From assembly GCF_902459465.1 (NCBI RefSeq), contig NC_047066.1, forward strand, positions 9,176,001 through 9,240,000: DNA of 64,000 nt, in the 5' to 3' direction. This DNA comes from Asterias rubens. Taxonomy: Eukaryota. The position numbers were made by a program, and so were the translations under genes. The stretch's first letter is position 1. Every line of letters starts with the position of its first letter. The notes below the pieces were generated by a model. The model was not told where the DNA came from. It did no database searches and worked only from the letters and a program-made list of their open reading frames with translations. Shown here one piece after another: positions 1-64,000 of the stretch.

Positions 1-366
1 GTAATTACTCAAAATAATTATTAGCATAAAACCTTTCTTGGTGACGAGTAATGGGGAGAGGTTGATGGTATAAAACATTGTGAGAAATGGCTCCCTCTGA
101 AGTGTCATAGTTTTTGAGATAGAAGTAAGTTTCCAAGAATTTGATTTTGAGACGTCAGATTTAGAACTTGAGGTCTCGAAATCAACCATCTAAACGCACA
201 CAACTTCGTGTGACAAGGGTGGTTTTTTTCTTTCATTATTATCTCGCAACTTTGATGACCTATTGAGCTAAAATTTTCACAGGTTAGTTATTTTATGCAT
301 ATGTTAAGATACACCAACTGTGAAGGCTAGTCTTTGACAATTACCAATAGTGTCCACTGCCTTTAA
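1..366 (+). mobile_element. MITE family A copy (TTAA-flanked, Kolobok-like), cut by the window start
   Basis: Ends ...CAATTACCAATAGTGTCCACTGCCTTTAA; body near-identical to the copies at 16618, 44022 and 52568. Confidence 0.85.
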
Positions 367-1439
367 AGCAGCTTTCCATAGTATAAATCACTTTGAGAAT
401 CATTTCACTTTTAAGTAATGTGGTTATTAAAACGATATCAGTTTGTAAAGCCCAAATTTTGAATTCCTATGAGAACTAGTCTTCCTACATGTACGTGGAA
501 ATGCATTAACCGCTCTGGATTTTATTTTAAAAAAGCGACCACCATTTGAAATTAAATTTTCACATGTTAGTTTTGCTGTTGCACTGGGCGTACATTTCAT
601 AGGTCTGTTCACCACGGAATTCTGTGCTTAATTAAGGCTACCATCCTCTGCATACAAAGTTAACGCACAATTTCTGCACCAGCTGTCAGGCTGTGTAACC
701 AAAGATTGCTCAGGAATAACTTAATGTCGCACAAGCACAAGAGCAAAAGCTCCACACTAACCTGGGTAAATACGCTTATGATAAGCACTTACGTGTACAT
801 TAAGCAGCAATTAAGCAGCAATAGAAGAGCCATGAACTTTGTCCATGGTCTATGTATACATAGGTGTGCTCTTGCAAAATCACAAAAGACACAGTGACGT
901 GACTTAATGAGTGATTTTCTCAAGTTTTCTCAAACTGTTTAATTTAAAGGGATACTGCATTTCACCACATCATATTCGCACATGCTTGATCGAGCGCATT
1001 GGCACACTAAGCGATTATGTAATCTCGACCACAAGAGAACTTTCTATTGTTGAGTTTTAAAAAAAAACTCACAGGTTTGCATGGAAGGCCCATTGCCAAA
1101 TATCATATGACCAAGTCGAGCATTTCTGCAAACTTTAAATTAAAAATTGTGTTCTTTAGTGAAGCAGGGTCCAACATTAAAAAGCTCTTTGACTCTACTT
1201 AAAATAAATAATCAGATAAAGCTGTCTTTGCAATGGACCAAAAATGCATTGATATGAATTCCCTATAAGGAAAAAACCAATGCAGTCAGGCAGGTACTAC
1301 CCAATCCACAAGCAAGGCTCCGGTCAGAAACCACTGAGCCAACCTGACTACCCTGAATTGGTCTGTGTGCTATTTGTGCCTGTTTCCTTCTGAACAGTTT
1401 TACACAAGATTTAAGACATTATCAACTTATAATAATAAC

Positions 1440-1730
1440 AATAATATAATACTTGAAAAGCACAACATATCCACCTAACAAGTAGGTGCTCAAGGGCGCA
1501 ACAAAAAAGGAACAATGGGTTTTAGGCAATTACCATGAGGTTGGTTTTAAGGGAAGTTTTGAAGGAGTTGAGGGTTGAAATAGAGCAATGTTACGAGGAA
1601 GGCTGTTCCAAAGAAGAGGGGCAGCAGTACGGAAAGATCTGTCTCCCCGGGAGCAGTAAGTACTCGATTCAGTCAGAAGAAGTTGATGTGCCGAACAAAG
1701 ACCAGCTCGACTGGAGTTACAAGGCATGAT
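1440..1730 (-). mobile_element. LINE (L2/CR1-group) 3' fragment
   Basis: Minus-strand translation GDRSFRTAAPLLWNSLPRNI matches the conserved end of L2-type ORF2; followed by a short tail ending in (ATT)n. Confidence 0.75.
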
Positions 1731-1756
1731 GAGTTCAGAAAAGAATATCTACTTAC

Positions 1757-4700
1757 TCTATTCAGCTGATCAGCGGTGTCTTCAGCGACTGTCTGCTGCT
1801 TTAGATGTTTATTGACAAGTTGGAACAGATTGTGTGTTGCCCTACAAAAAAAAAAAATAATCATCATTTTGCATGTGATTTAAACTCGTTTACTTGAACC
1901 CAAACTTAAAAGGTTTGGTACTATAATATCCACAGATTTACATTAAACTTATAATACAAGGTTTCAAGATAATGATGGTACAACGCTTCCCTTAAAATAA
2001 TTCTTGCTGAGGTGCTGTTGCTTTTGAGAATTGAGTAAAACAATGTTTTGAAATTACCGGTAATCTTCCTCTTAGGTTTTTTTATATATTTTTTGTTAGC
2101 ATGTACAAAGTATATATTATGCGACTCTCCTAAAAACATTGCTCCGTGATTTTCACTTCTTTTCTCTCAAGAACTCACGACTAATGAAGCAGAAACTTCA
2201 ACAGGTAAACTATATTACATTCATCGTCATTCACAGTGAGTAGCGATTCATGTCATGGCCAAAAAAACATGATCTACAAAAGGTATCAAAACCCTTTAAA
2301 AAGTTAAAAGGGGATTACATTTGCTATTGAATGAAAATCATTGCCACTTAGTTCTGATTGAACGTCATGGCCGACTTCAGCACAATAAATTTATCTAATT
2401 GAAAAATGATGAAGGTTGCAATCCAATTTGGAAAAGCTGATTATCAGTACAGTAATTCAATTAGCCAACAAAAGCTCAATACCGTTTTCTTTATTCTGTA
2501 CATATGTATTGTGTAAAGGTCAAAATTGTGTGTATTTTTTTTTAGTTTATTTACATTTGTGCACAGTGCAAGACGAAGCATTTCATGTAAAGTATTGTTG
2601 AAGCTTTGCATGGTGTGGATAAATAGGAAAAAAATATATCAATAAATAGTAAACTTGAGGGAACAGCCATGTGTAAATCTCTTTTGTGGGAGTGTTGGTG
2701 TGGTCTCGACGTTTCAATTAGTATTCCCTCATCTCAGAAAAATGCTGGACTGGTGAATTTCAAGTTGTTTTAAAATCATTGTGACCAATAACTGAATAAA
2801 TTATTTAATTAATTAATAAGTAACACTATCTACAAGTGGGGCCCCGGGTGAGCTTGACAGTAAAAATCAAACCCCGTTATTACACCCTGGCTCTGACTGC
2901 TTGACTGTTCTCTTGCCTACCATCTTGAAGCCACTTCTAGCATGACGCATACAGCTTAAAGAAGGGGGCTGACGGTAAGCCAAAGCTGCAGCCAGGGAAA
3001 TTAATAGTAAAAAGTGTCCCATGTTTGTTGTCATACTCACATTTTAATTCTTCCTAGTAACAAAGTCTTCTTGGCTGCGGTGTTCTTGATATGTGTCCAT
3101 TGGGACTCCCTGTTTAGTGATAGAAAAACAATAAATACATACAGGCTGTAAAAATAACACTATGGTGAAGTACTTGTAGGGCTTGAAATACCCGTTGCAC
3201 CACTAGCCACAATTCACTAACCAGTGGCGTAACCGACATTCTCATATTTAACAATTTATCTTTCTAGGAGTTGGGGCAAGTGGGGTGAAGACATGATCTG
3301 GTGGGGTTATAAAATGCATTGAGTTATTTATTTGTGTATCGTTTGTATCTCATTTGGGGGACAAAGAGGACACAAGGGTTTGTGAGTAAATCCTTAAAAA
3401 AAATATGTGTTTGGAAAAACAATAGGACTCCAGGACTTACATGTATTGGGTTATGAATGGCATAGCCATATGAGGGAGTGGCTTTGTCGAGAAAATCATC
3501 CCAACAAAAACAAAAACAAACAAACAAACAAACTACATACCATTTAACAGCTTCACTCTGAGCTCTGTCCAGCCTCGTCTGTAACTGTGCAAGCTTGTTA
3601 TTATAATGAAGAATCTCATTGTTCTTCTCTTCTGTGAACTTCACCAGAGCTCCTCTTTCTTTCTCCACTGCATCTTGCGTCCTGTGAGCCTTATCCAGCA
3701 GATCCTAAAGGAGGCAAGAAAGGAGATGGGAGGAAGAGGGATGAAGATGAAGTCAATACATGAAGTTGGAGATCAATCAATCAAAATGAAGCGCACGTAA
3801 GAAGTAAATTAAAGTCATTGATGTTAGGCTTCCTGAAGCAAGTGGGCTTTCAGAAGTGTCTCAAATGTGTTGAAGGATGTTGTGTCCCTGATGTGATTTG
3901 GAAGTTTAAACTAAAGCGACGTGTTTTATCTGAATTTATTTTTGTAAATAAAGATACGCCAACTTTCGCATGGGGAGAACACTTGGAACAGTTTCATACT
4001 TACACTATGCGTTGCGACCAGCGTCTCATAGCGAGCGATAATCTCTCGGATTTCATGGAACTCTTCAGCGGCCTCCAGCGTTCGCTCCAAGTAACGGTGA
4101 TAGATTTTATGTTTGTTGAGACGACCGAGAAGTTTATCCTTTGACCCCTGGAGGTCTTTTTTCTCATCCAGTAATCTAAAGGAAGGAAATAATTAAATGA
4201 GAAGGTTTGTAATATTAATAATGACTAGTTCTTATATAGCGCATTTCACAATAATGTCTCAATGCGCTTTACGATTTACTTGCCCTGGTCAATGGGCTTA
4301 TAACATTCCTTTAATCTTTCTAAGCTCCCTAGGGAGTATACAGCCCTGAGCTGCCATGGCGCCATAGTGGCTTTTTTATAGACAATATGAACCTCTACCC
4401 CGGCAGGTACCCATTTTTACCCCTGGGTGAAGAGAAGCAATTATAGTAAAGCATCTTGCTCAATTACGGACACAAGTGTCATGGCAGGGATTCAAACCCG
4501 AGTCCGATGACTTTACAACCAGAACTTGAATTAGATGCTCTAAACCACTCGGCCACAACCCCCTGGTGCTTATTAAGCCATTGTGTAGGAGAGTTATTCC
4601 CTAAAGCAGTGTAATAAGGAATTCACATGCCTGATGCTCTATTCTTAAAAATGGAAACGGCACCAGACTAAAGGGCATTGACCAGGGGTCCGATGTGTTT

Positions 4701-7700
4701 GACTGCTCGGCCGCCCGCAACACACCTTGGGCAATCAGTGCATTCAAGAAGCTACATGTATTAACGTTTCAATGTGTTCTATAAGTGAGCACTTAAATTA
4801 CATTTTGAGATGTAATTATAGTTTAATGGAATTGAAAGACATCCTTTACCAGTGGGCGACAATCGGCTTAACAACATCTACATTTTCCTGTTACTTTTTC
4901 AGATTACTTGATATATAAGCTTTTCATTATCCTTTCAACTAAAACCCCATGATTTTCTTCCACTCACCTGAAGATTTCTTTCTCTTTAGACTTTCTCAAC
5001 TCTCTCTCGTCAAATGCTTTCTTGACAGCCCTGGCACGCTTGGAATCATTTTCCTGTCAAAAATAAGGACATTTTAAATCAGTAACAGAAACAAATTAGC
5101 TTTTTCTAATGTAAAATGTCTGAATGTACTTAAACTTTGCCTTTAAAAAATTATTTGATGCGATATAATTTCTTTTTTAGGCCTACATTTTTTGTAAAAA
5201 ACAACTGAAAATAATTACTTGAATAGAAGAATCTGCCGAGACATTTTGTGAACTAAAAAAGATGATAAACCTTAATTAATAATTAAAAATAAACAACCCC
5301 AAAATGCAAGTTAAAAAAAAAAAAAATAATCTTCCATATAAAGACACAAGTTGTAAATTAAATCAAATTTTTAATGACATAGGGGGGCCTAACAAGTGTA
5401 GGCCTAAAACAGTTTCTATCCTGAGATAAAAATTCAATTCAATTCAATTCAATTTACATGTTTTAATTATACTGTAAGTGTTAAACCCATGTGATATCAG
5501 GGGTCGATTTCACAAAAGATAGTCCTAACTAACTTAGGACTGGACCTACTGTAGTCCTAGATTAAAAAACTTAAGGCTAGTCCTAACTCAAGATAATACT
5601 AGTCCTAACTCTTTGTGAAATCCACCCCTGCTTACTCTAACCATGGAGGTCACCAATGCACTCTAGGGACCAAGAAGGCAAAATGGTCTGGCACCGTTAT
5701 GGTGGAATGAGATGGAGGTATTCATATTGCTATAGCACACTGGGGACATGACAAACATGGTTGCAGCATTTACCAGTTTCAATACGAGAGGGAAATGAAA
5801 GAAAAGAAAGAGGAAAACAATTACAAAAAAATAATCACATAACATGTAATAATAAAAATACAGTGGCAAACAACAGAGAAATATTCAATATTCAACAATA
5901 AAACAATTAAATCTTTGATTACCGGTATGATATAACACATCAATTGGGGGGGGGGGGGGTAGAATAAGATTTGAATGAGTCAACTTGCAGTATACACATT
6001 GTACAATGCAAAGCAAAACACTTGTCATTTCGTTTGTTAATACACTCTACGTGGCCTATAATTAATACATGTAGCAAGTAACATAAATCTAAAATCTGTG
6101 GACTATGGACTAAACCTGGTATTTAAAAGAGTTTTCAAATGCATCACAAAAGAAAAAGGAAAAAGCATTTTTATAAAGTTAATAAAACATACAATTTCAA
6201 AGGAAACACATTAGAAAAACATATAATAAACGTGTCTATTTAATGAACACAATATGCAGCGCATGCAGCTGTGGTCAAGTGGTTAGACTGCAGGACTTGC
6301 AATCACAAGAATGTGATTTTGAATCCGGCCAAGCTAATCGCTCAACAATGACCAGAAATAGTATTGTCATCTATGTGAGTCAGTGAGTATACTCCAAAGG
6401 AGGTTTCTGCACAGTAGGGCCTATAAGAAGGTGATGATGATATAGCCCCCTTCTAATTTATAGATTTGTAAAACACCAACATTAATCTGACCTTGAGGAA
6501 TTTGTCAAACTTAAGAAGCGATTCCTTCAGCTGGTATTCTTTCCTGTCGAGTTCTTCTCTTCTCTGTTGCAGACTCTCCATCTTCATCTGGAACTCCTAT
6601 GATTTTAAAGATACAAAAATATTAATTTTGTGTTAAGGGTACACACAGTGTCTAGAGATTTGATGTTTTTTTTAAAAACTTTAATGACATTCGACTGGGA
6701 GATAGTCCCATACACTGTTGCACCACAACTGCACAGGAAGACTATTAGACCTGTTCGCAAATAACTGTTGAATGGGGTGAATGTGAATTCTAGGACAGCT
6801 AAGGATCAAATTTGATCCCCAGCTAGACCAGAATACACCTAATTCCAAGCCTCACACGGGCGCCCGAGTATTTGCAATAATGGGTGCGTTCCTTTAGCTT
6901 CCCTGGGTCGACCCCGGTCTGCCCCCGGTGCGTTCGAATAGCTTTGACGTCATTCCAGGGGCTCACCCGGTCAGCCCCCAGTACTGCTTGTGGAGTGGGT
7001 CACTTGGGGGTGACCTGAGGTGCATGCCGTCACCACGAAAGGGCGAGTGTGATCGTTCGATTAGCTCTTGTCAGGGGCTCACCCGAGTGAGCACTGCGGG
7101 GTACACCCAGGGAAGCTAAACGAACGCACCCAATGTGGAACTGTCCGGCTACGCCCTCAGTGTCTTTCTTTATTTGCCACAGGCTGTAATACTACATGTA
7201 CTGTGTGGATAAGGCCTAGACTTGATGAACACTGTATCTATTTTTCAGAATCTATTGAACTACTTGTGTCAGGCGGGGCCTGCAATTTCATTTTAGAAAG
7301 GGCAAGGTCATTTTAATTTTGCAAAGGGAACTTTCATTGTAAAATCTGATATAGTCTATATTGGAAACTTTTGAAGGGGCTCCAAGGCCAACCCAAGGGC
7401 TAACAGTGGCCATGGCCTTCTTGGTCTCCGTGTAATTCCAGGCCTGAAGAAAACTACTTTCTTCAAAAGTCTACAGTCTGCTGTGGTACTTGGTGGAGTT
7501 GGAACTTTTTCTCTTTTTCTATCTACATGTAACTCGCACTAACATTCTTCAAAATTCAAAAGTCTGACTGTGGAATTGTGTGGAAGTCCATTACATTGAT
7601 ACGGCAACACACATATTCTTCAAAATTCCTCAAGATTACGACTTTAAGGAAATCAGCAGAATATGTTGTTGAACAGAGTGAACTGACTGAAGGAAGGAAA

Positions 7701-8669
7701 AGTCAATATTTAGTTAGTTAAACAGAACTAAAATTACCTCTTTCTGGGCGGCCAATGCTTGTTCAACCTCTGACATTTCTCTGCGTTTCTCAAGTAATCT
7801 GGTAGCTGGGGTCAGGTGGTCATCTTCACGCTCCGGCATTTTACTGAACATGGTGGGAATCAAAAACAATCAAAAAAGTTAAATCCTGCATTACAAATTT
7901 TGAAAAGGATCAAACCTAAGTTTCAGGGGGAAAATGCCTGATTTGTTGAGAGAAAACAAAAAATCTGTAGCCCTTTGAGTAATATTGTATCACTGTGAAA
8001 GTATTTTCTAAAGCTGTATTTAATCAAAACCAATTATTTCAAATTTATAATAAAGTATTTTATAAGGCTGAATCACACTGCAGCGATAACGGAAACGATA
8101 ATGAAGTTAATCATTGTTAATTACCTTTTAAATCGTCACAAAAATTCATATATTTTTATCATGAGTGAATGTTGTCCTCCACTTACATTGTACACACACG
8201 ACTGGCATGGTTGAAAATGACAATAGATTTTAGAATAGATGGATGGCATAACTACTGCTATCCTAAACTATAAATTGTATTGTTTATCCAAACCTTTGGC
8301 AAATTTAAATTTAAGGAAAAATATTGTACAATCTTAAATCTTGGCTACCTAACTAAAACAAAAATAATTATTAAATTAAATATAATTTTGTAACAAATAC
8401 TCTCTACAAAGTAACATTATAAGAAATTCAAATATGCAGCATTGATACTGATCTGTTGTGTTAAAAGTTGTGTTTATGTTTTTAATTACAGTGTCACATT
8501 TATTCCACTAAGTTTATTCAATTTTAAAGTTCAATGAGAAAATTATTGAATTGAAAGACAGCACAGAATTGACGGCTACTTCGACAAAAACACTTCAGCA
8601 AATGTAAACTTACACGAGGAGCTTGTCCTCAAATGTCGTCCTGAAGTACTCTTCTAAACTCACAGTCAT
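1757..8669 (-). CDS. CCDC42: Coiled-coil domain-containing protein 42 homolog (CCDC42/CFAP73 family, DUF4200), 3'-partial
   Basis: Phase-consistent GT-AG exons 8614-8669, 7738-7843, 6492-6596, 4968-5053, 4004-4175, 3541-3704, 3041-3109, 1757-1841. Translation MTVSLEEYFRTTFEDKLLVKMPEREDDHLTPATRLLEKRREMSEVEQALAAQKEEFQMKMESLQQRREELDRKEYQLKESLLKFDKFLKENDSKR...[30 protein letters not shown] matches the family signature. Terminal exon not found in 1-1756, presumably beyond the window edge. CCDC42 versus CFAP73 orthology not resolvable by eye. Confidence 0.92.
1906..2299. mobile_element. MITE family D (TTAA-AGGTTTGG termini)
   Basis: TTAAAAGGTTTGGTAC ... GGTATCAAAACCCTTTAA; a related partial copy at ~13999-14150 shares CCCTTAAAATA..TTGCTGAGGTGCTG..TTTTGAGAA. 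Confidence 0.7.
3720..3935 (-). mobile_element. LINE (L2-like) 3' fragment
   Basis: The minus strand encodes LPNHIRDTTSFNTFETLLKAHLLQEA, the typical L2 ORF2 terminus. Confidence 0.6.
4211..4560 (-). mobile_element. tRNA-derived SINE, full length
   Basis: The minus strand has an A box (GTGGCCGAGTGG), a B-box-like GGGTTTGAATCCC, central CTCTTCACCCAGGGGTAAAAATGGGTACC and a LINE-like tail GTAAAGCGCATTGAG...AAATGCGCTATATAAG. Confidence 0.8.
5498..5630. mobile_element. MITE with internal AGTCCTA repeats (second copy 48228-48380)
   Basis: GGGGTCGATTTCACAAA ... TTTGTGAAATCCACCCC termini; interior built of TAGGACT/AGTCCTA units; inverted copy at 48228-48380. Confidence 0.8.
6882..7131. mobile_element. 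GC-rich MITE with 3-bp AAT target duplication (PIF/Harbinger-like)
   Basis: TIR GGGTGCGTTCCTTTAGCTTCCCTGGGT / ACCCAGGGAAGCTAAACGAACGCACCC, flanked by AAT on both sides. Confidence 0.8.
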
Positions 8670-8855
8670 CTTGACAGTTATTTCTTTGACTACAAAATTG
8701 AAAATGAAGAAAATACAGTAAAATTTTTCGTAAGTAAAACTCCAAAACTGCACAAAGTCCTTTCCGTGTAAAAATCACTTAGCAACACGACTTTGATTGG
8801 CGAATATCGACCACTTGGTGGCGCTCTAATCTCTTCTGCCAAAACTTCTGCAAAA
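8670..8855. promoter_or_regulatory. Compact bidirectional promoter region, CCDC42/NIPSNAP
   Basis: Divergent start codons only 186 bp apart; locally CpG-richer; CTCF-like CCACTTGGTGGCGC at 8811-8824; YY1-like AAAATGGCG overlapping the NIPSNAP ATG. Confidence 0.75.
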
Positions 8856-11800
8856 ATGGCGATGAATGGACGACATTTGCTATTTCGCTCTTCACATTTC
8901 CTGCGGAATGCAGGGATTGTCAAACATGCACAGGCTCTGCAAAGGTACTGTTTACAGAACACATCTTTAAGTTATATTTCAGTCATTTTCAATGAGTTAG
9001 CATCGGTATTTATAACTAAAATATGGTTTTGAATTTTAGCCAAAGTCTGTTAAAATAGTTCTTATCAAATCAAACACGTACAATCTGTGTCAGTGAACTC
9101 TGTGCTGTGTGTGCAGTGGTACGTACACATTGGGAAAAATACAGGAGTCCATTTGTTTATATCGCTCTTTGAGTTTTGGGGCATGTTGGGGGATAATAAG
9201 ACTAAGAGGCTTTGATTGTGAATGAATCTGTGTGGGTTAGACTTAGAGCTACTACATTAAAATACAACAATACAAATACCAGTGGAACTTAGCACAACCA
9301 CACAACACAACGAGGAGAATTGACGAGCAGCCAAAATAACTAACAAACTGACAAACAAAGGCACCCTTCCCCTTTTTATTATTAGTTTACTGACTGGCTT
9401 TCAAGATTCTGCTGAGCCAAATAGGCGGTAGTTTAGGAATAATGAAGGCTTTGGTTGGTTCTCTTTTTAAAATTACGTGACGACCAATTTTGTACACTGC
9501 AATAAATAATGATGTATATTTTTTTATATTTTTTTTCTTCAGACCGTACTCTTCCAGTCAAAACGAGGGATGGCTGAAAAACCTACTCCATGTCAAGAAA
9601 GTCGAGCCAGCTAAGGCAGCACACTCAGAAACGCTCACAAATAAAGAAGTTGTATATGAAATGCAGAGTAAGCAATCCTTGTTGATAATGACAGTTTTTA
9701 CCTTAATTTCACGATCCAAATTATCCAATCAACAACAGGTGTTGATGTTTTTTCATGTAGTTTTGTTTTTACCATTACATCAATGTGTATTCAGTTCTTT
9801 TTTTAGTTCTGTGGGGTAAAAAATCCACAGGCAAATCACTTGGGTGGAATTCAAACCCACAACCTTTGCATTGCTACGACAGCATAATGTCTTATCAATA
9901 GTCTACCAAGCTAGCCCATTGGCTAGAGATAAGTAAGATAAGATAAGAACTTTATTATCCCAGTTTGAATGTTTTTTTGAGAATCAATGTTCTTGAGTAT
10001 GCCCAGACCAGTTCAAATGAAGACCTGGAATTGCGTCTTTGAGCAGGGCAATTTTCATGTTGCAAAGGGCACTTCTTGTTGAAACTCTTTGAAGGGGCAC
10101 CGATACCAGAGACCAGGGGCAACAGAGGCTGTGCCTTGGTGAATTCCAGCCCTGCTATGATCAGAAATGGTCTAAGCAAGATCGAAATGTCTTTTGGATC
10201 CTGGTCAAAATGAATGTTCAGAATGACAGTGCAAAATCACACCAGTCCCGGTGTTTTTGCTTGCAGTGTTGCACTCGTAGGCATGTTGTAGGTTTTTACA
10301 CTTTTTCTAAATGTCAAATTTTTGTTTTCTCTCCTCTGTGTTTTTGCAGTACATAATATCAAACCGGACAGGATGAGAGATTATATTCAAGCATCGTAAG
10401 TATTTAATTCATTATTTGTTGGGGAAATGAGAAGGCAAAACAAAGGGCTAATAGTCATTTTCTTCTTGGACGTTCAGACCAATGCAATCCTGTATGATTT
10501 GTCTTTGAAAGGGCAAGGACACCAAGGCATTTTCTCCCTGGTAAAGGGCATCCTATGACCCAACATGCTCAAAGAGGAAATTGTAAACTTCTAATGGAGC
10601 ATTTCTAGGGCACCAATGCAATGACCAGGGGGCATGGAGGCAATCGCCTTCATTGCCTCCATGAAGTATCAGGCCCTGCCATGGGGTAAATTGTCTGAAG
10701 GCGCCTTATCCACAGTTTAGTTAGCATTGTGAATACATCTGTTGATGCAGTCTTTATCTGTCTTTGTGTTTGCATTGATTTCCAGAGAGCACTGTCTGAA
10801 GAGAATTCATGAGAATCCAGACTTTCCTTGTAGATTGTTTGGCAGCTGGAGTACGGCCTTTGGGCATCAGGATCAAGCAGGTAAGCAACCTCACCCGGTC
10901 CCTCCCTACAACCCGAAAGTCCTTCATACTGTACCACTCATTTTCTCTCAGTTTCATGGTTTCAGTACCACACACACACACCTAACACACTGCTTTCCAT
11001 GGGTGTTATGGGTGAGTGGTTAAGAGCAGCAAATTCAAGCTCTGGTGGTTACGTCATGCGAGTGTTGTTTAGGGTCCCGGTCATGACACTTGTGCTCTGA
11101 TACTTTACTTTAAATGATTCTCTTCACCCAGGGGTATAAATGGGTACCTGCGAGGGAAGAGGTTGGTGTTGCGAATGAAAAAGCAACTATGTCCATACAG
11201 CAGCTGAGAGTTGTATACTCCATAGGGAGCTAAGGAAGATTAAAATGAATGTCACTGGCCTACTGACCAGGGCACTAATGTAAAGCGCATTGAGACGGTT
11301 ATTGTGAAATGCGCTATGTAAGAACTTGTTATTATATAATTGTTAACATTATGGGGTCAGGCATACCTAGGATTGGGACATTTAACCTTTGAACATAACA
11401 AATCGTGGAAATCCACATTTTAAAATAACCTTTTTATCTTGTATCTCTTTGTTATAGTTCACATCTGGTTCTACGATACTGGTTACCATGGTGTGAAGAC
11501 AATGTCAGAAAAACTATGGGAGGACAAGGTAAGGTCATCCACAAATGTAACTTCTTATAATCATCAAGACTTTATGACTATAAGGCACTGGACACTATTG
11601 GTAATTACGAGTAAAAAGTTATAAGTAAATTTGCATTTGCTTAATTTTGTTTTTGTTTTCATTTTCTAAGGAATATAACGAGTATAAGAAACTCCGAGGT
11701 GAGATGTTGATGGACAGAAGTAACTCACTCCTTCTTCCGTTCAGCTTCTGGGGAAAGCCACAACCCACGGATACAGGAAATCTCTACGAACTCAGGAGCT

Positions 11801-14800
11801 ATCACCTTAGGGTAGGCATTAACATGATTAATATGACTTCATTTGGGCCCAATTTCATAAAGCCAGTAAGCGTACAAACCTTGCTAAGCATGGAAAATCT
11901 TCCTTGGCAAAACTGGTTACCAGCCAAAACTTCGATATGAGTTTACACTGATGCAACTGGTGCCCCACTCATTTTTTGCTTGCCAAGAAATTTGCTAAGT
12001 GCTCAGTATTTTCTGCTTAACAGCTTTATGAAATTGGGCCCAGTTCTTTATGTTCTTAGCTGGTGTACGTAGAAGGTTTAACAAGATTAACTTCAATGAA
12101 TGTTTATTCCACCTTAACAGTTACAACTACTTATAGTTTAACCAACGGGCCCCAATTTCATGGTTCTGCTTAACGTAAGCAGAGAATTGGCGCTTAATGG
12201 AAGCAGGGAAATCCGCACTTCAAGCGTATTTTGGGGGTTAGCAGGGAATTTTGCGCAGCAAGGCTTGCCATGAAAGCGAAGCATCAGAGGTATCGGAGGC
12301 ATCAAAAACAATTCATGCCTTTTGTGGGTGTTTTAATTGCCATGATTTTTTTTTTACAAAAATTTAGAAGTTTTGTATGGACAGTTGTTTTTTGTTGCCA
12401 CGACACTGAAAACAACAAAATAACCTGAGTTTAACTGGTTTGTGTTTTCTTGTGTTTTGTTACAGCCTGGCACTTTGATAGAGTGGGCCAACAACTGGTA
12501 AGTGTAAACTAAATACAATTCAAACCATCAGAGATGCGTATTGCATGGCCTAATTTAATTGTTTTGTCTGTCACGTGTTGTGCATAATGCGTTGTGGCCA
12601 ATGCCTACAAATAAAAGTACACGCCAAGCATTACATATGATTTCATAAATCTGTACTATGTCCTAAATTTTGTGTGTTGCTAAGCGATTTCAATTTTAAA
12701 ATTATGCAATGCGCATGACGGACAATAGGATTTCGGGACTAAGACCAACTTATCATGTATGAAAATTATGTAACCCAATATTAAGTTCATTGCATGGACA
12801 AATAATCTTTGGGGTAAAGTTATTATAGTATTGAAGAAAGTTTGGTATCATCATAAAGTGAATAATGCTTCGATGATTTTCTCACGATTATCCTGAGTGC
12901 AACTTGTTTTTTTTTACTGTTACACCGATGTGTATTAAGCACTGAATACTCCGTACTTTCTCGAGTTGTGTGACATAATCCACAGGCAAATCACTCCGGT
13001 GGGATTGGACCTGCGACCTTTGCATTGCTAGAGCTGTAGCCGATGTTGTACCACTAGACCACCAAGCTTGCCCGATGGCGAGAGGCTGTTCGATTCCTTG
13101 GCATAGGGTACAACATGATTTAATAGATTAAAACAAAACAAAAATTTGTTTGAACCCTGAATGCATTATGGACATCTTCTGAAAATAATAGTGGCATGTC
13201 ATGGCCAGTGGTTATAAGCGCCGCATTCAAACTTGGTCCCGGTCATGACACTTGTGTTCTTAAGCACGACACTTAACCATGGTTTCTGCTCTACCAGGCA
13301 ACATCTTGATGGATGATACCCAAACCTACATCTGTATGTTGACTTTAAAGGGGGTAGTAACCCTCTTTCAGCCCAAGAAGTGTGGCAAATGGAAACAATT
13401 ATTGATTGTAGCCCACACCTTGAAGTTGCCTTGTGTGTGTGGTGACTTGCATTAAAAAAAATAAAAATAAAATTAATTTATAAAAAAAGGTGTTGTTTGG
13501 TGTTAGGTGATGATGTCATGGCGATATACCAGTTTGTGGGTGAAGACTGAAAGTGTGTGAGCATATTATGTATATTGGTCTGTGCCAAAATCTCTCTCAC
13601 TTTGTTGGATGCCAAGTTTTAAATAAATGATACAATATTTTTTGTCTCACAGGAAAAATGGCATCAAACATCGACGAGAGCATAGTGAGGCAGTAGCCGG
13701 TCTCTTTACACAAGTTGGAGATCTCTATTTGGTGCATCACATATGGGGTAAGGTTATGAATATTAACCCTTCCATGCGTTTGACAAAAAACTTCCATCTG
13801 CCTGCATGAGACCCACTGTATTTTAATGCGCTCAGGAAAATCTTAATTAGCCTGGGTAAATAAAGCTATTACCAATATTGTTCATGCCCAACACCTTTCA
13901 GAGGGTCTAGGGATAAGTTGGGAAACAACAAAAATAAATTAAAAACATATTTGCTAATAATCTCAGATTTAACCTCTTTTGCACTGTCTGAGGGGAGGGT
14001 TAAAGGGTTTGGGTAATTTTTGTACGACACAAAACACAAACGTTCGCAAATTTATATTAAACTTACACGGCTTAAAGATAATGACAGTAGAAAGTTTCCC
14101 TTAAAATATTAATTGCTGAGGTGCTGCAGTTTTTGAGAAATTAGTAAAACAGTTCCCGAAAATAATTGTTTTGATTATTTCATGAGTCATTAAACACTAA
14201 TACTCTTTCTAAGCATGTTTTGTGTCCCTCATCTGTTTGGCTTAAATGCCGGTTAAATTATTTCTCAACTAATATCTTCTTTGATCAAGTACTAAACCTC
14301 AAGGGAAACTGACTGGATAAACTTGGAGTTGAACAAAAATAAATTGACTAGAGCGAGGTTTGAACCAACGATCTTCGCTTTAGCGTGCTGACGTTCTACC
14401 AACTAAGCCATATGTGCTTCTTTGATACTGATCAATAAGCTACAACAGTCAGTTCGCTGCAAGTTTGACAACTTTTTTCATTTAAGACCGCTTCTCAAAA
14501 TCAAAAACAGAACAACCATCATGAATCTTTTATTGACTACTTTTTTTTCTTCAAATTTCATAAAATGATGGAAAACATGTTGTTGTGCTTTTTTATCCTT
14601 AGCCTACCCTGATCTGCAGACCAGGAAGGAAATCCGTGAGAAGGCATGGCAGAACCCAGGGTGGGACAACTGTGTAGCCTACACAGGCAAGTATTTAACC
14701 AAGCAACTAAAGTTTTTTTGACTTTTTTTTTATGCAAGTCGCCAGACACACAAGGCCTGAAGGCCACTTCAAGGTGTGGGCTACATGTACAATCAATTTT

Positions 14801-15503
14801 TTTCCAGGGGCCGTTGACACTTACTCCTGGGGCTGAAACATGGTTTAAACCCCCTTTACAGTCAATCTACGGATGTAGGCTTGGTTATCATCCATCAAGC
14901 AACTAATAAATGTGTGCAAATACAAATACAAATCAGAAGCCTGGCTGGTAGAGCAGAAAGCACTACCTCCCAAACTTTACGAAGCAATCCTGGTTAAGGA
15001 CACAAGTCTTGCTTAAGGACACAAGTGTCACAACAGGGACCCAAACGCACACTCTGCTGATCAGAAACAACAGAGCTTGAGTCCATGAAAATAGAGAACA
15101 TTTTTATATAGCAAAGGTTTGCAGTAACACCATGTAATAATTAGCTCTAAATGAGTTGGGGATGTTAGGGTGGTTCTGAAAGAACCAGTGGTTTCAACCA
15201 GACGTTTCGATCAGTATGCTCTGATTGCTTGTGGAGAAAGCTGGACTCTGCTGGAGCTGCATAATTTTTTAGAAACAAGCTTGCATAATACAGTTTTTGA
15301 GAGCATACTGATCTAAACGTCGAGTTGAAACCAATGGTTCGTTTCAGAACCACCCCATATCCTTTACTGCGAATCATATTTCAACCATGCACAGTTTCAA
15401 TTCCTACTTAACATTTGTTTTATGTATTGTTTGTACAGTTCCTCTGATCCGTAAGATGGAATCTCGAGTAATGATCCCCTTGCCGTGCTCACCACTTCAG
15501 TGA
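8856..15503 (+). CDS. NIPSNAP: Protein NipSnap homolog (mitochondrial, NIPSNAP1/2-like)
   Basis: Exons 8856-8944, 9543-9667, 10350-10395, 10786-10880, 11458-11528, 11671-11811, 12466-12497, 13653-13747, 14603-14686, 15439-15503. Motifs [96 protein letters not shown]. Arg-rich, acid-free N-terminus consistent with a mitochondrial presequence. Confidence 0.95.
11001..11336 (+). mobile_element. tRNA-derived SINE, same family as 4211-4560 (heads or partials of related SINEs at ~13190-13280, 14930-15085, 33240-33410, 41930-42180, 43735-43890)
   Basis: Collinear with the 4211-4560 copy: GAGTGGTTAAGAGCA head, GGTCATGACACTTGTG, CTCTTCACCCAGGGGTATAAATGGGTACC, GTAAAGCGCATTGAG...AATGCGCTATGTAAG. Confidence 0.8.
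11845..12041. mobile_element. GGGCCCAATTTCAT-terminus MITE family (related copies ~12146-12300, 20824-20913, 31458-31640, 39526-39766, 40057-40234)
   Basis: GGGCCCAATTTCATAAAG ... CTTTATGAAATTGGGCCC inverted ends; internal repeated GCT(T/A)AGC(A) motifs. Confidence 0.8.
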
Positions 15504-16617
15504 GAAAAAAAATCAACAACTCCTTCAAGTCGAGCATGAAGAAGATACCATGTTATGAACAAAAAGGAATCTAGTCAGTAGAGTGATGACTTTATATTGG
15601 AGTGAGAATTTATTTAGAAATAACGTTTCAAGAAAAATGGCTCCGGTTTATCTGAATATCAGATTTTTACCGAGTTGTTAGATTATGGTGCAAGTTTTAC
15701 TTTCTAAGTTCAACACAACTGTTCTGCTGTTTGTGAATCTCCGGATTCTAAGATGGAGTGTGACTTAGTTACGAAGTTTGAGATACTTGGAAAACATTAC
15801 AAATGTTTTGTGGGTGTTTTTTTTCACAGTAAAACTGGATTTTATGGCGGTTGCTTTCTTTCGATTATAAATCATTGGCATTGTAGTTCACTTTCGGTGA
15901 AACCACTGGAAATGATGTGCTTGTTTTTACATCATCAGACTTTCCAACGCTAGGTGACAGCAGACTTACCGGGTAAATTTCTATTGTTTATGTAGTTCTG
16001 AACATGCGCATAATTCTGAGAACAATGGATATACCCGGTAAGTCTGCTGCCACCTATCGTCCCAGAAAGTCTCTCATTGGCAGGATTCCTAGAGGGGAAT
16101 TTTTTTCTTCTAAGATTCAATCCAGGGTAGTTTGACATTTTCCACGCAATTTGGCTAGAAATCCAGAGTAATAGGGTACATGGAATTTTCAAGATTAATT
16201 ATTATTTGTTTATGAATACAAAACAGTCCATTGGCATTATCAAGTTTTTAAAAATGGTGTGTTCATTGTAAAAACACCGTCGATAAGATTAAAAACCCAA
16301 GAGAGGTTTGCAAGTAACACCATGTGAACATCTCTTTTCAGTAGTGGTTCTGAGAAGAACCATTGGATAAATAATCGCATATTTGCCTCATATTATAAAG
16401 ATGGACATGGTAGAAAACTTCCTTTGTAATGTTTTGATTGAAATGCTATGGTTATAAGAAACAAGCTTGACATGTTACAGATTTTTGAGAACTGAGTAAA
16501 CAATTTGTTTTGATCTTAGATGTCCAAATTACCAAATTGTCAAATTGTCCGCTCACACAGCGACTCACAATGTATGATCTATAACATTGCAGCAGTTTGG
16601 TTCTATTATGTAACAGA

Positions 16618-17006
16618 TTAAAGGCAGTGGACACTCAAAAGGTAATTACTCAAAATAATTGTGGGCATAAAACCTTTCTTGGTAAACAGTAATGGGGAGA
16701 GGTTGATAGTATAAAACATTGTGAGAAACGGCTCCCTCTGAAGTGACGTAGTTTTGGAGAAAGAAATAATTTTCCACGAATTTGATTTCGAGACCTCAAG
16801 TTTAGAAGTTGAGGTCTCAAAATCAAGCATCTGAAAGCACACAACTTCGTGTGACAAGGGTGTTTTTTTCTTTTATAGTTATCTCGCAACTCCGACGATT
16901 GATCGCGCTCCAATTTTCACAGGTTTGTTATTTTATGCATATGTTGAGATACAACAAGTGAGAAGACTGGTCTTTGACAATTACCAATAGTGTCCACTGG
17001 CTTTAA
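16618..17006 (+). mobile_element. MITE family A, full copy
   Basis: TTAAAGGCAGTGGACAC...GTGTCCACTGGCTTTAA terminal inverted repeats, ~390 bp, no ORF. Confidence 0.88.
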
Positions 17007-17172
17007 ACGAATTAATTAAATCTTTTTGAATTATGTGAGTTTAGTGTTACAGCAAAAATAAATATGTAAATAAATTTCTTGTCAGACCGAGAAATGAAAA
17101 CAAGATTTTGGCATTAAGTTTTTCCTTCAGAAATTAATTAACAAAACTATGAAGTCAATGCTGTTTTACAAA

Positions 17173-17535
17173 TTAAAGATGCTTTGTCAGTTTTTTGGCC
17201 GATTTGGCCCAAAAATTTTGATTTAAAATTCAATAGGTATTTTGATGGGGGTCGAGAAAGTTACAAGCTTTCATTTGAGCCATTGCTCGAAAAAGTCCGC
17301 CAATTATTAGTAGCAGTGAAATAAAGTGCTCAAAATTAGTTTTTGTCGGTATCTCGACAATATGTCCATGACCAATTCTTATGTGTTTTATAAGAAAGGT
17401 TTTAAATTTTCGTCATGGTTCCTGACCATTAAAAGTAAAAGTTTCGTTAGAGCGGGTGATACTCTTAAATACCATTCACTCAAAAAAATCTATTTTTTAA
17501 TGTTTGGGGCCAAAAATCTGACATAGCATCTTTAA
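17173..17535. mobile_element. MITE family C (TTAA-AGATGC termini)
   Basis: TTAAAGATGCTTTGTCAGTTTTTTGGCC ... GGCCAAAAATCTGACATAGCATCTTTAA. Confidence 0.8.
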
Positions 17536-18439
17536 AGCTCAGGATGACCTTAAAGTTCATTTTCAACCTGAAGTTTTCTTACATGACTAATACCACTTCA
17601 ACGTGTTTAATATTTTAATGTGTCAATGCCAATGATTTATTGAGTCATCCCAGCAAGACATAACATCATTAGGATAACTTGATTAATAGTGGCTTCTTGT
17701 AGTGCGCAAATCCGTCACTCAGTGACACTCGAGGTGCTTTTAACATTAATTGTTTTCCTGTAAGGTACATGTATATGGGACTATGTTTAAATTATGGGAC
17801 CTACTCCTTTTACAGTACATATCACCATGTAATGGTTTACAAAGTGCTGTGTTGCAATATGCAGCCAATCAAACCAGGAACACCAGAACGAAACCTCTTC
17901 TCTTTTCGACAAGTGCACTGGGTTCATTTAGGTGCGTTACACAACAAACATGTTTTGTTACCACTTTCAAATTATTGGAGCATACCTCTAAACCATTTCA
18001 AACAATGTGCAGTTAAAACAAGCAACAGTCTTAGTTCTGGTTCAATCATCAAAGGCTTTTAAAAACATCACAAGTCCATCGTTTAATTATTTCATCAGAT
18101 AAAATTGATTACACATTCTTTTTTGCATTATACTATTATTAATAAGGCCATTCTGAGTTGCTGGCCGCAACTATGGCTAGGACTGTAGAATAGGGTGTTG
18201 CCAAGGATGTCTATACATCAATTCATGATGATGTGATGATCCAGCGGTAGCTGTTCCTGCAAATTCGAGTATGACCTCATTTTTACAATTTCTGACAATC
18301 AAATCATGACTGTGATGTGTTTGCAGTGTCAAAAAGTACAAACGTTGTGTGAGAGGGGCATTAAGGTCAAATTCTGTTTTGTGCACTGCACTTCTTTTTC
18401 AGATCAACTCCTCATGGGAAAAAAAATAACTCACTTAAA

Positions 18440-18787
18440 GTTAATTATCATAAACATTTCTTGATTAAAGGTAATGGGGAGAAGTTGATAGTATAAAACA
18501 TTTTGAGAAACAGCTCCCTCTGAAGTGACGTAGTTTTTGAGAAAGAAGTAAGTTTCCACGGATTTGATTTCGAGACCTCAGATTTAGAATTTGAGGTCTC
18601 GAAATCAAGTATCAGAAAGCGCACTGCTTCTTGCGACAAGGGTGTCTTTTCTTTCATTATTATCTCGCAACTTCGACGACCGATTGAGCTTAAATTTTCA
18701 CAGGTTTGTTATTTCATGCATATGTTGATATACAGCAAGTGAGAAGACTGGTCTTTGACAATTACCAATAGTGTCCACTGTCTTTAA
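18440..18787 (+). mobile_element. MITE family A, 5'-eroded copy
   Basis: Family A body and right TIR ...CAATAGTGTCCACTGTCTTTAA. Confidence 0.8.
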
Positions 18788-20327
18788 ATATCTAATGTGA
18801 TAAAAGTACATGTATCTACAACAAAATTATTACTGTAAATATTTTGAATTACCCCTGTGGTTATAATTTCTAACCGATAGTTATATTTAACAAACTTGAA
18901 AATGTTAAACTCAATAAAATAAAAAGAAAATGTTTTTCGAAAAAAGGTTAGTTTCCGATGTTTTCTTATGATCAACAGAAGTAAGTTAACAGGTCCAATA
19001 TAGTATCGACTCTTAAAGTCAAAGCGTACATTTGGCATGTTTGGTGTCACAAACCCTTTGGTTGTTTTAATTCTACTGTCTGTTACTAAGGGAATAAATA
19101 TGTGCTTGGCCGGTTTTAAACACTGTTTAATACCGGTCGCAGTCTGGATGCGATAATTACTCGAGCCGCTATGAAATGGTAAGACCCTCTGGTAAAAACT
19201 CCTTATAACATTGTATAAGGAGATTGGCATGTGCGTAATGCGAGATGTGGCACAGGTGTTCCAGCCGTTGCTCTCGACCAATAGGAATGAATAAACTGTC
19301 TTTAAGCACAGGTGCAAGCTTGCGTGTCACGCCCATATTTATACACTTCTGGCTGTGGTTATATCATCCGTTTAAACACCCCCTCGTGATGTCCTCTCAA
19401 ACAATCATTTATGAATGTTGATTATAAATACAGCTTACCTTTTAATAGTTGGTAGCATTTTTGAGGTGTTGCCAACAATCTGGAGCGGTTTATGTCCATG
19501 CAGGAAATATAATTCGTAATTGGAATACACAATCTGAGAAAAGTTTCATACTGAACCGTTTCTCTGATTGAAATATTGAACCCCTCTCTATTTTTTTAAT
19601 ATTTGTTTTATAAACAAAACAAGGTTTAGAATTATGTTAGTATGACATCTAATGGATAGACTTTCACCATCTCTAGACTCAAATTGACATTAATAATAAC
19701 TTCCTACATAATAAAAAACTAACATATAAATTTCCAGCTCAGTAACCTATCGCAAAGAAACCCAAATTCCAAAAGTAAAACTGTATGTACAAACCTTTTA
19801 AAATTATCAATATCAAAAGAATGCCAGTTATTTAGGAAAGAAAACAAAGAGCTGTACAAAAACATTTACAAAGTTTTGATGTTAACAAAACATAACATGC
19901 AATTGTTGCCAAATATAAATTGTACCCAACTGCCCAAGGTGAAAGTTAATGTTGAAATGCAAACGTTACAGCATTTAGAAATTGTTCCAACTTTTATTCA
20001 TAATTTTCTCTTTAAAGTATTTTGTAATGAATTTTACAGTGTAGAGGATCACTGGTAACTGGATAATGAAGGGAGTGGCTCAAAAGTCGGAGTAATCAGA
20101 AAAGTTATATATTGATCAGATACATGTAGGTATTCCAGCTCTCACACATGTATCGTTCCTTTGAACTGCCAGAACGTTCCATTGGAACATCAAAAATACT
20201 AAATGTGCAAATTCACTCCTGTAGGACTGGTCTCGTACTTCAGCACAGTGATGCAGCCTAGAGAAACGTTCTTGCTGTCCAATGGATTGCAGGCATGTGC
20301 CCACGGGAACACTCTTGTGCACCTAGA

Positions 20328-20508
20328 ACATGACCGACTTTTGAGACGCTTTCATACATGACCGACTTTTGAGACGCTTTCATACATGACCGACTTTTGA
20401 GACGCTTTCATACATGACCGACTTTTGAGACGCTTTCATACATGACCGACTTTTGAGACGCTTTCATACATGACCGACTTTTGAGACACTTCCTAACATG
20501 ACCAACTT
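20328..20508. repeat. 28-bp minisatellite, ~6.5 copies
   Basis: Unit ACATGACCGACTTTTGAGACGCTTTCAT at 20328, 20356, 20384, 20412, 20440 (identical), then a degenerate 20468 and a partial 20496. Confidence 0.95.
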
Positions 20509-21187
20509 TACACATGCACCCCTGTTTAATGAGGAAGAAGGCATAATGGGGGTCTCCAAATTGGGAATTGTAAATCTCTCAGTTTGGAACTCTGGGCATT
20601 CTAATAAGCGATTGGCAAAGTTGGATCTGAATACTGTCTAGTGCAATGACTTGCTTAGTCACAAATTAACGCTTCAATTAATTCCTTATACTATTCAAAA
20701 GAGACAGTTGCTATTGTCACAGGAATCGTTGCAAGCTTTTGCGCAGTTACAAAAGAGAGGACAAACACCGAAACAGAATTTTGAAGGAATGTTTCTAGCA
20801 CAGGGGTACAAGGCTTTGCTCATCAGGGCCCAATTTCATAGCTGCAGTAAGAACAAAAATTTGCTTTTGTTAAATGTGCTTTTCGTTAAGCTGCACAATG
20901 AAATTGGGCCCTGGAGTTGCTATACAAAATCTTTCCGCAAACCATTGACATAGCAACTGTCTCTAAAGTCTGAGACATTCAAATTAAACAGTATGAGACT
21001 AAGCAAACCATTGTACTAGACAGTACAAATCTAATTTGCAATATGGTTTCTGGAGAACCATCGAGTTAGCTCCCTAAAAACCTTGGGCCTCCAAACTGGG
21101 GAACATTGAGTCCCCCAACTAGGAAACTTTGGTCTCCCAATTGGGTTCCAATCATTATGAAAATATATACAAATTACAATTTCAGTA

Positions 21188-24100
21188 TTAATTTATTGCC
21201 AACTCCATGTCATAATCACCTTGTACTGACTGAGTGAGAGGAGTGCTCTGTAACTGTTGATGATGACTCGGGACTTGACCGTAATCAGATATCACTGACC
21301 CTGGTAACGGAGTACATGTACCATCGTTAGTCTGGATGGTCACTGGTATAGGACCACTGATTGTCTCCGGAATGGCACCTGGAGTGGAGGGATTGGGAAC
21401 TTGGAACACTGGGATGTTCATGGTGGACAGGTGTTGAGCTATGGAAGCAAGAGTCGGGAGATCGGACTCAAATCCCCCTTCTGCCACTATATTCTGGACA
21501 GTCTGATATTGAGTGTCATCTGCTTGTACCACATCTGTTACCAGTGGGAGCTGAGCTGTGGTTGCACTCTGCAAGTCCATCTTGATGTCTTCCGTTGGTG
21601 GCGCTTTCGGAGTTGCTCTTTTCCGGGGAGTTTTTCCATTCTTGTGTGTTTGCATGTGGCGATCGAGGTTGCCAGAGATCAGGAAGGTTTTGCCGCACTG
21701 CTCGCACTGGTAGTCCCGCTGATCCTGGTGCCACTTCACGTGAACCCTCAGGTTGGTCCTGGTGCGGAAGGCTTTGTCGCAGAGGTTACACTTGTGCGGT
21801 CGCTCATCCCGGTGCATCATGAGGTGTAGAGTCAAGCGGTGACTGCGGTTGAACGTCTTGTGGCAGATTTCACACTTGAAATCCCTCTTGTCAGTGTGGA
21901 GGCACAACATGTGCTCCTTCAAGTTGCCTTTAGTCTTGACTCGCTGTCCGCAGATGTCGCATTGGAAGGGGCGACTGTTATTGTGCGTTGGCTTATGTGC
22001 GGTCAGGGTACTCTTCGTGGCAAAGCCTTGCCCACAGATGGAGCATACGTATTTATTTTTTTCTTCATGTTTAGACAGCATGTGATAAGTCAAGCCGCCC
22101 TTTCGATAAAACACTCTATCACAGATGGTACACTTGTACTCGACATCTTTTGTGTGTAAGTTGCGATGACGGTTCAGGAGAGAACTGTGAAAGAAACCCC
22201 TGCCGCAGAACTCACACTTGTAAGGCTTCTCGGCACTATGGCACTTGATGTGCGACGTAAGACTATACTTATCAAAGAATATTTTGCCACAAAACTCACA
22301 GGTGAACTTGATCCCCATTTCTTCGTTCTTGTGGCAGTTTAGATGGCGCATGAACGTGTTTCTGAAATAAAATTCTTTCTTGCAGGTGCTACAACTGAAA
22401 GCCGGCTTCTTATTGTGTCTTGAGTTCATGTGTTGTTTCGCATAATATAAGTTCAGAAAAGTTTTATCGCACTTCGTGCATTTGTAGTTACCATCGGGGT
22501 CAGGCTTCCAACAGGGTCTCCCCCTTTTCTTGGGGATCTTTTGTTCCATTTGTTTTGGGTTTGGATTCTTTCGCGACCTCCCTTGTTTCCTGGGAGACTC
22601 CCCAATGGTCTCTTCAGCTGGTTCCTCCTCTTTATCGTCTGTCCTAGATGATGTATTCCCACCATCATCGATAATCTTTCTCGGTCTACCCCTTTTCTTT
22701 TTCGGCTGCTCTGCAGTCTTTTGTGTACCTTCCAAACTTTCCATGTCGAATTCTGCCTCTTCATCGTCTTCACTGTCATCTTTGTCCTCCTCATCCGCCT
22801 TCTCTTTGTCATCATTATCACTTCCCGTCTCATCTTGGTCGACTGATTTGGCTTCCTTCCCATTTAGCTCTTCCTTGTCATTCTTCATGTTTTTACCTTG
22901 ACTTGACCCATCCTCTGTTGCCTCAGCATGACCCTTTTCACCAACCTCCCCTTCATCCTCCTCATCCTCCTCCACATAAATGCTTTTTTCTTTCATGGCC
23001 AATCTTCTTGATGTGCGTTCTGGCGTTTTAGATGTCACTCCTCTATCAAGCGCACTTCTTAGAGATCTACGAGATTTGACATCTTGAGCTTTACTTTTTC
23101 CCGTTGAGTGTACCTTGCTTCTTGTCGAAACACTTGTTGCTTCGACAGTATCCCCTAATGGGTACAGTTTATCAGTCTTCTTCCTAGCTTGTTTTTTTGT
23201 AAGGCCATGTTTTGCAGCAAAGTGGCGTGACAGCACGTAGCGCTTACAGCACGTCGCTGAACAAAGGTCACATGTAAAACCAGCATCACTCTTTCGAGGG
23301 TACGACTTTTCTAATTTGCTTCTGACAACCTTAATTAGGAGCCCATGAAATTCAAGCAAGTGCTTTGATAGTCTTCCCCGCACGCTGAACCTACTCGTGC
23401 AGAGATCACAGGCAAATTTGGCACTTTCAAGCTCCAGGCGCCGTTTGTTGGCAATCTTTTCTGATTTCTCAACAGTCATGTCATGCAATGACACCATATG
23501 GTTAACAAGCTTCTGACTTTCATCAAAATTAGAGTTACATTTAATGCAGTGATACTGTCCACTGGGAGCCACCTCCTTGGTAACAGTGTATTCTTGCTGC
23601 GCTAATTTAACAGCTTCACAGACGCTACTTACTGCTTTCTGTCGAGAGAAATCATGCTCTTCTATCAGATGAGTGCGGAGCTGGATTCGGTTTTGGAAAT
23701 ACTCCTCACAAATTTCACATTTCATCACCTTTGGGGATGCCTCCATGCCAACTGCTTTAGACGAGCCGGATTTTTCAGGCGTCGGAACTGGTTTACTCGG
23801 CAGTTCTGGTTCAGAAGTCTCAAGTTCGTCAAGGATCCTCATTGCCTCAGTTATATCCGTACCGTGTACAGACAAGAGATGGTCATACAGCTTCGCCTGA
23901 GGCTTGAAATTTTCCCCACAAGTCGGGCATCTTCTCACACGGGAGCGACCGCGCGTTTTCTTTGTGACTTCGCAGTGGCGCAGCTTATGGAAGTCGAGCA
24001 TCACGGTAGAGCCAAGATCTTTATGACACTTGTCGCAGGAGGTCTCTGGGGTTGGCTCGTCGCTATTGTTGACAGTGTTCTCCTTCTCGCTGCCATCATC

Positions 24101-27100
24101 CTGCTCGACCTCAAAGCCATCTGCCATGTCATCGTCACTCTCTTCTTGCTGGACTGGGATACTGGCAGCCGGGAAGACTGGTGGTGTTGAGGTTTCCTCT
24201 GGTTGGATGATGTCTTGCACAGTTTCAGCATTGGTCTGTTTGTTCTGTTGCGCCTCTGTTGGTGAAAAAACAGAAAGTCAAATGACAATTAAACAAAGCA
24301 ATTTCTTCAAAATGTATGAGTTTTGGAGGTAACCTTTTCAAGGTGGGATTAAATGAGTGTCTTATTTACACTGTGTCTCACAAAACACAGATCCGGTAAT
24401 GTTTCCCCTATGTGGTTGTCTTTTTTTTTACCAAAGGGGATGGACCCTCTGATATTTTTATTTAAATTTAATCTTTCAGAAAGAAATGCCTTTAACTGTA
24501 TTTCTGCAGGGCTTGGAAAAATATGCCTATCATGATCATACCTCGTGCAGGGGATAAAAATTAACAGTGTAAGTACATGTGTAAACTCCAGGGTACAAAA
24601 CATTCACTGGTCCACTGACTTTCGCACTTGGCCACTAACCCCACAACCAAACAAGTCCTACAGTCTAGTGCTTTCCATAACACAAATCAGAAGAAGATTT
24701 ACAAGTTCTTCAAATTTCAATATTTTCGAAAATTAAAGCAATTACAAAGAAAGATATGCACTTTGGTCACGTAAAACTTACTGAGCTACAACCAATTAAA
24801 GGGAAGGAGCAGGCTTGGTAATTGTCAAAGACCAGTCTTCTCACTTGATGTATCCCAACATACATGACATAAGCAAAAAATAACGAGCCTGTGAAAAATT
24901 GGGCTCAATTGGTCATCGAAGTTGCGAGAAAATGATGAAAGAAAAAACACCCTTGTTCATGTTGTTGAACGAATTTGTGTGCTTTCAGATAGGAATAACA
25001 GACTTCTGGCTAGAAGTCTTTTATTATTTGAGTGACAAATTACCTCTTTCTCAAAATTTATGTACTTCAGAGGGAGCCGTTTCTCACAATGTTTTATACT
25101 ATAAAGAGCTCTATATTACCAAGTAAGTTTTTATAATAATATTTGTTTCGAGTAATTACCAAATGTGTACCTTCCCTTTAAAGCAATTACAAGGAAAGAT
25201 TGCACTTTGGTCTTGAAAGTAAAACTTACTGAGCTACAACCTCTGTAAACAAGGGGGGTAGAGTATTCCACAACTTTGGAGCAGCAAAGAACATGTACAT
25301 TATGTGCAAACCTCAAGGTAAACAAGCAGTAACTTTTTAAAAATGAATGTGAAATTTAAAGGAACACGTTGCCTTGGATCGGTCGAGTTGGTCTTTGAAA
25401 AGCGTTTGTACAATGATCTACACAAATTTGCCTTGAAATTGCGTGATTTTCCTTTTACTTTGCGAACTAACACGGTCGGCCATTTATGGGAGTAAAAAAT
25501 TTGACTCCCACAAACGGCCGACCATGTTAGTCGATTTCGAGTGATTTTTGTGTGGATCATAATATTCTACTTTTAAAATATGTTTCTAATCCTATGCATT
25601 TTATAACAAACGTTTACAAACTCGACCGATCCAAGGCAACGTGTTCCTTTACTTGGCAACCAATGCAGTATTGTGCATTATATCATATTGTTCTGTGTAC
25701 AGTTGTGCCACATACATGTACTTCACAAACCAATGCAGTTGAACAATTTCAAATGGTTGGTCAACTTGTTGGAAAATGTGGGCTGATTAAAGCACCAAAA
25801 CAAAAAGTAACTTTTAAATAGTTTGTTTAATTTTGTTTAATTTTCTTACCGACGTCAGTTACAAAAGTGTATCTCTTCTCTTTAACACCATCTTCACTTG
25901 TTTCCACCTCCACAAATAAAACACCGAGTTGGGAGAGAAGTTGGACAGCTATCTCACTATCTGAAGAACAAAAATAAATAAAAAATCTTGACACTAAAAA
26001 CTATTTGCTCCTTGAGTGATTAGGGGCCATTCAGAGAAGTTAAAATTTTATAAACTTTCGATTTTATTTCAAAATTGTTTTGAAGTTGATAGAGTCCTCA
26101 TTATTTATCATTGCTATTCATGGTTTATTAAAATACTGCAATACAGCTGTTAAAAGCCGAAGTGTACAGTTTAAAAATAACAGTCAGTTAAAATATGACA
26201 GATATTAAACGCGAGTGGTGAAAGCATGACCAGTTTTCAACTATACCTAATGTTAAAAATGTGTAATATGCAGTTGTATTCACTGCCCTTCCAGTGCACA
26301 AATTTCCAACATCTAAAATATTTTTTAAGTTGTTCCCCAATAGTGTATTATCCATCACAAATACCATCACATAGCAATTTATTCAAGCTTCTCCCTATGA
26401 AACTGGGCCTTCTGGACCCAAATTGCCCAAGTTCTGTCAAAGCACGCTGAAGTGAAATGAAGTCTGTATGCTTTTTACTTGATGTTCATATTTTAGTTTT
26501 CAAAGCTCCACTGTGCAATCTAAAGAAATTCAACAAGTTAAAAGAAGATGATTTTGAAAACTTAATTCCAGAAAAAAAAGAGAAAAAAAAAACAAAAAAA
26601 CAAAAAACATACAAAACGTAATTCACTTGTATCAACCAGCAATGTACACGCATCGGCCCTGTTTTTGCCCTTATTGCTGTACACTAGCCTGTGCATAGGG
26701 AAGAATCCTTAATTTTTCCACAAACCCCTTACCATCTTCAGATGCAGTCTGAGCCTGGATTCTTGCAACCAATCGAGTAGTCTTGTTGATCAGAGTATCC
26801 AGAACTCTATCCAGCTGACTCTGCCTCCGTAAAGACTCCCAAAGCAGCTGACAATCTGGAGACAAAAATACAAAAGTGTAAGAGAGAGAAAAAGTACGAC
26901 AACACAGGTAGGCCCAAAGTTTTCTATGAACTTCTGTTAAGTTTGTACCACATCCTTGATACATAGACCTACAAAATGCCCCCTTTTCCTTCCCACAATG
27001 CATTTTGACAATTGAAATGAAATGTTGCAAAAAAGGTTGAAAGAAAAATGTCCAAATTGAACATTCATGGTTCATTGACATCGAGTAAGCCGCATACAGC

Positions 27101-28915
27101 AACCCGTGACCCTGCCTGATGTGATTGTTAATCACGTTATAAATGAAACTGGCACTCGTATGTACTATTTATTTTTCAGTTCTGCAGTTAGACCTGTTTT
27201 TTTTATTATTGTTATGGTTTATTTATTAACTGCACTGGCGGCCAAGCAGGGCGAAAAAGTACATTTACAAGTAAAAATAGTTTGTTTAAAAAAATATTTT
27301 ATATTACAGACTAGTATTGATAGACTAGTTTGGTTATATAAACTTTTTTTTATGTGGGTCACACTAAATACCGACAACTCTGTAATAGAATTGTCCAAGT
27401 ACGTCGAATAGACAACATGGCGAATATTTCCGTTCGTTACTAAATTTGGGGTGAAAAACACTTTTTTACAATTAAAAATACAAATGTTTCAACAGTTTGA
27501 AAGTGATTTAGATGCATATGACTCGTGTGCATATATTTAACGTTGACTTATGTTAAAATGTTCTGTTAAAGTGCATTTAAAAATTGTTGTTGTGAGTTGT
27601 CAGTATTTAGTGTGACCGTTTTATGTTTAATATACTGATTGAAAAGTGATGGCGCTGTTCCATTCAGTGACACTCCAACACTGCTGACTCATGGAGAGGT
27701 AGCCCTTGATCGAGATTCACACAAAACTGTAAGAATGTTTACAAGTTTTATGGTAAGGGTCTACATGTCTGTCTGGGTATGTTCGTAGTTTTGTCAGGTC
27801 GTCAGGGTGTAGTTGATGAACATAATGAGAACCAGAAGAAAAACTGGTTGACAATTGTGTCAGTAAGTGGATTTGTAAGAGAGACTGCGAGGATATTTTT
27901 CAGATCCTCTCTTTCTTTTTTTTGTAGGTTATTTTAAATATTGGCCTTTTTGTAATAATACATTGTACGCTACACTAGCCATTCTTTGTAGTAGTAGGCC
28001 CTATTTGCTGTTTATAATATGAATAATATAATTCATATTTACGTTGAGGCCGAGTACAAAAAGAAACATGTTTAGCGTCCCCGCCCGCTTCCTTTTAAGA
28101 GGCCGCCTCTTTTTTCCAAAATTCATAATGAAAAAAGTGATATATTTTAAACGATCTCAGCTAAAACAATAATAAAGTTTTGCCTGGATGTCTTGTAGTA
28201 CATGTTGTACAAGTTGTACAACACGTTTCGTTTATGTATTGTGTGTTTGAGCAGTAGAAAAAACAATGGATTTTGACATTTTAAAAAGAAGGCCATCTTG
28301 AAATAAAAAATAAAAAATAAAAAGCCCTCCTCCTTCCTTTTTTTGAGAAACCTGGACGCTAACATGTTTCTTTTTTTACTCGGCACAACACATTATAAAA
28401 TTAATAAAATATAATATAAAAAAAATTAAAATAAACAAATCATAAAATTAATAAATGGGCTTATACTTACAACTTAAAATTAAACTTGATTTTATATAAG
28501 GTTTATGACAGTAATGAGTAAGTAACAGTAACACTAACACTGTATTCAGTAACACACAACACAATGATTTATTATGTAATTTTAATATAACTATAATATA
28601 TTATAAATTTATTGTTATTTTATAAAACAAATATGATCAAATCAAATGAAATGCAACGCAAATCAGGATAATTTTCGAGAAAATCCAGTGAAACTAAAAT
28701 TACAAGAACAAGGATTTACTGTTGAACAAAAATGAAAAACACCTTTTATCACGAATTGGATGCAGTTTGGGTCCTCACAAATTGATGTGCACTTTTTGTT
28801 TACCTTTTGAATTGCCAATCGAGTTCGATGTGGTCTGCATTTCATCATCAACATGCTCATCTTGATTTGTAGATTCTAGTTTCACTAAAGAAACTGAAAA
28901 ATCAGGGTCATCCAT
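21188..28915 (-). CDS. Large C2H2 zinc-finger protein (~1137 aa) with dispersed N-terminal fingers, acidic tract, AT-hook-like motifs and a 10-finger C-terminal array
   Basis: Exons 28804-28915 (MDDPDFSV...), 26733-26855, 25850-25960, 21188-24255, all phase 1 with canonical GT-AG. The last exon is the 1010-aa ORF of the track, with CxxC-x12-H-x3/4-H fingers, HSAEKPYKC/HTDKRDFKC/HRDERPHKC linkers and KKKRGRPRK, KKRGRP motifs. Confidence 0.9.
24796..25181 (-). mobile_element. MITE family A subfamily (GGGAAGG termini), reverse orientation
   Basis: TTAAAGGGAAGG...GTGTACCTTCCCTTTAA; body is the reverse complement of family A. Confidence 0.82.
25356..25651. mobile_element. MITE family B (TTAA-AGG termini, Kolobok-like)
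   Basis: TIR AAAGGAACACGTTGCCTTGGATCGGTCGAGTT / AACTCGACCGATCCAAGGCAACGTGTTCCTTT, 32 bp perfect. Confidence 0.85.
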
Positions 28916-30140
28916 CGCACTAGGCTTTGCAAATATTGGAAGCAAATAGCGAAATAGCGGGGGAAATTTTAACGACGCGATTAATTTGATAGAAATTGTC
29001 TGGTAACTAGTGTTCTTTATGACTTCTATGGTGGCTCAGCAAAAGTTCGTTGGTGACCAGACTAATGGACAAAAGACAACTCGACCCAAACTCGACCTGT
29101 GCATGCTATTAACCACCTTTGGCGGGCGGGGACGGATAGTTGGGGGAAGGGGAACACTTTTGAACAAATTTCTCCCATGCAGTTTCCATATTTTCACTGA
29201 AAAAATGAAACAGATTGAGTAAATATAATGTTCTAGGGTTAAATTGCATGTACCAGGATTTTATTTTCTCCACCCCCTCCCCCCCTCCCCCCCCCCCCAA
29301 AAAAAAACCTCCACCTCAACTTCATCAGTTAGTATAGCCTTAGTCCAAGAGGTAACTATCTCATACTCGTAACGTAACGTAATAATAATCAGACATAGGG
29401 TGCGCTTAGAACGTCTTGGAACCAAGGCTACTGTCAGTTGTGCATTGGGCAAGTGACACAAGGATTCGCTCGACCCCCGCGTATGTTCTAGTGATGGTTT
29501 TGAGCAGTGCTATTATTTGCTGGGGCTAAGGTTGGTTGCTTGGCGTTTGTATATAAAGAATTTAATTTTCTAACGGTATCGACGATTGGGTCGTTTTCTT
29601 GCTGTTGCTTGTAAGGCTTCTAACTTCTGGCCAATTGTAATTGCTGTTTTATATTTGATTTCAGTCGCCATTTTGTTAGATGGACATACTGTCCTCCTAA
29701 TTGAAAGCGATTTGTTTTGAAAACGATTTATTTAGTAACTATTCTATTGTAAATTTAATCATTAATGTCATTGTAAAACTTCGTTATCGACTTCCAATGG
29801 TCTTGATGGTGGTGAGACGGTAAGTAAAGTGAAGTCAGACTCGGAGTCGGACCGGAGACAGAAGAAAGATCAGACTCGAGCCTTTCGTCTTTCGATTCGA
29901 GGTCGAATCGAAGGTCCATAACTTTATAAGTGTGGCCTTATTATACATCCCAAAAATTTGGAGATTGCTTGCAGTACTGATCCAGATCCAGATTTGCTCA
30001 ATTTTTACCACCTTCAACAGGGCCGCAGCATGGGGACCGGGGGCAATTTTGTTCTTCTACCGTACTTCCAAATTTCCATCCCTAACCCTAACTAAATCTA
30101 AAACAATCCCCATCCCATAAGGTTTATCGCGATTCAGAAA

Positions 30141-30158
30141 GGCACTGCATTGTGGGAA
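30141..30158 (-). promoter_or_regulatory. Staf/ZNF143-like binding site in the divergent ZNF/coiled-coil intergenic region
   Basis: The minus strand reads TTCCCACAATGCAGTGCC, close to the Staf consensus YYWCCCRNMATSCMYYRCR. ZNF143 sites are known to be enriched at bidirectional promoters. Motif match only. Confidence 0.4.
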
Positions 30159-30416
30159 GGAATATGGGGCGGTTACTATGCAGTTTGTACGACTCGCGCA
30201 CGCAACGCCCATACCTTTGTGTGGGTTCAACAGTGCCCTCTCTTGATATTTTGCTATTCGCGATAAACCTTATTGAAAAGCACTACGACAGTGGCAATTT
30301 TGATGTACAGAACACAAAATAAAAAAATGGGTTCAAACATAAACAAATGACAATAATAATAGGACTAGGAGCATGTTATGGCATTTGAATGTCACTTTTA
30401 AAAAATCTTGAATCAA

Positions 30417-30560
30417 TAGATGGATTGCAATATGCGTCATCGACTGCCATCTTTGATGTATTAACAAAGGAAAGTGCACGCGTGTATGCGCTGCGCGTTC
30501 ACTTTTCCCTTGTTAATACATCAAAGATGGCGATCAATGACGCGTATTGTAATCCATCTA
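30417..30560. mobile_element. TA-flanked fold-back MITE (Tc1/mariner-like)
   Basis: TAGATGGATTGCAATATGCGTCAT..GCCATCTTTGATGTATTAACAAAGGAAAGTG and its reverse complement ending ...GTAATCCATCTA; ~60-bp arms. Confidence 0.75.
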
Positions 30561-30766
30561 TACTTCACTTATTCAATTATTATTTTTATTTATTAAATAA
30601 AGGGCCAACCAGTGTCATCCAGCAATGTGCAATTCTTTGGTTCAATGAACTAGAGCGACTTTATACAATCTTTGTATACCGGTAAGATGGATACAGTACC
30701 AGCAGTACCACTCATCTTAATTCCTGTATAAGTAAAACCAACAAATGAAGTGATGACGCAATCACC

Positions 30767-33700
30767 ATGACAACACCGAGGTCCAATCACACTGGCAGAA
30801 CACTGGGGAATGTTCGAGTTGGCAACAAATCAACGATCTTCCCACCACTTGCAAAGACTCTCAGTGATTCTAATAAGGTACTTGTTTTGTCTTTAGTTTC
30901 AGGAATGAAATTGTCTTTGATGAACACTTACGTGTGCAGTACACATTTGCAAGTGAGGTTAAAAATTAAAAAAATGCTACACTTCTCCAGACTGGACTGT
31001 TCCTACCATAATTACTTAGAACTGGCTCTTTGCAAAAGTTGTGGAAAATTCATAATTGGGGTTCCAAATTGCTCTTTTAAGTACTTTTACATGCAATAAC
31101 AGATTAATCAGGATGGCCAAGTTTAAAGAAAGGGTGATGGAGAAAGTGCAACTCTGCACTTTTCTATTCTATGAATAACCTACAATGTCTACCTTTACAG
31201 TACAATATTTGAAAGTAGTGTTTTGTTCAATTCTTCAAAATAAATTTCCTGTCACTTCTTTTGAAAAGGCTTTCTTCCAAGAGCATCGTCTTATGATCCA
31301 TGGTGATGCACTATCTACCCCTTCCAAATCACCAGTAAAAGAGGAATTGATATCCCCAAGGTCAGTGACCTCATCGCGACCCCTGACCTCTAGATCTGAT
31401 CCCAGCAGCAGGGCCCAAGAGGAGATGAAAGACCTCCATGTGAGTAATCTCAGCAGGCCTGGGCCCACATTTCATAAAACCTGTAAGCACAGACGAACCT
31501 TGCTTAGCAGAAACAGGTCACCATGTGAAAGACCAGTGAAACTACGTGCCCCAATAATTTTTTTTCTGTTATGCAAGATTTTGTTGTGCTTAGCAAGTTG
31601 TTATGCTTACACTCTACAGGCTTTATGAAATTGGGCCCAGTAGAAATTTGCCCCAAATTCATGAAAGTATAAATACTAATTATAACAATTGTTTTTGTGT
31701 TTATTGTCTGTTTTTAATGAGCCAAAAACAGTAGTATTGTTACATTTGTCATGCTGTAAACTTTCTTTGACAAATTGCATGTATATTATTCTACAATATA
31801 ATAACTTTATAGACAAAACATACACAAGGTCAAACAAGGACTTTCCAAACTGTATTCCGGTCTCAACTTCAACTTTACAAAAGTGTAATTTTAAATTCCT
31901 ACAAGTATGACGCTCATCAAGATACATGCACTATAAATGTGGTCGGATTTATCAACCCCGCCATTACTCTGTCAGGAAATTGGTGTGACTCAATGTGTAA
32001 AAAGCAAAAGTATTCAGAAATAGATTCAGAAATCGTTTATTTCTGGTTTTTGGCTCTAGAATTAAAAATGCATTAGTCATGAATATAATTGAGATGTACT
32101 CATCTTTACTAATCCAATAGACACGTGACAAGCAGCATCGGAATCGCATCCAATCCCTACAGAAGGTGATTGATCAGCTTAAGGCTGAGCTTAAAGTCAA
32201 GGCAGAAGAGCTTACTCAAGTGCAGGCACGCCTACTACAAATTGTGAGTTATTTACAGAATCTTGAGTTATTTAAAGTATTTCAATCATCAACAAGGATG
32301 AAATTTTTCCGGATATTTGCCAAAATCCAGAAATTTTCTGAATTTAGTTTTTTACCTAAAATACCTAGAAAAAATTATATAACAAAATAAAAAATTGTGT
32401 GGCAACTCCCAGGCAAAATAAATAGCGCTGCCAATGGTGCCACCAGACTCTGACTGTTTGTGTGATGAAGTTAAATGTTGTTAATGATTAGCATGTAGCC
32501 CCTTTTAATGCATTCTGACGCTTGCTGTAAAGGGAGCATAAGTTCCACTTTCTGTAGTTTTAACAGAGCAAGTCACAAACTGTATAACAGGATACTTTGT
32601 GACAATATCTTTACTTTACTAAAGTAATATCTGTATGGTATCACAGGAAGAACATTATAAACGTTTGTATGAAGAAGAAAAGCAAGCACACAGTAAGACG
32701 AAGGAGGAACTGAGTAATACAAGAGATGAACTGAGGGAGAAAACCATCTATGCTGAGCAGTTGAAGACACAGCATGAACGACAGCTTGTTGATATCAAAT
32801 CTATGGTGAGTCAAAGGTCTTTCAGAATTATTTGTCAAAGTTAAGTAATTTTTTGTGACTAATTATTCACACATATCTGGCATGCCAGATATTAGGTTTT
32901 GTTGGAACTTTATGAAGATTTAGGAGGTATCATTTTTCTGTGAAAACATTGGTTTCAAAATCAAAACCATGGCGACATTTTCATAATAAATACTTAATTT
33001 AGATTTTACACATTTAAGTTTGTGTTATGTTCTCTCTTTGCAGCATGAACAAAACATGTCATCACTTCGAGTTGAGAAAGACAAAGAAATCAGCGAGCGT
33101 GAGGCAAGAATAGAGAAGATGAAGAAACAAATGGGTGACATCTTGAGAGATAATTCATGGTACGTTCAGTTCAGATTATTCCTCCAATGCTAAGTATGAC
33201 AATAGAACTCCATTATAGCTAGGGGACATACTATAGTTGGCAGAACAAAGCAGTTAACAGCACTGGACTCAAGCTTTGGTGTTGATCTTTTTGGCAGAGA
33301 ATGAGTTTGTGTCCCGGTCATGACACTTGTGTCCTTAAGCAAAACACATAACCATTGTTGCTGCGTCCTTCTGGTGGGGCGTAAAGCTGTAGGTCCTGTG
33401 TGTTGTGTAATTCACGTAAAAAAAAGAAGTGTATATGGCCTAGGCTTCTAAATGATCCGTAACACCTTGTAATAACCCCTTAAGGCCCGGTCTCACAGGC
33501 CCCGATAACGAGAACGAAAACGATAAAAATGCACGCCCTCGATTGGTTGAATGAGCGTGGGCGTATTCTGCGTGGAGCATTTCAACCAATCGAGGGCGTG
33601 CATTTTTATTGTTCTCATTATCGTTCTCGTTATCGGGACCTGTGTGACCGGGCCTTTATGCTACATAAATATGGTCTTGATCAAATTTAAACAAAATTAA

Positions 33701-35894
33701 AAAAACCTGTCTAAGAATGTTTTTGTCCGTTCAAGTGCCTTGAATACCTTATTATTCAGAGCTGCCAGCTCCCTGATTCTGCTGAAAGGTCCCTGAAGCT
33801 AAACCAATCTTTCCATGTTCCAGTGAACAAAAAAGTCTTCCTGATCATGGAAACTTTGTCCCTAGTATGTTGAGTATCTGCCTGATTGTTGTACACAAAT
33901 TCCCTGATTGATGCAAATGCTGGCAGCTCTGTAGTTGTATAATGGTTTTAAATGAAGGTCCATCAAACAGCTGGTTTTAATATCTTTCTGTGTTTCTTTT
34001 GAATTCATATTATCAGGGAGCGTCAGCAACAACTTGAGGAGTTGAGTAAAGAGTTAACCAAAGTATCTGATGAAGCTTCAGAATTGAGAATCAAGTATAA
34101 GAACGCTTCTTCCAAATCACAGGTATGGAATTCACATGGTCCGGACCTCGGTCCGGCCTTTTTCCAAACCACGTCGTTGGCTTCTGCTATTTAGGCTGAA
34201 TTATTGTTGGTACAGGGATTCAATCTTGGGCCAAAGCCAGAGTTGAAGCCTAGGCCCTGGTTTCAAAACAGGACGTGTTTCGAACAGTTTTAATAAGGGA
34301 ATAAAAGGGTAGCGACGAGTTCTTCAACGTAAGTTTAAAGCCGGGAGGGTCGGCGGTTGTGTGCCTTTAACGCACGGCAACGGACCCTGCAAGGTTTTAA
34401 ACGGACATTGAAAAACGAGTCGCTACTCTTTTATTCCCATTCATAAATGCCCTTTTGTTAAAAAAACAAATACAGTTTTAGACACTTTAACAATTGAAAA
34501 CTCAAGGTTTGAAATATTTTGTGAAGAATTTGTTCGAGGCGCATGGGTTGTGTGTACGTGCGCGCGCTTAGATTACGCGCTGATAGCTATGATTTGCGCG
34601 TTCTGCGTGATAATCTTGCGCGATAATCTTGCGCACGGAAGCCAGCTCAGTGTGCATAAACAGAGCTCCAGTGTGCATTAACAAAAGGTTTATGCACACC
34701 CACGTGACGCGCTCTCCACCAATAGGAGTAGAGAAACTGTCTGGGGTATTTATGAATTAATGTTAATGTCGATACGAGATATGACGGAAAACACGCAAAA
34801 GTGAACCACTTGTTGTCTACTGGCACATTAGCAGTTTTGTTTCAGTGGTTATGATTTTTGTAGGGTACCTGAAACCACCCAATGTGGTATGAATAGACTA
34901 CTGGCTTATACTGAAAACAATTTAAGTGGATTATAGTTCCATTTCACTCAGCTTTGCCTCGTGAACTTGAACTGTCCAGGTTTCATCCTCGTGACTAATT
35001 TTGCTATAATTTATTGTATTCATATGCATCCAATATGTGTACAACAAAGTAGTTCATGTAAAGCGCATTTTACAACGCAAAGTTTCTTGGTACCATTTGC
35101 AAAAGCAACACCTAGGCCTATCTAGGGCCCCCGGCAGGTGAAGTGTTTTTTTTTTGCTCTTTCATCCTCCTAATGTAATTTTTGTTTTGGTTTCTTAATC
35201 TTAGTCTTGTCAAAACTGCAGCCTTATGAAAGCAGACCTTGAGAAGAAGACTAAGAAGTTATCAGATAGGGAGGTCACTATACAACAACTCAACACAATC
35301 TGTAAGAAATTTGAAACACAACTAAAGCAACAGGTACGTGCAAATTATGATAAAGTCAAAAATCTATTTCAAGATGTATATATAGTGTTAACCCACATCG
35401 GCCCCATGCAAATTTAACATCTACTATATTTCAAGATGATTCAAATTTGTTCAATTGTCCGTTCCTTTTGTTAAGTTTTATCATTTGAAGTGTTTGCATA
35501 TGTTTGGTGATGACTCTGAAAATTAATGGCAATAAAAACATTACTTGGTAATATTAAGTACAGCAGCTTTGAGAATTGTTTACTTTGAAGTACTGCTGAA
35601 GAAGAGCAGAGTTTACTGGTCGAAACGTAAAGACCAAACCGGCTCTTTTCAGAGCCATCACTCCCACAAATAAGTTTGATTACTTGGTTGTACCCGTAAG
35701 TTTACTATTTATTTACTTATAGTTAACTCTTACTAACGGTTGGGAAGCGCATCCCTTCAAAATGTCAAGTTATTATGTTAAAATAGCCGCTTTTAATTTT
35801 GATCCACTTTTCCTTCCTTCTCCTGCAGGATATACTCTTGAAGGATTTTGCTGTTAGTAAAGGGTACAAGCCAGACAACGATCTAAGAAAATGA
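30767..35894 (+). CDS. Uncharacterised coiled-coil protein (~312 aa)
   Basis: Phase-consistent exons 30767-30877, 31269-31439, 32163-32243, 32647-32805, 33044-33159, 34017-34122, 35205-35333, 35829-35894. Ser/Pro-rich N-terminus, then long E/K/Q heptad-rich helices (IDQLKAELKVKAEELTQVQARLLQI; ERQQQLEELSKELTKV) interrupted by SCQNC. Family not recognised. Confidence 0.85.
33480..33658. mobile_element. Fold-back MITE (AGGCCCGGTCTCACA termini)
   Basis: AAGGCCCGGTCTCACAGGCCCGATAACGAGAACGA ... TCGTTCTCGTTATCGGGACCTGTGTGACCGGGCCTT, plus inner inverted CGATTGGTTGAA/TTCAACCAATCG. Confidence 0.8.
34290..34760. mobile_element. Composite palindromic non-autonomous DNA element (related copy ~19085-19430)
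   Basis: Inverted GGGAATAAAAGGGTAGCGAC / GTCGCTACTCTTTTATTCCC, then ATTCATAAATGCCC / GGGTATTTATGAAT; shares CCAATAGGA...AAACTGTCT and TAAGGGAATAAA with the 19.1-19.4 kb region. Confidence 0.55.
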
Positions 35895-36739
35895 ATATGT
35901 GATGGAGTCTATATGGACACAAAGCATAATATTAGACCTTGGGCAACTGCGTCTCAGATCACCAATACTTGCAATACATTTTTATTGGTGTGACTGCTAG
36001 GGGAATGAACAAACAACTTCTGATAAACGCCATCTTTACGGACAACCTGAGTTTCACCACTGATCTCTATTCTATTGACTGGATGGGACATGTTGAGCGC
36101 ATTGTACACGTTTGATGATTAATGTTGCGACACACTGTGTACTCGTTCAAGATGGACTCTGCATACCACAAGCAAGTCAGATCATTCGCTCGGCCCCAGC
36201 GGCCAGTCTATCCAGGACTACTGGGATGGGCTAATCAGCGTGCACAGATTCTTGTTCAGGAAGTACGTCATGCGTACAGTGTGAGTGTGATGTGAGTGTG
36301 ATGCAAGATGGGACTGAGCATTAACCAATGAGCATGCTTGATACGTTTGCCCATCCCAACGCTTTGGTTAAGGCAAGGCGCTGGGGTTGAGCGAAGTCCG
36401 AACGTCAATGTTGGTCCATGGTCTATGCTGTAATTGTGCACGGTCTAAATCAGCAGATGGACATTTCCAGTATTCAGGATTTGTTTTATGAAACTTTTTA
36501 AGTTGCTAAATTATTGAAGGTGACCTTAATGGTGCTTTAGGATGGTTATGAAAAGAATAGCTCATGTACATTATAAGAGAATGTGTGTGTGTTCATGATT
36601 GCCGTGTATCACAGTGTCTCCTGTAGTTAGTACCCCCATTGCTACATTCACAAACAACTGTAAAAGTCATTGTGTCAGTGCAACAAGGTCGTGTTTACTT
36701 GAAAAGCAAGTTTTAGAATGTCAAAACGTTATATCTCAT

Positions 36740-37116
36740 TTAAAGGGAAGGTACACATTTGGTAATTACTCAGAACAATTATTAACTTAAAAACTGACTT
36801 GGTAATGGGCATTGGAGAGCTGTTGATAGTATAAAACTCTGTGAGCAACGACTACCTCTGAAGTAACATAGTTTTTGAGAAAGAGGTAATTTCTCACTAA
36901 AATATTAAAAGACTTCTAAGCTAGAATTCTTTTATTCCTATCTGAAAGCACACAAATTCGTCCACCAAGGGTGTTTTTTCTTTCATAGTTTTCTCGCAAC
37001 TTTGATTAGCAATTGAGCCCAAATTTTCACAGGCTTGTTATTTGATGCTTATGATGGGATACGCCAAGTGAGAACACTGGTGTTTGACAATTACCAAACG
37101 TGTACACTGCCTTTAA
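36740..37116 (+). mobile_element. MITE family A subfamily copy
   Basis: TTAAAGGGAAGGTACACATTTGGTAATTACTC...CAATTACCAAACGTGTACACTGCCTTTAA. Confidence 0.82.
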
Positions 37117-38954
37117 TACAAAGAGATACAAAGTTGTTGTAGTAGCTTTTTTGTGCGAGATACATATTTTGTTTCAGTATCAAGTCACGACCTTGTTGAA
37201 ACATAAGGAGAATTTTGGGACCTTTTATGGTGCACGATGTTGTTCCATTATAAAAATTTATGCATCAAGGTTTCCAAAAGTGTTCATAAACATGCATGAC
37301 TTATGCAGTCTGTAGACCTCCAAATGATACCAAAAAGTGTGCTTAATTTTTTTCATTTTACAAATTTTTATTTGTGACACTGCCATTACAAAATTTGACT
37401 GTTCTCAGGAAAGGCCAACCACTTTACATGTAACAATTATTTATCTATATTTAGAGCTGCAAATAAAAATGGTTGCAAGATTTGACCTTCTTCCACTCGA
37501 CCCAACCTGACTACACATTTCTGAGTGTTTCCCATAATTACATTTGTAATGCTCCATGGCAAAACCAGGCACTCCTTTCCAATGTGCTTTCAACTGGCAC
37601 CTTATTAAGCCTTTTCTTTCATAAAGAAAGTTTAAAGGCTTATTGTTCATTTTTTTTTTTTTGCTTTCAACGCCATTTTAAATTTTTCAAGCAAGAAGTG
37701 CCACATACTTACATTTCTATTACCAAATAAACAAAAATTATTTTCAGACATTTTTACTGGTAAAAATTATGTCGAAATACAATATTTTTTGTCTTATCTA
37801 GGCATGAGGTAATGGAAATGGATAGATACAGGTAGCCGGTTTTGGGATATGGTAGACATAATGATGACAATAATCATGAGAACAAAACAGTTCCCTCATA
37901 TGTCAACCATAACTCAAGAAAGGCTAATGGTCTTTTGGGGTGTTAAAACTGAGATGCCATTACTCATTGCTAGACCAATTCGAAGTTAGGTCAGTTTTAC
38001 AAGTTTTCAGTAAAACATCCAGGTTCTTTTTGTGTAAACTTTCAAGCGGACAGTATATCACGGGTTGGAATCATTGAGAATAATTATCAGTTAAATAAGG
38101 ACGGACAAATTCTTAATACTTTAAAAAATATTTTGAAAACTTTTTGACAGTGCAGCCATGACTCTGGGAGCTTCACCTTTTTATAAACAGGCTTTATGTA
38201 AAAGCCAACTTTCTGTATTTTTAAACTGTACATGATCTGTAAATAATATTAAAAAGGATATAATTTATTCAAAGTAACCTATTTACATAAGTTTTGTTGA
38301 GCATTATAGTTGATCAGCATATAATTAAGAACTCTTCCAGCTTGCATGTAAAATCAGAATTGCACACCCAAGAGTGGAGGTAGGCGGAGGCAAAGGCAAA
38401 GCAAGTTTAACATTCAAAACAAGTAAAGGTTTTCCTATTGATTGTTCAAGTGCACTTGACGTTTGGGGTTCTCACCAGTACTAGTTTCCTACACACAATG
38501 TGTTAATATCAGACGTGCAACTTGTAATAAAAAAAAAAAAAAAATGGACAAGCTTACCAAACTTTATGCAGCATTTTCTATGGAACTATTTATTATAAAA
38601 AAGAAAATCAGCTCATTAGCTGAAAAGTTTTCATGCATAAAGTATGCCCTCTGGATGGAAACAATCTTTTTGTGGCAAATAACCATATAAAAACTTGCCT
38701 TGTTTTGAGTTATATAAAGACAAATTTGACCGATTGTTTTTTTTTTTTTTCCTTCCTTTATTCAAGCCAAATTAACCCATTCAGTCTCCTGTGGCTTATT
38801 CTTTGATATTAAAAATAAAACATGCATTGCCTGTAGGGGATTCCTCTGCTGCCGCTTCCAAGGTTGTTAAGTTACATGTACATGTACTTATAAACTTTGG
38901 TGTGGTCCCTGGTTATTACAGGTTGAATGGCATCCGACTGGCACCCCAAGCAAA

Positions 38955-39143
38955 TAGGGAGTTTTCGTTTTCGACGATGGATGGTCCTGCGACGGTAATG
39001 ATGACATTTGGCGGCTTTGAGGACGGTCATCCCTCAATTTCCACGACAGTACTTGGAATGAAGCTTCGTTGTGCTGAAAACGACGTTTGGCTGAAGAAAA
39101 CCGTCACAGACCCATCCGTCGTCGAAAACGTAAAATCCCTTAT
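38955..39143. mobile_element. MITE with TAGGGAG termini (second copy ~50388-50590)
   Basis: TAGGGAGTTTTCGTTTTCGACGATGGATGG ... CCATCCGTCGTCGAAAACGTAAAATCCCTTA; homologous copy downstream of CENPS. Confidence 0.72.
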
Positions 39144-40239
39144 CTTCAACACATTCCCTAGTGAATTTAACAGACGTCACTTGTGCTGATTTTAAAAATA
39201 CTGTTTTATATCGATAGACATTAAAGTTATTGGAGTTCTAAAATCAGGTCAGAATTACATTGACAAAAATAGTAAAAAATAAAAATCACCATTCCGTCCA
39301 AAGTGAGCTGTGTGTATTTTTAATTGAATTTCAAATGTCGTGCATGGAGGTATAGAACATTGTTTGCTGTATTTATAAAACAAGAAATAAAAAATTGTAA
39401 AAATCCACATTTTTGTCATGTCTTGTGTCTTATTTTGTATTGTTTATGTTGGCAACAATTTGAAATTGAAAAGTGTATAATGCTGTAACTTTAGGCTTTG
39501 AGTGCATAACAGCTAGGGACAAGATCAGGGCCCAATTTCATGGCTCTGCTTACCACCAATTTCTGCGCTTACGTTAACTATTCCCCACTTGACATGCAAG
39601 CGCCGAATTTCTGCGCAAGCCTTGTAAGCGTAGAATGTCTAGTAATGTTGAAGCCAAAATTCGCCGCTAGCCCATGAAATACGCTTGCCGTAAGGACATA
39701 ATTCCCTGCTTCCGTAAGCGTCGATTCTGTGCTTACGGTAAGCCAAGCCATGAAAATTGGGGCCTGATGTATTTGAAAACTACTTAAAAATGATGCTGAA
39801 TCTACCAGCCAAATGTTACAATTTAGGGGGTTTACAGATTATGTGCATCACCAGAAACACAAAGCTACTGGTTTGGACACACAATGGATTATTCAATCCT
39901 CACTTATGTGATTGCAAATACTTCTTTCATGAGAAAATGGTTTTGAGAAAATCCTGAAATCAGCAGAATCCTTACAAACTTGTGACAAGTAGGAGCAATG
40001 ATTTAGTTATAGCCAGCGCCAAAGTCATTATTTCTTGCACTGGCTGCCTAAAGCCCTGGACCCAATTTCACAGAGCTGGTTAAGCACAAAACTAACTAAG
40101 CACTTCAAAATCATGCTTACCAGAAAAAGATTACCAGCTAAAATACCATTTCACATGCACAGTGACTGGTATCCTGCTATATGTTGCTTAGCAGCAATAT
40201 TTTCTGCTTAAGCATCTCTATGAAATCAGGCCCTGTTTC

Positions 40240-43200
40240 TTAATACAACAAGGTAGCGTCACTCGATTCCATCCAGTTATTCTTAGACATTTCTTCGAGA
40301 ATGGTATTCCTTTGCAGACAGAGATTGGCGTGGGTCTCGATGATCCGCAGAGGGAACCTGACATTACACACTGGGCACGGCAAACAGTCTTCTTCATCGT
40401 CACTGTCGATGACTACGGTCCCTTTTGATGACTGATTGGCTGTAATGTAACCCCCTGGTGGTGATGGCGTCGACATGATTTGGACATTGGCAGGTGTCTT
40501 TCCAGGATTTGGCGGTGACGAGTTAGGAGATAGTTGCTTCTTGGATGGTTTACGCGATGGAACAGCCCCTTGATAGCTTGGCATGACAGCTGTAGGAATG
40601 TGAGTAGACATGGTTGGAGGATCTGCAAGTGGAAGCGACTCGCTTGCTTGCCTCCCACCTCGCCTGCCCCTGCCACGCCCTCTTCCTCGACCACCCCTTC
40701 CTCGGGATGTTTTCACCGAGGAAATAGGGCTTGGTGGTGAATCTGTAAAACTGTTTTGTGCCTTAGTAATGCTGCTTGCAGATTGGATTCCCTGGCAGTC
40801 CAGTATGTGGCCTGTAATTTGCCTCGCTGTGAACTTCACTGAAAGTGGATGGACGGGAAAGTGGAGGGAAACAAGAATTTATTAATAATCAGTCTTAACT
40901 TGTAAACAATTGTTTATTTTTTCGGACACAATACAAAAGTTGTAAACTTTTAAATTCCCAGCACATGACAACATCATTCATAAGTAAAAATGCAAATTTA
41001 TTATTATAAATAAAGTTTAATACCAGGGATAAATTAAAACACTTTGATCCAACTTACGGAAGCATTTGGGACAGTCTCTGAACTCCATGGGGGTGAGATC
41101 CAATAAGGTTGATGAGCTGCTGTGAGGGGATGGTGTGCTGTTGGTTTTTGTCTTTGGCTTCGTCTTTGGCTTAGTGTTTGGCTTTGGCTGTAAGTTTTGT
41201 CCCTTTTTCACTGCTTTTGGGACTTCAGGAGGAGACCTTGTACACAAGAAAAACAAAAAAACATTAACCAGGAGTAAAATCATAACGAAATTACAGCATG
41301 GTTCAATTTCATGGCAATAGGCAATGCAAGTCTCGCTCTGTCATTTCTAATAATTGTCCTGTCAGTGAAGTGTCCCTCTGAAAATCAAGAGAAAACTCAC
41401 CCGTTATTGACTAAATAATCTACTCTTGCCACCGCTAGCTCTTTGAAAACTTTCTTCTCTTGCTTGCTAAGTTTGCGTCCAAGAAGATTCTGTAAGCCTG
41501 GCCGAATGTCTGAAAGAAGGAAAACGATCTATGAGTTTGGTATAAACTAGATGCTAGAGGTCGTTTTAATGTACAGATTATTCATTCAAATACAAGGATA
41601 GTTATGGCTAACAGCACCAAATAAGCAAAAAAGTATATTTTACAAATAAAGGCAAAAGTATTTGTAAACTCTAAGGCCAGATACAAACTCTCAAACTAGA
41701 CACACAAATGGAATAACAATACACTACATGTATTTCAGTAATCAACATTAAACACAGTCAACAATCAACAAGATATACAACAAATCAAAAGTAAATATAT
41801 ACAAATTTTGTAATAAAAGACAAATTATACGAGAGGCCCGACTACTATTATTAATTATTTTCTGGTAATGAAACCAAGGATGTCTTGTAAGTGAACTTAA
41901 TCACCGAGGAAACCTGTAAACAAGGGTGCGTGCCATGTGAACCAGAAACACTGGGGCAAACCCAACAATCTTAAAGTGTTTTGGGTTCTTTTATATGCAC
42001 TACAAAGACTAGTACAACAAGCCTACAGCTTACTGTCCCATCTAACGGATAGAGCAATCTCGGTAAAGTGTCTTGCTCGCAAGTGCCACGACTGTGACTC
42101 GAACGCACACTCTGCCGACTCGAAACACCAGAGCTTGAGTTTGGTGCTCCTAACAGCACAGCCACGTTAACACCATGACAGGGCAGAAACAATTTAAAAA
42201 CAGTCAATACAAATAAGCAGAAAATGTAACCAAAAATTTAAAGCAGAATTGGGTATTTACAAGGGACACAAATAAAAACAATATCAAAACGGTTTTAATA
42301 GATGGACATTTGCATCAGGGTTATTATAAAACCATAATTTATGTCAAGATGACCATAAAATAAAAGTTACCCATATTTTCAGTCACAACAGATAAGAAAA
42401 GAGCGTAAATTAATTGCTCGAGACATTCCATTGATGACTCCCTACTTACCAGATAATTTAGAATCTAACAGGACACGCCCATGGGACCTGAGGAATTCTT
42501 CTGCAACTTCTTCAAACTGAAAAAAGGGTATAAAAAAGGAAACCCAGTTGATATATTGCAAAAATAAATAAGGACTATTTTACAAATTAGCAAATATTTT
42601 TTGTTTAAGTGGTTCTCTACCAATTTCAGCTTAGCAGATTACTGTTCTACTTACCTCTTTACATCTCATCTTGGTCGGGGATGTCGCGGTAGTTGAGTTA
42701 CTTGTTCTTTTAGTTGGAAGTTTTGGACCAGCCAACTTCTCCCGTTCTGTATGACCTTTCTTGACCTCTGCCCTTCCCTCTCCTAGGACTCTCTGCCTAA
42801 TATTGTTAGGCTGACCTTTAGACTCCGGCGATATTTTATGCCTTGAGTTCTTGTTACCATGAGCACGGTTACCAAGGTGATTCGAGGGAGGAGGGGAGTT
42901 TTTTCTTTGGTTTTCTGCATCACTATCTCGTCTTCGCTGATTCGCCGGGATCTTCCAGGAATTTTCTCTGCCCGTGCCGGGACTCTTGGCTGTATCGCTA
43001 CTCATTGTACCTCTCGAGGGATTTTCTGATCGTCTTGGAGTAACTTGACTGTTGGACGAGGCAAGCACCATCTGGGCTGACCGGCTGAGCGAGTTTGATT
43101 TGTCTGATCCACTGTCCGCAGTTGACGCCATCTTCAAGAGTCGGTTTTTCAGTTCTGCAGTCTCTCCATCACTGGATATTAAAAAAATCAACAACAAATT

Positions 43201-46200
43201 TTATTTTGTTTTTAACTATAGCGCTCTCATTTAAGGCCACACAAAGGTTTAGCAAACCGTACATTTTTGGAATCCTCATGACTAGACGAGTAAATTGATA
43301 TGATTGGAATATTTTTGAATTTTGACCCCCAAGTGACCTTGTCAATCCCTCCAAGAAATGTCTGACATTTTTAAAGGCAGCCCAAGTTCCAAATTTGTTG
43401 TATTCATCACACATCCGTAAGGTCACGGATGCTGCATTCGGGAATCCTACTGATGAAGACTGTAGAAAAATAATTTCCAATGTCGTGATCAAAAGTTAAA
43501 CATTTTGATTGTTTGTTGTCACCTGTACTTCTCGCTGTTTGTAGCCGTCATGACTTGTCTCTGAAAGCTAGAATTTGTCTTCCAAGAAGGAGACAGAACC
43601 ATGCGACCTCTTGGTGACTTGTTGTTCATGGTGGGTGTGTTCCCAGACTTATGATGAAGCTGAAAAACAAAACATACTTCTTTGTTTATAAAAATTATCA
43701 TAAATAAAATGATTTTAGTTAGGCATGACAATTTTGGTTGGTAGAGCAGAGTACCTTTTCCCAGTTCGTTCGAAGCAGTAATGGTGCCTTGCTCAAGGGC
43801 ACAAGTACCATGACCGGGATTCGAACCCACACTTTGCTGGTGACAACACTGGAGCTTGGGTTTCGGTGAACAAGCCGGCTTGGCCACAACATGCCACACA
43901 CAAATGCTACAACATGCAACACACAAATGCCACATGCTTTTCCAGGCTACTAAATGTTGCTGATTTTTTGGAGTGGAAAACAACCAGAATTCAGATTAAA
44001 GTAGGAAGCCAGGGATAAAAGTTAAAGACAGTGGACACTATTGGTAATTGTCAAAGACCAGTCTTCTCACTTTGTGTATCTCAACATATGCATAAAATAA
44101 CCAACCTGTGAAAATTTGAGCTCAATTGGTGGTCGAGGTTGCGAGATAATAATGAAAGAAAAAACACCTTTGTCACACGAAGTTGTGTGCATTTATATGG
44201 TTGATTTCGAGGCCTCAAATTCTAAATCTGAGGTCTCAAAATCATATTAGTGGAAAATTACTTCTTTCTCGAAAACTAAGGTACTTCAGAGAGGTAGTCG
44301 TTTCTCACAATGTTTTATACTATCAGCCTCTCCCCATTACTCGTTACCAAGTGAGGTTTTATGCTAATAATTATTTTGAGTAATTACCAATAGTGTCCAC
44401 TGCCTTTAAAAAAATTGTAGGAGATCACAAAAGACACAATGTAGGGACAAACCCACGGCAAAACTAAAGGCAGTATTTGGAAATTACCTTGGTCATTGTG
44501 GGTCCTGGACTGACAGTTTGATCTTGGTCTTTCTTATCCTCTAGCGACCGGAGACGGATGAAGGCTAGACCAAACTGAGAATCTTTCTTATATGGCTGAC
44601 TGCATACTACTTTAATGCGATCCCATTCATCGGCTAGACTTTCCTCAGTCAAGTTGGCTTTACAGGGAAAAAAAAAAAAAAATCATAACATTATGGAAAC
44701 TATGGATAAATCACAAAGACAACTGTGCTTACCAATTACATGTTTCTGCTCAGCAAAAATTTGTGAAACACAATTGCCTTCATAAGGACCTCTTGACTTT
44801 TTCTTTCAATTAAAAAAACAGCACTTGACACTATTGGTAATTACTCAAAATAATTCTTAGCATAGAAACTTACTTGGTAATGAGCAGTGATAGTGTAAAA
44901 CATTGTGAGAAACGGCTCCCTCTGAAGTAACTTAGTTTTTAAGAAAGAAGTAATTTCCCACGGAAATATTTTAATTGAATTCAGCTGAGGTCTCGAAATC
45001 AAGCATCTGAAAGCACACAACTTGTGCGACAAGGGTGTTTTTATCTTTCACTTGCAACTTCCACGACCAATTGAGTTCAAATTTTCACAGGTTTGCTATT
45101 TTATGCATATGTTGAGATACACCAAGTGAGAAGACTGGTCTTTGACAATTTCCAGTAGTTTCCATCCAGTGCCTTTTAACCAGTTTTAGACTTTACCTTT
45201 GGTGAACATTTTCACGCCGCATTTATTCTGTCCACTTTTGCATTCCATTGGCGACATCAGTATAGTGGCTGGGATTAAGGTCACAAATCTATTACTGGAC
45301 CAGGAAGATTTCTGGACAAGTATCTCCACAAAGGCTGATCCATAGTTGCCTGAAACAAGAAAACAAACAAAATTTGTTTAGTAGAATAGCGCCCTCTAGG
45401 GATCGTGTTTGGTTTACATACTACGAGTTATGTGATTCTCTAATGAATGGTACGGATAGATCTTCACTCTTTTATACAGTACCATTGTTCGGCTCCTCTC
45501 CGTGTCAAAATATTAGTGGTGGGCAAGGCTATAAATCTTCTATTTTTCCACAGTCCACCAAAGGTGAATGGTCTTGGATCAACAATTTATGACTAATTAT
45601 GGGGCCATCATTGCTGAAGTGCAGGCTTCAGGCATGATGCCTGGTTTCCAAACTGTTCATGTTATGGGGCCCTGCAATAAGTTGAATGGCATTTTGACTG
45701 TGTTCTTTCTCCGTGCCATTGATACCCCATTATTAGCTGTGTCTCAGATCAATGCCGATGGACAATAGTTAGATTTATTTTAGGGAAAATTTGTCCTGGG
45801 TGGCAATTATATCTTTGCAGCTAAGAGTTCTTCTTTTTCTTCCTTGGTGAGTACAGTCCGCCAATTTGGTATTGCGTACTTTGTTCATGGCAAAAATTGT
45901 GAGTTCTCGGCGCGCACCTGCCCAGAACCGCCCAGCACTATCCACAACCTACCAAGATCAACGTAGCCAATCTTGGCTGCTTTCTCCAGCTGGAACAGTG
46001 CCTGTATGGAGCCCGATCGGTCCCCCGATGAACACAGCCAGCGTTTCCATTGACTGCTCTGATGTAGCAGATTCTCTACCTTATGAATAGGATCCTGGAA
46101 ATCACAAAACAAATTTGATGTTAGTAATTTACCACAAAGAAGTTTCTCAGCCTTCTTCTGCTTCATTCATCATACATGCACATCGACATCACCTCAGAGG

Positions 46201-47234
46201 GAAGGCTGGGTGCTTTTCATAAATCTTTGCAAAGGACTAGTTAAACATTATTGTTAATACAATAATAAATACAATATTATCTTGAAGTACGCGCTAATCC
46301 TCCAATCAGATACGCAGAATGGAGTGGTGATAAAAACCTATACTGTTGGGCTAATATCACTACCTGCGTCTTGTGTGTTCTATGCCACGCGCCAAGTTTG
46401 CTTGAAGACAAATACATTATCACACGCACGCTCGTGGAAATACGAAAAATATATCGCGTCTGCGTCCCATATCCAACTCGGCCTTCAGCCTCGTTGGATA
46501 TGGGACGCAGACGCGCTATATTTTTCCGTATTCCACTCACGCTTGTGTGATAACTTATACAATCAATACATGGATAATGTATTATATTATTGTTCACATT
46601 CACAACAACCAGCGACTACTTTCTTATTTATAATTAGGCTAGTTTAATATTTTTACACTTTTGCAATAATTACACTTTTATAACTAAGTTTTTACCCAAA
46701 AAGCAAAGGAACAATTTGAGTAAATTAGTAGTAGATACCAATCAATTTAACAGTTATTTATATTTATTTCATTCCTGATTCAGTAACAAATGATGGCAGG
46801 ATTGGAATTGGATAGAGTTTGGAAAAATTTCTGTATCACTATATCATGCCACAAATGTCATTCGTTTTTTGGTAAAAATATGTGCCCCCCCCCCCCTCCC
46901 CCTCATTCACCCGCTTCATTCATTCATACACTACAGTACAGTTTTCCCCATGCCATGATAACAACGCGCTAATTAATAATAATAAAAACATGAATAGGCA
47001 TAGCGTGTGACCCTGGGTTTGGGTGAAACAAACATTTAACCATGGAGCTTGCTCCATGATTTAACATACACAACGGGAAGAAACAACTCAAAAATATCAA
47101 TACCTTTATATTAGTAAATACTTCCTTTCAATTAATGCTTTAATTTACTTTAACTTAAAACAACACTTTTCACCCAAAATGTAACAAACCTGAGAACTGA
47201 ACACGATGACTTCTCTCAATTTTACTGGCGCCAT
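40240..47234 (-). CDS. XNDC1: XRCC1 N-terminal domain-containing protein (XNDC1-like, ~705 aa) with a C-terminal UBZ4-RGG-UBZ4 region
   Basis: Exons 47190-47234, 45953-46094, 45197-45349, 44488-44657, 43523-43659, 42655-43171, 42450-42516, 41401-41509, 41058-41236, 40240-40838 (2118 nt, open). The N-terminus MAPVKLREVIVFSSQDPIHKVENLL...QLEKAAKIGYVDLGNYGSAFVEILV...TLIPATILMSPMECKSGQNK...WDRIKVVCSQPYKKDSQFGLAFIRL is an XRCC1-NTD fold, closer to XNDC1 (MAPVK start, DRSG, SSW motifs) than to XRCC1. No BRCT domains seen. Confidence 0.88.
44022..44409 (-). mobile_element. MITE family A, reverse orientation, in an XNDC1 intron
   Basis: TTAAAGACAGTGGACACTATTGGTAATT...AATTACCAATAGTGTCCACTGCCTTTAA, ~28-bp TIR. 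Confidence 0.88.
44810..45179 (+). mobile_element. MITE family A, degenerate copy
   Basis: Family A body (GAGAAACGGCTCCCTCTGAAGTAAC...GAAGACTGGTCTTTGACAATT) with eroded ends. Confidence 0.78.
46417..46553. repeat. Long inverted repeat (~60-bp stem, 15-nt loop) within a palindromic element in XNDC1 intron 1
   Basis: TTATCACAC...GAAAAATATATCGCGTCTGCGTCCCATATCCAAC - TCGGCCTTCAGCCTC - GTTGGATATGGGACGCAGACGCGCTATATTTTTC...GTGTGATAA. Confidence 0.85.
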
Positions 47235-47479
47235 GTTGAAATACCGCGCCAAACTTTGCCCTGGTACGCGGCCCGCGAGCTACTTTACACAGTGCACATC
47301 AATTTGATAGTCACCAGTCAAACAAATTTTCACAAGCTCGGGGAGTCTATAAAATAACAACACGATGTTGTGTTTCTACAATTCCAGTGTGTGGCTGGCT
47401 CTAGATGAATTTCGCTCTAGATTAGTTGTGTGTTGTCTTTTTATTTTTCGCCTTTTACTTTTACCTTTCTATTCACGAT
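47235..47479. promoter_or_regulatory. Compact bidirectional promoter region, XNDC1/CENPS
   Basis: Divergent ATGs 245 bp apart; CpG-rich patch (GGTACGCGGCCCGCGAG at ~47262-47279). Confidence 0.75.
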
Positions 47480-50110
47480 ATGGCGGATCAAGAAGAGAGT
47501 GACAATCTTGCATATGTGCAGGTAATTTTTATTCCATTTTTTTCACAAGAATCACAGAGAATGTTGTTGTTGACACTATGGATGGAGTAGGCCTATAGTA
47601 TGTCCATCATATGTCTAGTGTTTGTGTGTGTTGACATGGTTGGGAAGGGGAGTCAGTACACCAACACTACAGACCTTCTTTCATTTACATGGAAACCAGT
47701 CAACTCGCCCCCCCCCCCCCCCCCCCCCCCAGCAAAGTCGCCCACTACAAAGTCGCCCCCAGCAAAGTCGCCCACTACAGTACAAAGTCACCCCCTGTCA
47801 AAGTCGCCATCACAAAGTTGCCCCCTGACAGAGTCGCCCCCCCCCACCCCCGACACAGTCGCCCCCCCCCCCACCCCCGACACAGTCGCCCCCTAACAAA
47901 GTCGCCCAGTGTCTGGTTGAGCGACGTAAAGCCATATTACAAAAAAAGAGGGCGCTTTTGCTTTTGAATATTTTTACGCCGGGTTTGAGCAATTGGAGCA
48001 TTTATGTGAAAAGTTATTGGCTTCATTTAGTCATACTTATGAAAGAAGAGTTATATCTATATTTTATTCAATTATAATATATACTTAGATTTGCCGTATT
48101 ATATGATTGTTTAATTATTTATGTAACAATAAAACAAATACCATATGCAGTATGTTATCTCTCTTTGGAAGATGAGAAAAGTGGAAAATCGCAGGGGTTG
48201 GGGTTGGTGGAAAAAATATAAATAGTCCAGGTGTGGATTTCACAAAGAGTTAGGACTAGTCCTATCTCGAGTTAGGACCAGTTACTCGTCCTAACTTAGG
48301 ACTATCCATGCAATGTGTATATCTCCTAGGACTAGTGCTAAGTTAGGACTGGTCCTAACTCTTTGTGAAATCGACCCCAGGCCCATAAAGGTGCTTTTTT
48401 AATGTCAACCTGAATTGAATGGATTGATTTGGGTTTTGGTGGTAATGAATAAGTCCATTAATTAAACGTAGCTTGTGACATCAGAGAAAGCTTTAAATAC
48501 GTGTACTTTGATGATCTTCCAATGCCGTGGTCCAAATCGCTGCTGCCCCCACTCCGAGAATCATCCAAGAGCAACATAACAAAGCCTATGGCTGGTCACC
48601 CCCAGATGGGTCCCAGGGTCCCAGTGATCCCTTCACGCTAGCCCGCTCTTTTGTTCCCTCAATCAATGATATAATTTTTTTCCCTTCTTACTCAGAGATT
48701 GAAGGCTGCAGTCCATTACAGCGTAGGTCAGGTCTGTGAAGAATTATCTCAAGAGCTTGATGTGACGTTTTCTCGTCAGTTTATCGCTGTTCTCTCTGAA
48801 GCAACTTTTAAACAAAGTGGTAAGACCCCAATATTGTACAAGACTTGATGTTACCACAATGTTTGTGACCCAAGGCTATTTTTTCAACTGCACAATTCAA
48901 TACCTAAAGGCACTTGACACTATTGGTAATTACTCCAAATAATTGTTAGCATAAAAACTTACTTAGTAACTAGCGATGGAGAGCTGTTTGAATGATAGTA
49001 AAAAAACATTGTGAGGAACGGCTCCCTCTGAAGCAACATAGTTTTTGAGAAAGAGGTATTACATTTCTCACTCAAATATTAAGGTACTTTAGGCCTGAAG
49101 TCTTTGTTGGGGCATCTGAAAGCACACAATTTAATGTGCAAGAAGGGTGTTCTTTCTTTCAATATTCTCTTGCAACTTCGACGACCAATTGAGTCAAATT
49201 ATTTTGGGGGATACACCCAGTTAGAATACTGGTCTTTGACTTTACCAAAGGAGTGCCTTTAAGCAATCTGCAGCTGGTAGTTTGTTTGCCTTGTTAGAAT
49301 AAAACCTCACCTTTTTTCTGTTTTTTTTTCTTGCTACAGCTATCTTTGCTACAGACCTGGAGCAATTTGCACAGTAAGTTATTTTTGGTTTCATTTATAA
49401 AAAATATAAAAAGTTGTGAACTCTTCTGTTAGATTTTTCTTTTACAACTTGCGTTACATTTTATTTTCTAGACATGGTAAAAGATCTGTCATCAATACGG
49501 ATGATGTCAAACTGTTAGCCCGAAGGAGCGCACCACTGGTATGCTATCATTCATCATTTTCTAAACTAGCCCAATTGCAAGACTTCTTTCCGATTTGAAC
49601 CCTTTCTCCCGATGGGGGTTTATAGTTCTAACTAATTCAACAAGCCTTGTGATTGACAATCACACCTGGTAAATCACCCCAAAGTAAATGTGGTTTGAAA
49701 ATCACCTGAACAAATTGAACTAGGTTGGAATGGTACAAGTAGGTGTTGCGACCTTGACTTCTGTAAAAGATGGAAAGACCAATTAATTTTGAATTTTGTT
49801 GAGTCACTCTTCATCGTTTACCAGATTTTCAATAGTTCATTTTGTTTGTAGATAGCTTATAAATTTTGTGGGTTGAACAGACACATTGACTAAAGCGCGA
49901 CTTAAACATGCGACCTCCCCAATTTATTTACCAGCGCTATATCTTAGCAATCAGTCATTTTGATAGACTTTCGCTTTTATCTTATAAAAACTACAGGCAA
50001 AGCACATACGGGATATGAATGAGCAGCAGAATGCAAGTAACGAGGTGGAAAAGGAGAAGCGGAAAACCAAGAAAGGGAAAAAGTCAAGTAAAAGTACCTC
50101 AGTGGACTGA
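47480..50110 (+). CDS. CENPS: Centromere protein S (CENP-S/MHF1/APITD1), histone-fold, 126 aa
   Basis: Exons 47480-47521, 48696-48819, 49340-49373, 49472-49538, 49997-50110. RLKAAVHYSVGQVCEE...FSRQFIAVLSEATFKQSAIFATDLEQFAQHGKRSVINTDDVKLLARRS is the CENP-S signature. Confidence 0.96.
47695..47910. repeat. GC-rich AAAGTCGCCC(C/A) tandem array with poly-C runs, CENPS intron 1
   Basis: Repeated (AA/AC)AGTCGCCC units of variable spacing, visible directly in the sequence. Confidence 0.8.
48904..49262 (+). mobile_element. MITE family A, degenerate copy in CENPS intron 2
   Basis: TAAAGGCACTTGACACTATTGGTAATTACTC...GAGTGCCTTTAA. Confidence 0.78.
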
Positions 50111-51789
50111 AGGAGGACCATATCCAAAAACTTTTAAAAACACAATGAAAAGGGGCCATTCATTATTGTATGACATGTTTAATATTTTCATTCAAAACAT
50201 GTTGTGCATTTTTCTCTCTCTCAAAAAAAGCATATAACAATTAACAATGATAATTCTGAATGGCGCCTAAAATATTATTGTATGACATGTTTACCGCACA
50301 ATATCATACTGCATAGCTTTGCTATTAGCATTCAGTCTATTAAGCCAATGGATGATATTGAACGATCAGACAGTTAGAGGTTTGACATTAGGGAGCTTTT
50401 ATTTTCGATGACGGATGGTTCTGCAACGATAATGATGACATTTTGCATCATCTGCGCATGCGTCTGCTTTGAGGATGGTGGCCCTCAATTTTTAAGACAA
50501 TGAATCTGCGTTGTGCTGAAAACCACAACGTTTGGCTAAAAACTACTAACCGTTGCAGAACCATCTGTTGTCGAAAACAAAACTCTTGATATGTTCCTTG
50601 AAGACGCAACACATTCACAACACGCAAGATTAACCTTGATGAGATCTGTGTTGAAATACATTGTGAAGCATTTCTTTTAATGGAGGCCTATATTTTGTTT
50701 TGATTTTTTGCCGTTGCCCTAGATTAGCAATAAGCACTGTACCATAGTGTTTTACAAGTCTCATGGAAACAAAACCTACTTGGTGGGATTCGAACATACT
50801 AAATCAGATGTACACACCTCTACTTGTTGAAAGCTTTGGTTATTTAAGAAAACGTTTTACTTTGACTTTTTAGTTTTAATCTTGATATAGTTTTGTATTA
50901 CTCTGTAAATTTCCAGTGTAAATAAACCAATATTTACTACAAATACATTTTACCAGTTCATTTTTGTTTAATTCTTCTGAGTATGTACATTTTGTATAAA
51001 GGATTATGTTTTGTCAAATCATACAATCTTCAAAAGCAAGCGTTTTTGTGGAAACTAAGAGTTTGCGTTTTTACATGTAGGCCTATGCATTTCCAGTAAA
51101 TATTTTTTTTCAAAAACAATTAATAAAACACCTGTTTGGGTCTTGTTAAAAACCTATCTGGTCTAGGAAACATTTTGAGCTAGAAAACCAATGGTCTTGT
51201 GCCCTCAAATTCAAGACAGCAGTTTTCATGACTACAGTCATGACAGTTGGTCTCTTCACTGGTTCCTAAAATAAGCACTTCAGTAAAAACATAATCAGTC
51301 CAAATATTTTGAAATGAATGAAATCATTCGAAATCAAAGAGGCATTAATACTGCAAATCTTATTGATGGGCGGTCTACAAATGATTTGAGAATTCATAAT
51401 TGTTATATAACTTTTTTTTTAGTAAATCACCTTTTCGTTGGTTGGATGAGGGCAACAAAAACTATTAAGATTTAACCAAACAAATTATATAATAACTAAA
51501 TCTGTCAAAAAATTTAAAACTTCTCACTAATTTCTTGTTTACAATGTATTATACATTGTAAACAAGAAATTTATGCAACCACTTGTGGGTGGACATTGCA
51601 AAGAAAAAATGGTTCAAAAATAAAGGACCTAATCAGGATCCTAGATGAAAACAACCCCGAATATCACCAACGGGTTTCCCTGTCGGGATAATTATAATTG
51701 CTATCCCCATTGAGATAAAAAAAAATCAAATTGGGGTTCAACTATACCTCTAGTGGGGTATATATCCTGTGTGAGTTACTTGTCCATAT

Positions 51790-54174
51790 TCATAAGTACA
51801 ATTCAAAGTCGATTCTCTTGGACTGATAGAAGTTCCCTTCTGATCCAACTTTCCGAACCCACACACCATCGGCGAAGAAGTCCTGATCCTTCCAATCCTG
51901 CATTTGTTGGCTTTCATAAGGTCCAAATTTATCTGCTTCATCCTTGTTTTCCCATTTGTACTCCCAGTAGGTTTTTTCGGGGTCAAATACGGTGGCAGCG
52001 GTGGGATTTGACTTTGCTCCATTTGAGTCTTTGCTGGCTGCATCTGGAATGAAAAAGGATTTCAGTTTTAAATCACATGCCAAATAAGTGTAATTTCAAC
52101 TTAAAGGGGAAACTTGATTTTCTTAGTATTAATGTCATCTGAGGGGTAACTGTAATAGGCCTAGCTGGCCTACATCAGATGTCTGGGGCAGGCAGCTACA
52201 TTTTTGTACTCCCAATGTTGTTGATAGTTTTATGAACCAGAGTAAAACACTTTACAGTTACGTGTATAAAAACAAGGCTAATAGAGAGGCCGAACTACAT
52301 ACAAGATGTTGTGACACGCTTATAGCAGTAGTGCAATAAGTGTAAAATAGTGCTTTAAAGTTTTTTGTTGTCATTCTCTAGTGCCAGCTCAAATAACAAG
52401 CATGCTATTCATGTTGTATATTTACCCACTTTGTGCGGTTGTGGAGAGGGACACAAACATCAGTAATAATGCCCTTTGTCAGGGCGAATCAGATGCAGCT
52501 TAGAAACAGTTTGTAAAAATGTTCCCTATCAAATCTGTTTAAAGGCAGGTTTGCAACATTGTTTTCTTTAAGGCAGTGGACACTATTGGTAATTACTCAA
52601 AATAATTATTAGAATAAAACCTTAATTGGTAACATTGAGTTGGTAGTATAAAACATTGTGAGAAACGGCTCCCTCTGAAGTGCCATAGTTTTCGAGAAAG
52701 AAGTAATTTTCCAGGTATTTGATTTCAAGACCTCAGATTTAGAACTTGAGGTCTCAAAATCAACCATCTAAACGCACATAACTTCGTGTTACAAGGCTGT
52801 TTTTTCTTTCATTATTATCTCGCAAGTTCGATGACCGATTGAGCTCAAATTTTCACAGGTTAGTTATTTTATGCATATGTTGAGATACAACTATGAAGGC
52901 TAGTCTTTGACAATTACCAATAGTGTCCACTGCCTTTACCCTTTGATTTAAACTCACCATCTGCAGATGAGCTGGTGACTCCATCTTTTTTTGAGACATC
53001 CTCCTTCGATGGTCCATCTCCAAACATGTCAAACATATCCTCATCTTTCTTACTCGATCCTGCCTCTTTCAATAAATGAGTAATCTTCTCAAACGTGTAC
53101 TGATATGCCTCATAGTTGCCGCTGGCAACGAGTTCGTCAACAAACCCCGTCAGTTTCAACATGCTTTCCTTATCCACCTCACTCCCTTCTTCCTCCTCCA
53201 ACTTGGCCTTCTTGGGACCCCATTTTCTCGTCACAGCTACCCCTTTCTTTTTCCCACCGCCAAGCCTTCGGACTGCCTTCGTGATAGTTTCCCCAGGTTT
53301 CAGAAACCCGATGATGTCTGCAAAGATTTTTGTTTCGAGTCTACTCGGCTCGGGTTCCGGGCTTCCTGTATTGATCTCATCGTCACCAATACGTTCTTCG
53401 GTTCCTTTCTCCGAATATCTCATCCAGTCGATGTTATCCAGCCAGTTGTCTCGGACTTCCTTGTCTTTCTTCTCGTAGTAGTTTCCATGCTCATCGAATC
53501 GTCCCTCTTGCATCTCCTCCGCTAGATTGAAGGGAGTCACACGGATACCCCCTTCAGCTATAACGGTAGCATCCTCTGCTCCTGAAAGTGTAAAAAATAC
53601 GGATATTTGACACTTAGGTCAGTGAAATTCAACGTCTACTGTGATAACAATGACATACTTATTTGAATTTAAAAATCTTTCACGAGTTCATTAGTATATT
53701 TTCGAGAGAACAATTCCGCTCTTTCTGTTTTTATTTAGGTATATTGTTGCTGTGGGGTGCTTCTTGGCAGAAGTTTACAGCTATTATCGGCGCACAACAG
53801 TAACAAGTTTACTCATTTGACAAAACAGCAGTGCATTATATTTTCTTTGGTACAAGTATTGCCCTCGCCTTTTCTTGATCTTACAAAAAGAGGCGAAGTA
53901 GCAAAATTTCATTTTCATTTCATCTACAGCAACTAACAGGTTACTAAAAAGACCTACCCTCTACATCTTCCTCCTTCAGCTCGTACTTATCAACCTCCTC
54001 TTTCTTATCATCCTCCTCGTCGCTATCCAGGGTGTGGTTGGAGCTGAAGGTTCGATTCCAACTCTTCTCTGCTGTTGTACTTGAATCGCCTCCAGCCCCT
54101 CCGGCAGCTCCTCCTCCTCCTGCCACTGGTGGAAGTTTTTCTTCAAAACGAACCTTTCTACCTGACACTGACAT
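51790..54174 (-). CDS. CD2BP2: CD2 antigen cytoplasmic tail-binding protein 2 (U5 snRNP 52K, Lin1 family), GYF domain, ~364 aa
   Basis: Exons 53958-54174, 52958-53581, 51790-52043. Motifs HTLDSDEEDD, TPFNLAEEMQEGRFDEHGNY, DNWLDNIDW, KPGETITKAVRRLGG and the GYF-type YWEYKWEN...GPYESQQMQDWKDQDFF...RIDFELYL*. A splice acceptor at ~54191 upstream of the ATG implies a non-coding first exon near 55.0-55.4 kb. Confidence 0.95.
52568..52938 (+). mobile_element. MITE family A copy in the CD2BP2 intron between coding exons 2 and 3
   Basis: TTAAGGCAGTGGACACTATTGGTAATT...AATTACCAATAGTGTCCACTGCCTTTA; nearly identical to the copy at 1-366. Confidence 0.88.
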
Positions 54175-55049
54175 CGTGCTGTCTTGAAGAGCCTGCATTG
54201 GATGGAGAAAAAAACATAGGATACATTGTATACCATAGATTAGACAATCACAGATACAAAATAAATAAAATAACACCCTACATAAAGAAAGCTTACGTTG
54301 ACCTAATTTTGTAATGGCAAAATGGGCCACAGAATGCGTCTAAATAATCTACTTTTTGGTAATTATCTTTTTTTAAATTTGTATCATCACTGGGAATGGG
54401 ATTTAACAATATATAAATATTAACACTAAGTTAAAGGGGGATGACAGATATTATGAATTGGTCTGTCAGAGCAGTGGTTTATTGCTAAAAATTATCATGT
54501 AGGCCTAATGTAATGTAGTTGCGGTAACGTAACCCTCCTGTCGACGGTTCTGTTATCGCAACTACATGTATTGTAATGCTGACTTTATTAATTGCGATGA
54601 TTGCAAAACCGGACCCTCCGGTTTCCGACCAGTACTAAGTAGTGTTGGCGTTATCAGACATTTTCTAATTATAACTTTTTTTTATGGGGGGGGGGGGGAG
54701 AGGGATGAGGCAAGGACACAAACGTTACCGTGGATTAATATTATATATAATTTATTTTTTAATGTTTTGTTAGCTTTTTATGGGGCAAAAATCTGCTAAT
54801 TTCACAGTTCGAGTTTATTGACTGGATCTAGCTCTGCAGAGTATGTCTGCTCACACAACAACCACAACTCTGACTCCTGAGGCTGAGTTGACTTCATCAT
54901 GTATGATTTTTTTCTTCTATTGGCCAATCTCATGATGGAGGTAGAAATGATCTCATCATGCTTATCTGTCAACACCACAAACGCTGAACAGTCATCAACA
55001 GCCAAATTGACAATAATTAAAATAACAATCAATATAAAAATAAAATGTC

Positions 55050-55496
55050 AATTTTAATTTTAAGATTAAGAATAACTTGCCGCTCGTGTTTAATTTCAAC
55101 ATTTCACAGTTGATCGTTCCCTTGATTACCGGCCTTAACATGATTTGTTTACTCTAATCACTATCTTTTGCAAAATCTTCTCACAACAAATCGGTATTAA
55201 CATATTAAAAGAGAAAGTTTACCTGAGTTTAGGAATTCAAAATCGTTTCGACGAAACTTTGCTTTGGGTTTGCCGATTGGTAAACCGCCACCAAGAGCTT
55301 TCGTACGGAAATGTTGACCCTCTAAATACTTGAAATTTAGTTTAAAACATCCATGTTCAGTAGAGGGCGCTCCTCAAAAATGTGCTCATCGAGCTCCATT
55401 TAATTCTACTCGCGGGAATTTTGTCGTCTGCTCTATCTGCAAGCAGAATTTGAAGTGTCATCTTTTTAGCTTTTTATAACACATTATATATTCACC
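55050..55496. promoter_or_regulatory. Probable bidirectional promoter region, CD2BP2/ANKRD31-like gene
   Basis: CpG-richer stretch between divergent genes; strong CTCF-like TCAGTAGAGGGCGC at 55357-55370. Confidence 0.55.
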
Positions 55497-58400
55497 ATGG
55501 ATGACGTCAGTGACACAGAAACGATAGTTGAGGAGTCTTTGGATAATTACGACTCGCCTTCCATTCTTACGGGGCTTTTCCAGTTGAGTATAAAAATAAA
55601 ATGAATTCAACATCTTTTCTGCCTGGTGTTTGTGGGGGTGGGCGTGGCGGTTATCTTAGTGAATAATATATATATAGTGATTGTCATTTACATTAATTGT
55701 CACTGGCAATGTCATTGCATTGTATTGTCAGTTTGTAAAGGGCCAAGTGTTATCAAAATAACAAAGTTTATCTCCTAAGCAAGATAAACCAAAACTTCTC
55801 AGTCGGTGTCAGTCTCAATTGAAGTGAACATTTTAGTTATAATTTTATTTAAACTTTAATTAATTTAATTTGTAGTATTGCTATTGATTGATGTTTTTTA
55901 TCTTTTTCTTTCTCGAGTATTGCATTATTTCTCAAGCCTGTCCTTTCGAAAGGTCTGATTGCTTTTTATTTTTGTAATTTTTAAAAAATTCAGCTTCAGA
56001 ATGGAAACACAAACAGCAGAAGAAAACAAAATGTACACCAGTGATGGTGAAGGTGCAACAGACTGTCCTATTGTCAATGTTGATGAGGTTGACGCATCTT
56101 CTGCTCAAATTTGTAAGTTAATCCACTCTCAAAAGAACAGCTCTATTACAATACTTTCGGTGCATTAAAAAACAAGTGGTCCTAACACTGCAACCACCAA
56201 CTTGGTGTTGTTACAGTTCTTCAACAATTTGTTCAAAAACTTTGGTTTTTAAAGAAAATTTAAGCAGTCTTTTAATTTAAACACATCCCAAGCCTATACT
56301 GAGATTTTTTTTTTTTCATCAATGTTCACTTTTGGCTTATGTTGAAAATGTAACTCTTGCTGTGTGATTGTCCTAATAATTCAGTCATTTTGTGGTGTTT
56401 TGATTGGCAGATAAAGCCACCAATCCAGAGAGTCACCCACTCTGTACCGACTCAGCAGATTGCCAAAGTGAGATGTCCGTGTCTATACTCACATCCAGGT
56501 ATGTCTTGGTCCCCCAATAGACCGATCCATTAAGCTCCGCCCCATTGCGTATTGAACAATCACAACCCATTGCACAACCAAAAGCCTGACACGTAAAGTC
56601 CCAACAAAATTTGACTTTTCAAACTTTTGATTGTATAAATACAAACTGCGTTTAGTACCAATGTGGCAATGTTTAGCCCCTTCATTGTTAAATAGGGATC
56701 CTGGGAGACTTCACTTTAACATTCCATACGAATCACCAGGAAGATGGTAGAATACCCCGCTTTTTGGATAAGCCTAGCCAACAAAATATAGAGTCATTCA
56801 GCTAGCCATTAGTTGTGTTGTAAGTCACAAGTTATGATTACTTTAAGTTCAGTTTCGTAAAATGATATTAAAACACCCAAGGGAATGTTGTCCCCTTTTA
56901 TTTCCCCCTTTTGTTTAGACGTTTTTAAAATTTGCCTGTTTTCATTCTTTTCTTTTTGTAACATCCCACAGGGTGCCAGAGAAGAGAATGCACTCCCCAG
57001 TCTTTGAACATGTTTTATCCTCAAAGTTTCCAAGATTTCATGATGTGGCTTCATCAATTGGTGCCGAGGAGGAAACTCTGTGTGATGGTAAAATCCTACC
57101 CCAAAAACTAATATCTTTGTGATAATCTCAGGCCTGAATTTATCTCAAACTACTTTAAGCATCCGGATCATCCGATTGCAGTCTTACATGTATTTCTTGG
57201 CTTAACTTGGTGGTGATTTCCTCAACTTGGTGTTTCCTTGGCAACATTTGTTTCATGTGTTCATTTATTTGCCATTTTCATTAAGCAAATTTTGAAAAAT
57301 TTATGGTGACTTTTCAAAACTTGATCAACTTTGTTTTGTGTGTAACCTCAAATACATTTATTGCTCGGGCCATTTGAAGGAGGTTTTGTGTTGAAGCAAA
57401 ATTGAATCAATCAAAGACAAAAGAATTATACATACATTCCATCATCAATATATTCTATTTTTTCTTTTTTTTTCTTTTTCAGATCTGCAAAGTTCTATGG
57501 GAGCATTGCATCATGAGCCTTCTTCTACATCATCCAGCTTTACTACATGCCCATCTCAACAAGACGTCTTACAAAATTGTGTTCAATCTCTTAGCCCTGA
57601 CTTCATGGACTTGAGTCATACAGCGCCCACACCCACTTCATCCAAGAGTGAAAGTATATTGCCAAAAGATAAGCTGGCAGACAGTTCTTCAAAATGTCAA
57701 GCAGTAACCAAGCCCATTTCTTCAAGGAGTTTAAGATTTGAGTTAGATGAAAATTCATCCAAAAACCCTCCAGAATGTCAAGCAATTTTCAAACACACTT
57801 CTTCTGCGATTAAAAGTCTTGAATTAGAAGATGACCCACCCGAATGTCAACCTTCAATCACGCCAACAGCTTCCAAGTGTATAAGTCTAGAGTCAGAAGA
57901 CAACCCACCCAATGCTTCACCCACCCATGCTTCCAAAAGTAGTCTTGAGTTAGAAGATAACTCACCCGGACCTATAGACTATGGAACCTTAGTTACGCCC
58001 ACCCATGCTTCCAAGAGTATATGTCTTAAGCTGGAAGACAACCCACCCAACCTGTCAGACTTCCAAGCTGACCCTTCAGAATCTCAAGCAGTAACCACCA
58101 ATCAATCAAGGAGTACAAGACGTGTGCATAAAGATACCCAATCTGAACCGACTCAGCATCACATCCCAACAATGCAATTGCTTCCAAACACCAAGACACT
58201 AGATGGGACTATTCTTACAAGGAGGATGCCAAGTCCTCTGCAAGAAAGTTCCATACCAAAACCCTCAAGTCCTATGCCGAAAATTGCTCAACCAATATCC
58301 TCAAACCCTTTACCAAAAGGTTCCCATCCAAAACCCTCAAGTCCCGAGCCCAACAAAATTGCCAAACCAAAACCCTCTGATCCTGTACCAAAAGATTCAC

Positions 58401-61400
58401 AACCAAACCCCTCAAATCCTGTGCCAAAAAGCTCCCAACCCAAACCCTCAAGTCCTGTGCCAAAAAGTTCTCAACCAAAACCCTCAAGTCCTCTGCCAAA
58501 AAGTTTCCAACCAAAACCCTCAGAGGAGCAACACGTCCCTGGAACACAACTGCCTCCAAGGAGCAAGACACCAGTTGAGATTGCCGATACAAGGAGCAGT
58601 TCATCTTATGATGAGACACTCTCTGTCTGTGTATCCAAGGAAGAGGATGAGGCAGTGATTGAGATAAAGAAGATGCAGCTAGAGATAAGACAACAACTGA
58701 TGCACAGTGGCAGAGACAAGAACATCGGTAAGAATAAAGATTGTAGGCATCACTAATTTTATAAACTGTTTTTTGTTTGCTTTTGTTGTTGCATCCCAGC
58801 TTTTATTTTTCCGTTTAGGCCCTACTAACTCAAAAAGAGCATACATGTACATCAAACTTCGGTACTTGAATCATAAAGTGAACAATTCATGAACTTATCT
58901 GCCCCACTAAAGCTGCTGAGTATACAGATCAATAAACTACTAAACAGTAACAATAATAGTAGTATTTAGCTTCAGATTTTTTAAGCCCTTTTCCAAACCA
59001 TTTTGGAAAGAAAAAAAGTGTTGCGAGTTTTGTTGTTACAATCTCTCAAATCATTTCAAACAATATTTTTCAGTCTATACAAAACAAAAATTCCCCAGAA
59101 TTTGTAATAGGCTCTAAACAATCACACTTGATAAATACGATGAGAATATACTCCATTAATAATAACTAAATTTCATCTATTAACTTAAATTTCAATGTAA
59201 AGACACTTTTTTATTATGCTATCCAAACACAGATGTTGGAAACATCAAAAAGGGTCTTCAAGACATGCAGGGCAAACTGCGCCAACTTGGGACCAAACAA
59301 CAAGAGCAGCGGCGTCAACTAAGTGTCAAGATGAGACAGCAAGCAGCATCATGCAGCAGTAGCCAATCACAGCTCCAGCAGCAGGAGGTAAAAGCACAGC
59401 TGCAGAACATGGCACGACGACAACAGCAGCTTCTCAAACTGCTGCAGTCTCATAAGGAGCTTGCTGCCACTCTGCATACCCAGTGTGCAGAGAATCGTGC
59501 CCTTCAGCAGCAGTCGGCAGACCCTAGTCAGGAACAATGTAACTTACTGCAGGATACATCATCTGTCAACAGATCGACCCACGAAACCATCCGCCAGCAA
59601 GAAGCAACAGTGTCCAATTTAACACAAACGACAAAAATGAAAGACGCGGCAACATTAAGCTCAGTGGAAGCAGATACTCCTGTTGTTCTGTCCCAATGCA
59701 TAATTACATTAGAAAGTCAAAACACTAAGCTACCAACAAGCAAGGAAGCGAGGTCATTTAAACCACCCTTCAAAGCGAAGCAGGATTTAAGAATGTCATC
59801 AGCACAACAACACACTGCTAACATCATGACAGATAGTCCCTCAAGACCTGGTTCCCAACTAGAGTCACCTGGAGCAGAGAAAACATCCTCCTCGGCTGGT
59901 TCTGAAGCACAAAGTCATATCATCAGCCTCGGGTCAGGCAGCATCCCTCCTCAAAGCCCACCCTTTTCCCAATCATCCGTCATCAGTAATGGAAACTTCA
60001 TTCCTGACACAGCAGGTAATGAGGGAAAAAAACTGCTCAATCCAAGAAGTAATACAGCACAAGACAAGCCTACCCACAAGCCGACTTGCATTCAAATGAC
60101 CAATCCCAATCTGAATCAGTCAAGCAATAACACCAGGCGAGGTAATGAAATGAATTATGGCACCATCAATAAAGACATTTACCAAGATACAAACCGAGAT
60201 CCCAAGAGTTTACGGCCAACATGGCCAAATAGCAAAAGCATACCCAGATCTGTGGACAACAGCCTCATCTCCAACAGTACGGCTGGCGGTTCTTTGCAAG
60301 CAGTTTCCAAAAGCAATCCCAGATCTGTGGACAACAGCCTCATCTCCAACAGTACGGCTGGCGGTTCTTTGCAAGCAGTTTCCAAAAGCAATCCCAGATC
60401 TGTGGACAACAGCCTCATCTCCAACAGTACGGCTGGCGGTTCTTTGCAAGCAGTTTCCAAAAGCAATCCCAGATCTGTGGACAACAGCCTCATCTCCAAC
60501 AGTACGGCTGGCGGTTCTTTGCAAGCAGTTTCCAAAACACAAATTGGAACAACTCTATCTGGAAATCAATCCATGATAAGAGTCATATCATCTGCAGCAG
60601 GGCAAAGCCAAGTCGATCTACAAGCAGCCCAACCACCAGCTAAAATCATCATCATATCAGACGAACAACTATCTTTATTACAAAATATTAGAGCCCGAGA
60701 ATCAACTCATCATAAAAACAGTGTTCCAGTAGCTCCAGTCAGAGTGCAAAATACCGCTCCTAAGACTCCAATACCCACGCAGGAAGCTCAGAAGGTTGCT
60801 TCAAGAAACCCCCATGGAGCAGCAGAATTGCCAACTGCAATTAATCCAGTGGGTTTCAGCATGCTCCACACAGCACCTCATTCAGACATCGTGTCTGCAT
60901 CATCTATACAGACCAAGGTCTCAAAGGCAATGGAACTTACACAATCCACAGTGACACCAGACAAGTCTAGAGACAGCCCAGCAGTTGAAAGGAACCCACA
61001 AGGAGCAGCAAAGACTCTGTCCAGCACCCACATAGCATCCTCAAGACTAAGTACTCAGCTGAAGGGGCCTGGTGAGGATGGGCAAATCCCATCCATGATG
61101 GAGTTACTACGAGCTAAGCTAATCCATCCGGGCGTGAATGTGCTTACCATAAAGGGCAAGGTAACTGGCAGACAAAATATAAATAGCACTTTACATGTAC
61201 AAAATAAATGTCAAGTATTAGCAAGGAATTTGATCTAGTGCTCGTGTTCATATTGTATGAAAAACCACTCTAAAACACTTAACGAACATGAACAGATGTT
61301 TGGCCGGAAAGATTCGGAACAATTAAATTTGAATTCTGAACAGTACCAAAGATGACATGGTTTCCATAGCCTAATTGATTTTACAACCATTGGGAAGGTG

Positions 61401-62877
61401 CTTCACTAGTAGGGCACGCTCTAGGCTTAAAAGTAATTTCTGGGGCAGCGCCCGCAATCCATTGCACCGTCAAAACATTCCACTGGACCGTATCATTGTG
61501 CCAAACAACTGGAGCAATCCTACACAAACAAAATTTGTGCATAAGTATTTTGAACAATCCAATGGAACATACAACGGTCCATTGAAACGGTACATTAGAA
61601 CACGCTTGAAACTTTTCCGATCATCATTGTGTCAAAGTACTGGAGCAATCCTACACAAGTGAATACATGCATTAGTATTTTGAACATTCCAATGCAACTA
61701 TCCAGTAGTCCAGTGGATGAGCACATGCTGAAAAACATATCCAATCCCATCAGAACAGTCCTACCATTTTGACTTTTGACTCGCTCCTTTATTTTCATTC
61801 CTCCAGAAGCAAATTTTAGGCACAGCCTCGCTGAACGCAGAAGGAATGGTCAGTCCAACCACTACGATGACAAACTTCTATAATGGCTCTCTGCCTCTGA
61901 TGGTATCTCTCATGAAGCATAAATCCCTTAACTGGATCACCAGTAACCCCAACATATGGAAAAGTGTCTTCTACAAGGAGACGCCTCTGAGTAAACTGCA
62001 CAGTGACTACAAAGGTAAATCAATAGTTCAGCTCATGTAAAAAGATTTTCATCATTTGGGGATGGGAATTGAAATTCAAAATCCAAGCTGCTCAAAAAGA
62101 GATCGCCCAAATCAGGGGGATTATGTAGGATTAGTAATCCCAAGGAGTTCCCCAAACAGAGTAGTTGTTGTTGAATATAAATATATTTTCAAATTACAAA
62201 GTGAACAACCTGAGGTGATCCACATCAGGGTTGTAATGAAAGAATATTCAACTCAAATTCCATGATTCGATTTGAAAAACCCTTCGCTTTATTTGATGTA
62301 TGCAGATTTAATCAGAAGTGATCCATCACAAACGGTTTTAAAAAGAACGAAGATGTCTCCAAACGTGCCAAATACCCAAGCTGCAATCACAACAACAACA
62401 AGTTCTAACATTCTACAACCACAAGCTGTCACCAAAAGCTTTGCCGTCACCACAAGCTTTGCCAACATGTCAGCTCCATCCATCCCAAAACAGCTGAAGC
62501 CTGCGGAAAGCCCGGACCCTGTGTCCTCAAGTGGTAATCAACCAGCCTCCTCATCTGGTCTCAGACTGACATCATTGCATCTTGACCCAACCCCAAGATG
62601 TCAAAACCCAGCAATACATCCACCATTTGGTCGTGAGACAGTCTCGAGACCTCATGACAAAAACCCAAACAGTCTCGGTCCTATCTCAAGAGGTGACAAC
62701 TTGGTCACCTCAAGAAGTCATGATCTTGTGTCATCCTTGAAGAGGGTTCTCTTAATCTCTGATGATGAGCTGATGCCTTCATCTTGGGGAACGTCTCCAA
62801 ACTTCTGGATATCAGGAAACGGCAATGACGCAATCATCAATCCAGAATGGATCAGAGATATAGACGTTTGGTCGTAA
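55497..62877 (+). CDS. Large Ser/Pro/Gln-rich protein with coiled coil, RAMA domain and ANKRD31-like C-terminal motif (ankyrin-less ANKRD31-like protein)
   Basis: Probable exons 55497-~55582 (weak donor CA|GTTGAG; start could instead be ATG 56001), 55994/56000-56112, 56411-56498, 56972-57087, 57483-58727, 59233-61160, 61807-62014, 62306-62877, phase-consistent from exon 2 onward. MMELLRAKLIHPGVNVLTIKGK|KQILGTASLNAEG...WKSVFYKETPLSKL fits the RAMA pattern of MPND/ANKRD31. Family call is from remembered motifs, not a search. Confidence 0.75.
58250..58522 (+). repeat. Degenerate coding repeat, ~12-aa PKPSSPVPKSSQ units
   Basis: About seven units of P(K/N)PS(S/D/N)PxPKxxQ, ~36-nt period. Confidence 0.8.
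60234..60537 (+). repeat. Coding minisatellite, 4 x 75 bp (25 aa)
   Basis: CCCAGATCTGTGGACAAC at 60243, 60318, 60393, 60468; encodes SNPRSVDNSLISNSTAGGSLQAVSK. Confidence 0.95.
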
Positions 62878-64000
62878 AGTTGCAAAAGAGAGTCGCCAAA
62901 TCAAAAACCTTCTTAATTGCTACTCAAACTAGAAGAAATCTCCTTTTGGCAAGTTTTGTTGCTTTAGTTCAAAATTGTATATAAAAGAATTAGAATCAGG
63001 CAAAAATATACGTTCATAAATTAAAAAAATGGAAACCGATACTGTTGTTTCTCTTGACTGTTTAATTTTTTATCTTGTTAGAGATGTTTCATGACAGTAT
63101 AATACATACATTCTACTCAGAAAATACACTGATACCGTATAAACCAAGCTTTTGAACAGATGTTTGTTTGTTATTTTCTTCTTCATACGTTTCAGGCATG
63201 GAATTTCATGGAGACTAAATTATAGTAGGTCATGGCATTTTGAGATATGATGGACCCTGTAAAAGGACACTGTTTGGGTAGGCTACATTTGTTTGTAGAC
63301 ATTCAAACCAAACAGTGCACTCCAAACATGTCCACCGCCATTATCTAAAGAAGGTTGTTGCCATGGTCTTGGCCTTGGTGCCCATTAGGTTTTTAAGATT
63401 ATACAATCCGAAGTGCTCTTTACAAAACAAAAATGGCCTTGACCTCTCTCAAAAATAAATTTCCAGGCCTGATGTTTTCAAAATTTTACATTTATAGTGT
63501 TGTGATTTTGCGCTTTTTCTGAACAGTTTTTGAACAAAGTTTTGTATAAAAGTTTAAATGTGTTAAAATCTGTACAAAACTAGAAGTTTTAGCACAACAA
63601 TCGTCAGGCAGTGAGAGTGATTTCTTTACATGTAAATAACAACGAATCTGTAATTTGTAAAAACAATACTTGTGCTGATTAATACAAGACAACAGAACAG
63701 TTGAAGTAGAAAATCTGCAAATAAATAACCTTGAACTAATGCTTGTTTAATATTGTTTAATATTTACATAATGTCTTGTTCCTTAATTAAAACAATTTCA
63801 ACATTGAATGTTGCACACAAAGATTATTTCTTCGTAGCACTGTGTACTGTCTTGACTGTAGTAAAGTAATAAATAAGAAATGTGTAAAAATGTTATCGAA
63901 ACTAATTTTTTCATCATAATTCTTTATCATGGGACCATTTAAAATGGTATAAATTACATGGCATTTTGACTGGTAAATCCTTGCTGCTTAACACCAATTT

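Follow-up and report, generated by a model that had tools for sequence, protein, structure and literature searches.

A starfish gene without ankyrin repeats, with a product probably homologous to the C-terminal module of ANKRD31

Mouse ANKRD31 is an 1857-aa protein in which a coiled coil (residues 1340-1374) is followed by two conserved regions, CR4 (1701-1787) and CR5 (1811-1857), and the second of its ankyrin triplets is retained by every vertebrate ortholog (Papanikos et al.). CR5 is the REC114-binding peptide (PDB 6NXF), for which the crystal-structure paper names Glu-1831 and Ser-1828 as the S2 anchor, with Glu-1831 pairing with Arg-27 of REC114. The papers reporting the discovery of ANKRD31 found orthologs in vertebrates only, and later work describes the protein as vertebrate-specific. 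No relevant paper on an invertebrate ANKRD31 was found in a literature search. Sequence-independent binding of DNA or nucleosomes by RAMA domains is described in the literature on MPND and CcrM. The gene described here encodes a long protein with a coiled coil, a RAMA-like block and a conserved tail, and the comparison with these systems forms the basis for the interpretation given below. For this comparison we take CR4 of mouse ANKRD31 to be a RAMA domain, as per UniProt/InterPro.

The locus at 55497-62877 on the forward strand of the window (the whole 64-kb stretch of DNA that was analysed) is a real, expressed starfish gene with eight exons and a 1453-aa product. All introns have GT..AG borders and phases that are compatible across the eight-exon model, giving one continuous spliced frame. 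A 4388-nt RNA contig from a relative with ~94% identity (run X1) contains the junctions 4>5, 5>6, 6>7 and 7>8, and a loose end of the same contig gives junction 3>4, for a total of five splice junctions confirmed in a close relative. An RNA run from the same species (X4) covers junction 5>6 only (58727>59233). The junctions 1>2 and 2>3 fall outside the read coverage and are predicted from splice borders and phase, and the X1 transcript reaches 396 nt upstream of 56982, a length that fits exons 1-3 together with ~93 nt of 5' UTR. The spliced gene proposed in a first-pass annotation of this DNA is confirmed by RNA contigs, intron borders and starfish orthologs, and the three features that it had placed in order (coil, RAMA-like block and tail) do occur in that order in one spliced reading frame of the window.

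Exon 1 (55497..55582, forward strand, as are all exons) opens with the start codon at 55497, with an in-frame stop 21 nt to its 5' side, and begins the protein with an acidic, conserved motif, MDxxSxxETxVxESxxxxDSPSxLTGL, that aligns with the N-terminus of the orthologs P0001 and P0002. A CRE-like element, TGACGTCA, is located within this exon at 55502-55509. Exon 2 (55994..56112) is delimited by AG/GT borders of compatible phase, exon 3 (56411..56498) by the X1 loose end described above, in which it runs directly into exon 4, and exon 4 (56972..57087), to which the contig piece 56982-57089 corresponds, carries a block, SxSIxTxRxPxKR, that is kept in the ortholog alignment. The RNA-supported exon 5 (57483..58727) encodes a disordered segment enriched in S, P and T, and contains an array of eight 36-bp units (58230-58522) encoding repeats of the KPSSPVPKSSQP type. 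Exon 6 (59233..61160) is bounded by junction 58727>59233, seen in both X1 and X4, and by junction 61160>61807 in X1; it encodes the coiled coil, an RxFKPPFKA motif (59748-59777), a QPxK-IIII motif (60627-60686) as well as the opening helix and strand of the RAMA-like domain, and also includes 4.1 copies of a 75-bp repeat (60233-60537). Exon 7 (61807..62014) lies wholly within the RAMA-like domain, and exon 8 (62306..62877), joined through 62014>62306 in X1, encodes the final helix of RAMA, then a disordered linker and the conserved tail before ending in a stop codon at 62875-62877.

Orthologs are present in Patiria miniata (XP_038060778.1) and Acanthaster planci (XP_022085686.1), both of which carry the RefSeq name "uncharacterized". 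The N-terminus, the coiled coil, the RAMA-like block and the last ~50 aa are common to the three starfish proteins. Within the window the gene is accompanied by an XNDC1-like, a CD2BP2-like and a C2H2 zinc-finger gene, and the order XNDC1 / CD2BP2 / ANKRD31-like gene is also conserved in the neighbourhood of the orthologs. None of these three genes is known to neighbour vertebrate ANKRD31, and synteny is uninformative in this respect. A pseudogene or an open reading frame artefact was rejected on the basis of the spliced transcripts and the conserved orthologs.

The two ankyrin triplets of vertebrate ANKRD31 are both missing from the starfish protein. The Ank profile of Pfam gave no match at E ≤ 1 on the exon pieces or on P0001 and P0002, and no ankyrin-type motif was found in the protein, nor in a six-frame translation of the whole window. 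The earlier observation that the gene lacks ankyrin repeats consequently holds for the gene, the X1 transcript and the orthologs as well as for the full 64 kb. Given the transcript and the conserved N-terminus, there is no room for extra exons. As the ankyrin domains are absent, the protein has not been filed as a full member of the ANKRD31 family, and is instead treated as probably homologous to the ANKRD31 C-terminal module, with the designation ANKRD31-like reflecting how it would be expected to work.

The sole coil-like stretch in the protein, as determined from a crude heptad scan (35-aa segments free of P and G, highly charged and with hydrophobic residues in 50% or more of the a/d positions), is a predicted coiled coil at 59340..59483 on the forward strand (aa 588-635). 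It forms the end of a wider conserved helical block at aa ~530-635 (58661-59483), in which the sequence LQNMxRRQQxLLKLLQSHKEL is invariant in the three starfish. The coil text quoted in the first-pass annotation was recovered at aa 559-626 of the spliced protein. An exhaustive phmmer search with exon 6, coil included, returned starfish-type proteins only and zero vertebrate sequences.

Several lines of evidence support the presence of a RAMA domain, predicted at 61074..62310 on the forward strand (aa ~1166-1265) from the end of exon 6, the whole of exon 7 and the start of exon 8. The Pfam RAMA profile (PF18755) matched the orthologs P0001 and P0002 with E values of 1.9e-7 and 6.5e-8, with scores (31.4 and 32.9 bits) just under the curated Pfam cutoff of 35.2 bits, and the RAMA pieces of the window are 47-58% identical to P0001 across the block. 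Moreover, a profile including the window exons matched the MPND RAMA chain 7ydt_A in the PDB with E 1.8e-4, and the local alignments supporting RAMA gave z-scores of 3.7, 13.7 and 10.5, the value of 3.7 belonging to the spliced window protein, for which the alignment to MPND RAMA crosses the exon 6/7 junction. A precomputed PF18755 label agrees with this assignment, and RAMA was found in 65 of 100 protein-language-model neighbours. Pfam searches with the separate exon pieces of the window gave no RAMA or Ank match, the former owing to the division of the domain among three exons; an ESM Atlas search with exon 7 alone found nothing, and an AlphaFold2 model of the RAMA block from a five-row alignment was poor (pLDDT 48). 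The RAMA pattern of the first-pass annotation is supported by the ortholog and MPND matches.

Relative to PF18755 and the MPND RAMA structures (PDB 7YDT/7YDW), the starfish domain is recognisable by LLxxxLIxPGExVLxI ... DGxV ... WxSVxYKxxxL, with GS(L/I) and PSIW in place of SPSAW and GCGW. MPND, the only animal RAMA with a solved structure, is the best PDB match both by E value and by z-score (up to 13.7), as would be expected if the gene were a diverged MPND- or MYSM1-type paralog, i.e. a member of the RAMA chromatin deubiquitinase family, from which the MPN/JAMM domain had been lost. However, MPND ranks first only because the PDB holds no ANKRD31 RAMA. In none of the proteins (1110-1453 aa) did Pfam identify an MPN/JAB, SWIRM or Myb domain, nor did the exon pieces give an MPN/JAB match, and the starfish RAMA is located near the C-terminus after a coil, whereas that of MPND is N-terminal; such a paralog is consequently considered highly improbable. 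An MPND ortholog was rejected on the absence of the MPN domain.

The last ~50 aa (aa 1404-1453; 62725..62874, forward strand) constitute a conserved tail and a candidate REC114-binding peptide. Positions 62746-62778 encode its core, VLLISDDELMP, and positions 62842-62874 the helix that ends it, PEWIRDIDVWS; 20 tail positions are invariant among the three starfish within an otherwise diverged linker, including a Glu at aa 1418 and a penultimate Trp at aa 1452. The first-pass annotation had quoted LKRVLLISDDELMPSSWGTSPNFW as the end of the protein; this sequence is indeed present, at aa 1408-1431, but it is not terminal, as it is followed by 22 more residues ending ...NPEWIRDIDVWS-stop. The mouse sequence used for comparison, residues 1810-1848, was taken from a published donor oligo and reads EILQISKQELLP, in agreement with the mouse motif ILxISxxELLP cited in the first-pass annotation. 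When the three starfish proteins were compared at full length, the best local match to this mouse stretch was in every case the conserved tail core, in an ungapped pairing of 14 residues (mouse 1821-1834) between mouse IKEILQISKQELLP and starfish LKRVLLISDDELMP. Identities over these 14 positions amount to 7-8 in the window protein and Patiria and to 6 in Acanthaster, and mouse L1825, I1827, S1828, E1831, L1832 and P1834 all align to residues that are invariant in starfish.

The statistical strength of this likeness depends on the scope of the comparison. When only the last 60 aa were considered, the observed score was reached by 3, 2 and 110 of 20000 shuffles in the three proteins, and a hidden Markov model of the three starfish tails ranked the mouse peptide 2nd of 20001 sequences. 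When whole proteins were shuffled the score was reached 54 times in 2000 for the window protein (~0.03) and 469 times in 2000 for Acanthaster, and the match is accordingly modest. Searches of the PDB by phmmer and hmmsearch (exon 8, the three-tail profile, and the single tails of P0001 and P0002) did not detect the ANKRD31 peptide of 6NXF even at E ≤ 10, the best matches being unrelated chains at chance level (E 0.4-1.7). Similarly, homolog searches with RAMA plus tail of P0001, RAMA plus tail of P0002 (E ≤ 10) or the tail alone retrieved only the two starfish orthologs, and no statistically significant database match ties the starfish protein to ANKRD31 in these searches.

These results leave some space for a lineage-specific echinoderm nuclear protein, unrelated to ANKRD31 and REC114, with a RAMA domain that binds DNA or chromatin and a tail that serves another partner, the 14-residue likeness then being due to chance. 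No domain other than RAMA is backed by a database match, RAMA-only proteins exist among the known proteins of arthropods, and the absence of ankyrins, the missing ANKRD31 match in the HMMER searches and the whole-protein shuffle value would all be in line with such an origin. Still, in all three proteins the mouse peptide aligns best to one and the same conserved tail site, at the C-terminus after RAMA where it would be expected a priori, with a score that in two of them is reached by 2-3 of 20000 shuffles; the identities coincide with starfish-invariant residues, including the functionally mapped Ser and Glu; and the core pattern, which occurs only once in the six-frame window, has a chance of ~1e-7 per position. 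A chance resemblance in an unrelated echinoderm protein is therefore deemed rather unlikely.

In combination, these observations make an ANKRD31-like identity of the starfish protein likely, albeit unproven. The protein would then be a long, mostly disordered scaffold carrying the C-terminal module of ANKRD31, i.e. a short coiled coil followed by RAMA and a peptide of ~50 aa. By analogy with MPND RAMA, the starfish RAMA domain may bind duplex DNA or nucleosomes irrespective of sequence, and the coiled coil could mediate self-association or pairing with a partner. The tail is envisaged to wrap around the PH domain of REC114, where the hydrophobic strand VLLI would extend the beta-sheet and the invariant Glu of ISDDEL would pair with a conserved REC114 arginine, as Glu-1831 does with Arg-27 in mouse. 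The amphipathic helix at the end, EWIxxIDVW, would be packed against this sheet, with a Trp next to the C-terminus that corresponds in position to mouse Trp-1857. Through these contacts the protein could anchor or enrich pre-break complexes containing REC114 on chromatin during meiotic prophase.

An evolutionary extension of this model, judged from sequence comparison, is evenly balanced: coil, RAMA and tail may represent the ancestral deuterostome ANKRD31, with a Glu-centred peptide that was already a ligand of the REC114 PH domain before the origin of vertebrates, and with ankyrins that were either added in vertebrates or lost in echinoderms. If correct, ANKRD31 would not be specific to vertebrates, its connection to REC114 would date to the deuterostome ancestor, and the ancient parts (coil, RAMA and tail) could be told from the add-ons (ankyrins), defining a minimal functional core of the scaffold. 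It would also provide a smaller natural version of ANKRD31 for biochemistry. A hypothesis of function is in any case gained for the "uncharacterized" RefSeq genes of Patiria and Acanthaster.

A further comparison is provided by the C-terminal helix of TOPOVIBL (mouse residues 559-576, LEDLWLQEVSNLSEWL), an acidic, amphipathic segment with the pattern W-phi-x-x-phi-x-x-phi that binds the beta-sheet of the REC114 PH domain. The last starfish helix, PEWIRDIDVW, fits this pattern, albeit one that is generic for amphipathic helices. Several unrelated partners bind the REC114 PH surface through short, hydrophobic, Trp-containing peptides, and a peptide of this type could have evolved independently on a RAMA scaffold outside the ANKRD31 lineage, as in TOPOVIBL and ANKRD31. 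The starfish helix resembles that of TOPOVIBL as much as that of ANKRD31, and the spacing from core to helix is unlike that in mouse. Nevertheless, independent origin would need both the collinear coil-RAMA-tail order and the ungapped 14-residue match to have arisen by chance, and common descent is for this reason the simpler explanation; we regard convergence as improbable. TOPOVIBL also has neither the preceding strand and Glu segment nor the RAMA domain, in contrast to the starfish protein.

As to MPND, the starfish protein shares the RAMA domain but not the MPN/JAMM deubiquitinase domain. Measured against mouse ANKRD31, to which the starfish protein is probably homologous in its C-terminal module, several further differences concern spacing. 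The disordered segment between RAMA and tail comprises ~140 residues in starfish as compared to ~24 in mouse, the core is followed by P-x2-W rather than P1834-x7-W1842, the last helix is reached through a longer link, and the tail as a whole exceeds that of mouse by 3-8 residues, with one residue beyond the last Trp in the three starfish where mouse ends on Trp-1857. The S1 turn of mouse ANKRD31, PHYLQ, has no starfish counterpart. Conversely, both proteins are long, fast-evolving and mostly disordered, and both present a coil (predicted in the starfish protein), a globular domain near the C-terminus and a terminal tail of ~45-50 aa in the same order, with the starfish RAMA domain at the position equivalent to mouse CR4. 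The tail cores are collinear, including the residues corresponding to Ser-1828 and the anchor Glu-1831, and in both cases a Trp is found at or next to the C-terminus.

The gene was modelled by reading splice signals around three long plus-strand open frames (57497-58756, 59265-61238 and 62272-62877). The model comprises eight plus-strand exons (55497-55582, 55994-56112, 56411-56498, 56972-57087, 57483-58727, 59233-61160, 61807-62014 and 62306-62877); every intron is GT..AG with compatible phases, giving a single 1453-aa open frame that begins with the start codon at 55497 and whose stop codon ends at 62877. Public contigs were aligned to 56900-62890, and a 4388-nt RNA contig from run X1, taken from a ~94% identical relative, traced exons 4-8 exactly, with joints 58727>59233, 61160>61807 and 62014>62306. 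At its loose 5' end this contig runs from the last bases of exon 3 straight into exon 4, and the joint 58727>59233 is also present in X4, a run from the same species (~99-100% identity). Junctions 3>4 through 7>8 are covered by reads, and 1>2 and 2>3 rest on splice signals. A real gene is present, and it is transcribed and spliced; the start and stop codons proposed in the first-pass annotation are correct. Same-species runs also yielded low-depth contigs inside intron 5 (58825-59100) and from exon 7 into intron 7 (61900-62050), which represent either pre-mRNA that had not been spliced or DNA carried over into the libraries. Within intron 6 (61500-61700) the depth of the public run X3 rises to about 100, and X3 and X4 contigs end loose at 61635-61694, a pattern that points to an insertion polymorphism or a short dispersed repeat. 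A CRE-type site, the perfect palindrome TGACGTCA, lies at 55502-55509 within exon 1, directly past the start codon.

Exon 6 was the query in an exhaustive phmmer search of 1.84 billion representatives, which gave only three true relatives: P0001 (Patiria miniata XP_038060778.1, 1245 aa, "uncharacterized protein PB18E9.04c-like" in RefSeq), P0002 (Acanthaster planci XP_022085686.1, 1110 aa, "uncharacterized") and P0003, a partial ENA protein. The starfish orthologs carry no gene name in RefSeq. Full-length alignment revealed conserved islands amid diverged S/P/T-rich sequence: an acidic N-terminal motif (MDxxSxxETxVxES....DSPSxLTGL), a block near SxSIxTxRxPxKR, a helical/coil block in which LQNMxRRQQxLLKLLQSHKEL is invariant, RxFKPPFKA, SPPF/Y, a RAMA-like block and the final ~50 residues. 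As the acidic motif is conserved in the relatives, exon 1 is the true start. Short motifs common to the window, Patiria and Acanthaster are R-x-FKPPFKA (59748-59777), SSQP-x-K plus four beta-branched residues (60627-60686) and the acidic N-terminus (55497-55580), two of which also occur in P0003; other partners could dock there. In Patiria the adjoining gene, on the opposite strand, is of the GYF-domain (CD2BP2) type, and further out lies one of the XRCC1_N (XNDC1) type. The window has the same order, with a minus-strand first exon at 53944-54330, which we take to be CD2BP2-like, plus an XNDC1-like gene at around 40-43 kb (40240-43200). The window gene, P0001 and P0002 are orthologs. The Patiria locus additionally holds a CENP-S gene between the XNDC1-like and CD2BP2-like genes, and at 21191-24220 (minus strand) the window contains a single 1010-aa open frame rich in C2H2 zinc fingers (Pfam zf-C2H2, E 2.6e-38).

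No Ank Pfam match was obtained on any exon piece or on P0001 and P0002, and a six-frame scan of the 64-kb window for ankyrin-type motifs (GxTPLH, TPLHxA and similar) returned none except an isolated chance match at 3662. The X1 transcript leaves no room for extra 5' exons, as only 396 nt of the contig lie upstream of 56982, equal to exons 1-3 plus a leader of about 93 nt. Moreover, all three species share the conserved N-terminus, and a neighbouring gene in divergent orientation begins only ~1.2 kb upstream. The description of this gene as ankyrin-less is thus borne out by Pfam, motif scan, transcript length and N-terminal conservation. Since ankyrin domains were tested for and are absent, the protein is not filed as a full ANKRD31 family member.

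Animal RAMA proteins are few in number. Pfam gave no match on the separate exon pieces of the window gene, because the RAMA domain is split by two introns. The unsplit orthologs P0001 and P0002 match PF18755 (RAMA) with E 1.9e-7 (31.4 bits) and 6.5e-8 (32.9 bits), scores that are significant yet below the curated cutoff of 35.2 bits, and PF18755 is also their precomputed database label. The end of exon 6 and exon 7 show 47% and 58% identity to the P0001 block, and in a PDB-wide search a profile of the block alignment, window exons included, matched the MPND RAMA domain (7ydt_A residues 68-153, E 1.8e-4). In a local alignment, aa 1176-1257 of the spliced window protein, which span the exon 6/7 junction, matched the MPND fragment at z 3.7 (score reached by 5/1000 shuffles), compared with z 13.7 for P0001 and 10.5 for P0002; 65/100 protein-language-model neighbours of the P0002 block fell in RAMA clusters. 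On these sequence comparisons, the RAMA assignment already made in the first-pass annotation is sound, and the copy in the window species is the most diverged of the three. An MPND-type derivative would share the MPND match, and is very improbable, as no MPN/JAB match was obtained on the exon pieces or the orthologs. MPND and CcrM use their RAMA domains to bind duplex DNA irrespective of its sequence, and by analogy the starfish domain would bind DNA or chromatin.

A crude coil scan (35-aa windows, no Pro/Gly, >=50% hydrophobic a/d positions, >=45% charged or Gln) found one segment only in the window protein, aa 588-635, of comparable length to the 35-aa mouse coil (residues 1340-1374; Papanikos et al.). 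The conservation of this block is a stronger argument than the scan that it may be a functional helix. Exon 6 also contains a tandem repeat (60233-60537; 75 bp x 4.1 copies, 99% identity) encoding the 25-aa unit NPRSVDNSLISNSTAGGSLQAVSKS; the X1 contig skips about 280 bp here, and therefore copy number varies between close species. A second array in exon 5 (58230-58522; 36 bp x 8.1 copies, 74% match) encodes proline-rich KPSSPVPKSSQP-type units and is mostly absent from the orthologs.

The final ~50 residues are conserved in the three starfish far more than the ~140 disordered residues preceding them, with 20 invariant positions and the consensus LxSS[LM]x[KR][VI]LLISDxEL[MV]PxxWGxS ... IxxEWIxxxD[VI]W-x-COOH. 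The peptide first annotated as terminal lies in the first half of this tail; the protein itself ends 22 residues further on. For comparison, mouse ANKRD31 1810-1848, ESMQTIPHYLQIKEILQISKQELLPCHVMEQHWKFYVGR, was translated from the single-stranded donor DNA for mutating Glu-1831 printed in the supplement of Xu et al. 2023 (PMC10666023), with the frame chosen to give P-H-Y-L-Q, which the structure paper places at residues 1816-1820. This translation confirms the mouse motif ILxISxxELLP cited in the first-pass annotation. The best Smith-Waterman match of the 39-mer to the whole window protein, P0001 and P0002 was in each case the tail core, where mouse IKEILQISKQELLP aligns without gaps to LKRVLLISDDELMP, MKKILLISDDELVP and MEKVLLISDGELMP, respectively. 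The identities L1825, I1827, S1828, E1831, L1832 and P1834 coincide with starfish-invariant positions. In the structure paper the matched stretch covers the end-of-S1 beta-strand, S2 with Ser-1828 and Glu-1831, and Leu-1833, and Glu-1831 is a key residue forming a salt bridge to REC114 Arg-27.

In comparisons with the whole proteins, shuffles reached the mouse-peptide score 54, 55 and 469 times in 2000 for the window protein, P0001 and P0002. Limited to the last 60 aa, because CR5, the REC114-binding tail, lies there in vertebrates, as the hypothesis requires, the counts were 3, 2 and 110 in 20000; the three tests are not independent, since the tails are homologous. Against an HMM of the three starfish tails, the real mouse peptide ranked 2nd among 20,001 sequences. 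The six-residue core L.IS..EL.P (per-position chance about 1e-7) has a single occurrence in all six frames of the window and a single one in the 28-kb Patiria locus, each within this tail. However, database searches tying the protein to ANKRD31 gave no significant match, which counts against the ANKRD31-like reading: HMMER searches of all PDB chain sequences with the tail (up to E<=10) failed to recover the 6NXF ANKRD31 peptide, and word-indexed protein database searches with RAMA plus tail and with the tail returned only P0001 and P0002. There is therefore no link by database statistics. These null results would suit an unrelated RAMA protein resembling ANKRD31 by chance, which is nevertheless rather unlikely, as a collinear coil, RAMA domain and tail with a 14-residue match centred on mapped anchor residues where one is expected would not easily arise by chance.

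In combination, it is firmly shown that the gene is real and conserved across starfish, with a RAMA domain, a coil-like block and a strongly conserved C-terminal peptide, and without ankyrins. Homology of the tail to CR5 and REC114 binding are supported but not proven, and the ANKRD31-like reading, which takes the C-terminal module to share its ancestry with that of ANKRD31 and to bind REC114, is moderately probable. Both discovery papers found ANKRD31 orthologs in vertebrates only and later work terms it vertebrate-specific; Boekhout et al. left wider conservation explicitly open, and no report of a non-vertebrate homolog was found in the literature searched. The protein is filed as a new variant, in which the ANKRD31 C-terminal module comes without ankyrins.

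Compared with mouse ANKRD31, the starfish tails have a longer linker, no PHYLQ-like turn and P-x2-W in place of P-x7-W, and one residue follows the final Trp, which is penultimate in all three, whereas mouse Trp-1857 is last. Such differences could accommodate convergence on REC114 binding, which is quite unlikely, since both the collinear coil, RAMA domain and tail and the 14-residue ungapped match would then have arisen independently. The starfish end, EWI(R/D)(D/E)(I/M)D(V/I)W, shares its W-phi-x-x-phi-x-x-phi spacing with the REC114-binding helix of TOPOVIBL, LEDLWLQEVSNLSEWL, in which W562, V566 and L569 are essential.
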